DNA of 52,033 nucleotides, from the NCBI GenBank assembly GCA_965652575.1, contig CBFGWQ010000001.1, positions 1-52,033 on the forward strand. Direction: 5' to 3'. The notes under the pieces are model-generated. The model was given only the letters and a program-made list of their open reading frames with translations. It made no database searches and was not told where the DNA came from. This stretch comes from an uncultured Arenibacter sp. (GTDB lineage Bacteria; Bacteroidota; Bacteroidia; Flavobacteriales; Flavobacteriaceae). Made by a program: the position numbers and the translations under genes. Positions 1 to 52,033 of this stretch are shown piece by piece; position 1 is the first letter of the stretch; every line of letters begins with the position of its first letter.

Positions 1-31
1 TCCTTATCTTAGAAGCTAAACTTGTAAGAAC

Positions 32-496
32 ATGCCCACCTACACCCTCAATATTAATGGCTCCCAAAAAGAGATCGAGACAGAGGCCGACACCCCAATA
101 CTTTATGTGTTAAGGGATTATCTGGAACTCAATGGCCCTAAATTTGGGTGTGGGCTTTCACAATGTGGGAGCTGTACCGTTTTGATCGATGGAAAGACTG
201 CCACGAGCTGCACGTGGCCAATATCCTCTATTGGGGAAGCCAAAATAACCACCTTGGAAGGTCTCGCGTCCAATAAAGGCAAGTTACACCCCGTGCAGCA
301 GGCATTTGTGGACGAACAGGCCGCCCAATGTGGTTATTGTCTAAATGGTATGGTGATGACCGCCGTCGGACTCTTAAATACCAACCCAAATCCTAGTGAA
401 AGGGAAATCAAAAATGCCCTAGAGGGCAACCTCTGTCGCTGTGGGGCCCATACCAGGATCATCCAAGCCATAAAGACCGCGGCCAAAAACTTTTAA
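32..496 (+). CDS. 2x[2Fe-2S] small subunit of a xanthine-oxidase-family molybdoenzyme (IorA/CoxS/NicA-like)
   Basis: Motifs GPKFGCGLSQCGSCTV, QCGYC and NLCRC; directly upstream of the large subunit. Confidence 0.93.
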   Translation: MPTYTLNINGSQKEIETEADTPILYVLRDYLELNGPKFGCGLSQCGSCTVLIDGKTATSCTWPISSIGEAKITTLEGLASNKGKLHPVQQAFVDEQAAQCGYCLNGMVMTAVGLLNTNPNPSEREIKNALEGNLCRCGAHTRIIQAIKTAAKNF

Positions 497-508
497 TATC
501 AATCTGCC

Positions 509-2731
509 ATGACCGCCATACCACTTCGAAACAGAAGAAAATTTCTTAAAGACTTAGGCTATATCAGCGTGGGATTTACCTTGTTGGGAGCCTGTACAAG
601 TGAGGCAGATCCCATAATGGCCAAACGCATAGCATATGACGGTGCACTTCCGGGAAGTATGGGAAGGACCAAAAACGTAAACGCCTGGCTGGAAATATTG
701 GAGGATGGGAGTATAAGGGTCCTATCCGGAAAAGTAGAGTTGGGACAGGGCATCCGCACCGCCATCCAACAGATGGCCGCAGAAGAACTGGATATGGATT
801 TAGAAATGGTGCAAGTACATCTGGCAGAGACCGGCCTTACCCCCAACGAAGGCTATACCGGTGCCAGTGCTTCCATTCAAAACAGTGCCATGTCCGTTCG
901 CTATGCTGCTGCTACCGCTAGGCAAGAATTATTGAGATTGGCGAGTACAAAACTAAATACACCTATTGACGACCTGCTCCTGTACAACGGCAAAATTAAA
1001 TCCAAAAAAAGCAAGGTATCCCTGACTTTTGCCGAGCTACTTGAAGGCACTCAAATAGAAAGGGAAGTAATTCTTCCGGTCCCCATTAAGGATTTCAGCG
1101 AACATCGTTATGTAGGAAAAGCGATTCCAAGAATGGATATATTGGACATGGTCAACGGAAAAGCCGTATATATACAAGACCTGCGTTTCCCCGATATGGT
1201 CCATGCCAGAGCCATAAGACCTCCGGGATATTCTTCGCAATTGGTTTCCCTAGATGAAAGCGGTTTAAGGAAAGAAGTTTCAGGGGTTATTAAAACGGTA
1301 ATAAAAGGCAGTTTTGTAGGGGTCATTACCGAAAGGGAATACCAAGCCATAAAGGCCGAGCAATATCTAAAGAACCACTCGGCATGGACGGCCACCGCAA
1401 CTTTCCCCGAATCGGAAAACCTCTACGCACATATCAAAGCGATTGCCACAGGCCCGGAAACAGTGAAAAATGAAGGTGATGTAACGGCAGCATTCAAAGG
1501 TGCCGAAACCCTTTTGGCAACATATACCAAACCCTACATTAAACACGCTTCTCTGGGCCCGGCATGCGGAATTGCCTTGTTTGACGGAGAAATATTACAC
1601 CTCTGGTCCCACAGTCAAGGGATATATCCCCTAAGGGAAGCCTTGGCAACAATGTTGACCATAGACCCAAAAAAAATACATATCATTGGGGTTCCGGGTG
1701 CAGGTTGTTTTGGTCATAGTACCGCTGATGATGCTGCCACGGACGCCGCTATTTTGGCTTTGGAATATCCTGGAAAGCACGTCCGTGTACAATGGTCCAG
1801 ACATGATGAACACTCCTGGGATCCCTATGGTCCGGCCATGATTACCACCTTGGAAGCCAGTCTGGATAAAGACAATAAAATAAACGCTTGGAAGACCGAG
1901 GTATGGACGGACTCCCACAGTACCCGTCCCAACAAAGATGCCGGGACGGTATTGACGGCCAGGTATTTGGACCCTCCCCACCAGATGAAGTCGAGAGGGT
2001 ATTTGGGCGGTGGACATAGAAATGGCGATCCGTATTACAATATTCCCAACGTAACCGTGAATGCACATTACTATGACGGTCCTTTCCGTACATCCTCTTT
2101 GCGCAGCCTAGGGTCATTTGCCAATATATTTGCCCTGGAGTCCTTTATGGACGCTCTGGCCGAAAAGGCAGGCCAAGACCCCATGGAATTTCGACTAAAC
2201 CATTTGGAGGATGAAAGGGCCATAGCGGTTATCCAAAAAGTAAAAGTCCTTACCGGTTCCCAAGATACATTGGATAGTGAAGGTATCGGGTATGCCTTTA
2301 TGAGGTATAAGAATACGGACGCCTATATTGCTGTGGCCGCCAAAGTGGCCGTGAACAAGGACCAGGGCAATATCCGGCCCATTAAAATGTGGGCGGCGGT
2401 AGATGTAGGGGAAGTAATCAATACGGATGGACTCACCAACCAAATTGAAGGTGGGATGATCCAGGCGGCCAGTTGGACCCTAAAAGAGCAGGTGACTTTC
2501 AATACCAATAAAATAACGAGTACAGACTGGGCCAACTATCCAATTTTAGGTTTTTCAGAAATACCCGAAGTAGAAGTGGCCATTATTAACCATCCAAACG
2601 AAGAAGCCAAAGGTGCGGGGGAGGTCCCGGTGCCACCAACGGCTGCAGCAATTGCAAATGCTGTCTACAGAGCATGCGGAAAGCGTATTTATGATCTGCC
2701 CATAACGCCGGAAAAGATTTTGAAGGCATAG
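509..2731 (+). CDS. Molybdopterin-binding large subunit (IorB/NicB-like) with Tat and lipoprotein signal
   Basis: GKVELGQG, QIEGG, KGAGE and AIANAV..A.G.R...LP motifs; N-terminal NRRKFLK followed by LLGAC. Confidence 0.9.
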   Translation: MTAIPLRNRRKFLKDLGYISVGFTLLGACTSEADPIMAKRIAYDGALPGSMGRTKNVNAWLEILEDGSIRVLSGKVELGQGIRTAIQQMAAEELDMDLEMVQVHLAETGLTPNEGYTGASASIQNSAMSVRYAAATARQELLRLASTKLNTPIDDLLLYNGKIKSKKSKVSLTFAELLEGTQIEREVILPVPIKDFSEHRYVGKAIPRMDILDMVNGKAVYIQDLRFPDMVHARAIRPPGYSSQLVSLDESGLRKEVSGVIKTVIKGSFVGVITEREYQAIKAEQYLKNHSAWTATATFPESENLYAHIKAIATGPETVKNEGDVTAAFKGAETLLATYTKPYIKHASLGPACGIALFDGEILHLWSHSQGIYPLREALATMLTIDPKKIHIIGVPGAGCFGHSTADDAATDAAILALEYPGKHVRVQWSRHDEHSWDPYGPAMITTLEASLDKDNKINAWKTEVWTDSHSTRPNKDAGTVLTARYLDPPHQMKSRGYLGGGHRNGDPYYNIPNVTVNAHYYDGPFRTSSLRSLGSFANIFALESFMDALAEKAGQDPMEFRLNHLEDERAIAVIQKVKVLTGSQDTLDSEGIGYAFMRYKNTDAYIAVAAKVAVNKDQGNIRPIKMWAAVDVGEVINTDGLTNQIEGGMIQAASWTLKEQVTFNTNKITSTDWANYPILGFSEIPEVEVAIINHPNEEAKGAGEVPVPPTAAAIANAVYRACGKRIYDLPITPEKILKA

Positions 2732-2771
2732 TCTAAGATGCTACATAGGCATACGAATTATAGTACATCAG

Positions 2772-2922
2772 GTCATTTTGACCGGGAGGGAGAAATCACA
2801 CAGGTAGCGCAACCAAAACATAAATTGCGTACATAAACCCCGTCCAAAAGTATATAGCCTTCACCAAAACCTTGCTTGTGAGACTTCTCGTCGTCCCAAA
2901 AAAGGGACTCTGTCGAAGTGAC
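2772..2922. repeat. REP-like long imperfect inverted repeat between convergent genes
   Basis: GTCATTTTGAC (2772) pairs with GTCGAAGTGAC (2912-2922); GAGAAATCACACA (2790) pairs with TGTGAGACTTCTC (2877-2889); internal GTCCC-A6-GGGAC hairpin. Confidence 0.7.
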
Positions 2923-2975
2923 GCTTTCAACCAATTAGCTACCTCCTTCCGACTTCTCCCAAACAGGGAAAAGAG

Positions 2976-5444
2976 CTATTTCTTGAAATCCGGATCCATG
3001 TCCGGAGTGCGCAGCCCGGCAACCTCATTGGCCATGAGTATAAATACATTCCAACATAAGCCTCTCGTAGATGGCCACCAAGAGTTGCTTGTGGTCCATT
3101 TTGTTGGAATAAATTCCTTACTGTAAGGCCATTTCGGATTGAGGTTGATTTCTGCCCAGGCCCTGTTTTCCATCAATGCCCTTGCCTTATTCCATCCGTG
3201 CCTATATCCTACAACATAAGCACAATATTCAGGTCTCATCCAACTACCCCCGTTATAATAAAAGCCATCCCTAGCTCCGTCCTTATAATTAGCCTCACCA
3301 AACTCCCTGAATGGCTGATAATCTGAAGTTAAATAGAAATATCCTTTTTCACTGCCATCCAATCGAACACAGACAGGGGCAGTGGTACCATACTCCGGAT
3401 GAGGTGAATTTGAAACTTTATTCAGTATTGGTACTTGTTCCAAATGGTTGATGACCATCTCATCGGTTAACATAGGTTTATTAAATAACCATAAAGAAAA
3501 AAATTCCGGTTCCAGATCGGTCATAGTTATCACATCGGGAAAATCCTTATCGAACAATAAATGTTTTCTTTCTACATCATAAAAATCAAGATAGGCCGCT
3601 TCTGCTTTTGCGATATATGAATCCGGGATATCATATCCCAATTCCTTTATGGTTTTTAATGCAATGGCAAACATGCCTTGATTTACGGCCAGTTTATCGG
3701 TTTTAGGTTCATATTTATTAACATCGATTTGACTAAGTGTAAAATGCGACTTGCATATACCATCTCCGTCTTTATCAAATTCATTTATAACATAATCAAC
3801 CGCTTTGTCCAACTTCTCCTTAGGCAACTTAACATCAAAGCGTCTTTTATTTAACATTGCCCAAATTAAAAATTGAATGGTTGCTTCATTGTCCTTTGCC
3901 TCAATAGTTCCCATATAAGGGGTTATAATAGTTGCCACTGCTCCCTTGGAGTTCTGGGTTTTGGCCCATTGTTCCCAAATTTGCAAATTTAAATCTTCAT
4001 TATAACTGGCTACAATTGAGAAAAAGGAATCCCGATTATACATATCGGGTGCATAATTCATATTAGGAACATTTAAAGGGGCGAAATCATTAACAGAAGT
4101 TACCCATGTAAGCATATTAAAATTTGCGTACAACATTTTTTCGATCAAGGACCCCTCAAATCGTTTACCTTCAGCGAGACGTGATTGCGAAGAAATAACA
4201 AAGTCATGATGGTCTGTCCATGGTTCGGCAAATACATAGCTTGTTTTGGTAACTTTTTCACCCATTACCATTCTGTTGTAGGGCTGTTTTAACGGAACAT
4301 GTTCTACAATTTTCAGATCTTTGATTAGGCTGATACCTTCCTTTTCTGCCCGGGTGCCAATAAACATGGAAACACTATCATTTTCTATATAAGGAATTAA
4401 AATACTTCCTTTAAAAAGTGTCCATTCCTGTTCTTTTATGGGAAATTGGTCAATATATTTAATGCCGTGTTCCAATTCACTTGTTTTTTGACCATTTTTT
4501 ATTCTGTAAAATTTCAGGGCTATCGGGGAACTCCCTTTGGCGAGGAATGATAAACTATACACTTTTTGATCTTTAAATGGCGCTAAAATCTCCATTCCCG
4601 AACGCTCCGAAGTACTGGAATTAATTTCAATTGTTCCGGAAAAATCTTCCTTTTTAACGTTTCCAACATTTTGAAAAAAATCACTGTTCTTTAATGTCAC
4701 TACATTTCCCGCATCCAAATTGTACATTTCTCCAAATTTTTGTTGGATATAGTGATTTCCGGATGCTCTTTCTTCCAATGTGGCAACCGAAACCAATTCC
4801 GGGTCAGGTAATTTTCTCATCCCTACAAAGCCACCACCATGTCCGTTGAACCTACGACGTGTACTCCGGGTATAATGGTTTTTATAACCGGCGTCCATTA
4901 AAACCCCTACCAATTGACCGTCTGGAGTTACAAAACCGGCAGAAGGAAATATTTCGTGGGCAAAGCCTCCAGGGAAATTATCATGCTCAAAAGTAACATA
5001 CTTGGAAGGTGGTTCCGCAGGCCGAAAATTTTCCTCTAAAATATAATACAAAGATGGCATTCCCGACTGAAATAGATCAATACTCTTTTTTACCACATTT
5101 GAATTTATAATTTCATAAGTTACGCTAATGGACAAATTCAAATCAAAATCCTGTAGATAAGTTTCTTTTGATAGTTGTACATACGTTTCATTCCCTATCC
5201 ATTCCGAACCTTTCCAATCATTAATTTCCATTATTTCACTTAAATCCAAATTGGCTACCCTAAGCTTAAATTCTTCCTTATTATGAATCAGTAATTTCGA
5301 CCCATTATAAATATCTACATTGAAGCCTTGTTCCTTATTTCCAACGACCTTAAGATTAATACTTTGGCCCCAGCCAATAATTCCTATAAAAAAAAACGCC
5401 GGAATAAGAAGTCTGATTTTATTTTGCCTATATAATTTGGCCAT
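2976..5444 (-). CDS. Exported hypothetical protein; putative six-hairpin glycoside hydrolase with an internal CBM-like domain
   Basis: Signal peptide; MYNRDSFF and YYNGGSW resemble (alpha/alpha)6 GH motifs; last gene of the PUL. Confidence 0.55.
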   Translation of the reverse strand: MAKLYRQNKIRLLIPAFFFIGIIGWGQSINLKVVGNKEQGFNVDIYNGSKLLIHNKEEFKLRVANLDLSEIMEINDWKGSEWIGNETYVQLSKETYLQDFDLNLSISVTYEIINSNVVKKSIDLFQSGMPSLYYILEENFRPAEPPSKYVTFEHDNFPGGFAHEIFPSAGFVTPDGQLVGVLMDAGYKNHYTRSTRRRFNGHGGGFVGMRKLPDPELVSVATLEERASGNHYIQQKFGEMYNLDAGNVVTLKNSDFFQNVGNVKKEDFSGTIEINSSTSERSGMEILAPFKDQKVYSLSFLAKGSSPIALKFYRIKNGQKTSELEHGIKYIDQFPIKEQEWTLFKGSILIPYIENDSVSMFIGTRAEKEGISLIKDLKIVEHVPLKQPYNRMVMGEKVTKTSYVFAEPWTDHHDFVISSQSRLAEGKRFEGSLIEKMLYANFNMLTWVTSVNDFAPLNVPNMNYAPDMYNRDSFFSIVASYNEDLNLQIWEQWAKTQNSKGAVATIITPYMGTIEAKDNEATIQFLIWAMLNKRRFDVKLPKEKLDKAVDYVINEFDKDGDGICKSHFTLSQIDVNKYEPKTDKLAVNQGMFAIALKTIKELGYDIPDSYIAKAEAAYLDFYDVERKHLLFDKDFPDVITMTDLEPEFFSLWLFNKPMLTDEMVINHLEQVPILNKVSNSPHPEYGTTAPVCVRLDGSEKGYFYLTSDYQPFREFGEANYKDGARDGFYYNGGSWMRPEYCAYVVGYRHGWNKARALMENRAWAEINLNPKWPYSKEFIPTKWTTSNSWWPSTRGLCWNVFILMANEVAGLRTPDMDPDFKK

Positions 5445-5455
5445 TTTTGGATATA

Positions 5456-7219
5456 TTAGTTAGTTACATCATATTTATAATCGATAACCACTTCATCGGC
5501 ATATAATTTACCCCCTTCTTCCTTAATTTTTGCCGACGCCGGTATCAATACCAATAAACGCGAGGACTCCCCTGCTACATTAAAGGTAAAATCATATTTT
5601 GTCTTTTGGGAAATGAATTTACGTTCAATAGCATCATAAATTTTTAGATCCTTATCCCCTATAGAGATGAGGACTTCTTTTACTTCCTGATTAGGGTTAT
5701 AGTACAAGTAGCTTGGGTAGGCATCGGCACGATAAAAATCGGTAGCCAATAAATCCAACTGAAGTATATTTTCAATATTCGTTTTGGAAATAATAGCCCC
5801 GGCAATACCAACATGTCCACTACCATAAACACTGAACTGGGACACTTTTGGATTGTCCTTATTCCATTTCATACCATCTCCTATGGCCACTGGAGCTTCT
5901 ACATCCAAATACAGCCCTTCCTCTCCATAATGCGAGCTTTTTATCAGCCCTTCATAAGCTATAACCCCTTTGGTATGTTCTTTTTCTTCGGGGATCGTTT
6001 GATGATCATCCGGTATTTCATAAGGATAAAACAATCTGGAAGCATTGGCAGCATTTAGCATCCACTTCCCAATAGTATTGGCATACCGTTGATCATAACG
6101 TACCATAGGAACAAGCGGCCACATGGTGTCATAGGTGTTCATCAAAAAAGCAAAGCCCCCATTATGTGCGGTACTTCCCACTAGTCCGGAAACATCGTAC
6201 CCATTCCAATTATCAACAAGTACTCCCCAGCCTTCCCGGCATACCGACGATCCCTCAAAGGTCCAATCCAATATCTTTAAAAAGTCATAGTCCGTACCTT
6301 GCTCTGCATTCATTCTTGCCGCAACATATGCCCCAAATGGCATCAAGATTTCATAGAAATAGTTTTGCTTCTGATTTAAAAGTGTTTCCAATGATGATTT
6401 GGCCCCTTCCAAATATTTGGGATCATTAAATTTTTGGTAAGCCGAATAGAGCACAAAGGCATGACCCGCTGCCGCATCTTGTTGTGTACATATCCATGTC
6501 TTGCTTGGTTGCATGGTAGCATAATCAAAAAAGGAATAATCGTAGTTACCGTTCAATACAGAGTCCGCCGCATAAAACTTCTCTGCCACCGATCTAAGGA
6601 TAGCATCGTATTCGGTCTCTTCCGGATAAAGATCGGTAACCGCATAAAACATAAGATTGGGATAAACATCATACCACCAATCCCTGGCATAACCACCGCC
6701 CAACTGAGCCACTTCGGGCCCTGTATTGTTCATCATTATGTTCCAATTGGTTTCACTATTGTAATAGTTCTTTAGCATCCTTAGGTAGTTTTCCCCGTTT
6801 TGGTCGGACTTGTCAATGCCAACTAAACTTGCCCCAAGTACAGATCCAATACTTGCAAGCGATTCATGGAAAATACCATTATAATGTTCCTTTCCCTGTC
6901 TTACATCGCCCATGGCCGTATAGATTCCATAAGTTTCCTGGTCAAAATTTTTTCTGGAATTATCCTTCCAAATCAACGGCCAATATTCCCCTGTTTGATT
7001 TTCATCGTACACCTTTTTGTCATAATCCTTTGCCAAGCTGTTAAAATCCAAAATTTTAAACGGCTTTGGTAAATTGGGCATGGAATCTATCCTCCCTACG
7101 CTCATCTGGCCAATAGGATCGGCTACTTCGAATAAGTCCTCTTGGGTGGTCCTTTTACATGAATGCAGTCCCAGGACCAAGGTTAAAAATAGGATTATAT
7201 AAAGATTAAATAGTTTCAT
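5456..7219 (-). CDS. Hypothetical PUL lipoprotein, putative (alpha/alpha)6 glycan-acting enzyme
   Basis: Lipobox LHSC; helical-hairpin segment DAAAGHAFVLYSAYQKFNDPKYLEGAK; PUL context. Confidence 0.55.
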   Translation of the reverse strand: MKLFNLYIILFLTLVLGLHSCKRTTQEDLFEVADPIGQMSVGRIDSMPNLPKPFKILDFNSLAKDYDKKVYDENQTGEYWPLIWKDNSRKNFDQETYGIYTAMGDVRQGKEHYNGIFHESLASIGSVLGASLVGIDKSDQNGENYLRMLKNYYNSETNWNIMMNNTGPEVAQLGGGYARDWWYDVYPNLMFYAVTDLYPEETEYDAILRSVAEKFYAADSVLNGNYDYSFFDYATMQPSKTWICTQQDAAAGHAFVLYSAYQKFNDPKYLEGAKSSLETLLNQKQNYFYEILMPFGAYVAARMNAEQGTDYDFLKILDWTFEGSSVCREGWGVLVDNWNGYDVSGLVGSTAHNGGFAFLMNTYDTMWPLVPMVRYDQRYANTIGKWMLNAANASRLFYPYEIPDDHQTIPEEKEHTKGVIAYEGLIKSSHYGEEGLYLDVEAPVAIGDGMKWNKDNPKVSQFSVYGSGHVGIAGAIISKTNIENILQLDLLATDFYRADAYPSYLYYNPNQEVKEVLISIGDKDLKIYDAIERKFISQKTKYDFTFNVAGESSRLLVLIPASAKIKEEGGKLYADEVVIDYKYDVTN

Positions 7220-8447
7220 TTTCCAGTTTATTTTGTTGGTTCAACAATTGTTTTGCAATCACAATGGCCAGTAATTGCAGTGATCCAATAATCAATAGGG
7301 CATAGCGCAAGGCAATATCGGCATCCCCAAAAAAGGCGATTCCCAGGAATGTACCTGCCCCTATGAGCCTACCTACGTACAGTCCAAATTCATGGTTAAG
7401 AATATAGGCAAATTCGTTTCTATTTTCGTGTACTGAAAGTAAGTCGATCACTTTTAGCTGTATTGGAAAATAGGCAATATCCAAAATGGGCCTGGCAATC
7501 AATAACAGAAATATAAAAATAACCACTCCGGTAGAACTGAACAATACGGCATTGAACAGGGATGCCAAAAAGAAACAGATCAAACCGAAACTAAAAATAA
7601 CGAGTCGGTGTTTGGGCTTGGATAATTTTCCCAAGATCAGCATGATGACGGCGGCAATTATTGCCCCAATGGATTGTGCCGTGCCCAATGCCCCTTCCGA
7701 TGCGAAAAATTTCATCATTAGAATGGCTGGTGCCGTAACAATAAAACCTTGGGCCAATCCCTTTATCAAAGCCATTTGAAGCATTTTGTTCCAAAGTTTA
7801 TGAAACTTGAAATATAGGAATTTCTCGCTCTTTGGCTTTTCGTAAGTACCAAAATGAAAAATAATTGACGCCATTATGGTAAAAACAAAGACCATGGCGG
7901 TCACCGTCTTATATCCCGAATTCACTCCCTCATTGGTATTCCCATTTCCCTTCATAAGGTACCACCCTATTACTATAGGTACCAAAACTGCAGTGGTGGT
8001 ATAAAAGAAAGTGTCCAGGCCATAATAAAAATTTCTGGTTTTATCGGATGTGGTTGCAAGCACTAAATAATCCCTATTGGACCAATACAGCCCAAAGGAC
8101 ATCCCCATAATGAGCCCTGCGGAAACCAATCCTGCATAAGAAATATTTTCCAAGGACATCATAAAAATCATGGATACCCCACTAAGTAACATCCCCAAGG
8201 AAAATAGCTTTTTAACATTGATCCTATTGAGCAAATACCCATTAACAAAAAATGTTATTGGTATACCGGTATATATGGCCAATTGATATAACATTACCTT
8301 AGACGGATCGTTGGAATTGCGCATAATATAGGATGCGACAAAAATATCTATAACGGGCATAACAAAGGCATAGACCAGGTTGGTCATAATCAATATTTTG
8401 GCACTCCTTGAAAAATCCTTTATTCCAATTTTAGCAACGACTCCCAT
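7206..8447 (-). CDS. MFS transporter (start reassigned to ATG at 8447)
   Basis: About 12 hydrophobic segments; motif-A-like NGYLLNRINVKK and GKLSKPKHR; ATG at 8447 overlaps the GH130 stop (TAATG). Confidence 0.85.
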   Translation of the reverse strand: MGVVAKIGIKDFSRSAKILIMTNLVYAFVMPVIDIFVASYIMRNSNDPSKVMLYQLAIYTGIPITFFVNGYLLNRINVKKLFSLGMLLSGVSMIFMMSLENISYAGLVSAGLIMGMSFGLYWSNRDYLVLATTSDKTRNFYYGLDTFFYTTTAVLVPIVIGWYLMKGNGNTNEGVNSGYKTVTAMVFVFTIMASIIFHFGTYEKPKSEKFLYFKFHKLWNKMLQMALIKGLAQGFIVTAPAILMMKFFASEGALGTAQSIGAIIAAVIMLILGKLSKPKHRLVIFSFGLICFFLASLFNAVLFSSTGVVIFIFLLLIARPILDIAYFPIQLKVIDLLSVHENRNEFAYILNHEFGLYVGRLIGAGTFLGIAFFGDADIALRYALLIIGSLQLLAIVIAKQLLNQQNKLENETI

Positions 8448-9496
8448 TATTTTTTTAGTGATTTTAGTATTGATTCCACAGAAAGTTTTGCAAGGCACAC
8501 ATGTTCATCGGAAGCCCCGTAATACAAGTTGATTTCATCCCCATTGACAAAGTGGCCGTTGGTAAAGACCACATTGCCAAAAAAACCTGTTTTTTCATAA
8601 ACTGCCAAGGGTTCCATTATGGGTTCCTGTGATCTTGCAATTACAATGGAGGGATCGTTCAAATCCAACAACAAGGCCCCCAAACAATACCTATTTTGCT
8701 CTGTGGCTCCATGATAGATGGCCAACCAACCTTCCCGGGTTTTAATAGGGGAAGCTCCTGCCCCAAGTCTTTTGCTATCAAATCTTGAACTCCTGGTTTT
8801 GGATATACATTTGTGATTGCCCCAATGTACGCCATCCGGAGATTCCGCAATCCAAATATAATTTCCGCCCAATTCCGGACTGCTTGGTCTATGCAGGGCA
8901 TAGAACTTGTTATTGATCTTTTCTTCGAAAATGGCACAGTCCTTATTGTGCGGACTAAATATCATCCCTTTTTTTTCAAAGTCTTTCCAATTTTTGGTAG
9001 TTCTTAGCCCAACCCCAACCCCATTGGGCGAAACCATGGTATAGGTCAGGTAATAGGTGTCATCTATTTTTGAAACCCTACAGTCTTCAATACCGAAACT
9101 TTCGTATTCCCCTTCACCAAACAGTGCCGGATATTCTTGGGACTCCGAAAAATTAATTCCATCATCGCTAAAAAGTAATCTAAGGTGTGAAATAGTGGTC
9201 AGGTAGTCTACCCCATCATAATTAATGACCCTTGCATCAGAACTGTCCAATTTTGGGTCATCCAGCTTAAAGTCCAAAATCCCAACCTTTCCAAAATCGT
9301 TATAAAATGGTACGGATATTAAACCTTCTTTTTTAACCGTTCTTTCGGCAACACGCACCAACAGGCCAACTTTACCATTAAAATTAAACGTCCCGGGATT
9401 AAGCAAACATTCAATTAACATGTTTTTATTGCTTGGCTTTAAATCTTTGGGAGACAACAAAGGATTTTCACTATATCTATTTGCTATATCTGTCAT
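8447..9496 (-). CDS. GH130 beta-mannoside phosphorylase, similar to Lin0857 beta-1,2-mannobiose phosphorylase; cytoplasmic
   Basis: RYSENPLL, LLVRVAE, FGIEDCR, NKD, ALHRP, IYHGATE.NRY and YEK.GFFG.VVF match recalled Lin0857 motifs; no signal peptide. Confidence 0.88.
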   Translation of the reverse strand: MTDIANRYSENPLLSPKDLKPSNKNMLIECLLNPGTFNFNGKVGLLVRVAERTVKKEGLISVPFYNDFGKVGILDFKLDDPKLDSSDARVINYDGVDYLTTISHLRLLFSDDGINFSESQEYPALFGEGEYESFGIEDCRVSKIDDTYYLTYTMVSPNGVGVGLRTTKNWKDFEKKGMIFSPHNKDCAIFEEKINNKFYALHRPSSPELGGNYIWIAESPDGVHWGNHKCISKTRSSRFDSKRLGAGASPIKTREGWLAIYHGATEQNRYCLGALLLDLNDPSIVIARSQEPIMEPLAVYEKTGFFGNVVFTNGHFVNGDEINLYYGASDEHVCLAKLSVESILKSLKK

Positions 9497-9536
9497 TTTC
9501 CTTTCAATTTTGAGTTGGATGACGTTTTTAAAAGGA

Positions 9537-9560
9537 GAAGTAGTATTTAAATACTACTTC
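9537..9560. terminator. Perfect 24-nt palindrome between susD and GH130 (terminator or mRNA-stabilising stem)
   Basis: GAAGTAGTATTT/AAATACTACTTC. Confidence 0.55.
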
Positions 9561-9613
9561 CCAACTTAAAATAACCCAACAATCAACTCAATTAACAATG
9601 CTATCGAATTTAT

Positions 9614-11101
9614 TTAATAACCTGCATTTTGGGTAATTGTACCTCCAGATTTATCCACTTCCCCTTGTGGAATTGGGTACAAATAATTTTTGTCCTGAAA
9701 ATTTTTACCAAGTCCCGTTAAAAATGATTTTGCAATTCCCCATCTTTTTAGATCGTTGAACCTATGGGATTCAAAACCTAGTTCCACCCTTCTTTCGGAC
9801 ATTATCCATCCCATAATTTCGGATGCATCGGTTGAATCGGGTCTATCCGCCAATGTGCCTGGTGGAATCACGGAGCCGTCCGCAGTTGGGGAAGTTCTTG
9901 CCCTGTTTCTTATATCATTTATAAGGTCGATTGCCCCTTCATAATCACCGGTTTCATTTAGGGCCTCCGCCTTCCAGAGCAGAACATCCGCATAGCGTAT
10001 AAATATTTTGTTACTGGGTGCATCCTCGTTTCCTTTATTATCCCCCACAGTGTTACCCAATAATTTTGAAACATTTTGGTTGTCCACATCAACAGTATAT
10101 AATAATCTGGGATCATTGGCTTCAAAAGCATTCATAAAATCATTACTAGGAGCTATAAATCCCCATCCGACCAAGGCACACAAACCATTTCCATTTCTTG
10201 GATTTTGATCTGATATATGATCGTAGGCAAAAATTACTTCATTGTCCAAAAACTCCTTGTCTACATCAAAACTGTCAAAATAATTAGCATTCAAACTATA
10301 AAAACCAAGAGCGTCCAATTCGGACACAAGGCTAATAACAGCGTTCCAATCTTCATTAAACAAAGCTGTTTTTGCCTGCAATGCTATTACGGCTCCCTTG
10401 GAAACTCTCCAAGGCTCGGAAGGAGTGGGATATTTGGAATTTGGCAGCAATGTTTTTGCCTGTGACAGATCAGCATTGATCTGTTCCCATATTTCCGAAG
10501 CCGGAACCCTTACCGCCACATCAAATGCTTCCTCAAACGATATTAACGGAACCGTTAAAAGAGGTACATCACCAAAATTATTTACCAAATCAAAATAATA
10601 AAAAGCCCTTAAAAAATAAGCTTCCCCCAATAATTGATTTTTACGTGGATCACTAATTCCAACAGTCTGCGTTATTTCCGTATTTGTTAAATAGCTTATG
10701 GCCAAATTTATTCTGTTTATGCCTTCATAATCATAAAGCCATAAACCATTAAAAGCGCCGTTCTCTGCCGTAAAACTAAAAGCACTTAACTCATCCATCC
10801 ACGCTTGATCTCCATCCGGGTTCCATTTTTTATTCATATCGCTGGACGCTATATCCTGTAAAATAAAATCATTCCTAAGTACAGATCCATCATCCCAATT
10901 CCATTCACCGATAAGATTCAACGTACTTGCCAACAGTTGATATGACGAGCTCACCGAAGATTCAAGAGTTCCCAATGTAGGGCTGGTATCAATTTGATCC
11001 AAGGTCAGAAGTCCAATGGGTTCATTTGTTAGTTCATCATTACAGCTCACAAAAGCTGTAATCATGCATATTGCCATTATGCTTTTATATATTGTTTTCA
11101 T
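9614..11101 (-). CDS. susD: SusD/RagB family glycan-binding lipoprotein
   Basis: Lipobox FVSC; GEAYFLRAFYYF, RYADVLLWKAEA, ERRVELGFE.HRF.DL.RW and C-terminal QNAGY. Confidence 0.95.
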   Translation of the reverse strand: MKTIYKSIMAICMITAFVSCNDELTNEPIGLLTLDQIDTSPTLGTLESSVSSSYQLLASTLNLIGEWNWDDGSVLRNDFILQDIASSDMNKKWNPDGDQAWMDELSAFSFTAENGAFNGLWLYDYEGINRINLAISYLTNTEITQTVGISDPRKNQLLGEAYFLRAFYYFDLVNNFGDVPLLTVPLISFEEAFDVAVRVPASEIWEQINADLSQAKTLLPNSKYPTPSEPWRVSKGAVIALQAKTALFNEDWNAVISLVSELDALGFYSLNANYFDSFDVDKEFLDNEVIFAYDHISDQNPRNGNGLCALVGWGFIAPSNDFMNAFEANDPRLLYTVDVDNQNVSKLLGNTVGDNKGNEDAPSNKIFIRYADVLLWKAEALNETGDYEGAIDLINDIRNRARTSPTADGSVIPPGTLADRPDSTDASEIMGWIMSERRVELGFESHRFNDLKRWGIAKSFLTGLGKNFQDKNYLYPIPQGEVDKSGGTITQNAGY

Positions 11102-11112
11102 AATTAATATTT

Positions 11113-14100
11113 TTAAAATTTAACATTTAGACCAAATAAAACCGAAGATGAAGAGGGGTAGGTTCCTTTATCCATTAAATCTGTTGACTCCGGATCCATG
11201 CCTGTATATTTAGTTGATGTAAATAAATTTTGACCGGACACATAAAGACGAATATCCTGCAACCCTATTATACCATTTACAGTGTATCCCAATTCTACAT
11301 TCTTAAGACGTATATAAGAAGCGTCCTCAACAAAAATGCTCGATACCTTACTGCTTCCGTTATCTTCAAAGGCAACCCTTGGAATTGTATTACTACTCCC
11401 TTCCCCGTCCCATGCACCTAAAACATTGGTCGTATAATTAAATGGACGTGTATCGTAATCCAATATTTTCTTAGAGTCGTTATATCTGTCAATTCCTTCT
11501 ACACCTTGGAAAAGGAATGAAAAGTCAAAGTTTTTATAAGATGACGAAAACGTAATTCCATAAGTTAAATCCGGTATAGAGCTTCCTAGAAATTTTCTAT
11601 CATCGGAATTGATGATCCCGTCATTGTTCAAATCTTCAAATTTAATATCGCCCGGTTTTACGCTGGGATCCAAAGTTCCGCTCAAATGACTATCAATCTC
11701 TGCCTGATTTTGATAAATGCCGACCATTTTGTACCCGTAATAGGCATTTAACGGTTGTCCCACTTGTGTTCTTGAAACTTCCCCGATAAGACTTGGTACA
11801 TTGGGATGTAGTTTTTCAACATTGTTTATTACGGTACCCAGGTTTGCATTTACACTATATTTAAATTCTTTACCTGACTCCCTATAGTTTAATGAAAACT
11901 CGAACCCTTTATTACTGACCTCGCCCGCATTTACAATTGTGGGAGATACATCGCCCACAATACTTGGCAGGCCAATCGGCAATAAAATATCCGATGTATT
12001 TTTTACATAATACTCGGCAGAAAAATTTAATCTGTTATTAAAGAACCCTACATCAGCACCTATGTTTGTCGATTCGGAACTTTCCCATTTTAAATCTTCA
12101 TTTCCATAACGATTTACTACTACTTTTCCATCTATTTGGCTAATTAAGGTTAAATAGGCATAGTTGTCTATCTCTTGATTTCCCAGTTTGCCCCAACCTG
12201 CCCTTAGCTTTAGATTGGATAACCATTTTACCTCCTTTAAAAAGTTTTCATCCGAAATTTTCCATCCTGCAGAAATAGAGGGAAAATAACCCCATCTATT
12301 TTTTTCTGCAAATCTGGAAGAGGCATCCGCCCTTAAATTGGTGGTAAGCATGTACCTATTGCTAAATACATAAGATGCCGAACCGAACAATGAAAACAAC
12401 GCCCACTCCGAGGCACTTCCACCATTCCACAAATCGGCTTCGGTTCCACCATAGTCCAAATACCTAAATGTTTTATCCGTGATATCAAAGCGAGATCTAC
12501 TTGCTCCAATAGATGAACTATAATTATCAATGTATTCTGTCCCTACCAATGCACTTATGTCATGTTTGTCATTAAGGTTTTTTATATAACTAAGGGTATT
12601 ATTAAATGTAATTGTGCGTGCTTCCCCACGTTCTTCGTTCAAATTATTGGGCCTGTTTTGTCTTCCCAATCCCTGATCCGTTTCATTACCACCCCCATCA
12701 TCGTCACCATAATTAACTCCGAACGCTTTGTTGTGAATAAATGACATATCAATACCTACATTGGTTCTAAATGTCAACGCTTTATCCTTTAAAAAGGAAT
12801 ATTCCCCATAAACATTTCCAAATGTTCTAAAATCCTTTCTTACATCGTCCGTAAAATAAGACCACGCAATGGGGTTGGTGCCCCACTCATATTTATCACT
12901 TTCCCATCCTCCTGTACTTAAATCATTGTGCCTATAAAATGGTAAATCTGTGAACGGGCTACTTTCGGTATATGTGGGGTCATTGATATCTTTATAAACA
13001 GCTCCGACCGGTGGTCTTATCAATGCAAATCTCACTACGCTTTCTCCCTTGGATGCCAATTTATCCTGTGTTGCGTATGTTAATTGAAGATTGGTCCCGA
13101 TCTTGAGACGATCCGTTAAGTCTACATTAAGATTGGTCCTATAACTTAGTCTTTTGTATTTATCATTATCAAATACGACAATACCATCCTGACCGTAATA
13201 GCCCAATGACATTAAAAATTGAATTTTATCACTGCCTCCACTTGCCGTAAATTGTAAATTTTGCGATTTCCCAACCTCAAACAATTCATCTAGCCAGTCG
13301 GTATCGGAAAAATCAGCCCTTCCCTTATCTGCGGTATAAGGGTTTGTTCCCGTTCTATCAGAATTGTTCCAAGCCTTTTCAACTGTATTCATATATTGCT
13401 CCGTATTCATCATATGGGGAAGATTGGAAGCATAATGTAGCCCTGTAAAATAGTTCAAGTCAAAACTCAATTTCTCCACATTACCACTTTTGGTCGTAAT
13501 CAACACTACACCACCAGATGCTCTTGAACCATAAATAGCTGCTGCGGAAGCATCTTTTAAAACAGACATTGATTTAATATCCCCTTGGTTTAAAAACCCA
13601 ATATCCCTTGTTGGAATACCATCCACAACATATAATGGATTATTGTTCCCTATCGTTCCTTCTCCACGAATACGGACTTGAATAGGATCTCCAGGCGCAC
13701 CTGAGCTGGATGTTACCTGCACGCCGGCAATTTGTCCCTGTAAGGCCTGCGACACATTTGCCACCCTTGTTTTCTCAAGGTCATCCATATCCACTACCGA
13801 TACCGCCCCCGTTAAAGTCGACTTTTTTAACGAGGAATACCCTACCAAAACAACTTCGTCCAAAGAATTGGCACCTTCCGTCAGGGTAACACTAATTTGG
13901 TTTCTTCCATTGACCGGAACGCTTAGAGTCTCATAACCTATATAACTGAACACCAACATCGCGTTGGATTCTACATTGGATATGGCATAATTACCATCAA
14001 AATCTGTTGAAGTCCCGTTCAAAGTTCCTTCGACAACTACGTTTACCCCGGCAAGCGGACCTGTATTATCGGATACATTACCGGTAATGGTTTGCGCCAA

Positions 14101-14166
14101 CAGGGAACTTCCGAAAAGAATAGCTCCGAAAAAAGTTAGCTTACTGATAAAATTTTTCATCATCAT
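11113..14166 (-). CDS. susC: SusC/RagA TonB-dependent transporter
   Basis: N-terminal GT.TDFDGNY domain, LDEVVLVGY, VLKDASAAAIYGSRASGGVVLITTK plug motif, terminal GLNVKF. Confidence 0.96.
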   Translation of the reverse strand: MMMKNFISKLTFFGAILFGSSLLAQTITGNVSDNTGPLAGVNVVVEGTLNGTSTDFDGNYAISNVESNAMLVFSYIGYETLSVPVNGRNQISVTLTEGANSLDEVVLVGYSSLKKSTLTGAVSVVDMDDLEKTRVANVSQALQGQIAGVQVTSSSGAPGDPIQVRIRGEGTIGNNNPLYVVDGIPTRDIGFLNQGDIKSMSVLKDASAAAIYGSRASGGVVLITTKSGNVEKLSFDLNYFTGLHYASNLPHMMNTEQYMNTVEKAWNNSDRTGTNPYTADKGRADFSDTDWLDELFEVGKSQNLQFTASGGSDKIQFLMSLGYYGQDGIVVFDNDKYKRLSYRTNLNVDLTDRLKIGTNLQLTYATQDKLASKGESVVRFALIRPPVGAVYKDINDPTYTESSPFTDLPFYRHNDLSTGGWESDKYEWGTNPIAWSYFTDDVRKDFRTFGNVYGEYSFLKDKALTFRTNVGIDMSFIHNKAFGVNYGDDDGGGNETDQGLGRQNRPNNLNEERGEARTITFNNTLSYIKNLNDKHDISALVGTEYIDNYSSSIGASRSRFDITDKTFRYLDYGGTEADLWNGGSASEWALFSLFGSASYVFSNRYMLTTNLRADASSRFAEKNRWGYFPSISAGWKISDENFLKEVKWLSNLKLRAGWGKLGNQEIDNYAYLTLISQIDGKVVVNRYGNEDLKWESSESTNIGADVGFFNNRLNFSAEYYVKNTSDILLPIGLPSIVGDVSPTIVNAGEVSNKGFEFSLNYRESGKEFKYSVNANLGTVINNVEKLHPNVPSLIGEVSRTQVGQPLNAYYGYKMVGIYQNQAEIDSHLSGTLDPSVKPGDIKFEDLNNDGIINSDDRKFLGSSIPDLTYGITFSSSYKNFDFSFLFQGVEGIDRYNDSKKILDYDTRPFNYTTNVLGAWDGEGSSNTIPRVAFEDNGSSKVSSIFVEDASYIRLKNVELGYTVNGIIGLQDIRLYVSGQNLFTSTKYTGMDPESTDLMDKGTYPSSSSVLFGLNVKF

Positions 14167-14303
14167 ACGAATTGATTTTTAGAATTAAATTTTGGTTGTT
14201 CAAATTGTACCCTTTCATATCCGTAAAGAAAGTGGGAGTACTTTGCAACGAGCATCTATAGAGTCCGTTTTCTAGTTGTAGTAAAATTATAAGGAGGCAA
14301 GAA

Positions 14304-14338
14304 CAAAATCTGTACACTATTTGGTCAAAAGTGTACAC
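14304..14338 (-). promoter_or_regulatory. Candidate HTCS operator (21-nt-period direct repeat) upstream of the susC promoter
   Basis: TGTACAC at 14311 and 14332, each preceded by CAAAA; a -7-like TAATTTTA lies on the minus strand at 14282-14289. Confidence 0.55.
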
Positions 14339-14380
14339 CGAACAACAACATACTGAAAATAAGTATGTTACAAAAAAATA

Positions 14381-17300
14381 TTATAAAGTGGATACCGACT
14401 TAAGCTGATAGTTCTTTGGAGTGATATTGTACATTTTCTTAAATTCCCTATAAAAATAGGAACGGTTGTTGAACCCGGATAGATAGCATACTTCCGAGAC
14501 CGTAAGTGTATTTTTTCTTAAAAGGGCAGCTGCATGTTTTAACCTAACGGTTCGTATTAGATCTCCCGGTGAGAAACCATATATATATTTAATTTTTCTA
14601 TAGAACTGGGAACTACTTATCCCCAATTCCTTCTCTATTAAAGAACTTTGAAGATTTTCACTTTCAATATTATTATGTATAATCTTCAGTACCTTTTTCA
14701 TAAAGTCTTTCTGGTCATCATGTTCCAAAACATTGGTAAGGCTATCAACGGGCGTTTCCTTGGACAGGTGCTTCAGCATATGTTCCTTTTCTTCCAAAAG
14801 ATTTTGAACCTTTATCTGCAGGTAATCCGGATGGAAAGGTTTTGGAATATATGAATTTGCCCCGCTCTCCAGGCCTTCAATACTATGGATGACCGAATTT
14901 TTGGACGTAAGCATAACAAAAGGAATATGACAAGTAAGAATATTGCTCCTTATTTTTTTACATAATTCCATTCCATCCATTTCAGGCATCATAAGGTCGC
15001 TTATAATTAGATCGGGTATTTCCTTTTTTACCGTTTCAATGGCCTCGGCCCCATTATTAACGGTCAAGACATTATATTTATCCATCAATAGATCTTTTAA
15101 AAACGCCCTTACATCCTTTTCATCCTCAACAACCAAAACAACTTTGCGTTTATTTTGAAGGACATCGAGTGATGTTAATTTATTTGAAATATCTTCGGAA
15201 TTCCCGGATACATCTTCCAAAATATTTTTTAAGTGATACGATATATTGACCTGACCTGGTTTCTCCTCCAATTCCTTATCCTTAAATTTCTCCTTGCTAC
15301 AGGGGAGCAAAACATTAAATGAGGTCTCCTTATCAACTTCACTTGCAACGGTAATGTCACCCCTGAGAACTGTCGCCAAACTCCTCACATAGGCCAAACC
15401 TATGCCGGTCCTGAATTTATTGTTATCCATTTCCTTTCCTTCCTCCAACATAACAAAACGATTAAATACCTGATCCAATTTTTCTTTTGCAATGCCCTTT
15501 CCGGTATTGGATACTTTAATATTCAGAATTTTGCTATCATCTCCTTCAATAAAAATCCGGAGATTGATTTTTCCATTTTCAGGAGTGTATTTGAAGGCGT
15601 TGGACAATAGGTTAAATACAATCTTCTCAATCTTATCCTTATCAAACCAACCTTCCAAGGATGAAGGTATCTCCAATTCATATTCGGTATTGTTCTGTAT
15701 GGCCCATTCATCAAATAATTCTGCAATTTGTTCTATTAAGTTCACTAAATCAAATTGCCTTACCCGTACTTCAAGATAATTGCTTTCGGCCTTCCTGAAT
15801 TCGAGTAATTGTTGTGTTAAAAAGAGTAACCTTGAGGAGTTTCTTTCTATCATACTGATAAATCTCTGGTTCTTTTCACTTAAACCGACCATTTCGGAAA
15901 GTTTTTGAATGGGCCCGGTAATCAAAGTTAGAGGTGTTTGAAACTCATGGGCGACATTGGTGAAAAAAGTTAGACGGTTTTGATGAATTTCCTCCTCTCT
16001 TTTTTGATCTATAATATTTTGCCTCAACGACCTTCTTTTTTGGTAGTAACTATAGATCAGGACCAGTAAAAGAAGGAAAAGAAGGACATAGGCCGCGTAG
16101 GCTATATTTGTTCTCCAGACTATTGGATCTATTTTTATATCTATTGCCCTGGTCGGACCGCTCCAAACACCATCGCTATTGGTCCATTTCAACCACAGCG
16201 AATACTGTCCTGGAGGTACATTTGTAAAAGAAATGTTTCTTCTGTTGTTAATGTTTACCCAGTCGTTGTTAAAACCGATAAGCTGATAGGCATATTTACA
16301 CTTTTCACTGTGAATAAAGGTCAGGGCCGCTAGATCTATATCGAAATAATTTTCATTATAGTCCAATAAAATTGATGGATAGGTTTTTGCCCCAGGGGAG
16401 ACCACCAAGTTTTGAAAATAGGGTATTTCCTTATTTTGCCCACTTATTTTATCAATGAGAATATCCGGAACAAAATAATCTTCCTCTATTTCCGAAGGCA
16501 AAAAATAATTAAACCCCTTTATTCCTCCAAAAAACACAAATTCCGAGTCCGTACCCTTGTAAAAAGCCCCATCCGCAAACTCGTTATTTTGCAGACCCTC
16601 GTTTTCCGTGAAGTTGATGAATCTGGATTCATCGATTATAAAATTGGACAACCCGTAATTGGTACTTATCCATAAATTTGATCTTTGATCGGATATAATC
16701 CCATGCACGGTATTATTGGGCAGGCCATCTGCCACGGTATAACGCTTAAAATTTACCCCCGAATCCTTTCCATTATCCTGTAATAAATTTAAACCAAAAC
16801 TGGTCCCTACCCAAAGTTGCCCTTTTGGACCTTCATACAGGCATAGAATATCATCATTGGACAGGCTTTGTGGTTCATCCCTTTTATTTTTATAAATTTT
16901 GAAAGAGTCGGATTCCTTATTGTAAAGATTTAACCCGCCCAATCGGGTACCTATCCATAATTCCCTTTCGTTCTTGGGAAGGATTGAAAAAATTATATTA
17001 CTGCTCAGGCTGTTTTCCGCATATTCTCCCGCTACATATTTTTTAAATTGGCTTACTTCAAGTTCCTCTCCATTTCGTTCAATTTTGAGGCGTATCATTC
17101 CATAACCATTGGTTCCCAACCATATAAATCCCTTCTTGTCCTGATAAATGGTATAGGTGGACTTAAAAAAATCGATCTGGTCACTTCCCTTTATTCGGGA
17201 CCAATTAATAAGTTTTGACCTTTTTATATCATAAACATCTATACCTTCCCCATCCGTTCCTATAAAAATTAAGCTGTCCTGCCCAGTATGCAATGCATAG

Positions 17301-18589
17301 ACCGAATTGTTAATGGCACTATTATTTTGATCGAAATTTTCATATTGTAAAGGTTCCTGTACATTACGATAAAATTTTGCCGGAAAGCGAAACAATCCTT
17401 TTCCTTTGGTTCCCACCCAAAAGGAATTTCCTTTGGCCTCTGTAAACGCTCTTATAATGCCCTCACTAAATTCAGGAACTTGTGTCTTGGTAATTACATT
17501 AAAAGACTTTCGGAGCGGGTATAACTTAAAAATCCCCTCCCCATCGGTACCGACCCAAATAACGTTTTCATTTCCTTGAAAAATAGTGGTTATCTTTTGA
17601 TTTCTAAGAAATTCCTGCCAAGGAAGATTTATTCTTTTTCCATGATTGTCAATAATTAAAAACTCGGATTTATTGGACAACAAGAGGCCTTCGGATATAT
17701 TTCCAATTACATTTTCAATATTCCTTTCGTCAACTTCAATCGAACTTTGATCCAACAAGGAGTATATCCCTATCTTTCGGGCCTTCGAGATGATACTTAA
17801 TTTTTGATTTTGTATTATATCGAAGTCATGGACATTTTTAGAAACTATCACTATACTTGAAACACTTCTTTGGGCATCATTTTTAATAGTAATCTTCAAG
17901 CGGTACAATTCACCATTATCAAATAGCAGTAGTAAATCACCTGTGGGCGCGAACAACATCTTTTTAACAGCCTCCGTGGGAAGATTACGGGAATTCAATC
18001 GCTGAAAACCGTCCTTAAAAAAGTAGCCTATTCCCCAATCCTTAACCGCGCAGAAAACTGTTTTGGATGAATCCAAAGCCATGTTAAATTCAGATTCAGA
18101 GACGGGAGGATTATTTATTCTAGTAAAATAATAACGTCGAAAAGTATCTGTTTTCTTGTCGTAACTATTAATCCCATGAATTGTGGTCATCCAAATTTGA
18201 CCAGATTTGTCTTCATCAATTTTAAGTATCACCTGATTGCTCAAGCTATTCCCATTATTTAACTCTGGACGAAATATTTTGAATTTACTCCCATCATAGC
18301 GATTTAATCCATCCCAAGTTCCAATCCATAGCAGATTATCCGAATCTTGAAAAATTGTATTAATGGAACTATTCGAAAGCCCAAGGGAATTATCAATTTG
18401 CTGAAATTTATATTTTAATTCCAGATCAATCTTGGCAATGTTCGATTTATCCGGGCTATCAATAGAATTATGATCCTCAGTTATGATTCCGGAATTATTG
18501 GAATTGACGGTACTATTCTGAGCTATACCAATACATATGCAAAAAATAGAAACGAACAGTAAATTACTTTTTACATTAAAAAACAGCAT
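14381..18589 (-). CDS. Hybrid two-component system (beta-propeller/Y_Y_Y sensor, His kinase, receiver, AraC HTH)
   Basis: Repeated lWiGT..Gl motifs, one TM helix, AHEFQTPLTLI, NLLSNAFKYT, GIGLA, DLMMPEMDG, C-terminal GF.N.SYFYREFKK. Confidence 0.96.
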   Translation of the reverse strand: MLFFNVKSNLLFVSIFCICIGIAQNSTVNSNNSGIITEDHNSIDSPDKSNIAKIDLELKYKFQQIDNSLGLSNSSINTIFQDSDNLLWIGTWDGLNRYDGSKFKIFRPELNNGNSLSNQVILKIDEDKSGQIWMTTIHGINSYDKKTDTFRRYYFTRINNPPVSESEFNMALDSSKTVFCAVKDWGIGYFFKDGFQRLNSRNLPTEAVKKMLFAPTGDLLLLFDNGELYRLKITIKNDAQRSVSSIVIVSKNVHDFDIIQNQKLSIISKARKIGIYSLLDQSSIEVDERNIENVIGNISEGLLLSNKSEFLIIDNHGKRINLPWQEFLRNQKITTIFQGNENVIWVGTDGEGIFKLYPLRKSFNVITKTQVPEFSEGIIRAFTEAKGNSFWVGTKGKGLFRFPAKFYRNVQEPLQYENFDQNNSAINNSVYALHTGQDSLIFIGTDGEGIDVYDIKRSKLINWSRIKGSDQIDFFKSTYTIYQDKKGFIWLGTNGYGMIRLKIERNGEELEVSQFKKYVAGEYAENSLSSNIIFSILPKNERELWIGTRLGGLNLYNKESDSFKIYKNKRDEPQSLSNDDILCLYEGPKGQLWVGTSFGLNLLQDNGKDSGVNFKRYTVADGLPNNTVHGIISDQRSNLWISTNYGLSNFIIDESRFINFTENEGLQNNEFADGAFYKGTDSEFVFFGGIKGFNYFLPSEIEEDYFVPDILIDKISGQNKEIPYFQNLVVSPGAKTYPSILLDYNENYFDIDLAALTFIHSEKCKYAYQLIGFNNDWVNINNRRNISFTNVPPGQYSLWLKWTNSDGVWSGPTRAIDIKIDPIVWRTNIAYAAYVLLFLLLLVLIYSYYQKRRSLRQNIIDQKREEEIHQNRLTFFTNVAHEFQTPLTLITGPIQKLSEMVGLSEKNQRFISMIERNSSRLLFLTQQLLEFRKAESNYLEVRVRQFDLVNLIEQIAELFDEWAIQNNTEYELEIPSSLEGWFDKDKIEKIVFNLLSNAFKYTPENGKINLRIFIEGDDSKILNIKVSNTGKGIAKEKLDQVFNRFVMLEEGKEMDNNKFRTGIGLAYVRSLATVLRGDITVASEVDKETSFNVLLPCSKEKFKDKELEEKPGQVNISYHLKNILEDVSGNSEDISNKLTSLDVLQNKRKVVLVVEDEKDVRAFLKDLLMDKYNVLTVNNGAEAIETVKKEIPDLIISDLMMPEMDGMELCKKIRSNILTCHIPFVMLTSKNSVIHSIEGLESGANSYIPKPFHPDYLQIKVQNLLEEKEHMLKHLSKETPVDSLTNVLEHDDQKDFMKKVLKIIHNNIESENLQSSLIEKELGISSSQFYRKIKYIYGFSPGDLIRTVRLKHAAALLRKNTLTVSEVCYLSGFNNRSYFYREFKKMYNITPKNYQLKSVSTL

Positions 18590-18797
18590 AAAACGATATA
18601 AACTAAAATTGATCAGATATGAGGGCTTCTATTAAGAAAATCGTAAAATACCCAAACATGATTTGTTTTTGGTTATAAAACCGGGCCCGCCATATTAATG
18701 AATATAGCTAAGTTAGTCCTCTTTACAATACCAATCTATTTCCAAATCATTAATACAATGAAATTTTTAATGGAACAATAAGAATACCATTAAACCA

Positions 18798-18832
18798 AAA
18801 TATTGGGCCGGATAAACCCCCGCCCAATATTT
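18798..18832 (-). terminator. Probable intrinsic terminator after the sulfatase
   Basis: AAATATTGGGC...GCCCAATATTT stem about 25 nt past the stop codon. Confidence 0.65.
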
Positions 18833-18856
18833 AATAACATATTCAATGGGGTTTGT

Positions 18857-20467
18857 TCAGTACTTTTTGCTCTGTTCAATATACTTCTCATCCAATTCTT
18901 TGGAATCCTTGTATTTTATCCTTAGCTGGGCCAATTTTTCCTTTAGTTCCTTGACGACCTCCGTATAGTCCGGATCATTATAAACATTGTTCAACTCCTT
19001 GGGATCTTTAATGCGATCATATAATTCCCATTCGTCCACATCATAATAAAAATGGGCCAATTTGTACTCCTTGGTCACTATGCCATAATGACGTTTTACC
19101 ATATGTACACTGGGATATTCATAATAATGATAATAGACCGCCTCCCTATTCCATTTATCGCTTTCCCCTTTTAACAAGGGCATTAAACTTTCCCCTTGCA
19201 TATCCCCTGGTGCCGTAATTTGGGCCGCTTCCAAAAAGGTCTGGGCAAAGTCCAGGTTCTGCACCATTTCCTCCTCAGTGGTTCCCGGTTTTATTTCATT
19301 GGGCCAACGTATAAGTAATGGTGTTTTAAAAGACTCGTCGTAGATAAAACGCTTATCGAACCAACCATGCTCCCCTAAATAGAACCCTTGGTCCGAAGTA
19401 TAGACCACTATGGTATTTTCGGTCAGACCGTTGTTGTCCAAATAATCCAACACCCTTCCAACATTGTCATCCACAGAGGAAATACTGCCCAAATAATCCT
19501 GCATATAGCGCTGGTATTTCCAGATCATCTTTTCCTTGTCGGTCAAAGTAGGCCATTTTTCCTTAAAATCCTGGTTAATGGCATCGATAATAGGCTTGTA
19601 TTCTTGTTTTTGTTCTTCATTTCCACGATTGAATTCATTGTACACACTCGCTTGGGATCCTTCAACAAATGGCTCCACCCCTCCCATTTCTTCCAAAGTT
19701 TCCGGCCAAATCTTACTGTCATGGCTGTACTGCATATGGTACAACAAATTCATCTCTGCCGTTTTGGCCGCAGTACCCCTGTTGGAATAATCATCGAATA
19801 AGGTTTCCGGCAGGGGAAAGGTTTTTTTGGTATATTCCTTAAACTTGTCCGCCCTTGGCCACCAAGGCCTATGCGGAGCCTTGTGCAAATACATTAAAAA
19901 AAACGGCTTGTTGGGATCCCGTTTTTTATCCAACCATTCCAAACTCATGTCCGTTATAATATCCGTTACATAACCGGTAATGGTGGTATCACCTTTTTGG
20001 GTGATAAAATCCGGGTTGATATAATGTCCCTGTCCGGGCAGGATCATAAAATCGTCCACTCCCTTCGGATTATTTCCAAAATGAAGCTTGCCAAACATGG
20101 CGGTTTGGTAACCCGCCTTCTGAAAAATTTGGGGAAAGGTAACCTGGGTGGTATCGAACGGATTGTGATTGTCTATTTTCCCATTAATATGGGTATGCTT
20201 TCCTGTAAGTATGGTAGCCCTTGATGGAGCGCAGATGGAATTGGTGACGCTGGCGTTTCTGAACAACATCCCCTCTTTGGCCAAACGATCAATATTAGGG
20301 GTCTGGATCAAATGGTCGCTATAGGCACTAATGGCCTGATACGCATGATCATCGGACATTATAAACAGGAAATTGGGTTTCTGGGACTTCTTCCCTTCTT
20401 TCTCGGCACAACTGTACAATGATAAAAGGCATAGGGCAGCAAGGGAAAATAATGGCAATACTTTCAT
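18857..20467 (-). CDS. Family S1 formylglycine sulfatase lipoprotein (GlcNAc-6-sulfatase-like)
   Basis: SDDH, CAPSRA (CxPxR), GKLH, HKAPH, SDQG..LGEHG.FDKR; lipobox LYSC. Confidence 0.92.
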   Translation of the reverse strand: MKVLPLFSLAALCLLSLYSCAEKEGKKSQKPNFLFIMSDDHAYQAISAYSDHLIQTPNIDRLAKEGMLFRNASVTNSICAPSRATILTGKHTHINGKIDNHNPFDTTQVTFPQIFQKAGYQTAMFGKLHFGNNPKGVDDFMILPGQGHYINPDFITQKGDTTITGYVTDIITDMSLEWLDKKRDPNKPFFLMYLHKAPHRPWWPRADKFKEYTKKTFPLPETLFDDYSNRGTAAKTAEMNLLYHMQYSHDSKIWPETLEEMGGVEPFVEGSQASVYNEFNRGNEEQKQEYKPIIDAINQDFKEKWPTLTDKEKMIWKYQRYMQDYLGSISSVDDNVGRVLDYLDNNGLTENTIVVYTSDQGFYLGEHGWFDKRFIYDESFKTPLLIRWPNEIKPGTTEEEMVQNLDFAQTFLEAAQITAPGDMQGESLMPLLKGESDKWNREAVYYHYYEYPSVHMVKRHYGIVTKEYKLAHFYYDVDEWELYDRIKDPKELNNVYNDPDYTEVVKELKEKLAQLRIKYKDSKELDEKYIEQSKKY

Positions 20468-20499
20468 AGGATCGGGTAGTTTAAATAAGACTCTACTAA

Positions 20500-20575
20500 G
20501 AACTCATTTAAACTTCTCTGATTGAAGCGAAAATCAGCAATTTTTTGCCCAATTGAGAAAAGTTTAAATGAGTTC
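20500..20575. mobile_element. MITE-like element with 16-bp perfect terminal inverted repeats
   Basis: GAACTCATTTAAACTT (20500-20515) and AAGTTTAAATGAGTTC (20560-20575); no coding capacity. Confidence 0.6.
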
Positions 20576-20657
20576 AATATAAAAAACAATAAATATATAA
20601 GGTTTATGGATAAACTTCAAATAAATTTGGGAGTAGTAGATAAAGGACCCCATATAG

Positions 20658-20693
20658 GAAAAGCCATTCTACACGCATGTAAAATGGCTTTTC
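20658..20693 (-). terminator. Probable terminator of the RND operon
   Basis: GAAAAGCCATT...AATGGCTTTTC stem just downstream of the OMF stop. Confidence 0.7.
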
Positions 20694-20722
20694 TTTAAGT
20701 AATTGATAGCTCTTGGCAGGCC

Positions 20723-22180
20723 TTATCTTTCCCAACCTCCTCCCAAGGCCCTGTACATCCCTACCTTGGCCAACATTTGGTCCTTTTTGGTCTCTACAAG
20801 TTCCTCACTGGATTCCAGGGCATCGCGCTGGGTCAATAATACCTCCATATAGTCTGCCCTGGCCGACTGGAAAAGTCGAATGGAAATGTCGATAGACTCC
20901 ATAAGTGCCTTCACCTGTCCCACTTTCAATGCATAGCTCCTGTTAAGGTTATCTATATTGGACAACTGATTTGCCACCTCGATATAGCCATTCAAAATGG
21001 CCTTTTCGTACTCGTACACGGCCTGTATTTGCCTAGCATTGGCATTACCATAGGCCGCCTTTATTGCATTTCTATTGATCAATGGGGCTACTATATCGCC
21101 CATGGCATTATATAACAGTGATTGTGGCGTAGAGGTCAAAAACTTGGGTTTAAAGGCTTCCAATCCAACACCGGCCTGTATCCCCAGGGAAGGGTAAAAA
21201 TTGGCCTTGGCCACTTTAACATCCAATTTGGCCGCAGCCAGTTCATATTCCGCCTGCCTTATATCCGGCCGGTTTTGCAGCAATTGGGACGGTATGCCCG
21301 GATGAACGGGGGCAACCTCCCTATCTATAAAACCATCGGAATTCCTCAAAATAGGCTGTGGCGACCTCCCGATCAAAAAATTGATTTTATTTTCGGTCTC
21401 TACGATCTGCTGTTGAATGTCGTATTTCTGACTTTGATTCTTTAACACCTCTGCCTCAAACCGCTGTACGGCCAACTCTGTTGCCCTGGCCGCTGTTTTC
21501 TGAAGTTTCACTATGGCAAGGGCATTCGTTTGAATGGCCAGGTTTTTTTCAATAATGGCCAACTGGCTATCCAAGGCTACAAGCTCGTAATAGGAAGCGG
21601 CCACTTCGGAAACCAGATTGGTCACCATAAAATTCTTTCCCTCAACAGAGGAAAGATATTCGAAAACCGCCGATTTTTTGGCGTTTCGAAGCTTTTTCCA
21701 TACATCCACCTCCCAAGAGGCATATGCGCCTACCATAAAATTGGGCAATGGTTCCGGAAATTCCTCCCCTTCCCGAATCTCCAGATGCTCTTCTACCGCA
21801 CCATTTCTGGTATATTCGCCCACTTTTTCAACTTCCGCTCCGGCCCTGATATTCACTGAGGGCAAATATTCCCCTTTTCTGGTCCTGATCTCATTTTTGG
21901 CCATCTCCACCTGTTGCAACATAATATTCAGTTCCTGGTTCTTTATCAGGGCCGTATCTATCAATGCGATAAGTTGGGGATCGGAAAAATATTCCCTCCA
22001 ATGGACATTGGCACTGTTCAGGCTGTCTTCCGATTGATTTTGATACCGGTCCGGAACCTCTGAATTTTCTTCCAACAACGATTTTGAAGGAACACAGGAA
22101 TATACAGCTACAACTGCAAGCATAGTAAGCCCGTACACCTTGCCTTTTTTTATGGATAATATGCTATTATTTTTCATCAT
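20723..22180 (-). CDS. TolC/NodT-family outer membrane efflux lipoprotein
   Basis: Lipobox VYSC; PSQLLQNRPDIRQAE, ANFYPS, YRALGGGW. Confidence 0.95.
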   Translation of the reverse strand: MMKNNSILSIKKGKVYGLTMLAVVAVYSCVPSKSLLEENSEVPDRYQNQSEDSLNSANVHWREYFSDPQLIALIDTALIKNQELNIMLQQVEMAKNEIRTRKGEYLPSVNIRAGAEVEKVGEYTRNGAVEEHLEIREGEEFPEPLPNFMVGAYASWEVDVWKKLRNAKKSAVFEYLSSVEGKNFMVTNLVSEVAASYYELVALDSQLAIIEKNLAIQTNALAIVKLQKTAARATELAVQRFEAEVLKNQSQKYDIQQQIVETENKINFLIGRSPQPILRNSDGFIDREVAPVHPGIPSQLLQNRPDIRQAEYELAAAKLDVKVAKANFYPSLGIQAGVGLEAFKPKFLTSTPQSLLYNAMGDIVAPLINRNAIKAAYGNANARQIQAVYEYEKAILNGYIEVANQLSNIDNLNRSYALKVGQVKALMESIDISIRLFQSARADYMEVLLTQRDALESSEELVETKKDQMLAKVGMYRALGGGWER

Positions 22181-25100
22181 CTTTTCCTTTGGTTAGTTTT
22201 TTCAAAAGTTTCGTAATCTCCCTAAGTTTGGCCCTGGTCCTGCTTTCCCCCTCACTGGTACGCATCAATTCTTCGGAAAAGGGCTCGCTGGCCTCATCTT
22301 TGATAAGGTTCCTTCCTTCTGCCATACTACCAAAAATGTAATATAGCCCCGGTATTACCAATACCCCGAATAAAGTACCGATAAACATTCCGCCCAAAGC
22401 CGACCCTCCAATGGTCCTGTTTCCAATGGCTCCGGCCCCGGTAGCCACTACTAGGGGAATCAAACCGGCAATGAACGCAAAGGAAGTCATCAAAATAGGT
22501 CTGAAACGGGCGCGGGAACCTTCAATTGCCGCTTCAAGAATAGTAGCTCCCTGCCTATGCTTTTGAACGGCGAACTCTACAATAAGTACGGCGTTCTTGC
22601 CCAACAGACCTACCAACATAATCACCCCTATCTGGGCATATACATCATTGGCCAGACCCATCATTTTCAGCAATGCAAAAGAGCCGAAAACACCAACGGG
22701 CAACGAAAGGATAACCGCAAAAGGCAATAGAAAGCTCTCATATTGGGCCGCCAGTACGAAATACACAAATATCAATACAATGATAAATATATATAGTGAT
22801 TCATTCCCTCTTTTGGCCTCATCGTACGAAAGCCCCTCCCAAGCAATGTCATAACCCCTGGGCAAGGTTTGGGCCGCCACCTCTTTAATGGCATTTATTG
22901 CGTCTCCGGTAGTGAATCCAGATGCCGGAAGCCCATTGATCGTGGCAGAATTGTACAAATTGTAGCGTGTGATCTCATTGGGGCCCAAGCGCTTTTCCAT
23001 AGTCATAAAAGCGGAATAGGGTACCATTTCCCCTTCCTCATTTTTTACGAACAATTTCTCCAAGTCCGATGGAAGTGCCCTATACTCGGGGGCCGACTGG
23101 GTATAGACCTTAAAGAACCTTCCGAACAGTATAAAGCCTTGCTCGTAGGTACTCCCGATCAAAATATTCAGATTTTCCATGGCCTTACCGATGGAAACCC
23201 CTTTTTGCATGGCAATCTTATTATTGATCTTAAGTTCGTACTGGGGATAGTTGGCCGAGAAAAAAGAGAACAATCCTGTTAATTCCTCCCTTTTGGCCAA
23301 GGCATCCATAAAGTCATCGTTGATCTTTCCAAAACCATGATAATCCGTAGAGTTGGTCTTATCCAACAAACGCATGGAAAATCCGCCCGAAGAACCAAAA
23401 CCAGGTACCGCTGGCGGCTCAAAGTATTCTATCCTTGCCCCTAAGTTTTGTGTCTCCTCTTCCAATTCCTCCATGATCTCATGTACGGAGTGATGACGCT
23501 CGGACCAAGGTTTTAAATTGATCAGGCAGGTACCTGCATTGGAACCACGCCCTTCGGTCATAATCTCATACCCTGCCAGGGAGGAAACGGATTCCACACC
23601 ATCCATCTCTTCACAGATCTGCTGTAATTTTCTGGCCACGTCATTGGTCCTTTCCAGGGTTGCCCCCGGCGGCGTTTGTATAATGGCATATATCATCCCC
23701 TGGTCCTCATTGGGAATAAATCCTGCCGGCAGCGATTCGTTGGTAAAGAATATTCCGGCACAAAAGGCCAATAATATGCCAAAGGTGACGATTCTTCTGG
23801 TGACGATCTTATCCAATAGATTTACATAGGTTCCCGTAAGTCGTTCAAAACCTTTATTGAACCAGGCAATAAATTTATCCACGGGCGATTTCCTTTTGGG
23901 CTTCCCATGATTATTTTTTAACATTATAGCACAAAGGACAGGGGTAAGGGTAAGGGCAACAACGGCCGATATGACGATAGATCCGGCCATGGTAATCGAA
24001 AATTGCCGGTAAAATACCCCCACAGGACCGGTCATAAAGGAAATGGGAATAAATACGGACACCATCACCAAGGTAATGGCAATGATTGCCCCCCCAATCT
24101 CGCTCAACACCTCTGTAGAAGCCTTATAGGGCGTTAAATGTTGCTCCTCCATTTTAACGTGAACTGCCTCGACCACCACGATGGCGTTATCCACAACAAT
24201 ACCAATGGCGAGCACCAGAGCAAATAAGGTAATAAGGTTAATGGACAGCCCGAAAAGCTGCATTACAAAAAAAGCCCCGATCAAAGAAACCGGCACCGCA
24301 ATGATCGGGATCAACGTAGATCGCCAATCGCCCAAGAAAAGAAAAACAACTATGGCCACCAAAATAAAGGCGTCCCGAAGCGTATGGAGCACCTGTTCTA
24401 TAGAGGCATCCAAAAAGTTGGCAACGTCATAGCTTATCTTATAATCCAATCCGGGAGGAAGGTCCTTTTTAAGCTCCTCCAATTTGGACTTGACCTCATC
24501 AATAACATCCTTCCCATTACTGCCCAAGGTCTGTTTCAAAATAATCGAGGCAGATGGACGACCATCCAAATTTGAATAAATATCGAAGAATTCGCTGCCA
24601 AGTTCCACATCGGCCAAATCGCCCAAAGTAATGGTCTCCCCATCGGCATTGGCACGAACAATAATATCCTTGTACTGTTCCGGTTGATTATAGCGCCCTT
24701 CATAGGTCAATACATATTCCAAAGACTGGGATTTTATTCCGGAACTTTGCCCGATCCTTCCCGGCCTGGCAATGATACTCTGGTCTTGCATGGCCTCCAT
24801 GATCTCTTCTGCAGATACATTGTAGGCCCGCATACGATCTGGTTTTAACCATACCCTCATGGCATACTTTCGACTACCCAATATCTGGGCACTGGCAATA
24901 CCGTTGATACGCTGTATTTCGGGTATTATTTTGGTATAGGCATAATTGTAAAGAAACTTTTCATCGTTATGCCCGTCCTCGGTAAACAGGTTTACGTACA
25001 TCAACATACTGGGTTGGACCGGAGTTATGACCACCCCTTCCTTCTGCACCAGTTCGGGCAAGTTAGGCATTACCTGATCTACCCGGGTCTTCACCATTAC

Positions 25101-25412
25101 CACTGCCGTATTGGGATCCGTTCCCGGTTCAAAAATAACGCGCAGGGTACCTTCACCGGCACTGGTGGCATCGGAGGCCAGATAGCGCATTCCCTGTACA
25201 CCGTTAATAGCCGTTTCCAACGGAATTAGGGTGGAATTCACCAATACGTCCGCACTGGCGCCCGGGTAAGCTATAAAAATGTTTACGGTAGTAGGTGCAA
25301 TTTCGGGAAATTGGGAAATGGGCAATTGTTTTATGGCCAAAAGGCCGGTAAAAACGATCATGACGGATATGACTATGGCCAATACCGGTCTTTTTATAAA
25401 TTTTTTGAACAT
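22167..25412 (-). CDS. RND efflux permease (HAE1/AcrB-like)
   Basis: FIKRPVLAIVIS, GIVVDNAIVVVE, KNAVLIVEFA, RFRPILMTS. Confidence 0.96.
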   Translation of the reverse strand: MFKKFIKRPVLAIVISVMIVFTGLLAIKQLPISQFPEIAPTTVNIFIAYPGASADVLVNSTLIPLETAINGVQGMRYLASDATSAGEGTLRVIFEPGTDPNTAVVMVKTRVDQVMPNLPELVQKEGVVITPVQPSMLMYVNLFTEDGHNDEKFLYNYAYTKIIPEIQRINGIASAQILGSRKYAMRVWLKPDRMRAYNVSAEEIMEAMQDQSIIARPGRIGQSSGIKSQSLEYVLTYEGRYNQPEQYKDIIVRANADGETITLGDLADVELGSEFFDIYSNLDGRPSASIILKQTLGSNGKDVIDEVKSKLEELKKDLPPGLDYKISYDVANFLDASIEQVLHTLRDAFILVAIVVFLFLGDWRSTLIPIIAVPVSLIGAFFVMQLFGLSINLITLFALVLAIGIVVDNAIVVVEAVHVKMEEQHLTPYKASTEVLSEIGGAIIAITLVMVSVFIPISFMTGPVGVFYRQFSITMAGSIVISAVVALTLTPVLCAIMLKNNHGKPKRKSPVDKFIAWFNKGFERLTGTYVNLLDKIVTRRIVTFGILLAFCAGIFFTNESLPAGFIPNEDQGMIYAIIQTPPGATLERTNDVARKLQQICEEMDGVESVSSLAGYEIMTEGRGSNAGTCLINLKPWSERHHSVHEIMEELEEETQNLGARIEYFEPPAVPGFGSSGGFSMRLLDKTNSTDYHGFGKINDDFMDALAKREELTGLFSFFSANYPQYELKINNKIAMQKGVSIGKAMENLNILIGSTYEQGFILFGRFFKVYTQSAPEYRALPSDLEKLFVKNEEGEMVPYSAFMTMEKRLGPNEITRYNLYNSATINGLPASGFTTGDAINAIKEVAAQTLPRGYDIAWEGLSYDEAKRGNESLYIFIIVLIFVYFVLAAQYESFLLPFAVILSLPVGVFGSFALLKMMGLANDVYAQIGVIMLVGLLGKNAVLIVEFAVQKHRQGATILEAAIEGSRARFRPILMTSFAFIAGLIPLVVATGAGAIGNRTIGGSALGGMFIGTLFGVLVIPGLYYIFGSMAEGRNLIKDEASEPFSEELMRTSEGESRTRAKLREITKLLKKLTKGKDDEK

Positions 25413-25541
25413 CTTTTATGAAATTAGGTTAGGTACAAAAATTAATCCCCCAAGAAATTTTAGCGGTTTTCCAATCCTATAGATTGGAAAGATGCCCCAT
25501 ACATTGGGCAATTAATTTTTATGGTTCCTATTAAGTTTTAC

Positions 25542-26624
25542 TTACTCGGCGTAAAGGGACAAGTTGTTAATAACCGATTTAGGTTCAATAAACTCGGTTG
25601 CCACATGATCCCCGTCCTTTACCATACGAATGCCGTCCAGTATTATTTTATCCTTTTCGGAAAGTCCTTTTTCTACAATAAAAAGATTGGGCAGTTCCCC
25701 TGCAATAGTGATTTCCTTTTGTTTAACTACAGACTTATCATCAACTACGAAAACATATTTCTTGTCCAAAACCTCAAAGGTGGCTTTTTGGGGAATGATC
25801 AAGGCATTATTGTAAGGCACCTGCATAATTATGCTGCCTGTTTCACCATGTCGTAAAATACGCTCGGGGTTGTCAAAAGTAGCCCTAAACGCAATATTAC
25901 CGGTCTCATGGCTAAACTCTCCTTCAATGGTTTCAACAATACCGGTCTGATCAAAGCGCTTATTGTTGGCCATTAAAAGCCCGACCTCCTTTTTACTATC
26001 CTTATCCACGCTGGTAATATAGTCCAGATATTCAGCTTCGGGAACATTGAAATACACCCACATCTTACTGTTGTCGGACAGGGTAGTCAATAATTCCCCT
26101 TCATCCAAAAGACTACCTTCCCTAACATGAAGGTGGTCCATAATACCATCAAATGGGGCCTTGATATTGGTAAAGCCCAAATGGGTCTCGGCGAGCATTA
26201 CTTCTGCCTTTGCCTTTTCAAAATTTGCCTTTGCCATGGCCAGTTCATTTGCAGAGACTACATTGCCTTCTGCCAATAATTTAGTGTTTTCATATTCTAT
26301 TTCAGCTACCCTGGCCTCTGCCGTGGCTTTTTGAAATTCCGCTTCATAGACATTTGGCATAATGTGGAACATTTGTTGGCCCTTTTTTACGGATTGCCCT
26401 TCATCCACAGAGATTTCCTTTAAATAGCCCTTTTCCAATGCACGTACCTCAATATTTCTAATACTATGTATTTGGCAGACATAGTCTTTTACAGCCGCAG
26501 TATCCTTTTTTATCGGACTGGTCACGAGATATTTGGTTTCCTCTGGTTTTTCATGTTTTTTGGAGTTACAGCTTAATTGGCTTAGAAGTATACACACGCC
26601 AATAATCATGGGGGATTTCCTCAT
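25542..26624 (-). CDS. RND periplasmic adaptor (MFP) lipoprotein; start reassigned to ATG at 26624
   Basis: MRKSPMIIGVCILLSQLSC lipoprotein signal; lipoyl-like V.EGQ.VKKGQ and IKAPFDG motifs. Confidence 0.92.
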   Translation of the reverse strand: MRKSPMIIGVCILLSQLSCNSKKHEKPEETKYLVTSPIKKDTAAVKDYVCQIHSIRNIEVRALEKGYLKEISVDEGQSVKKGQQMFHIMPNVYEAEFQKATAEARVAEIEYENTKLLAEGNVVSANELAMAKANFEKAKAEVMLAETHLGFTNIKAPFDGIMDHLHVREGSLLDEGELLTTLSDNSKMWVYFNVPEAEYLDYITSVDKDSKKEVGLLMANNKRFDQTGIVETIEGEFSHETGNIAFRATFDNPERILRHGETGSIIMQVPYNNALIIPQKATFEVLDKKYVFVVDDKSVVKQKEITIAGELPNLFIVEKGLSEKDKIILDGIRMVKDGDHVATEFIEPKSVINNLSLYAE

Positions 26625-26730
26625 AATCTTAATATATTTAAATGAATAATTGGTTTTTGGTAAATAAAATGAAAGGCAAGTCCGCTTAAAATAGTTTTGG
26701 ACATGCTCCATCCTGATTAAAACAGTATCG

Positions 26731-26773
26731 AAAAAAAATAGGGGAACAGGCCTTGAAATGATTAGGCCCATCC
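26731..26773 (-). terminator. Terminator-like hairpin immediately after the leader ORF (candidate attenuator)
   Basis: Minus strand GGATGGGCCT-AATCATTTCA-AGGCCTGTTC-CCCTA-T8, starting 7 nt after the TAG. Confidence 0.6.
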
Positions 26774-26780
26774 AAGTATT

Positions 26781-27218
26781 CTAGATTCTGAACACCTGGA
26801 ACCGAATATACCTTTTATAAGGAGTGGTAAAGGGACGGTAGTTAATGTAAATGTCACCTTTTTCAAGATCGGAAGATAAAGGTCCCAACATTTGGGCATA
26901 AAAAATGGCAGTTGCAGCACCACCATAATTCAAATTTGTTTCCGAAGAAAGTACAATTTCTTCACTCTCCTCTTCCTCTTCCTCTGTATCCGTAACTTCC
27001 GCCAAATATGGCTTGTGAAATTCAAAATCAAAAGTATTTTCAAATATAATAGGGGCCAATTCCTGTTCCGCCCCACAGGGCGAACTTTCAGAAGCGGCAA
27101 CATTTAAAACTGAAAAATAACGGTCAACCTCAAAATTGGAATGGGCATAAATAGTGCTGCATCCATTTATTAAAAGGATGCAAAGAAGTAGTATATATTT
27201 TTTTAATGCCCGATACAT
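26781..27218 (-). CDS. Hypothetical secreted acidic protein preceding the RND operon (candidate leader/arrest peptide)
   Basis: Signal-peptide-like N-terminus, poly-Glu tract, C-terminus RYIRFQVFRI; consensus promoter directly upstream. Confidence 0.65.
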   Translation of the reverse strand: MYRALKKYILLLCILLINGCSTIYAHSNFEVDRYFSVLNVAASESSPCGAEQELAPIIFENTFDFEFHKPYLAEVTDTEEEEEESEEIVLSSETNLNYGGAATAIFYAQMLGPLSSDLEKGDIYINYRPFTTPYKRYIRFQVFRI

Positions 27219-27226
27219 TCGGGAAT

Positions 27227-27258
27227 CAAAGCTAGACCTTGGATTTTATACCTACAAA
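27227..27258 (-). promoter_or_regulatory. Bacteroidota housekeeping promoter for the leader ORF and RND operon
   Basis: Minus strand TTTG (27258-27255)-N20-TAGCTTTG (27234-27227), matching TTTG-N19..21-TAnnTTTG. Confidence 0.75.
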
Positions 27259-27561
27259 TAGTAGTTGTTAAAATTAGTTAAAATAAAATGGCGATACATT
27301 ATTTTTATGAAAACCGAAGGTCTTTTGTATTGAAAATCAATTAATAACAATTCCACATTACCTCTTTTGATAATTAATCATAATTCCACTACCCGGGTCG
27401 CAAGGAAATCCAAAGTTAAGGGCCTTATAAACAAACATAGAAGTGTTAAACATGACCCCATATTTTTTTAAAAACATCTACGATGTATAATTTCTTATAT
27501 TAGGGGCCATCGGTAAGAAACGGATCAATACCTTTTACCGTAAAAGCAAACATAAACCCCT

Positions 27562-29439
27562 ATGTCCATATCTAAATACAGCCTATTGTTTAAAATATTG
27601 GCCATCTTTCATACTGCGACCACTACCATGTTCCCCCAAGCAAAACATATGGAAGATCGCCCGCCCAATATTGTTTGGATCACTTCGGAAGATAATTCCA
27701 AGCATTACCTAAAACTTTTTGATAGCAATGGCATTCCCACTCCCAATATTCAATCCCTGGCCGAAAAGGGGTTGGTCTTTGACCGGGCATTCTCCAATGC
27801 CCCTGTGTGCAGCGTGGCCCGATCTGCCATAATTACAGGTTGTTACGGACCGCGTATCGGGGCCCAATTCCATAGAAAAATGGTGGCGGTCCCTATGCCC
27901 GATTCGCTCAAAATGTTTCCTGCCTATTTAAAACAGGCTGGGTATTACACCACCAACAATAGTAAGGAAGATTATAATCTTATTAAAGGAGATGGAGTTT
28001 GGGACGATTCTTCAAAGAAGGCCAGTTGGAAAAACAGGAATAAAAATCAGCCTTTTTTCCATGTCTTCAATATTGGGGTCTCACATGAGTCGAGCCTGCA
28101 CTTTACTATTGGGGACATGGAAGCGACATTGCCCGAAACCAAGGTAAACTCCTTTAAGATTCAGCCCAACCACCCCGATACCGACTTATTTAGATACACC
28201 AACGCCCTATACCGGGATAAAATTAGGGAGATGGATCGGCAGGTCGGGACCATTATCAATGAACTAAGGATAGATGGAAGACTGGACGACACCTTTATTT
28301 TTTACTTTGGCGATCACGGTGGGGTATTGCCCGGAAGCAAGGGATATCTATACGAAACCGGGCTACATGTACCAATGGTAGTCCACGTTCCCGAAAAATA
28401 TAAACATCTTGTAAACAGTCCTGTTGGCAGCACTGTAAACGATTTTGTCAGCTTTATAGATTTGGCACCCACAGTATTGAATCTTGCAGGAATTACGATA
28501 CCAAAAGGAATGGACGGAAAGGCATTTTTAGGCCCGGATATCAATAATGAAACTGTGACCGCCCATAATGAGACCTATAGTTATGCGGATAGGTTCGATG
28601 AAAAATATGATTTGGTGAGGGCGGTACGAAAAGGGAAATATAAATATATTAGAAACTATCAGCCTTTTAATTTTGATGGGTTAATGAACAACTATCGTTA
28701 CAAGCAATTGGCATACCAAGAATGGAAGACTTTGTACAATAAGCGAGACCTGAACAAAATACAATCGGCCTTCTTTGAAACCCGTCCCCCCGAAATGCTC
28801 TTTGATATTGATGCAGACCCTTATGAAACAAAAAATCTGGCCAATGACCCCGAGTACAGGACAACGTTAATAGACCTTCGCAACAGGCTCAACACCTGGG
28901 TAAAAGGAATGCCTGACCTTTCCTTCTACCCCGAACATTTCCTTATAGAGGATGCTTTTACAAATCCTGTGGCCTTTGGTACCAAACATAAAAAAGAAAT
29001 TGGGAAATATATTGAAATTGCCGATCTGGGATTATTAAATTTTAAGAAGGCCAAAAATTCTTTAAGCTCGGCCCTGAACTCTTTAGATCCTTGGGAAAGA
29101 TATTGGGCCATCATTGTCTGTAGTACATTTGGAAAGCAGGCCATGGCCTTGGCACCCATAATTGGATCCATGGCCACCAAAGACCCAGAGCTAACAAACA
29201 GGGTACGTGCGGCAGAATTCTTGGCAATTTCAAAACAATCCGATCCTTCAGCAGTAATGACCAAGGCCTTGTACGGGTCGGACAAACCCAGTGAGGCCCT
29301 GCTCATTTTAAACTCGATAGCGTTGATGACATCGGGCAAATACAACTATATATTTAATATTGAAATGGATAAAATATCCAAAACAGTTGCCGAAGATCCG
29401 GAAGTGATGCGTAGATTGGAATTCTTAAAATCTTTGTAG
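27562..29439 (+). CDS. Family S1 sulfatase with a C-terminal HEAT-like extension
   Basis: NIVWITSED, APVCSVARS, KEDYN, GDHG...PGSK..LYE.GLHVP; helical C-terminal repeats. Confidence 0.88.
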   Translation: MSISKYSLLFKILAIFHTATTTMFPQAKHMEDRPPNIVWITSEDNSKHYLKLFDSNGIPTPNIQSLAEKGLVFDRAFSNAPVCSVARSAIITGCYGPRIGAQFHRKMVAVPMPDSLKMFPAYLKQAGYYTTNNSKEDYNLIKGDGVWDDSSKKASWKNRNKNQPFFHVFNIGVSHESSLHFTIGDMEATLPETKVNSFKIQPNHPDTDLFRYTNALYRDKIREMDRQVGTIINELRIDGRLDDTFIFYFGDHGGVLPGSKGYLYETGLHVPMVVHVPEKYKHLVNSPVGSTVNDFVSFIDLAPTVLNLAGITIPKGMDGKAFLGPDINNETVTAHNETYSYADRFDEKYDLVRAVRKGKYKYIRNYQPFNFDGLMNNYRYKQLAYQEWKTLYNKRDLNKIQSAFFETRPPEMLFDIDADPYETKNLANDPEYRTTLIDLRNRLNTWVKGMPDLSFYPEHFLIEDAFTNPVAFGTKHKKEIGKYIEIADLGLLNFKKAKNSLSSALNSLDPWERYWAIIVCSTFGKQAMALAPIIGSMATKDPELTNRVRAAEFLAISKQSDPSAVMTKALYGSDKPSEALLILNSIALMTSGKYNYIFNIEMDKISKTVAEDPEVMRRLEFLKSL

Positions 29440-29462
29440 CCCATTTGGGAGTGGATGCCGTA

Positions 29463-30311
29463 TTATTCTTTTTTCGCCACCCACTTTATGCCTTCTATTA
29501 GGTGCTGCCTTCCAAAATCCGTATCCAAGGAACGGATGTCATGGCCCAATTCCGTATAAAAGAATCTTCCTCCGCCCCAATCCCTGGTCCAGGCTATAGG
29601 ATGATCTTTCCCCATTGGTACGCCTCCCCTGGTCTTGAAGTATTCCCTGACCGGTTCGTATGTAGATTCGTCCACCCTCAGTAAAACCTGTATCCCAGGT
29701 AAACCGGTAACCGTATTGGTATGGTTGGTCCAATCCGCTTCATACCAGAACTCCCTGCCCATCCCCTTAACGGTAGGATGGTCCATTGCCCCGGGATCCA
29801 CTACCACTTTCGCTTTAAGAAATTCAGAATCGCTATTAAAATCGCAACCTCCCAATTCCATTATCCAGGGCCAGTTTTCCTGATGAACCAGCAGGGCATG
29901 GAGACCAACAATTGCTCCCCCGGCCCTGTACCATTCTTCAATGCCATTACGCTGTTCCCGATTCAGTACTTTATCCAAAACATTTGCATTGTTGAACAGC
30001 AAAACATCATAATTACTTAGCTTTTCCTTAGATAGATCTGTCCCGGTCTCACTTACGTCTATCTGCATATTATGCTCGGCACCAAGCCGAACGATCCATC
30101 CATTCACTATAGGGATATCGGGATGGCGGAACCAACCGGTACCGGAAAAAAGCATCACCTTCAATGCCGTCCCATTTCCCATCGCATTGTGCTCATATCT
30201 TTTCTTTTGATGGTCAACATCGAGATGCTCTTGTGCAATTAACCGAAAACTTGATAAAAATAGCGCCCATAAAAAGAGGATTGCAACAATTTGGTTTCCT
30301 TTATTTTTCAT
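29463..30311 (-). CDS. ThuA-like (class I glutamine amidotransferase fold) exported protein
   Basis: FSGTGWFRH, GGAIVGLH, HPIAW...GGGRFFYTELGH; start at 30311 or 30329. Confidence 0.85.
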   Translation of the reverse strand: MKNKGNQIVAILFLWALFLSSFRLIAQEHLDVDHQKKRYEHNAMGNGTALKVMLFSGTGWFRHPDIPIVNGWIVRLGAEHNMQIDVSETGTDLSKEKLSNYDVLLFNNANVLDKVLNREQRNGIEEWYRAGGAIVGLHALLVHQENWPWIMELGGCDFNSDSEFLKAKVVVDPGAMDHPTVKGMGREFWYEADWTNHTNTVTGLPGIQVLLRVDESTYEPVREYFKTRGGVPMGKDHPIAWTRDWGGGRFFYTELGHDIRSLDTDFGRQHLIEGIKWVAKKE

Positions 30312-30466
30312 CTTAAAAATTTTTATCAATCATTAATACTAAAGAAGTTGACACACGATTATTTGATATTGGATTTCAATAAAAATAAGGTTTTATAAGT
30401 ATTTATAGGATAAAAATCTTCCTGACAATAACCCAAGCTGAGCATTCTACTTTTTCAACTCAGAAA

Positions 30467-30748
30467 CTATTCGTACCGGCACAAATAGGAGGTTTGGCCT
30501 ACCGACTTCACCTTGAAGGAACTCTGAGCGGCTACTTTAAAAGAAGTACCGGCCTTAAAAGATTGCCATTCGGATTCCCCCGGCAACAAAGCAATTAATT
30601 CCCCTTCCACCACTATCATGGTTTCCTTGGAAGAGGTACCAAATTCATACTCCCCTGGTTCCATTACGCCTATGGTCGATTTTCCACTGGCCGAGGTATA
30701 CCCCAAGGATTTTACAGTTCCATCAAAATATTCATTGCTCAAGATCAT
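30467..30748 (-). CDS. ppnP: Pyrimidine/purine nucleoside phosphorylase (DUF1255)
   Basis: NEYFDG.VKS, GVM.PGEYEFGT...E.M.V..G, YLC.Y; 93-aa cupin. Confidence 0.92.
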   Translation of the reverse strand: MILSNEYFDGTVKSLGYTSASGKSTIGVMEPGEYEFGTSSKETMIVVEGELIALLPGESEWQSFKAGTSFKVAAQSSFKVKSVGQTSYLCRYE

Positions 30749-30773
30749 AAATTTATTTTTATTGCATAGCCCA

Positions 30774-30781
30774 CAAATATA
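30774..30781 (-). promoter_or_regulatory. -7 promoter element of ppnP
   Basis: TATATTTG on the minus strand, about 25 nt upstream of the ATG. Confidence 0.6.
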
Positions 30782-30924
30782 AAAAAAGGAAGTTCGGAAT
30801 AGTTATAATCATCATATTTTTAAATGTACCAACCCTCCAATTTGCACTGCCACCATTTCGTTCACAAGAGAATGGTTTTTAACAACTTTGGAGTATCTTT
30901 AAGTAATCTTTATTTATAATAAAA

Positions 30925-31629
30925 ATGAGAATAATTATTGTCCTATTGGTGCTAATTTCATGGGAAACAAGAACCCAAAATCCAATTGCCGAACCTAACG
31001 ATTATTTAAAGGAAATCAAAAAAGAGCTAAAAATAGAATGGCCCAATAACCGGACGATCAATCTAGTATTCCATGGGCATTCGGTTCCTGCCGGCTATTT
31101 TAAGACCCCTGTTGTAAACACCCTGGATGCCTACCCTTTTCAAGTACTGAAAGGAATAAAGGAACACTACCCCCATGCCGTAATCAACATAATCAATACC
31201 TCCATTGGGGGAGAGAATTCTGTTAGCGGCGCGGAACGATTTGAGGCCGGGGTCCTCATACATAGGCCCGATGTACTTTTCTTGGACTACGCCCTAAATG
31301 ATACGGGAATTGGTCTTGAAACGTCCTATGAAGCATGGCATTCCATGATCGGTAAGGCCTTGGACCAAAAAATTAAAATAATCCTCCTGACCCCTTCCCC
31401 GGACCAACGGATAAACATTATGGAAACAGATAATGTATTGGGCCAGCACCAAAAACAGATCCGGAAATTGGCCATGGAAAATGGGATTGGACTAGTGGAT
31501 AGCTACACCTTATTTAAAGAAAAAGCAGTTGCAGGCGATAGCATTTCGAAATATATGTCCCAGGTAAACCATCCCAATAAGGAAGGCCACAAGCTCATTG
31601 CCGATGAAATCCTTACCTATTTTCAATAA
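30925..31629 (+). CDS. SGNH/GDSL hydrolase (putative carbohydrate esterase)
   Basis: FHGHSV (block I), GGENS, YALND, QVNHPN..GH; signal peptide. Confidence 0.88.
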   Translation: MRIIIVLLVLISWETRTQNPIAEPNDYLKEIKKELKIEWPNNRTINLVFHGHSVPAGYFKTPVVNTLDAYPFQVLKGIKEHYPHAVINIINTSIGGENSVSGAERFEAGVLIHRPDVLFLDYALNDTGIGLETSYEAWHSMIGKALDQKIKIILLTPSPDQRINIMETDNVLGQHQKQIRKLAMENGIGLVDSYTLFKEKAVAGDSISKYMSQVNHPNKEGHKLIADEILTYFQ

Positions 31630-31660
31630 TGAACGGAACATGGGAACAAACACCTCGGAA

Positions 31661-32491
31661 ATGAAAATCAGGGAAATTTTAATTTTAGGAATCTTTTTAT
31701 GTGTTAGCCTATCGTGTAGGGCCAACGAGCGCTGTACTTTTAAAGTACTTGCATTCTACACCGCCAAAAATGACGCTGCCCACATCAGTTTTGTTAGAGA
31801 GGCCAATACATGGTTCTCCAAAACAGGGCACAAATTTAATTTTTGCTACGAAGCTACCGATAATTGGAACCTTTTAAACGAGGAATACCTTTCAGCTTAT
31901 CAAGTCGTAATATTTCTGGATACACGCCCAGAAAATCCATTGCAAAGGTCGGTCTTTGAAAAGTATATGAAAAATGGTGGCGGTTGGTTGGGATTCCATT
32001 TTTCGGCTTTTGCGCTGTCCCCTTCCTCCTATCCGAATAACTGGGATTGGTACCAAAATTCGTTTTTGGCCTGTGGGGCATACTCTGGCAATACTTGGAG
32101 ACCTACGGCCGCAACTCTTAAAGTGGAGAACAGGGACCATCCCATTACCCGAAAATTTCCTAAAAAAATAAAATCCACCCCAAATGAATGGTACAAATGG
32201 GAAAAAGACCTTCAGACCAATACGGACATTGAAATTCTTTTATCGATCCACCCCAAAAGTTTTCCACTGGGAACAGGGCCGAAACCCCATGAAATATGGC
32301 ATAGTGGATACTATCCCGTAGTATGGACCAATAAAAAGTATAGAATGGTGTACTTTAACATGGGACATAACGATATTGACTACGAAAACGGAACCCATGA
32401 AGAACTGTCCCTTACCTTTGGCAAAGAGGACCAGAACAGACTAATATTGAATGCCCTATTATGGGCGGGGAAAAGGAATGTAAAAACATGA
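31661..32491 (+). CDS. ThuA-like exported protein (start reassigned; 31640 also possible)
   Basis: GGGWLGFH, NEWY, YPVVW, Y.NMGH; signal MKIREILILGIFLCVSLSC. Confidence 0.82.
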   Translation: MKIREILILGIFLCVSLSCRANERCTFKVLAFYTAKNDAAHISFVREANTWFSKTGHKFNFCYEATDNWNLLNEEYLSAYQVVIFLDTRPENPLQRSVFEKYMKNGGGWLGFHFSAFALSPSSYPNNWDWYQNSFLACGAYSGNTWRPTAATLKVENRDHPITRKFPKKIKSTPNEWYKWEKDLQTNTDIEILLSIHPKSFPLGTGPKPHEIWHSGYYPVVWTNKKYRMVYFNMGHNDIDYENGTHEELSLTFGKEDQNRLILNALLWAGKRNVKT

Positions 32492-33111
32492 ATAAAAAAC
32501 CGACCATAAAAATCAAAGACAACAAAGTGGGAATGATCGGCTATGGTATGTTATCCTCTTTGGAGAGTATTGAGGAAATTCTGGGAAGAAAATACCAGGA
32601 CACTATTTATTGGATACATCTTAAAGGCATGCAGCGCGCCTGGAATTTTGTAGCCCCCAATAACGACCCGAATTTTCCCGCAGAATATATAAATTATGAT
32701 TCCTTTTGTCTTAAAAATAACAGTGCCGTACCTTACGAAAAGTCTATTTTTCTGAATATTATAGAGAATAAGGATATACGATTAAACTGTATATTGTATT
32801 TTGTAACCCATGAGGAATTGGTATTGTTTGATGAATTTGAATTTGGGTACAAAAGAATAGATGTAACCGATCGCGTTGAAGAATACCATTTTGAAAACGG
32901 TAAAGTCTATGCATACAAGGCACTTCCGGCATATGAATATGACGTCAATTATGACGAGGACAAGAGTATTATAGAAAAAAGTTATTTGGATTTAGTTTTG
33001 GCATCCTATGATACCCAAGGGAGCGAAACCCGCAAAGAATTTGACCTTTCCACCATTCCCCACGACCCCAATTTGGTTGCTCCGGTAATCCATAAAAAGA
33101 TAAGGGAATAG
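32488..33111 (+). CDS. Gamma-glutamylcyclotransferase-like protein
   Basis: IGYGML (GYGSL-like), G.QRAWN, FDEFE.GY.R; ATGA overlap with the upstream stop. Confidence 0.6.
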   Translation: MNKKPTIKIKDNKVGMIGYGMLSSLESIEEILGRKYQDTIYWIHLKGMQRAWNFVAPNNDPNFPAEYINYDSFCLKNNSAVPYEKSIFLNIIENKDIRLNCILYFVTHEELVLFDEFEFGYKRIDVTDRVEEYHFENGKVYAYKALPAYEYDVNYDEDKSIIEKSYLDLVLASYDTQGSETRKEFDLSTIPHDPNLVAPVIHKKIRE

Positions 33112-33154
33112 TTTTAGGACAAATATACAGAACCGATAATTTTCTTATATAAGA

Positions 33155-33179
33155 ACGCCCCTCTTTAAAATAGGGGCGT
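33155..33179. terminator. Hairpin between convergent genes (probable terminator)
   Basis: ACGCCCCT...AGGGGCGT stem. Confidence 0.6.
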
Positions 33180-33246
33180 CCATCCTCCTTTATAAGCCGA
33201 ATGAAACTGAATTAACAGAACACTCCTTCAAATTTACCGGCCCGCA

Positions 33247-33354
33247 TCATTTACGCTTTCTATTCTGCCGGGCTTCCAATTTCTGCTTGATTTTCTCTTG
33301 TTTTTTAATCTTTAGATCCACTTTGGGGGCTTTTAATTTTTTCCCTCTAGCCAT
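33247..33354 (-). CDS. Unannotated 35-aa highly basic protein MARGKKLKAPKVDLKIKKQEKIKQKLEARQNRKRK
   Basis: Hand-translated; very AT-rich initiation region with A at -3; upstream promoter and downstream hairpin. Confidence 0.65.
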   Translation of the reverse strand: MARGKKLKAPKVDLKIKKQEKIKQKLEARQNRKRK

Positions 33355-33394
33355 GATTATAATTTTAAATAATTAATAAAAAAATATAAAACGG

Positions 33395-33612
33395 CAATCC
33401 TAGAGTGTTATAACCATTACCTACGAGTCATAGCAAATACGGACACAATTAACCATTGTTGTCAAAAATAAATGGGAGTAAGGTTATAGGATTGTTTTAA
33501 GCACACTCGCGGGTGCTTAAAAATTCGGGAAGATAATTTTCGATTTTCTTATCGAAGGATTTTGCAAATACAACCCAACAAAAAAATCGGACAAACCGAA
33601 ATCTCCTCGGTC
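33395..33612 (-). ncRNA. Putative structured 5' UTR (cis-regulatory RNA) of the small basic gene
   Basis: Arms 33395-33420/33478-33494, 10-bp hairpin 33495-33522, hairpin 33539-33556, and a hairpin near 33595-33612. Confidence 0.45.
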
Positions 33613-33617
33613 TTGAC

Positions 33618-33625
33618 CAAAGTTA
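33618..33625 (-). promoter_or_regulatory. -7 promoter element upstream of the structured leader
   Basis: TAACTTTG on the minus strand, with TTTG at 33645-33642 (16-nt spacer, shorter than typical). Confidence 0.55.
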
Positions 33626-33850
33626 TATTTTTCTACTATATCAAAATAATGGCCTTCCATAATCAAGAAGCAATACTGTTTCATTCAACAATATCAGTAC
33701 GAGTTGCACCGTAGCTGTTCCGTTCCAAACATACATAATATAAATATATCCATCAAATTTAAATGCCCGTAAATCCTTCACAATTATTCAACCTGCCTAT
33801 AGAAAACGATTTTCCCAATTTTGTCGCAAACGATTAAAAACATGGAAATA

Positions 33851-35071
33851 CTATTGGACAATAGTAATACTTTTTCCCAAAAAATTCTTAAGCACAAAAT
33901 GTACCGAAACAATCAATAAAAGCAAAAAGAGATATTCATTAAAAAAATTATCCTTGGAAGGAAAACTAGGGACGTACAACTTAAAGGCCAATAGATAACT
34001 TACCGCACATAAACCCAAAAAGGACAAGCTATATCGCCAGTTCCTAAAGCAATCCAAATATAGACCGGGTTTCATTAAAAGTGCCAGTTCCTTTCCGAAC
34101 AATTGCCCGGCCAAAGGCCATAAAAAAATAAGTGGCAAGGCAAATAATCTGGTTTCCCTGGCCAAGGTAGCTGCCATTACAATGGGCGTATTAATGGCCA
34201 CTGCCAGTAGAAACGCCCGGACGTATTTTTTTTCCAATGCAGAAAATATCCAGGACTTTTTACCCATATAAAGAAAATATAGACTAGGACCCAAGACCAG
34301 GAAAAATGACACTACGGATTCTACGGCGCTGGCAAAAGTTCCAAAATTCTGAAAATAACAGCTCAGCCTATTCGCGGCCACCTCCGAGGTTTCATTCCAA
34401 ATACCGCTGGCCCATATAAATATCCCCAAATAAATAACGTATAAGGGAATTGGAAGAAAGAGTAGGAATAATTTTTTCTTGACCAATGATGTCTCCTTGT
34501 TGTTGGTTTTTAAACTGAGGCCCGAAAAAATAATGGCCAACCCTGGTATTAGAAAAACAGTGCTTTCCCTAGCTATAGTGGCCATTAAAAATAAGGGGAC
34601 ATAGTTCCGCCACTTTTCTTGGATCAGAGCAAGAATACCGAGCATAATCAAACAATATTGTAAAGGCTCATCATAACTAAAGACCGGGGGGAAAAAAGCA
34701 AATAGAATGGAAAATGTCAGAAAATAGGCTACTTGGTTAAATAGTGCCTGACCCTTTGTTGCCCGAAGCCTTAATGAAATTTTATAGATCAATAATCCAC
34801 TAAAAAACAGCAACAACAGATTTACCAGTACAAAGGACTCCCCTAACGTAATTCCAAAGATGCCCGAAGATCCCTCAATTAACAAAGAGGTCAATGGACG
34901 TCTCGCAAAGGGGGCAAATTCCTGATGGTATCTAATTTGGGAGGCCAAAAAAACATGGGACAGCTTAGTGTTGTTTTCATTCAACATACTATCCGATATA
35001 GGCAGCATATGAACGCCGTATATCAGCATAACAAACAAAAAACTAACAATATACTGTAAATAGCCTTTCAT
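33851..35071 (-). CDS. Polytopic membrane protein, possibly GT-C fold (start reassigned to 35071)
   Basis: About 10 hydrophobic segments; FARRPL, YDEP, IARES and RETRL in loops. Confidence 0.6.
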   Translation of the reverse strand: MKGYLQYIVSFLFVMLIYGVHMLPISDSMLNENNTKLSHVFLASQIRYHQEFAPFARRPLTSLLIEGSSGIFGITLGESFVLVNLLLLFFSGLLIYKISLRLRATKGQALFNQVAYFLTFSILFAFFPPVFSYDEPLQYCLIMLGILALIQEKWRNYVPLFLMATIARESTVFLIPGLAIIFSGLSLKTNNKETSLVKKKLFLLFLPIPLYVIYLGIFIWASGIWNETSEVAANRLSCYFQNFGTFASAVESVVSFFLVLGPSLYFLYMGKKSWIFSALEKKYVRAFLLAVAINTPIVMAATLARETRLFALPLIFLWPLAGQLFGKELALLMKPGLYLDCFRNWRYSLSFLGLCAVSYLLAFKLYVPSFPSKDNFFNEYLFLLLLIVSVHFVLKNFLGKSITIVQ

Positions 35072-35203
35072 AGCATCGTTACCAATGATGGGCCTAAAAG
35101 TAAACAAAACATTAGTTGGTTGTTATATAGCAAAATGTTTATTCCTTCAGAAAAAAAAGTGGTTTCTTAGGCAGGAAAACCTATGCACTGGTATTCCACC
35201 TAT

Positions 35204-35270
35204 AGTAAACTACCTCGGGGCATTCCCTCCTGGACGGGCGGACAGGTTTAAATCTCGATTATCGAGTAAA
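35204..35270. repeat. Short, internally deleted copy of an AGTAAA-bounded palindromic element
   Basis: Shares AGTAAACTACCTCGG and CCTCGGGGCATT with 37786-37887 and also ends in AGTAAA. Confidence 0.55.
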
Positions 35271-35277
35271 TTATCGT

Positions 35278-36462
35278 CTATGCCAGAGACTCCAAAGCCA
35301 GCCATGCCATTAATCCCCCACCTATTTCCAAAGCCGATTCATCTATGTTAAAAGTCGGCGTATGTAAGCCCGATATAATTCCCTTTTCCATATTGCCGAC
35401 ACCCAACAAATAAAAACAGGCCGGGTTTTGTTGCGAATAATAAGCAAAATCCTCCGCGGCCATCCATAGGTCCAAGTCGACCACATTGTCAGATCCAAGA
35501 TATGCTATTGCCCCTTTTCTCATTGCATTCGTCAATTCCGGATTATTCTTTAAATGTGGGTATCCTCTTGGTATATGTATCGTGCATTCCGCACCCATAC
35601 CATCAACAATGGATTTTACCATCTTCGTGAGTTTTTCTATAGCCTCTGTCCGCCACGCCTCATCATAGGTCCTAAAAGTACCCTCAATAACCACCCTGTC
35701 CGGGATAACATTATTGGCTCCATCCCCTATAATACGGCCAAAGGACAATACACTTGGGGTTTTGGGCGATGCCATTCTGCTCACTAGCTGCTGGGCCGCC
35801 ACAATAACATGCGATGCAATTAAAATTGGATCTATACATTCTTCCGGCACCGCGGCATGCCCGCCTTTTCCTATGATTGTGATATAAATCTCATCCATAC
35901 TGGCCATGAATAGGCCAGATCTAAAACCCACCTTGCCCACAGCAAGTTTTGGCATTACATGTTGCCCCACATGAGGTATTGGACCCAAATCCTTGTATGA
36001 ACTCTCTTTCATTACCAAGGTGGCCCCGCCCGGCATAATTTCCTCCCCAGGTTGAAACAATAACTTTACCGTTCCCGAAAATTCCTTCCTCAGTTCCCAT
36101 AGAATTTTGGCGGTCAGTAAGAGGGAGGTCATATGTACATCATGGCCACAGGCATGCATGACCCCTTTATTTTGGGAAGCATATTCCACTACATTTTCCT
36201 CTTGAATGGGAAGGGCGTCCATATCCGCCCTTAAAAGGATGGTTTTACCAGAGGCCTCTCCTTTTATAGTAGCCAATAAACCTGTTTTGGCAACAGATTC
36301 AATTTCGGTAATCCCAATATCTATAAGTTGTTGCCTTAGGTAGGCACAGGTATGATGTTCTTTAAAGGAAAGCTCCGGGTGTTGGTGCAAATGTCTTCTT
36401 ACCCTTATAAATTCAAAAGAGTGTGCTTGCGCCAATTGTTTTATTTTGTTCTTAGTATTCAT
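35278..36462 (-). CDS. M20 family amidohydrolase (Acy1/AbgB-like); start reassigned to 36462
   Basis: RRHLHQHPELSF.E, LRADMDALP, MHACGHD.H, FQPGEE, GKGGH, AEDFAYY, LH.P.F.IDE. Confidence 0.93.
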   Translation of the reverse strand: MNTKNKIKQLAQAHSFEFIRVRRHLHQHPELSFKEHHTCAYLRQQLIDIGITEIESVAKTGLLATIKGEASGKTILLRADMDALPIQEENVVEYASQNKGVMHACGHDVHMTSLLLTAKILWELRKEFSGTVKLLFQPGEEIMPGGATLVMKESSYKDLGPIPHVGQHVMPKLAVGKVGFRSGLFMASMDEIYITIIGKGGHAAVPEECIDPILIASHVIVAAQQLVSRMASPKTPSVLSFGRIIGDGANNVIPDRVVIEGTFRTYDEAWRTEAIEKLTKMVKSIVDGMGAECTIHIPRGYPHLKNNPELTNAMRKGAIAYLGSDNVVDLDLWMAAEDFAYYSQQNPACFYLLGVGNMEKGIISGLHTPTFNIDESALEIGGGLMAWLALESLA

Positions 36463-36560
36463 ATAGTATCTATTATACCACAATATTACAACTTAAATCC
36501 TTGTACACTTTAAGGAACATAAGACAGAAGGGGTTTAGTTCCCAATCCATATTATTTTCA

Positions 36561-36744
36561 CCCCCATCCGTTCCACTTCACTTATGGTGAAGCAGAACAC
36601 CTTCCCCTTCTAGGGGAAGCAACCCTTAGACTATCTTATTTATAAAATTATCACGTATCTCCCAATATCACAACAGCATTTGCACCTTCCCTTGGCAAGG
36701 GAAGATGGATTTTGGCCCTTTTTCAGGGGAAAAAGACGGAAAGG
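36561..36744. repeat. Inverted pair of ~60-nt REP-like elements
   Basis: CCCATCCG-hairpin-CACCTTCCCCTTCTAGGGGAAG (36561-36619); opposite strand CCTTTCCG-hairpin-CATCTTCCCTTGCCAAGGGAAG (36744-36686). Confidence 0.65.
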
Positions 36745-36769
36745 ATCCACTTTTAGGGGAAGAAGTTTT

Positions 36770-37768
36770 TTAATCTGTAATAATAAAATTTAAAAAATCC
36801 GGGCTGTTCCATTGCCGGTATGCCCCTGTAGTGTCCTCTACCATAAACACCTCCAAGTCTGTAGTTTCCCGGACAACTTTCCTACCTTCCCCAATTCCCA
36901 AAACACTTAGGGCAGAGGCATAGGCATCTGCCATGGTCCCATTGGGTGCTATAACCGTTACTTGGATATTATTGCTCAATGCAATGCCGCTTTTAGGGTC
37001 GACTATATGTGAATATCGCTTCCCATCTATAACGGAATACTGATATAGGTCCCCTGATGTGGCTACTGCCCGATTTTTAAGCTTTACCTTTTGGAATACC
37101 TCTTCCCCGTTTTCATTGAAATAACTAAAACCTAAAATCCAAAACTCCTTATTGGGCGGAGCCCCACTCACGGTAACGTCCCCACCCATATCTACCAATG
37201 CCGACTTTATACCGTTTCTTTTCAACAAGTTTATAGCCTCGTCCGCAGCAAATCCCTTTCCTATCCCCCCGACATCCAATTGCATTCCCTCTTGCTTTAA
37301 CCTTACCGTATTTATATATGGGAATTCTAAATTGCTATGACCGGTTCTCTGTTGAGCGGACCTTATTTCGGCCATTGAAGGAACTTGCCTATTTTTCCTG
37401 GCTTTTTTCCATAGTTCAATGAGCGGCCCCAGGGTAATATCAAAAGCACCGGAGGTCCTTTTGGCATAATCCCCTGAAATATTCATGAGGCGAAATAAAT
37501 CCGTACTTACTACCACATCCCTATTTGGCTTTTTACCAAGCCGGTTAATTTCGCTTTGCGGAAGGTAATTACTTAATATACCGTTCAGCTCATCGATCCT
37601 CTTGAATACCAATTGCGCTATGGAATCTGCCCTGGCCTTATCTTTTTCATAAAAGACAAGACCTATTTGGGTGCCCATTTGTTGGTGGGAATACTCATAC
37701 CTGGTTTGGGCGAAGCATGTAAAACAAAAGACATAAAACAAAACAACAATTGGAATACGGTAAATCAT
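36770..37768 (-). CDS. apbE: FAD:protein FMN transferase
   Basis: MGT, GAFDITLGPL..LW, LDVGGIGKG, DMGGD, AVATSG, RYSHIVDP, ADAYASA; signal peptide. Confidence 0.93.
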   Translation of the reverse strand: MIYRIPIVVLFYVFCFTCFAQTRYEYSHQQMGTQIGLVFYEKDKARADSIAQLVFKRIDELNGILSNYLPQSEINRLGKKPNRDVVVSTDLFRLMNISGDYAKRTSGAFDITLGPLIELWKKARKNRQVPSMAEIRSAQQRTGHSNLEFPYINTVRLKQEGMQLDVGGIGKGFAADEAINLLKRNGIKSALVDMGGDVTVSGAPPNKEFWILGFSYFNENGEEVFQKVKLKNRAVATSGDLYQYSVIDGKRYSHIVDPKSGIALSNNIQVTVIAPNGTMADAYASALSVLGIGEGRKVVRETTDLEVFMVEDTTGAYRQWNSPDFLNFIITD

Positions 37769-37785
37769 ATAGCTACTAAGTAATC

Positions 37786-37887
37786 AGTAAACTACCTCGG
37801 TGCAAGCACACGAGGCATTGGTCGGAAACATATTTTTAATTTCGAGGCAAGCCTCGGGGCATTATACCCTTTGGCGGTGCCAGTAAA
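37786..37887. mobile_element. Non-autonomous palindromic element (MITE/REP-like) bounded by AGTAAA
   Basis: Two GCAA-loop hairpins CCTCG.TGCAAGCA.CGAGG and CGAGGCAAGCCTCG, terminal TGGC..GCCA hairpin, AGTAAA at both ends. Confidence 0.6.
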
Positions 37888-37899
37888 TTACTTGCGAAT

Positions 37900-39336
37900 T
37901 TACTGTATACTGTCCACAATGGTGTCCTTCTCTATAAACTCTGTTTTGAATTCCGGGTCAATGCCATGGTCTATATGCAAATTGGGAATAGCTTCCCTTA
38001 GTTTGGAAAGTCCGGAATCGGACAGTTTTGTCTCCCAAACATATAAACTGTTAAGACTCTTTAGGCCCTTCAGAACGGCCACACTTTCATCGGTAATACC
38101 GGTTTCATATGCCTTGAGGACCCTGAGATTTGCAAGCTCCGTTAATTTTACAAACTCGGCATCCGTGATGGGGGTACGGTCTACTTCCAACCATTCCAAA
38201 TTTTTGCACATTGCCACAAATTCCATTTCCTTTTCTCCGATAGGAATTCCACTCAGATCCAACTCCACAATATTGTTGGCAATCCGCTTTAAATCCGTAA
38301 TGTTCTTCGGGTCGTATTCTGGTGGCAGGTAGACGGATATGCCCAGCGCCTGTGAATTACTGGCAATCCTTTTTATGGTAACATAATCCGAAGCCAAATT
38401 TAGTATAGTGCTATCCGCTACTTTGGGAAGTTTTGCCCATGAATTCTTATTTCCTGAATCCATTATTTTCATGACCATTCCTGCCAAGGGTTCGCCACTG
38501 TCCAAATGGCTCAACTTTAAAGTGTCCGAAGCCCCCAAGGCTATCCAGCGTTCCAATATCTGTATTTCATTTTCGGACAGAGGTTTCTTGCCATCAGGAG
38601 GCATATGCTCCTCGTCTTCCTTTGGCAAATGTAAACGTCTAATGATTTCGCTTTTCCCTGGATCCCCGACCACCAAGGCCGGTCCACTTTCACCGCCTTG
38701 AACAAGCTCGCTTATACCGGTCATCAACAGCTCCCCTTTTTTCTTGTTCGGATTATGGCAGCCTATACAATTATTATCCAATATTCGGTGTACTATATGT
38801 TCATAAATCAAGGGATCTTCGGGAATCTTTTCCAGTTTCTTACTTCTTGGCAAGGCCAAAAAATCTTCCCCATGGGTAATCATTCCGCCATAATGGCCAG
38901 TGAACCCTACCAAAATAATCAATATCACCTGGATTCCTTTCACCAAATACGTCTGCTGTAAATGATTGGTACTCACCCAATACCAGAGAACTGCCAAAAT
39001 AGCCACTCCGGCCCCCATCCATTGGTGCCATAAAAGAAGACTGCCTTTTGGTACGGCCTCATTTCCCAAGAAAAAACCGGTTATGGCGGTAACCAAGGCA
39101 GAGATGGTAGCAATGGTAAGCAAGGGCTTGGGCACCATTCTATTAAAAAGCCCTAGCGCGGCAGACATCAACAAAAGCACTATGGGAAAATGCAAAATTA
39201 ACGGATGCCAACGCCCCAACCAGGCTACAAGACCGGGAAGATCAATAAAGGATTCGAATATTAAACAAAAAATAAGAAATACGGTAAGACCGAAGATAAC
39301 ATAATCGACCCAGGGAGAACTATTTTTTTGAGCCAT
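37900..39336 (-). CDS. Membrane protein: DUF2231-like TM domain + planctomycete cytochrome c + LRRs (copy 2)
   Basis: GRWHPLILHFP, WHQW, TGHYGG.ITHG, CIGCH, HMPP, WI..GA, LxxLxL repeats. Confidence 0.85.
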   Translation of the reverse strand: MAQKNSSPWVDYVIFGLTVFLIFCLIFESFIDLPGLVAWLGRWHPLILHFPIVLLLMSAALGLFNRMVPKPLLTIATISALVTAITGFFLGNEAVPKGSLLLWHQWMGAGVAILAVLWYWVSTNHLQQTYLVKGIQVILIILVGFTGHYGGMITHGEDFLALPRSKKLEKIPEDPLIYEHIVHRILDNNCIGCHNPNKKKGELLMTGISELVQGGESGPALVVGDPGKSEIIRRLHLPKEDEEHMPPDGKKPLSENEIQILERWIALGASDTLKLSHLDSGEPLAGMVMKIMDSGNKNSWAKLPKVADSTILNLASDYVTIKRIASNSQALGISVYLPPEYDPKNITDLKRIANNIVELDLSGIPIGEKEMEFVAMCKNLEWLEVDRTPITDAEFVKLTELANLRVLKAYETGITDESVAVLKGLKSLNSLYVWETKLSDSGLSKLREAIPNLHIDHGIDPEFKTEFIEKDTIVDSIQ

Positions 39337-39339
39337 ATA

Positions 39340-40800
39340 CTATGTTAAGATATCATTTACAACATTGCCCGCCACATCTGTGAGTCTAAAGCGACGGCCC
39401 TGATATTTATAAATTAATTGTTCGTGGTCCAATCCCAGATTATTCATAATAGTGGCATGGAAATCGTTGATATGAACCGGGTTTTTTACAATATTATAGC
39501 CAAACTCATCCGTTTCCCCATAGGTAATGCCCGGCTTTATACCGCCCCCGGCCATCCATATACTAAAGGCCCTGGGGTGATGGTCCCTACCGTAATTTTT
39601 TGGATCAAAGTTTCCTTGGCAATAATTGGTCCTTCCAAACTCCCCGCCCCATATAACCAAGGTATCCTCCAACATGCCACGTTGTTTCAAATCCAGAATC
39701 AGGGCCGCGGAAGCCTGATCCACATCCTTGGCCTGGCCTGCCATTTCATTGGGCAGATTGCCGTGCTGGTCCCACCCCTGATGGTACAACTGAATAAAAC
39801 GGACCCCATTCTCTGCAAGTCTACGGGCCTGCAGGCAATTGGCGGCATAAGTGCCGGGAATCTGGGAATCTTCCCCGTATAATTTTATTATGGATTCCGG
39901 TTCTTTTTTGATATCCATAACATCGGGTACGGACATCTGCATTCTATAAGCCATTTCATACTGGGCGATCCTTGATTCTATCTCATCATCCCCGGTCTCA
40001 ACATGATGGATTTTGTTCAAGGAGGATACGTGATCCAATAAATGCCTTTTATCGGAACGGGAAAGTCCGTCCGGATCGTTCAAATATAAAACAGGATCTT
40101 TTCCGGAGCGCAATAGTACCCCCTGGTGCTTGGAATCCAAGAATCCGCTGGACCATAACTTGGAATACAGCCCTTGGCTATTGCCCTTTCCCCTGGAGGT
40201 AAGCACCACAAAGGAGGGCAGGTTCTGATTTTCACTTCCCAGACCATAACTCATCCAGGATCCCATACTTGGGCGACCCGATTGCTGGCTTCCTGTTTGA
40301 AAAAAGGTAATGGCCGGATCATGGTTTATGGCCTCGGTATGCATACTTCTAACAATACAGATCTCATCCGAAATTTTGGCGATATGCGGAAAAAATTCAC
40401 TTACCCAGGCACCGCTTTTACCATGCTGGGCAAATTTGGCCGCAGAAGGCATTAAGGGAAATTTATCCTGCCCTGCGGTCATACCCGTAAGCCGTTGCCC
40501 ATTCCTAATAGATTCCGGCAGATCTTCGCCCATCCGCTTTGTAAGGGTCGGTTTATAATCAAAGGATTCCAACTGTGACGGTGCCCCGGATTGGAACAAA
40601 TAAATTACCCTTTTCGCCTTGGGGGCAAAATGGGGAATTCCCAATGGCTGGGCCGCCAAGGGTTTGGGACCACCTTTAAAAAGGTCGGGGATCAACAAAG
40701 ACCCCAAAGCCAATGAGCCGATTCCCACACTCAATTGGGAGAAGAAATGTCTTCGGTTTACCTTTAGGGGATTTTCAGAATTTAACTTGTCTTCCTCCAT
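39340..40800 (-). CDS. DUF1501 family Tat-exported protein (copy 2)
   Basis: NRRHFF; PKAKRVIYLFQSGAPSQ, INHDPA, GWDQH, WGGEFGRT, GRDHH. Confidence 0.9.
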   Translation of the reverse strand: MEEDKLNSENPLKVNRRHFFSQLSVGIGSLALGSLLIPDLFKGGPKPLAAQPLGIPHFAPKAKRVIYLFQSGAPSQLESFDYKPTLTKRMGEDLPESIRNGQRLTGMTAGQDKFPLMPSAAKFAQHGKSGAWVSEFFPHIAKISDEICIVRSMHTEAINHDPAITFFQTGSQQSGRPSMGSWMSYGLGSENQNLPSFVVLTSRGKGNSQGLYSKLWSSGFLDSKHQGVLLRSGKDPVLYLNDPDGLSRSDKRHLLDHVSSLNKIHHVETGDDEIESRIAQYEMAYRMQMSVPDVMDIKKEPESIIKLYGEDSQIPGTYAANCLQARRLAENGVRFIQLYHQGWDQHGNLPNEMAGQAKDVDQASAALILDLKQRGMLEDTLVIWGGEFGRTNYCQGNFDPKNYGRDHHPRAFSIWMAGGGIKPGITYGETDEFGYNIVKNPVHINDFHATIMNNLGLDHEQLIYKYQGRRFRLTDVAGNVVNDILT

Positions 40801-40805
40801 AATCG

Positions 40806-43148
40806 TTATTCTTTGGTAATTGTTTCATCAAGATTGTAGATTACCTGTGCCGTAAGCATCAGTGCGGCCGTCTTTGCCGGATCCGTATCCAAACTTTTAT
40901 ATTCTCCCTGGGCCACCAATTTTTCGGCATTCTCCTTTTCGTTCAAGAACTTTTCCAGGGCATCGGTATAATATTCCTCCAAGACCTTTTTTTCCTCCTC
41001 CTTGGGATTCCTCACCAAGATACGCCGAAATACTGTGGTAACCCACATTTCAGCATCCCTGGTATCCGCAATGGTATTTTCTGCCAACACCCGGGCCGCC
41101 TCCAACATTTGAACATCGTTCTGTAGTGCCAGGGCCTGTAAAGGGGTATTGGTCTTTTGCCTCCTTACCTCACAGATATCCCTATTGGGCGCATCAAAAA
41201 TGGACATGCTGGGCGGTGGCAAGGTCCGTTTCCATAAGGTGTACAGTGAACGTCGGTACAATTTATCGCCTTCATCGGCAATATAGGTGGTAAGCACCCC
41301 CCTATTGCCCCCGGCGTTGGTCTCTTCCCATAGCCCCGGGGGCTGGTACGGTTTTACGCTGGGACCGCCGATCTCCCTGTTCAATAAGCCACTGGTGGCC
41401 AGAACATAGTCCCTTATGATCTCCCCGCTCATCCTGAACCTTGGGGCCCTGGATAGCCACTTGTTGTCCGGGTCCGACTTTTTGGACTCCTCAGTAGCTA
41501 TGGAACTTTGCTGATAGGTAGCGGACAGCATTATTTTCTTCAGCAGATATTTTATGTCCCAACCGTGTTCCATAAAATCCTTGGACAACCAATCCAATAA
41601 TTGGGGGTGACTGGGCAGACTGCCCTGAACCCCGAAATCCTCAGAGGTTTCCACAAGTCCGTTCCCGAACACCATTGCCCATACCCTGTTCACGAAGACC
41701 CTAGAGGTCAACGGATTGTTTTCATCGGTCACCCATTGGGCCAGTCCCAATCTGTTCTTTGGGAGCTTTTCCGAGAAAGGAAGTATTATTTCCGGGGCAT
41801 TGGGGGTTACCTCCTCCCCGGGACTGTCATACTCCCCTCTGTTGAAAATATAGGTTGTCCTCGGCATGGAATCGTTCATCACCATCACTTTAACATCTTC
41901 CCCTTCGGACTTATTGATAAAGGATAGCACCCCATTGGTCTCCTCATCGGTAATGGTCATAAAGGGGGCGTCCGCAAAATATTTCTGATTGGCAGCCTGC
42001 ACGGCATCCATACGCAGCCCCATCTCGTTCACATTATTGAAAAAGGAATAGATCTCGTAATAATCCTTTTGGGACAGCTGATCGTACTTGTGATCATGGC
42101 ACTTGGCACATTCCAGGGTAAGGCCCAATATACCCTTCCCCAAAGTATTGGTACGGTCCACTACATAATAGGACTGGTATTCCTCCTGGATAACACCGCC
42201 TTCCTGTGTAATGGGATGGTTCCTATTGAACCCGGTGGCCAGCACCTGTTCCTTAGTGGCATTGGGCATAAGGTCGCCCGCCAATTGCACCTTTAGGAAC
42301 CCATCATAGGGCATATTATTATTGAAGGCGTGGATCACCCAGTCCCGCCAGGGCCACATACTCCTATAACTATCGTCTTGATAGCCATGGGAGTCCGCAT
42401 ACCTGGCCACGTCCAGCCAAACCTGGGTCATACGCTCCCCATAGCTTGGGGAAGCCAAAAACTCATCTATGGCCCGCTCCAATAAATCCTCTGAGGAACC
42501 GGAAAGGTATCTTTCCACCTGCACCGCATTGGGAGGAAGGCCCGTAAGATCCAGACTCATTCTCCTGATCAGGGTATGCTCTTCTGCCCTTGCGGAAGGT
42601 ACTAGCCCGTTCTCCTCCAACTTTTCCAAAATAAAGGCATCGATCTCATTTTGTGCCCAATCGGTACGTTCCGTTTTTGGAATATCCGCTTTCTTAGGAG
42701 GAATAAAGGCCCAGTGTTTTTCGAACTTCGCGCCCTGCTCGATCCATTTTTTCAGCAATTTCTTTTCATAAGAATTCAGTTTCAACTGTGAATCCGGTGG
42801 GGGCATCAGCTGTTTCGGATCATCGGTTACCACATGTTGGTACATTAGGCTGTTACCAGGTTTGCCTGCCACAATGGGGTATTTCCCAGGATTCTCCGGC
42901 AGTTCGGAAAATGCGTTGGATTCCAGATCCAGTCGCAGGCCCGCTTTACGCTTATTGGCATCCGGACCGTGGCAGGTATAGCAATTATCCGAAAGTATAG
43001 GCTTAATATGAAAATTATAATCTACAACCTCAGGTAGTTTCTGGTCGGCATAGCTGTCCTTGGAGGATTTGAAAAACCCCGATTTAATTGCGAACAGCAA
43101 GGCCACCAAACCCAATAAAATTACTACTATACTAAGCTTTTGTCTCAT
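40806..43148 (-). CDS. Planctomycete cytochrome c + DUF1549 + DUF1553 di-haem protein (copy 2)
   Basis: IKPILSDNCYTCHGPD, HWAF, WLDVARYADSHG, CAKCHDHKYD, PSHP.LLDWL, TNTPLQAL. Confidence 0.9.
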   Translation of the reverse strand: MRQKLSIVVILLGLVALLFAIKSGFFKSSKDSYADQKLPEVVDYNFHIKPILSDNCYTCHGPDANKRKAGLRLDLESNAFSELPENPGKYPIVAGKPGNSLMYQHVVTDDPKQLMPPPDSQLKLNSYEKKLLKKWIEQGAKFEKHWAFIPPKKADIPKTERTDWAQNEIDAFILEKLEENGLVPSARAEEHTLIRRMSLDLTGLPPNAVQVERYLSGSSEDLLERAIDEFLASPSYGERMTQVWLDVARYADSHGYQDDSYRSMWPWRDWVIHAFNNNMPYDGFLKVQLAGDLMPNATKEQVLATGFNRNHPITQEGGVIQEEYQSYYVVDRTNTLGKGILGLTLECAKCHDHKYDQLSQKDYYEIYSFFNNVNEMGLRMDAVQAANQKYFADAPFMTITDEETNGVLSFINKSEGEDVKVMVMNDSMPRTTYIFNRGEYDSPGEEVTPNAPEIILPFSEKLPKNRLGLAQWVTDENNPLTSRVFVNRVWAMVFGNGLVETSEDFGVQGSLPSHPQLLDWLSKDFMEHGWDIKYLLKKIMLSATYQQSSIATEESKKSDPDNKWLSRAPRFRMSGEIIRDYVLATSGLLNREIGGPSVKPYQPPGLWEETNAGGNRGVLTTYIADEGDKLYRRSLYTLWKRTLPPPSMSIFDAPNRDICEVRRQKTNTPLQALALQNDVQMLEAARVLAENTIADTRDAEMWVTTVFRRILVRNPKEEEKKVLEEYYTDALEKFLNEKENAEKLVAQGEYKSLDTDPAKTAALMLTAQVIYNLDETITKE

Positions 43149-43369
43149 TAGGGAGCTATATTTTCATTTGTTTAAATTGAAAATGGAAGAATTGCACAAA
43201 CCACTATCTTTAGATAAGATGGCACCTCTCCGTGATTTACATATACTACATTATTTATACTAAAATAACAACATATTTTTGATTAAGCCTGTAAAATTTT
43301 CATAATTAACTTCGCTCAAGGCCGGATTCCGATTATATTACACAATATACACTGAACCATAACCAATTT

Positions 43370-44764
43370 TTACATCCCCACTATTATGGAGGGACGACTT
43401 TCTTTTTCTACAAATCTTGCCGCCTCATCTTCGGTTATTGCCGTTCCCCAAGCGTACACACGTTCCAAACCCTTCATTTTTAGAAAGTTTTCAAAACTGG
43501 ACGCCGTAATTTTAGTTTGATATAAATTGAGTCCGGTCATACTTTGGATTCCCGTTAACTCGGCAATACCTACATCTGTAATAGGATTTTTTTCAATTTC
43601 CAATTTCTGAAGGTTTACAAACTGGCCGATGGTTTTTAAATGCCCGTCCTGCACCTTATTGTCCTTTAATGACAACCACAATATATTAAACTTTAATGGA
43701 AGTAACTTTTCCAGCTTTCCTCCCAGTTCGCCTCCATCCTTGGATGTAATCGACTCCGGAGGCAACACTACCTCGTATAAACCGGATTCAAAAATTAATT
43801 CCCGTATCTTGAAACCTGCGTCTTCAATATCCCTCAAAATTTCTGCATTGACCGCTTCCACCTTGGGCAAGGGAATTCCGCTTTTACCGGTCACATCTTC
43901 CAGACCCAACATGTTGGAGGCTATACTGGTTATATCCTCAGGGGTTTCCAAATCGGCCAGCTTTACCTTGAAATCGGCATTGGCCTTTTCTATCCAAAAC
44001 GACAAAATCAATTTCTCCCCATCGGTAAGGGGGGTCTTGCCTTCAGGCGGCATATAATCCTCATGGTGGGGATCCAACATAACCCGTCTGATCATCTCGG
44101 ACTTGGCGGCATTTCCCGCAATAAAGGCATCACCATTCTTTCCTCCTTTTTTATAGGCAACGGAATCCTGAAAGGAGAGTCCGCCCTTTTTCTTACTGGA
44201 GTTATGGCAACTGATGCATTTGGCTTCCATTATTGGGTTTACCAAATAAGCGTAGACCTCGGCCTCCTCTAATTTGGCTATAGGGGGCAACACTTCCTTT
44301 TCCGTTCTTCCAAATGGGGCATATTTTATCAAATAGTCACTTCCATGAGTTAAATTACCCCCATAGTGACCTGTAACACCTACCAACAGGACCACCAAGG
44401 ATAAGCTGGCCATATTAGATTTTAAACCCTTCAATTTTGGTATATTCAACTTGCCCGAATGTATTGCCGAGGCAAAAAATGCCATTATGGTAGTTGCTAT
44501 TCCAAACCAAAAATGTGTGTCCAGCATAGCCTGTTCATAATCGCCTCCCAAAGAAAGCATATACCCTAGAACACTGGCCACCAATGCACTTATGGCCCCA
44601 CCGAACAAGGCCAAACCAATAACCATGGTCAAGGCCGGATCCCTATGCCAGCGCCCATAGATTTCCAAAAGAAAGGCAAAAATCAAAAACCCAATGGGCA
44701 AGTGCACCACCAATGGGTGAAATCTACCTAAAAACAATATAAAATCCGGTATGTTACTTTCCAT
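43370..44764 (-). CDS. Membrane protein: DUF2231-like TM domain + planctomycete cytochrome c + LRRs (copy 1)
   Basis: GRFHPLVVHLPIG, THFW, TGHYGG.LTHG, CISCH, MPP, LRRs; ATG at 44764. Confidence 0.85.
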   Translation of the reverse strand: MESNIPDFILFLGRFHPLVVHLPIGFLIFAFLLEIYGRWHRDPALTMVIGLALFGGAISALVASVLGYMLSLGGDYEQAMLDTHFWFGIATTIMAFFASAIHSGKLNIPKLKGLKSNMASLSLVVLLVGVTGHYGGNLTHGSDYLIKYAPFGRTEKEVLPPIAKLEEAEVYAYLVNPIMEAKCISCHNSSKKKGGLSFQDSVAYKKGGKNGDAFIAGNAAKSEMIRRVMLDPHHEDYMPPEGKTPLTDGEKLILSFWIEKANADFKVKLADLETPEDITSIASNMLGLEDVTGKSGIPLPKVEAVNAEILRDIEDAGFKIRELIFESGLYEVVLPPESITSKDGGELGGKLEKLLPLKFNILWLSLKDNKVQDGHLKTIGQFVNLQKLEIEKNPITDVGIAELTGIQSMTGLNLYQTKITASSFENFLKMKGLERVYAWGTAITEDEAARFVEKESRPSIIVGM

Positions 44765-44803
44765 TGTCAACTTCCAATACTCCTAAATTATAATACTATT
44801 TTT

Positions 44804-45925
44804 TTAAATCCTTTCCAATTTTATGGGTGCCGTACCATAGGCATTCCACTGACATACATATAAATTTTTGTCCGGATCGACAAAAACATCGTGTCCATGG
44901 TTAAAAATGGGAACATTAGAATTATGCATGGTTTGGAGTTCTCCATTAATATACTTGGGAGCCTCACCGCCGGGATTGGAAATTACCTTGTTTTTTCCAT
45001 CCAGTATGGTTACAAAACCCGTATCCCTGACCCATTTTTCGCCATTCCTTGTTTCCGACCAGCAAACTCCCGAATAGATATTTTCATCATCCAGAACGGC
45101 CCTGCAAACAAAGGCACCGGGCAAGTTGAGGGTTTTGATATATTTTCCATCGAGCGTAAAAAATTTAAAGGCATTTTCCGTTCTTGAAGTTACTATCAAT
45201 ACCGGATTTTTACTATCGCGATAATCCACTGCCACTCCATGGGCATTTACCAAATTGTAATTTTTATCGGTATTGTTTTTACCTCCCCATTTACGAATAA
45301 ATTCCCCCTTATGATTGTACTGAAGAATATAATCCGAACCATAGCCATCGGCCACATAAATATCCCCGTTGGGCCCTACGGCCGTCTCTGTGGGCATATA
45401 AGCTTCCTCCTGTTTATAAACCCCGATGGTATGCGGATGCGGTAAGGGAAAAATGAGGCGCCCGTCAACAGTTGTCTTAAACACCTGTCCGGCCTGTGCA
45501 TGGTATTTTCCGGCTTTATCCACAAAATATCCGCAGTCCACGATATAAAGTACATCTTCCCCTCCTTCGTTATGCAAGGTTAAACCATGTCCTCCCGGAT
45601 AACCAGTACCCCAATAGTCCAATAATTTACCCGACTTATCAAATACCAAAATATTATTTGCCGTATGATCCCCGATCATCAGCAACCTCCCCTTACTGTC
45701 CATTTGCATTTCATGACAATTAAGGATAGGATTATGTGCAGTACTTATCCTTGCCCAATCTTTGTGAACCTTATATCGGAAATCTCCGTGCCCCACTATT
45801 GGATCCTCTTGAAATCCTTTCTTTAAAATGTGAAAACCAAAAGAGGGGGTCGCTGCCAGGGCCGTTCCCAACAATACCGTATTACCTAAAAATTTTCTTC
45901 TAGAATTGTTCATATATCTTTTCAT
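44804..45925 (-). CDS. Tat-exported NHL six-bladed beta-propeller, PAL (peptidyl-alpha-hydroxyglycine lyase)-like
   Basis: SRRKFLG; GHG, VADGY, AHG, TSR.EN and GHD motifs. Confidence 0.8.
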   Translation of the reverse strand: MKRYMNNSRRKFLGNTVLLGTALAATPSFGFHILKKGFQEDPIVGHGDFRYKVHKDWARISTAHNPILNCHEMQMDSKGRLLMIGDHTANNILVFDKSGKLLDYWGTGYPGGHGLTLHNEGGEDVLYIVDCGYFVDKAGKYHAQAGQVFKTTVDGRLIFPLPHPHTIGVYKQEEAYMPTETAVGPNGDIYVADGYGSDYILQYNHKGEFIRKWGGKNNTDKNYNLVNAHGVAVDYRDSKNPVLIVTSRTENAFKFFTLDGKYIKTLNLPGAFVCRAVLDDENIYSGVCWSETRNGEKWVRDTGFVTILDGKNKVISNPGGEAPKYINGELQTMHNSNVPIFNHGHDVFVDPDKNLYVCQWNAYGTAPIKLERI

Positions 45926-45945
45926 TTAATTGAATCCATTTTGAG

Positions 45946-47457
45946 TTAGCTAAGAATATCCCTCACCACATCGCCATGTACGTCGGTAAGTCGATACCTA
46001 CGGCCCTGATGTTTAAAGGTCAATCTTTCATGGTCAATTCCAAAAAGGTGCAATAAGGTAGCCTGGAAATCATGGGTATGTACCGGATCTTTGACAATGT
46101 TATAACTAAAGTCATCGGTCTCACCATATGTAAATCCGGGTTTTACCCCTGCCCCTGCCATGAACATGGTAAAGGCCTTGGGATGGTGGTCACGTCCGTA
46201 ATTTGTTTCCGTAAGCTGCCCCTGGGAATAGACCGTGCGGCCAAACTCTCCGCCCCATACCACTAGGGTATCCTCCAGCATGCCCCGTTGTTTTAAATCC
46301 TTTATCAATGCCGCAGTACCTTGATCCGTATTCTTACTTTGATATTTTACCCCACCGGGGCAATTGCCATGTTGATCCCATCCCTGGTGATACAATTGAA
46401 CAAATTTCACATCCTTTTCCAATAATTTACGTGCCATTAAACAATTTGCGGCATACGTACCCGGATTTCGACTATCGGGCCCGTACATATCAAAAATATA
46501 GTCCGGCTCGTCCGACGTATCCGTAACCTCGGGCACGGAAGTCTGCATTCTATAGGCCATTTCATATTGTGCTATCCTGGCATTAATTTCCGGATCCCCA
46601 AAGGCATCGTAAGCCATCCCATTCAATTTTTTCAAATAATCCAGCATTTGCCGGCGATCATTTCCGTCATAGTTCTCAGGGTCTCCCAAATACAGTACGG
46701 GATCCTTTCCCGAACGGAACTGTACCCCCTGATGTTCGGTCGGCAAAAAGCCATTGCCCCACAGACGGGAGTATAAAGGCTGCCCTGAGCCATTTTTGGA
46801 AACCAAAGAAATAAATGTTGGCAAGTTATCATTGTCCGATCCCAATCCATAACTGATCCAAGAACCAATAGAAGGTCTCCCCGGCTGTTGGCTCCCCGTT
46901 TGAAAAAAGGTTATGGCCGGATCATGGTTAATGGCGTCGGTATGCATCCCTTTAATAAAGCACAGGTCATCCACAATCTCTGACAAATAGGGCATAGCCT
47001 CACTGACCCAGGCCCTGGATTCCCCGTACTGTTTAAAATTTAAGGTAGATGCAGCAATAGGAAAAGCGGTCTGATCGGCGCTCATCCCCGTTAGGCGCTG
47101 CCCGGCCCTAATGGAATCCGGTAAATCCTGACCAAACATATCCTTCAGTTTGGGCTTATAATCGAACAGATCCAATTGTGAAGGGCCACCACTTTGAAAA
47201 AGGTATACAATACGCTTAGCCTTGGGCAAATGATGCGGCAACCCCAATTTATTTTTGGCAATAGAATTTAAAGAATTATTGGGATCGGCAACGGGACCAA
47301 CAGCGCTCCAAAGCTTTTCCGACTGCAATAAGGAGCCAAGGGCCATAGCTCCCAGGCCCAAAGAAGTCTTTTTAAAGAACTCCCTTCTATCCCATTGTTT
47401 TTCAATACTTTGAAGATCCCGATTGTTGGATCTTAATTTATCATGATGATCGCACAT
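45946..47457 (-). CDS. DUF1501 family Tat-exported protein (copy 1)
   Basis: DRREFFK; GGPSQLDLFDYKP, INHDPA, GWDQH, WGGEFGRT, GRDHH. Confidence 0.9.
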   Translation of the reverse strand: MCDHHDKLRSNNRDLQSIEKQWDRREFFKKTSLGLGAMALGSLLQSEKLWSAVGPVADPNNSLNSIAKNKLGLPHHLPKAKRIVYLFQSGGPSQLDLFDYKPKLKDMFGQDLPDSIRAGQRLTGMSADQTAFPIAASTLNFKQYGESRAWVSEAMPYLSEIVDDLCFIKGMHTDAINHDPAITFFQTGSQQPGRPSIGSWISYGLGSDNDNLPTFISLVSKNGSGQPLYSRLWGNGFLPTEHQGVQFRSGKDPVLYLGDPENYDGNDRRQMLDYLKKLNGMAYDAFGDPEINARIAQYEMAYRMQTSVPEVTDTSDEPDYIFDMYGPDSRNPGTYAANCLMARKLLEKDVKFVQLYHQGWDQHGNCPGGVKYQSKNTDQGTAALIKDLKQRGMLEDTLVVWGGEFGRTVYSQGQLTETNYGRDHHPKAFTMFMAGAGVKPGFTYGETDDFSYNIVKDPVHTHDFQATLLHLFGIDHERLTFKHQGRRYRLTDVHGDVVRDILS

Positions 47458-47490
47458 ATCCTCCTGTTTAATGCTGTTTTCCTTAAATTA

Positions 47491-50400
47491 TCATCTTTTG
47501 GTGATACAGGCATCCGCATTCATAATGGTATTGGCCACCACCGCATTGGCGGCTACCAAAGCCTTGTTATCCCCGCTGTCCAATGTAAACTCACCTGTAT
47601 TTAGCCAACCTTTGGCCCTTTCCAGATTGGCCTCGAATTTTTTGTATTCATTCTGTTGAAGCTCAACCAATAATTGCAGCTCATCCTGCTTAATTTTCCT
47701 CCCGGTAAGCTGTCTGAAAACATTGGAAATCCCCAATTTCAAATCCCCCGAATCAACCATACGTTTGCCCAAGACTCTGGATGCCTCAATGTAAGTGGGA
47801 TCATTGAGCAACACCAAAGCTTGTAGCGGGGTATTGGTTTCCTGTCGCTGTATGGTACATACATCCCTCGCGGGAGCATCAAAAGTGGCCAAGGTAGGAT
47901 GTGGCACGGAACGTTTCCAAATAGTGTACATACTTCTTCGGTACAGTTTTTCCCCGGTATCCTGCCTGTAGGTGGCATTGTTCACCCTCCAAAGCCCTTC
48001 CGGTTGATAGGGGCTTACGCTTTCACCTCCTATGGTCTTGTTCAACAATCCCGAACCGGCCAGGGCGTTATCGCGCAACATCTCTCCGGACAGTCTTTTC
48101 GAAGGTCCTCTTGCCAAAAGTCGGTTATCGCTATCCATTTCCATCAATTCTTCACTTACCATTGATGACTGTTGATAGGTATGCGACATCACTATCAATT
48201 TCTGAAATGCCTTAACATCCCATCCCGAGTCCCTAAATTGCAGGGCCAACCAATCCAGTAATTTGGGGTGACTGGGCATTTCGCCCTGATTCCCAAAATC
48301 TTCCGAAGTCTTTACCAGGCCAAACCCAAAATAGTGCTGCCAAAACCTGTTCACCGCCACTCTTGCCGTAAGGGGATGATCCTCGTGAAACAACCATTTG
48401 GCAAATCCCAGTCTATTTTTTGGATAGTCTTCCGGCATGGGCAAAATGGCTTTAGGGGTATTGGGAAATACTTCCTCGCCCCTTGCATTGTATACGCCCC
48501 TATCCAAAATGTAGGACGGCACCGGTTCCGGGGTCTCCTCCATAACCATTACCTCTTTTACCTTTTCCACACTATCCACATAACCCTTGCGTAATTCTGC
48601 CAATTTTCGGTGCTGTAATCTGGTGGTTTGGGAAACCGATTTCAAATAGTGTTCCCACAATAATTCTTTATCCAGGGACCCAAGGCCGGCGACCTCTTTC
48701 TTTATCAATTCATTCAACTGAAGATCGTTTGCAAGTTGCATTACCTCAAGACCGGACAATTCCCTTTCATATACCCTTATCTCATCTACTACAGCTCCTT
48801 TTATTCCTTTCCCCCTTAGCCTTGCCCCCAATTGAAGCCCCGGTTCGTTATTGTTTCTAAAAAGAATATCCTTGTACAGATTATCGGTCTTTACTACAGT
48901 CTCCATTTCCTTGCCATCAACGAACAACCTAAACCCTTCCGCCTTACTGGAACCATCATAGGTAATGGCAAAATGTACCCATTGGTCCCGTGGAAACGTA
49001 TTTTTGGAAATTTCTACGATGGCATTGTTGGGCGCCGTATGGGCCATCATCAGCTCCAACCTGTTGTCCACGATCTTAAGGTGATATCCGCGCCAATTGT
49101 ACAAAATGGCCCCATCGCCCTTATGAAAAATATTCCCGTTCCCAATATTTGAGGGTATATTGGCCCATAATCCTATACTGAAGGCATCATTTCTTCCGAA
49201 AACACCTGTTTTTCTCAAATCCAGCCAAGTATCCCCATCCAGCAATACCCCCTTGCCCTGTTTTCCATCGGAAAGGTTTATTTTTTGTCCTTCATTACCT
49301 TCCCGTTTCATGGTGCCCCTTTGCTTTGGATCGATGGCATTTTGCAAACCCTGATCATTTAGATCGAAGTAGGCCGTTAATCCGTTGGAAGGAATTTGCT
49401 TTCCAATGGACCTATATTGCTTATCCGCCAGCCATTTATCAAAATTGTCGGCCACTTCCTGCTGTTCCTGCCTTTTGATTTCCCCTTCTACGTCATTAAT
49501 TAAGCCCTCCATATAGGCCAATACCTTTTCCTCCTCTTCCGTGGTCATCATCAAGGTAGGAACCGGGGTGGCATCGTTCCAGGAAATCTGTCCCGATTCG
49601 TTCACGTTATTAAAAAAACTAGTGAGCTCATAGAAATCCTTATGCGATATGGGATCGTATTTGTGGTCGTGACATCTGGCACAGGCTACGGTCAGCCCCA
49701 TAAACGCCTGCCCGGCCGTACTGGCCCGGTCTACGGCATATTCCACCAAAAACTCCTCATTTACAATACCCCCTTCCATATTTTGTGGATGAACGCGGTT
49801 GAAGGCCGTGGCCAAGATAGTTTCCCGAGTGGGGTTTTCAATTAGGTCCCCTGCCATTTGCCAGGTAACAAACTGCTCATAGGACATATTTTTGTTGAAA
49901 GCATCAATTACCCAATCACGCCAAGGGGACATATCGCGATATCTATCCACACTATATCCGTGAGTATCGGCAAAACGGGCCAAGTCCATCCAATCCAGGG
50001 CCATTTGCTCCCCATAATGGGGAGAGGACAATAATTTGTCCACTACTTTTTCGTAGGCCCTTGGCGAAGTATCCTCTATAAAAGAATCCATTTCCTCCAA
50101 AGTTGGCGGTAATCCGATCAGATCCAGATACAATCTCCTCAATAATAATTCCTTATCCGCTTTGGGAGAGAACTGCAATTTATCCTGTTCCAAACGTGCC
50201 AACACAAAATTATCGATAGGGTTCCGCACAAGGCCTGCCTTGTCCTGGACTTTTGGCACCTCATAGGCCATAGGCTTAATAAATGCCCAATGATCTTTAT
50301 ATTCGGCACCTTGTTCTATCCATTTTATCAACACCGCCTTCTCATGGTCGGACAGGGAAAGATGGGAATCGGGTTCCGGCATTACATAGTTGGGATCGTT

Positions 50401-50715
50401 TGAAATAATTCTATGGAACACCTCGCTTTTATTTAAACTTCCGGGCTTTAAAGCAAACTTTCCCGGTGACTCCCCAAGCTCCTTATAAGCTGCTTCCGGG
50501 GTATGCAATTGGAGGTCGGCCTTTATTTTTGCCTTATCGGGACCATGGCATATAAAGCATTTATCCGAGAGGATGGGCTTTACATGCAGATTAAAATCTA
50601 CTTTCTCAGGTAATTTATCGTATTCAAGGGATACCAGTTCGGGTATATCCGGACCTCCACAAGAAAATAATAATAAAATCCAGCAAAAAACTAAAAGATT
50701 CTTAATAATTACCAT
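47491..50715 (-). CDS. Lipoprotein: planctomycete cytochrome c + DUF1549 + LamG/ConA-like insert + DUF1553 (copy 1)
   Basis: LFSC lipobox; CFICH and CARCH; FSIGLW, WVHFAITYDG, LFVDG, VDEIRVYER.LS; TNTPLQAL. Confidence 0.9.
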   Translation of the reverse strand: MVIIKNLLVFCWILLLFSCGGPDIPELVSLEYDKLPEKVDFNLHVKPILSDKCFICHGPDKAKIKADLQLHTPEAAYKELGESPGKFALKPGSLNKSEVFHRIISNDPNYVMPEPDSHLSLSDHEKAVLIKWIEQGAEYKDHWAFIKPMAYEVPKVQDKAGLVRNPIDNFVLARLEQDKLQFSPKADKELLLRRLYLDLIGLPPTLEEMDSFIEDTSPRAYEKVVDKLLSSPHYGEQMALDWMDLARFADTHGYSVDRYRDMSPWRDWVIDAFNKNMSYEQFVTWQMAGDLIENPTRETILATAFNRVHPQNMEGGIVNEEFLVEYAVDRASTAGQAFMGLTVACARCHDHKYDPISHKDFYELTSFFNNVNESGQISWNDATPVPTLMMTTEEEEKVLAYMEGLINDVEGEIKRQEQQEVADNFDKWLADKQYRSIGKQIPSNGLTAYFDLNDQGLQNAIDPKQRGTMKREGNEGQKINLSDGKQGKGVLLDGDTWLDLRKTGVFGRNDAFSIGLWANIPSNIGNGNIFHKGDGAILYNWRGYHLKIVDNRLELMMAHTAPNNAIVEISKNTFPRDQWVHFAITYDGSSKAEGFRLFVDGKEMETVVKTDNLYKDILFRNNNEPGLQLGARLRGKGIKGAVVDEIRVYERELSGLEVMQLANDLQLNELIKKEVAGLGSLDKELLWEHYLKSVSQTTRLQHRKLAELRKGYVDSVEKVKEVMVMEETPEPVPSYILDRGVYNARGEEVFPNTPKAILPMPEDYPKNRLGFAKWLFHEDHPLTARVAVNRFWQHYFGFGLVKTSEDFGNQGEMPSHPKLLDWLALQFRDSGWDVKAFQKLIVMSHTYQQSSMVSEELMEMDSDNRLLARGPSKRLSGEMLRDNALAGSGLLNKTIGGESVSPYQPEGLWRVNNATYRQDTGEKLYRRSMYTIWKRSVPHPTLATFDAPARDVCTIQRQETNTPLQALVLLNDPTYIEASRVLGKRMVDSGDLKLGISNVFRQLTGRKIKQDELQLLVELQQNEYKKFEANLERAKGWLNTGEFTLDSGDNKALVAANAVVANTIMNADACITKR

Positions 50716-50742
50716 GCCAAAACTATCTAATTACTGCCTTTT

Positions 50743-50750
50743 CAAAGATA
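50743..50750 (-). promoter_or_regulatory. -7 promoter element of the DUF1553/DUF1501 operon
   Basis: TATCTTTG on the minus strand, 27 nt upstream of the ATG at 50715. Confidence 0.65.
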
Positions 50751-50929
50751 AAATTTAAGGAATCATAATATTCATCCAAATCAGTTTAAGTATTGCACAT
50801 TTCCGACATAAATACTCTTCTTATTACTGTTCCTAAATACATTATTTGCTAATTTAGCAGTGAATCATTTCATTTTTAAATAAAAACATATTGGATACCA
50901 CTGTACCAAATCCGACAAATCCTTGAGAC

Positions 50930-51802
50930 ATGTCCAAAATTCTTCAATCCCTAAAATTAGCTTTATTAAATGTAGGTTATGCAAAACTTGGCCCGCTATG
51001 GGATTATGACGATGTTATCAGCCCCTTTGTCAGACTCTATTATATTACCAAAGGAAACGCTATGATCTATCACAATAATGAAGCCATCGAATTGAAACCA
51101 GGTCATATATATCTAATTCCCAGCTATACTTTTGGCAGATATAAATGTGATGTATACCATGAGCAATACTACATCTGTTGCTTGGAAGAACTAAAAAATG
51201 GCTATTCCATTTTCAATTATGGCCATTTTATTTACGAGTTGGAAGCAAACCCCATGGATCCGTATTATTTTAAACGTCTCTTGGAAATAAATCCAAATAG
51301 GCAATTGGAAAACTATAACCCAAAAGTTTATGACAACAGGCCTACACTTATGGATTTTGAAAAGAAGAACGAAGAATTAAGTCCTTCCGCTTATATGGAG
51401 ACCCATGCCATTTTGGGGATATTGTTGTCCAGATTTATAAAGAATCCCAAATCCGAATCCGTAAAGAGTAATGTAAAAAAGGAATTTGGCATGGTCCTTA
51501 ATTATATCCATGAAAATCTCCACGAAAATTTAAGCGTAAAACGATTGGCCGACTTCTGCCATTTGAACACCGATTACTTTTCCAGGGTCTTCAATGAAAA
51601 TTTTGGCATGCGCCCCAATAAATATATCCAATCCAAACGTATTGAAAGGGCCCAATTATTATTGCTCTCCACCAACAATTCCCTAAAGCAGATTGCGGAA
51701 AAAGTGGGATTGGAAAATCTTTCCTATTTTACAAGAATATTTAAAAACCATACGGGTAAGACGCCTGGAGTTTTCAGGGAGAATCAATTGGAAAACAAAT
51801 AG
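50930..51802 (+). CDS. AraC family transcriptional regulator (cupin + HTH), divergent
   Basis: RLYYITKG...LKPG..YLIP, LA..CHL..DYFSR.F, IAEKVG...SYF.R.FK..TG.TP. Confidence 0.95.
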   Translation: MSKILQSLKLALLNVGYAKLGPLWDYDDVISPFVRLYYITKGNAMIYHNNEAIELKPGHIYLIPSYTFGRYKCDVYHEQYYICCLEELKNGYSIFNYGHFIYELEANPMDPYYFKRLLEINPNRQLENYNPKVYDNRPTLMDFEKKNEELSPSAYMETHAILGILLSRFIKNPKSESVKSNVKKEFGMVLNYIHENLHENLSVKRLADFCHLNTDYFSRVFNENFGMRPNKYIQSKRIERAQLLLLSTNNSLKQIAEKVGLENLSYFTRIFKNHTGKTPGVFRENQLENK

Positions 51803-51899
51803 CACCTTCTCCTATTTCATCATTGGTATTTTGGAACAGACTAAAATTCCCTTACGATAACCGGGTAAAAAGTCAGCAATAGGCAAAAAACGGATTCTA

Positions 51900-52033
51900 C
51901 TAGCCCTTTGTAAACACCAAATCGAAATTGATGGTAACATTATCCCCCACTATAATTTGCCCAAACATTGCAGTAGGAGGCTCCATATTATAATCCTGCA
52001 ACCTTATTTCCTTACTTCCCTTAAAAACGTAAT
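51900..52033 (-). CDS. 3' end of a YceI-family protein (5' part outside the window)
   Basis: Hand translation YVFKGSKEIRLQDYNMEPPTAMFGQIIVGDNVTINFDLVFTKG*, typical of a YceI C-terminus. Confidence 0.75.
   Translation of the reverse strand, partial: YVFKGSKEIRLQDYNMEPPTAMFGQIIVGDNVTINFDLVFTKG

Follow-up and report, generated by a model that had tools for sequence, protein, structure and literature searches.

Old paralogues of a di-haem protein/DUF1501 module in an Arenibacter genome: a candidate membrane-wired periplasmic redox enzyme

Organization of the locus

What reaction would require a di-haem protein, a DUF1501 protein and a membrane cytochrome to be encoded together, and twice in succession, in an uncultured Arenibacter sp.? 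The core pair is not new: the passages that two earlier papers devote to it describe DUF1501 and the di-haem protein as a "conserved genetic module" found in Planctomycetes, Verrucomicrobia and Lentisphaerae with a function not known (PMC3542564; PMC5615132), and Kamneva et al. 2012, who also list a few Bacteroidetes, proposed that it directs electrons to proteins or sugars in a membrane-targeted manner (PMC3542564).

The window, i.e., the whole stretch of 52,033 nucleotides that was analyzed, carries two co-oriented copies on the minus strand. Copy 1 begins with the di-haem protein A1 (50715-47491; 1074 aa), for which Pfam gives the order PSCyt1-DUF1549-LamG-DUF1553; it has a lipoprotein-type signal (LFSC19), CxxCH motifs at residue 53 in PSCyt1 and 345 in DUF1549, and a LamG/ConA-like lectin insert (residues 493-658) ahead of DUF1553. 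It is followed by the DUF1501 protein B1 (47457-45946; 503 aa), a PAL-like NHL propeller of six blades (45925-44804; 373 aa) and the membrane protein C1 (44770-43370, with the ATG at 44764 the likelier start; 466 aa), which is composed of a four-helix DUF2231 membrane domain with H18, H23, H86, H135 and H142, a PSCyt1 domain (CxxCH 185, M240) and an LRR part. Copy 2 comprises A2 (43148-40806; 780 aa), with PSCyt1 (CxxCH 56, M115), DUF1549 (CxxCH 347) and DUF1553, a hydrophobic N-terminal segment lacking a lipobox Cys and no lectin insert; B2 (40800-39340; 486 aa), again a DUF1501 protein; and C2 (39336-37900; 478 aa), with an extra N-terminal helix, a DUF2231-type His-rich membrane domain, PSCyt1 (CxxCH 190) and an LRR-like C-terminal part. 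A co-oriented ApbE flavin transferase gene (37768-36770, minus strand) and a plus-strand gene for an AraC-family regulator (50930-51802), divergent from A1, flank the two copies.

The nine open reading frames, six CxxCH motifs, three twin-arginine signals (RR-x-F, in B1, B2 and the propeller) and common gene order of the initial annotation were all found in place, and the short gaps it described were measured at 3-33 nt (33, 20 and 33 nt in copy 1; 5 and 3 nt in copy 2). Spacers of 221, 131 and 214 nt separate copy 1 from copy 2, the module from ApbE and A1 from the AraC gene, respectively. A promoter and terminator scan remained at chance level (45 vs 38.2 and 18 vs 20.6). The genome also carries genes for TatC and for cytochrome c assembly. 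Membership of the module in the SusCD/GH130 locus upstream in the window was considered and rejected, as more than 19 kb and a number of unrelated genes separate the two.

Paralogy and distribution of the module

To describe the module as duplicated, as was done initially, is misleading. Identity between the copies is 48-50% for A1/A2, 59% for B1/B2 and 30% for C1/C2, and in a quick tree B1 and B2 fall into separate supported clades, each spread across several Bacteroidota families; a recent tandem duplication is rejected because of this low identity together with the separate B clades. Judged from the sequences, a conserved module of three genes is represented in the window by two old paralogues lying side by side, in a genome with seven A and seven B loci by tblastn and eight DUF1501 HMM matches.

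The three-gene order is indeed conserved: across 69 Bacteroidota loci, A is found in 65 and C in 45, the latter being missing from 24 of them and from all 11 loci outside Bacteroidota. In many cultured Flavobacteriaceae the module is present as a single copy. COX1 was detected in 17/17 module-bearing genomes, but with 226/250 overall it is too common to tell whether the module is confined to aerobes. A and B pair one-to-one, and their divergence is correlated (rho 0.78 over 78 pairs; best of 500 shuffles 0.18), a correlation to which kinship contributes. In loci L037-L046, B2 orthologues are 96-99% identical while those of A2 are 85-97% identical.

Comparison with the module of the Planctomycetes-Verrucomicrobia group reveals adjacent core genes (gaps of 33 and 5 nt here), the same Pfam domains PSCyt1-PSCyt2-PSD1 (all above cut-off), and the DUF1501 Tat signal and optional Laminin_G_3 insert, both of which are found here. 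In contrast, the DUF2231-PSCyt1-LRR gene and the PAL-like Tat propeller are not named in the relevant passages of PMC3542564, where PPC and PSCyt1/WD40 genes make up the remainder of the four-gene type. These Bacteroidota additions to the core pair, the DUF2231-cytochrome gene and the propeller, hold up in the genome comparisons. A sister module, PSCyt3/PSD2-5 with DUF1552, is outlined by He et al. 2017 (PMC5615132); it likewise combines a large haem-motif protein with a Tat-signal relative of DUF1501 and in Flavobacteriaceae has the same DUF2231-PSCyt1 front end, but its core domains differ and FucP follows.

The di-haem protein

Both CxxCH motifs of A are invariant in 148/148 aligned rows and that of C in 55/55, so that chance occurrence can be set aside. 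The PSCyt1 Met, a putative distal ligand, is invariant alongside them, and the haem domains resemble those of FoxE and hydrazine synthase. With exported CxxCH motifs, this candidate ligand and an assembly gene in the genome, the module proteins have the features expected of c-type cytochromes. No solved relative of the A core was found, including by a single-sequence search with A2. A comparison of DUF1800 with the A profile (probability 5%) did not show homology.

The initial annotation offered, as an alternative, that the di-haem protein matures its partner in the way MauG and MbnH do. Two CxxCH motifs, export and a dedicated partner gene are shared features; however, neither Pfam nor NCBIfam places a CCP_MauG domain in A1 or A2, and family membership fails on that result. 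Moreover, A has roughly double their length, its DUF1549/1553 core is helical, and it bears lectin inserts. A rhamnose-type carbohydrate-binding insert was recognized in a DUF2231-A fusion by a fold search of its predicted model (Z 20.7, rmsd 1.8, 155 aligned, against a GH78 domain). This model (pLDDT 70, pTM 0.43) is of low confidence around both haem motifs, and the matches listed from its fold searches concern only the lectin insert and the bundle of membrane helices, the DUF1549/1553 core being barely probed.

The DUF1501 protein

H160, W343, D344, H346, E387 and H407 (B2 numbering) are invariant in 111/111 B sequences, a metal-type site by sequence comparison that is in line with the metal initially proposed for DUF1501. 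Sequence-level comparison places the fold of the family in the alkaline phosphatase/sulfatase superfamily (hhalign 94.8% against 13 sulfatases), with further links in an ENPP4 alignment (E 0.039) and weak Sulfatase and Phosphodiest Pfam matches; a single-sequence search with B1 returned no solved relative, and in an Atlas comparison of B2 DUF1552 leads (0.79-0.81). The core fold appears to be shared with sulfatases and nucleotide pyrophosphatases, as do the positions of the metal ligands (D-x-H, E/D and a distal His), whereas their Cys/Ser/Thr nucleophile is replaced by His, and SDHG by GEFG. H160 aligns exactly with the catalytic Cys of sulfatases, the signature reading H-D-P-A-I for C-A-P-S-R and QSG for SDD; missing are both Asp residues of the first strand, the Cys/Ser and the CxPxR Arg. 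A canonical (formylglycine) sulfatase is ruled out because His occupies the nucleophile position.

Fold and register would also suit a non-redox hydrolase or sulfo-/phosphotransferase with H160 as covalent nucleophile and the haem proteins as scaffold, redox sensor or metal-reducing helper. Arylsulfate sulfotransferases employ a His nucleophile, and two modules (L004, L156) include or adjoin an arylsulfotransferase-like gene. Sulfatases occur in 17/17 module-bearing genomes against 115/250 overall. Where DUF1501 is paired with DUF1800, its His/Asp/Glu motifs are retained beside a partner devoid of CxxCH (2/2 pairs read), and hence DUF1501 chemistry need not depend on a c haem. We nevertheless consider this reading rather unlikely: it leaves unexplained three conserved haem motifs and a membrane domain rich in His that was joined independently to modules of two types, the sulfatase residues listed above are missing, and DUF1553 had no match in 14 control genomes, the sulfatase-bearing Bacteroides thetaiotaomicron among them.

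The invariant H160 and W343 would also be plausible targets if A were a maturase that oxidatively modifies DUF1501 in the manner of MauG, MbnH or FGE, the modified protein being the enzyme. The one-to-one pairing and co-divergence of A and B would suit such a role, as would the position of H160 at the site that FGE modifies in sulfatases, that of W343 beside a metal ligand, and the FGE-like genes upstream of copy-2 orthologues. The placement of A outside the CCP/MauG family, with a core lacking a solved relative, the separate genuine MauG/MbnH-like genes beside some modules (L109, L116, L140) and the lectin inserts, which suggest that A contacts substrate, speak against maturation and make it unlikely.

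The membrane cytochrome

The tie of the membrane gene to the A-B pair, part of the initial reading, is supported by natural fusions. DUF2231-PSCyt1 is fused to the di-haem core in a widespread subfamily, elsewhere in the same genome (L003) as in 120/120 cases among the relatives listed, and to the sister PSCyt3/DUF1552 module in 8/8 long DUF2231 frames retrieved, two of them Pfam-checked. DUF2231 occurs in 43/45 DUF1553-bearing Flavobacteriaceae genomes versus 21/155 others. Four of its His residues are invariant in 55/55 C proteins and the fifth in 54/55; all five are predicted on one face, none near the cytoplasmic face. No significant solved relative was found with the DUF2231 profile, an Atlas comparison of the membrane domain gave nothing usable, and weak Ni_hydr_CYTB matches were seen in 2/9 sequences. 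The predicted bundle matched a CcmF segment, its best natural membrane-protein structure match (Z 11.6), and cytochrome b561 (4o6y; Z 10.1), both within generic helix-bundle scores.

The one-faced His cluster, the CcmF match and the short DUF2231 genes that stand alone without any module could be read as signs of haem or metal delivery, with no electron wire and the whole gene set serving to assemble the cofactors of A-B. This is very improbable, given that DUF2231 in modules always precedes a His/Met-type cytochrome c and that the CcmF score lies within helix-bundle noise.

The propeller

A PAL-like lyase had been proposed, and the propeller retains PAL-type residues. H71, H113, Y195, H229, R248 and H345 are invariant; the Tyr aligns with the PAL Tyr (HMMER), and by motif the invariant His and Arg would correspond to the three Zn-binding His and the Arg of PAL. 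TRIM propellers outscore PAL overall as a propeller match. The propeller tracks the module across genomes, being present in 41/45 module-bearing Flavobacteriaceae genomes and 0/155 others. It is the only copy in this genome and is missing from 9/11 copy-1 loci and, within the genus, from 11/24 other genomes, all carrying DUF1501; it is dispensable in this genus. In the phylum sample, 6/19 propeller-bearing genomes are without DUF1553. In one case (L181), a signal-less relative lies directly behind a PhyH-type dioxygenase gene.

Genomic neighbors and substrate

ApbE, initially counted as part of the system, was found in 1/69 loci. ApbE-dependent flavinylation uses an [ST]GA[ST] acceptor motif in the target protein, and this motif occurs in 0/7 module proteins and 0/4 neighbors in relatives; ApbE is probably a bystander conserved in the genus. 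Nor do the two copies form one complete inducible system: AraC is kept with copy 1 only, and copy 2 occurs without it.

Carbohydrate-related genes make up 41/132 genes flanking modules against 11/125 control genes, a ~3.5-fold enrichment, with two thirds of flanking genes not carbohydrate-related. The rhamnose-type insert of the fusion, the LamG insert of A1 and the sulfatases of all 17 module-bearing genomes likewise point to carbohydrates. The window's own flanks (an M20 amidohydrolase; in relatives YceI and FGE-like genes) point to no substrate. FucP and RhaT directly adjoin related modules, SDR and FAA-hydrolase genes follow copy-2 orthologues, and an ILVD/EDD dehydratase and an FMN L-lactate dehydrogenase are also among the neighbors. 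Such oxidative sugar catabolism neighbors, along with weak matches of 14/24 propellers to the SGL lactonase family, would fit an aldose dehydrogenase feeding the respiratory chain, with the propeller as lactonase and not as PAL-type lyase. We judge this quite unlikely: the propeller has the PAL-type Tyr and the invariant Arg, the sugar-catabolism neighbors are lineage-specific, and neither A nor B contains any known dehydrogenase cofactor fold.

Proposed mechanism

Of the initial reading, the gene order, the metal-type site, the membrane tie and the propeller are supported, while ApbE, the single inducible system and recent duplication are not. We hypothesize, at roughly even confidence, that each module encodes a periplasmic membrane-wired redox enzyme that oxidizes a glycan-derived substrate, the product being cleaved by the PAL-like propeller. 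B would be exported folded by Tat, with metal at D344/H346/H407 and H160/E387, and bound one-to-one by A, whose lectin insert, where present, would bring the substrate and whose two c haems would relay electrons. C may dock on A through its LRR and pass electrons between the His/Met-type haem c and a His-ligated cofactor near the periplasmic membrane face, probably one haem b (H23/H86) exchanging with the respiratory chain. Oxidation at the A-B site would target a C-H bond adjacent to N or O, after which the propeller would split the carbinolamide or hemiacetal so formed; copy 1 would be induced by AraC. Quinol-driven, O2-using hydroxylation is slightly favored over dehydrogenation into the respiratory chain. 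Against the proposal stand the CxxCH-free DUF1800 partners, the loci and genomes that have no C or no propeller, the flanks that point to no substrate, the non-significant structure matches of DUF2231, and the absence of any flavin, NAD, PQQ or molybdopterin fold that could act as a known redox cofactor.

The animal peptide amidating system consists of the hydroxylase PHM, the lyase PAL and cytochrome b561. The module resembles it in a PAL-like propeller with the matching Tyr and a similar arrangement of His and Arg, in a membrane domain of four helices rich in His, and in the exported oxidant that would act upstream, but no PHM homologue is present, the putative hydroxylase would be an unrelated pair of haem c and alkaline-phosphatase-fold proteins, and the b561 likeness of DUF2231 is not significant. 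With lower probability, the module could be a periplasmic counterpart of animal amidation that Bacteroidota assembled from unrelated parts: a single-haem b561-like domain would take electrons from menaquinol, c haems would pass them to a new His-rich metal center in the alkaline phosphatase fold for O2-dependent C-H hydroxylation, and a PAL-type lyase, common to both systems, would cleave the product.

Significance

The di-haem family, without an assigned function since its description in 2012 (PMC3542564), numbers 53,207 clusters at 50% identity and is common among aerobic glycan degraders. In Bacteroidota the module is compact, often occurs once per genome and comes with a membrane protein, a lyase-like protein and a dedicated regulator, so that the question can be put to a direct test, and a large uncharacterized protein family gains a concrete reaction to test. 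If the proposal is true, redox catalysis by an alkaline phosphatase fold whose nucleophile position holds His would represent new chemistry and could supply a missing oxidative step in algal and plant glycan breakdown; if the amidation counterpart is also true, the module would form, with its DUF1552 sister, a new oxidative glycan-modifying class of tens of thousands of sequence clusters.

Conservation and genomic context of the module

The window is one entire contig (G000:C1) of a Flavobacteriaceae genome, with its nearest named homologues in Arenibacter, and the inventory of the initial annotation holds: nine genes, six CxxCH motifs and three twin-arginine signals were recovered, with gaps of 3-33 nt within each copy. 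Below, A denotes the PSCyt1-DUF1549-DUF1553 protein, B the DUF1501 protein and C the DUF2231-PSCyt1-LRR membrane cytochrome, with the digit giving the copy. The same genome carries a gene for cytochrome c assembly as well as TatC; it contains seven loci each for A, B and DUF2231 and one for the NHL propeller. A recent duplication is contradicted by identities of 48-50% (A1/A2), 59% (B1/B2) and 30% (C1/C2); a quick tree built from 80 B rows places B1 apart from B2, in separate supported clades that each cover several families.

Each of the other 24 genomes in the genus has DUF1501 (2-14 matches). Among 20 stretches from these genomes, both copies lie in tandem in nine, some with an additional A2, and copy 2 occurs by itself in a different setting in four; the tandem placement is incidental. 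Two genomes carry a tandem A2 pair with a single B2 (L037:6797-11799; L045:8844-13747). At L049:7909-9557, the site at which other genus genomes have copy 1 is occupied by a transposase-like gene together with a 139-aa remnant of C1. In other modules of the window's genome, the B-C slot is filled by a TIM barrel resembling xylose isomerase (L001:10803-11702) or by a propeller resembling an arylsulfotransferase (L004:3495-4439).

A locus census took the 80 best from 598 loci confirmed in GTDB genomes, a sample skewed to B2 relatives and including some short contigs. Its 69 Bacteroidota loci, assigned by record title, have A in 65 and C in 45; the propeller was present in 24 and ApbE in one. The 11 non-Bacteroidota loci have A in 10, and C and the propeller in none. 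Of 200 Flavobacteriaceae genomes, 45 encode DUF1553, 64 DUF2231 and 41 the propeller; DUF2231 was found in 43 of the 45 DUF1553-bearing genomes, and one of the remaining two does have a C gene overlooked by Pfam.

AraC lies beside A1 in 11/11 genus loci, and full-length homologues (41-47% identical) flank 4 of 11 members of the B1 clade outside the genus. In 14 of 17 genus loci, ApbE is the gene after C2. Its proposed membership in the module was not upheld, given the single Bacteroidota locus and the lack of an acceptor motif in the module proteins; it is incidental. ApbE accompanies YceI and FGE-like genes. Upstream of copy-2 orthologues, conserved FGE-like lipoprotein and YceI genes occur, at times with ApbE (L048:6150-7757; L057:2-2550), and no flavinylation motif was seen.

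The module is real and strongly conserved; it represents the form taken in Bacteroidota by an already published system without assigned function. The A+B module was presented in Kamneva 2012 (PMC3542564), where membrane-targeted electron transfer is proposed for it, and He 2017 (PMC5615132) covers both module types, with a suggested role in carbohydrate metabolism; the available parts of PMC11495043 and PMC6004670 add no function. No account of the C or propeller partners was found in the literature searched, whose coverage omits most subscription papers.

Protein architecture and natural fusions

In B, residues H160, W343, D344, H346, E387 and H407 (B2 numbering) are invariant across 111/111 rows. 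B is alignable with sulfatases (94.8%) and with ENPP4, and H160 occupies the position of the sulfatase Cys in exact register; the sulfatase Asp pair and Arg are absent, and a hydrolase or transferase with a His nucleophile is an unlikely reading of B. In A, two CxxCH motifs and M115 (A2 numbering) are invariant (148/148 rows), and the first domain is similar to the haem domains of FoxE and hydrazine synthase. That A is a maturase appears rather improbable: no MauG domain was found in a domain search of A1 and A2. Cofactor delivery is more improbable still. DUF1501 proteins paired with DUF1800 partners that lack CxxCH retain the B motifs, which weakens a strictly haem-dependent reading.

In C, H23, H86, H135 and H142 are conserved in 55/55 rows and H18 in 54/55; H23 and H86 are also kept in 76/76 rows that include stand-alone DUF2231. 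The membrane domain of the fusion described below is predicted to form four helices, and the five His residues would face the periplasm if the cytochrome is outside. The HP and HxWxG motifs of DUF2231 have a putative likeness to cytochrome b561; a profile search gave no confirmation of it, and structure matches of the membrane domain to CcmF and cytochrome b561 fall within helix-bundle noise.

The strongest evidence that C cooperates with A and B comes from fusions to DUF1549/1553 and PSCyt3/PSD cores. The window's genome encodes a single-chain DUF2231-PSCyt1-DUF1549-DUF1553 protein adjoining a DUF1501 gene (L003:1873-6174, G000:C117), and the membrane domain is common to 120/120 of its relatives among the matches listed. 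A DUF2231-PSCyt1 front end is likewise joined to PSD3/PSD5/PSD4/PSCyt3/PSD2, followed by DUF1552 and then a FucP permease, in 8/8 long DUF2231 frames fetched from eight Flavobacteriaceae (L137-L144, e.g., L138:5698-12047; Pfam was run on two of the fusions and one permease). Downstream, a propeller gene is present in five of the eight and a MauG-like gene in two. These loci represent a candidate fucose-linked sister system.

The propeller and the putative substrate

The propeller was found in 41/45 DUF1553-bearing versus 0/155 remaining Flavobacteriaceae genomes, and in 13 of 17 module-bearing genomes of a phylum sample. An obligate role is argued against by its patchiness: it is present in just 13/24 genus genomes and 2/11 copy-1 loci of the genus, and in six further genomes without the module. 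A twin-arginine motif is absent from the propellers of five of these six (the five called by script). Four His residues, Y195 and R248 are invariant, and the counterpart of Y195 in an alignment with rat PAL is the DGY Tyr; searches matched PAL at 6e-14, with TRIM propellers scoring above it. One homologue is a signal-less PAL-like propeller whose gene lies immediately behind genes for a PhyH-family dioxygenase and a BNR-repeat protein (L181:6454-8303), possibly a cytoplasmic hydroxylase-lyase pair.

The insert of the L003 fusion matches a rhamnose-binding domain of GH78 (Z 20.7), and A1 contains a LamG domain. CHB_HEX_C and F5/8 domains are present in long forms of C. Flanking genes, classed by hand, were carbohydrate-related in 41/132 cases versus 11/125 in a control set of 20 stretches placed arbitrarily in module-bearing Flavobacteriaceae (odds ratio 4.7), kin being non-independent and control genomes differing from test genomes; removing three split-off module parts and collapsing five related SIS genes gave 34/125 (odds ratio 3.9). 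An aldose dehydrogenase acting with a lactonase would also suit such surroundings, with the PAL-like residues of the propeller to be set against it, and has a low probability.

Relatives of the L003 fusion (L153-L155) adjoin RhaT, rhamnosidases and a PAL-like propeller. The window also contains a 2Fe-2S subunit and molybdopterin-binding oxidoreductase pair (32-2731), a polysaccharide utilisation locus with hybrid two-component sensor, SusC/SusD, GH130 and MFS (2976-18589), in which two proteins (822 and 587 aa) had no Pfam/NCBIfam matches, and an RND efflux operon with a GDSL esterase, two sulfatases and two ThuA genes (18857-32491).

Proposed function

The most economical interpretation, to which we give about an even chance, is that A and B form a periplasmic redox enzyme, which C would wire to the membrane and which would oxidise a C-H bond adjacent to N or O on a glycan-derived molecule, the shared propeller then splitting the product. 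The menaquinone of Flavobacteriaceae is of low potential and c haems with His/Met ligation tend to have a higher one, so we lean slightly towards outward electron flow and O2 use, but dehydrogenation followed by hydration would lead to the same product.
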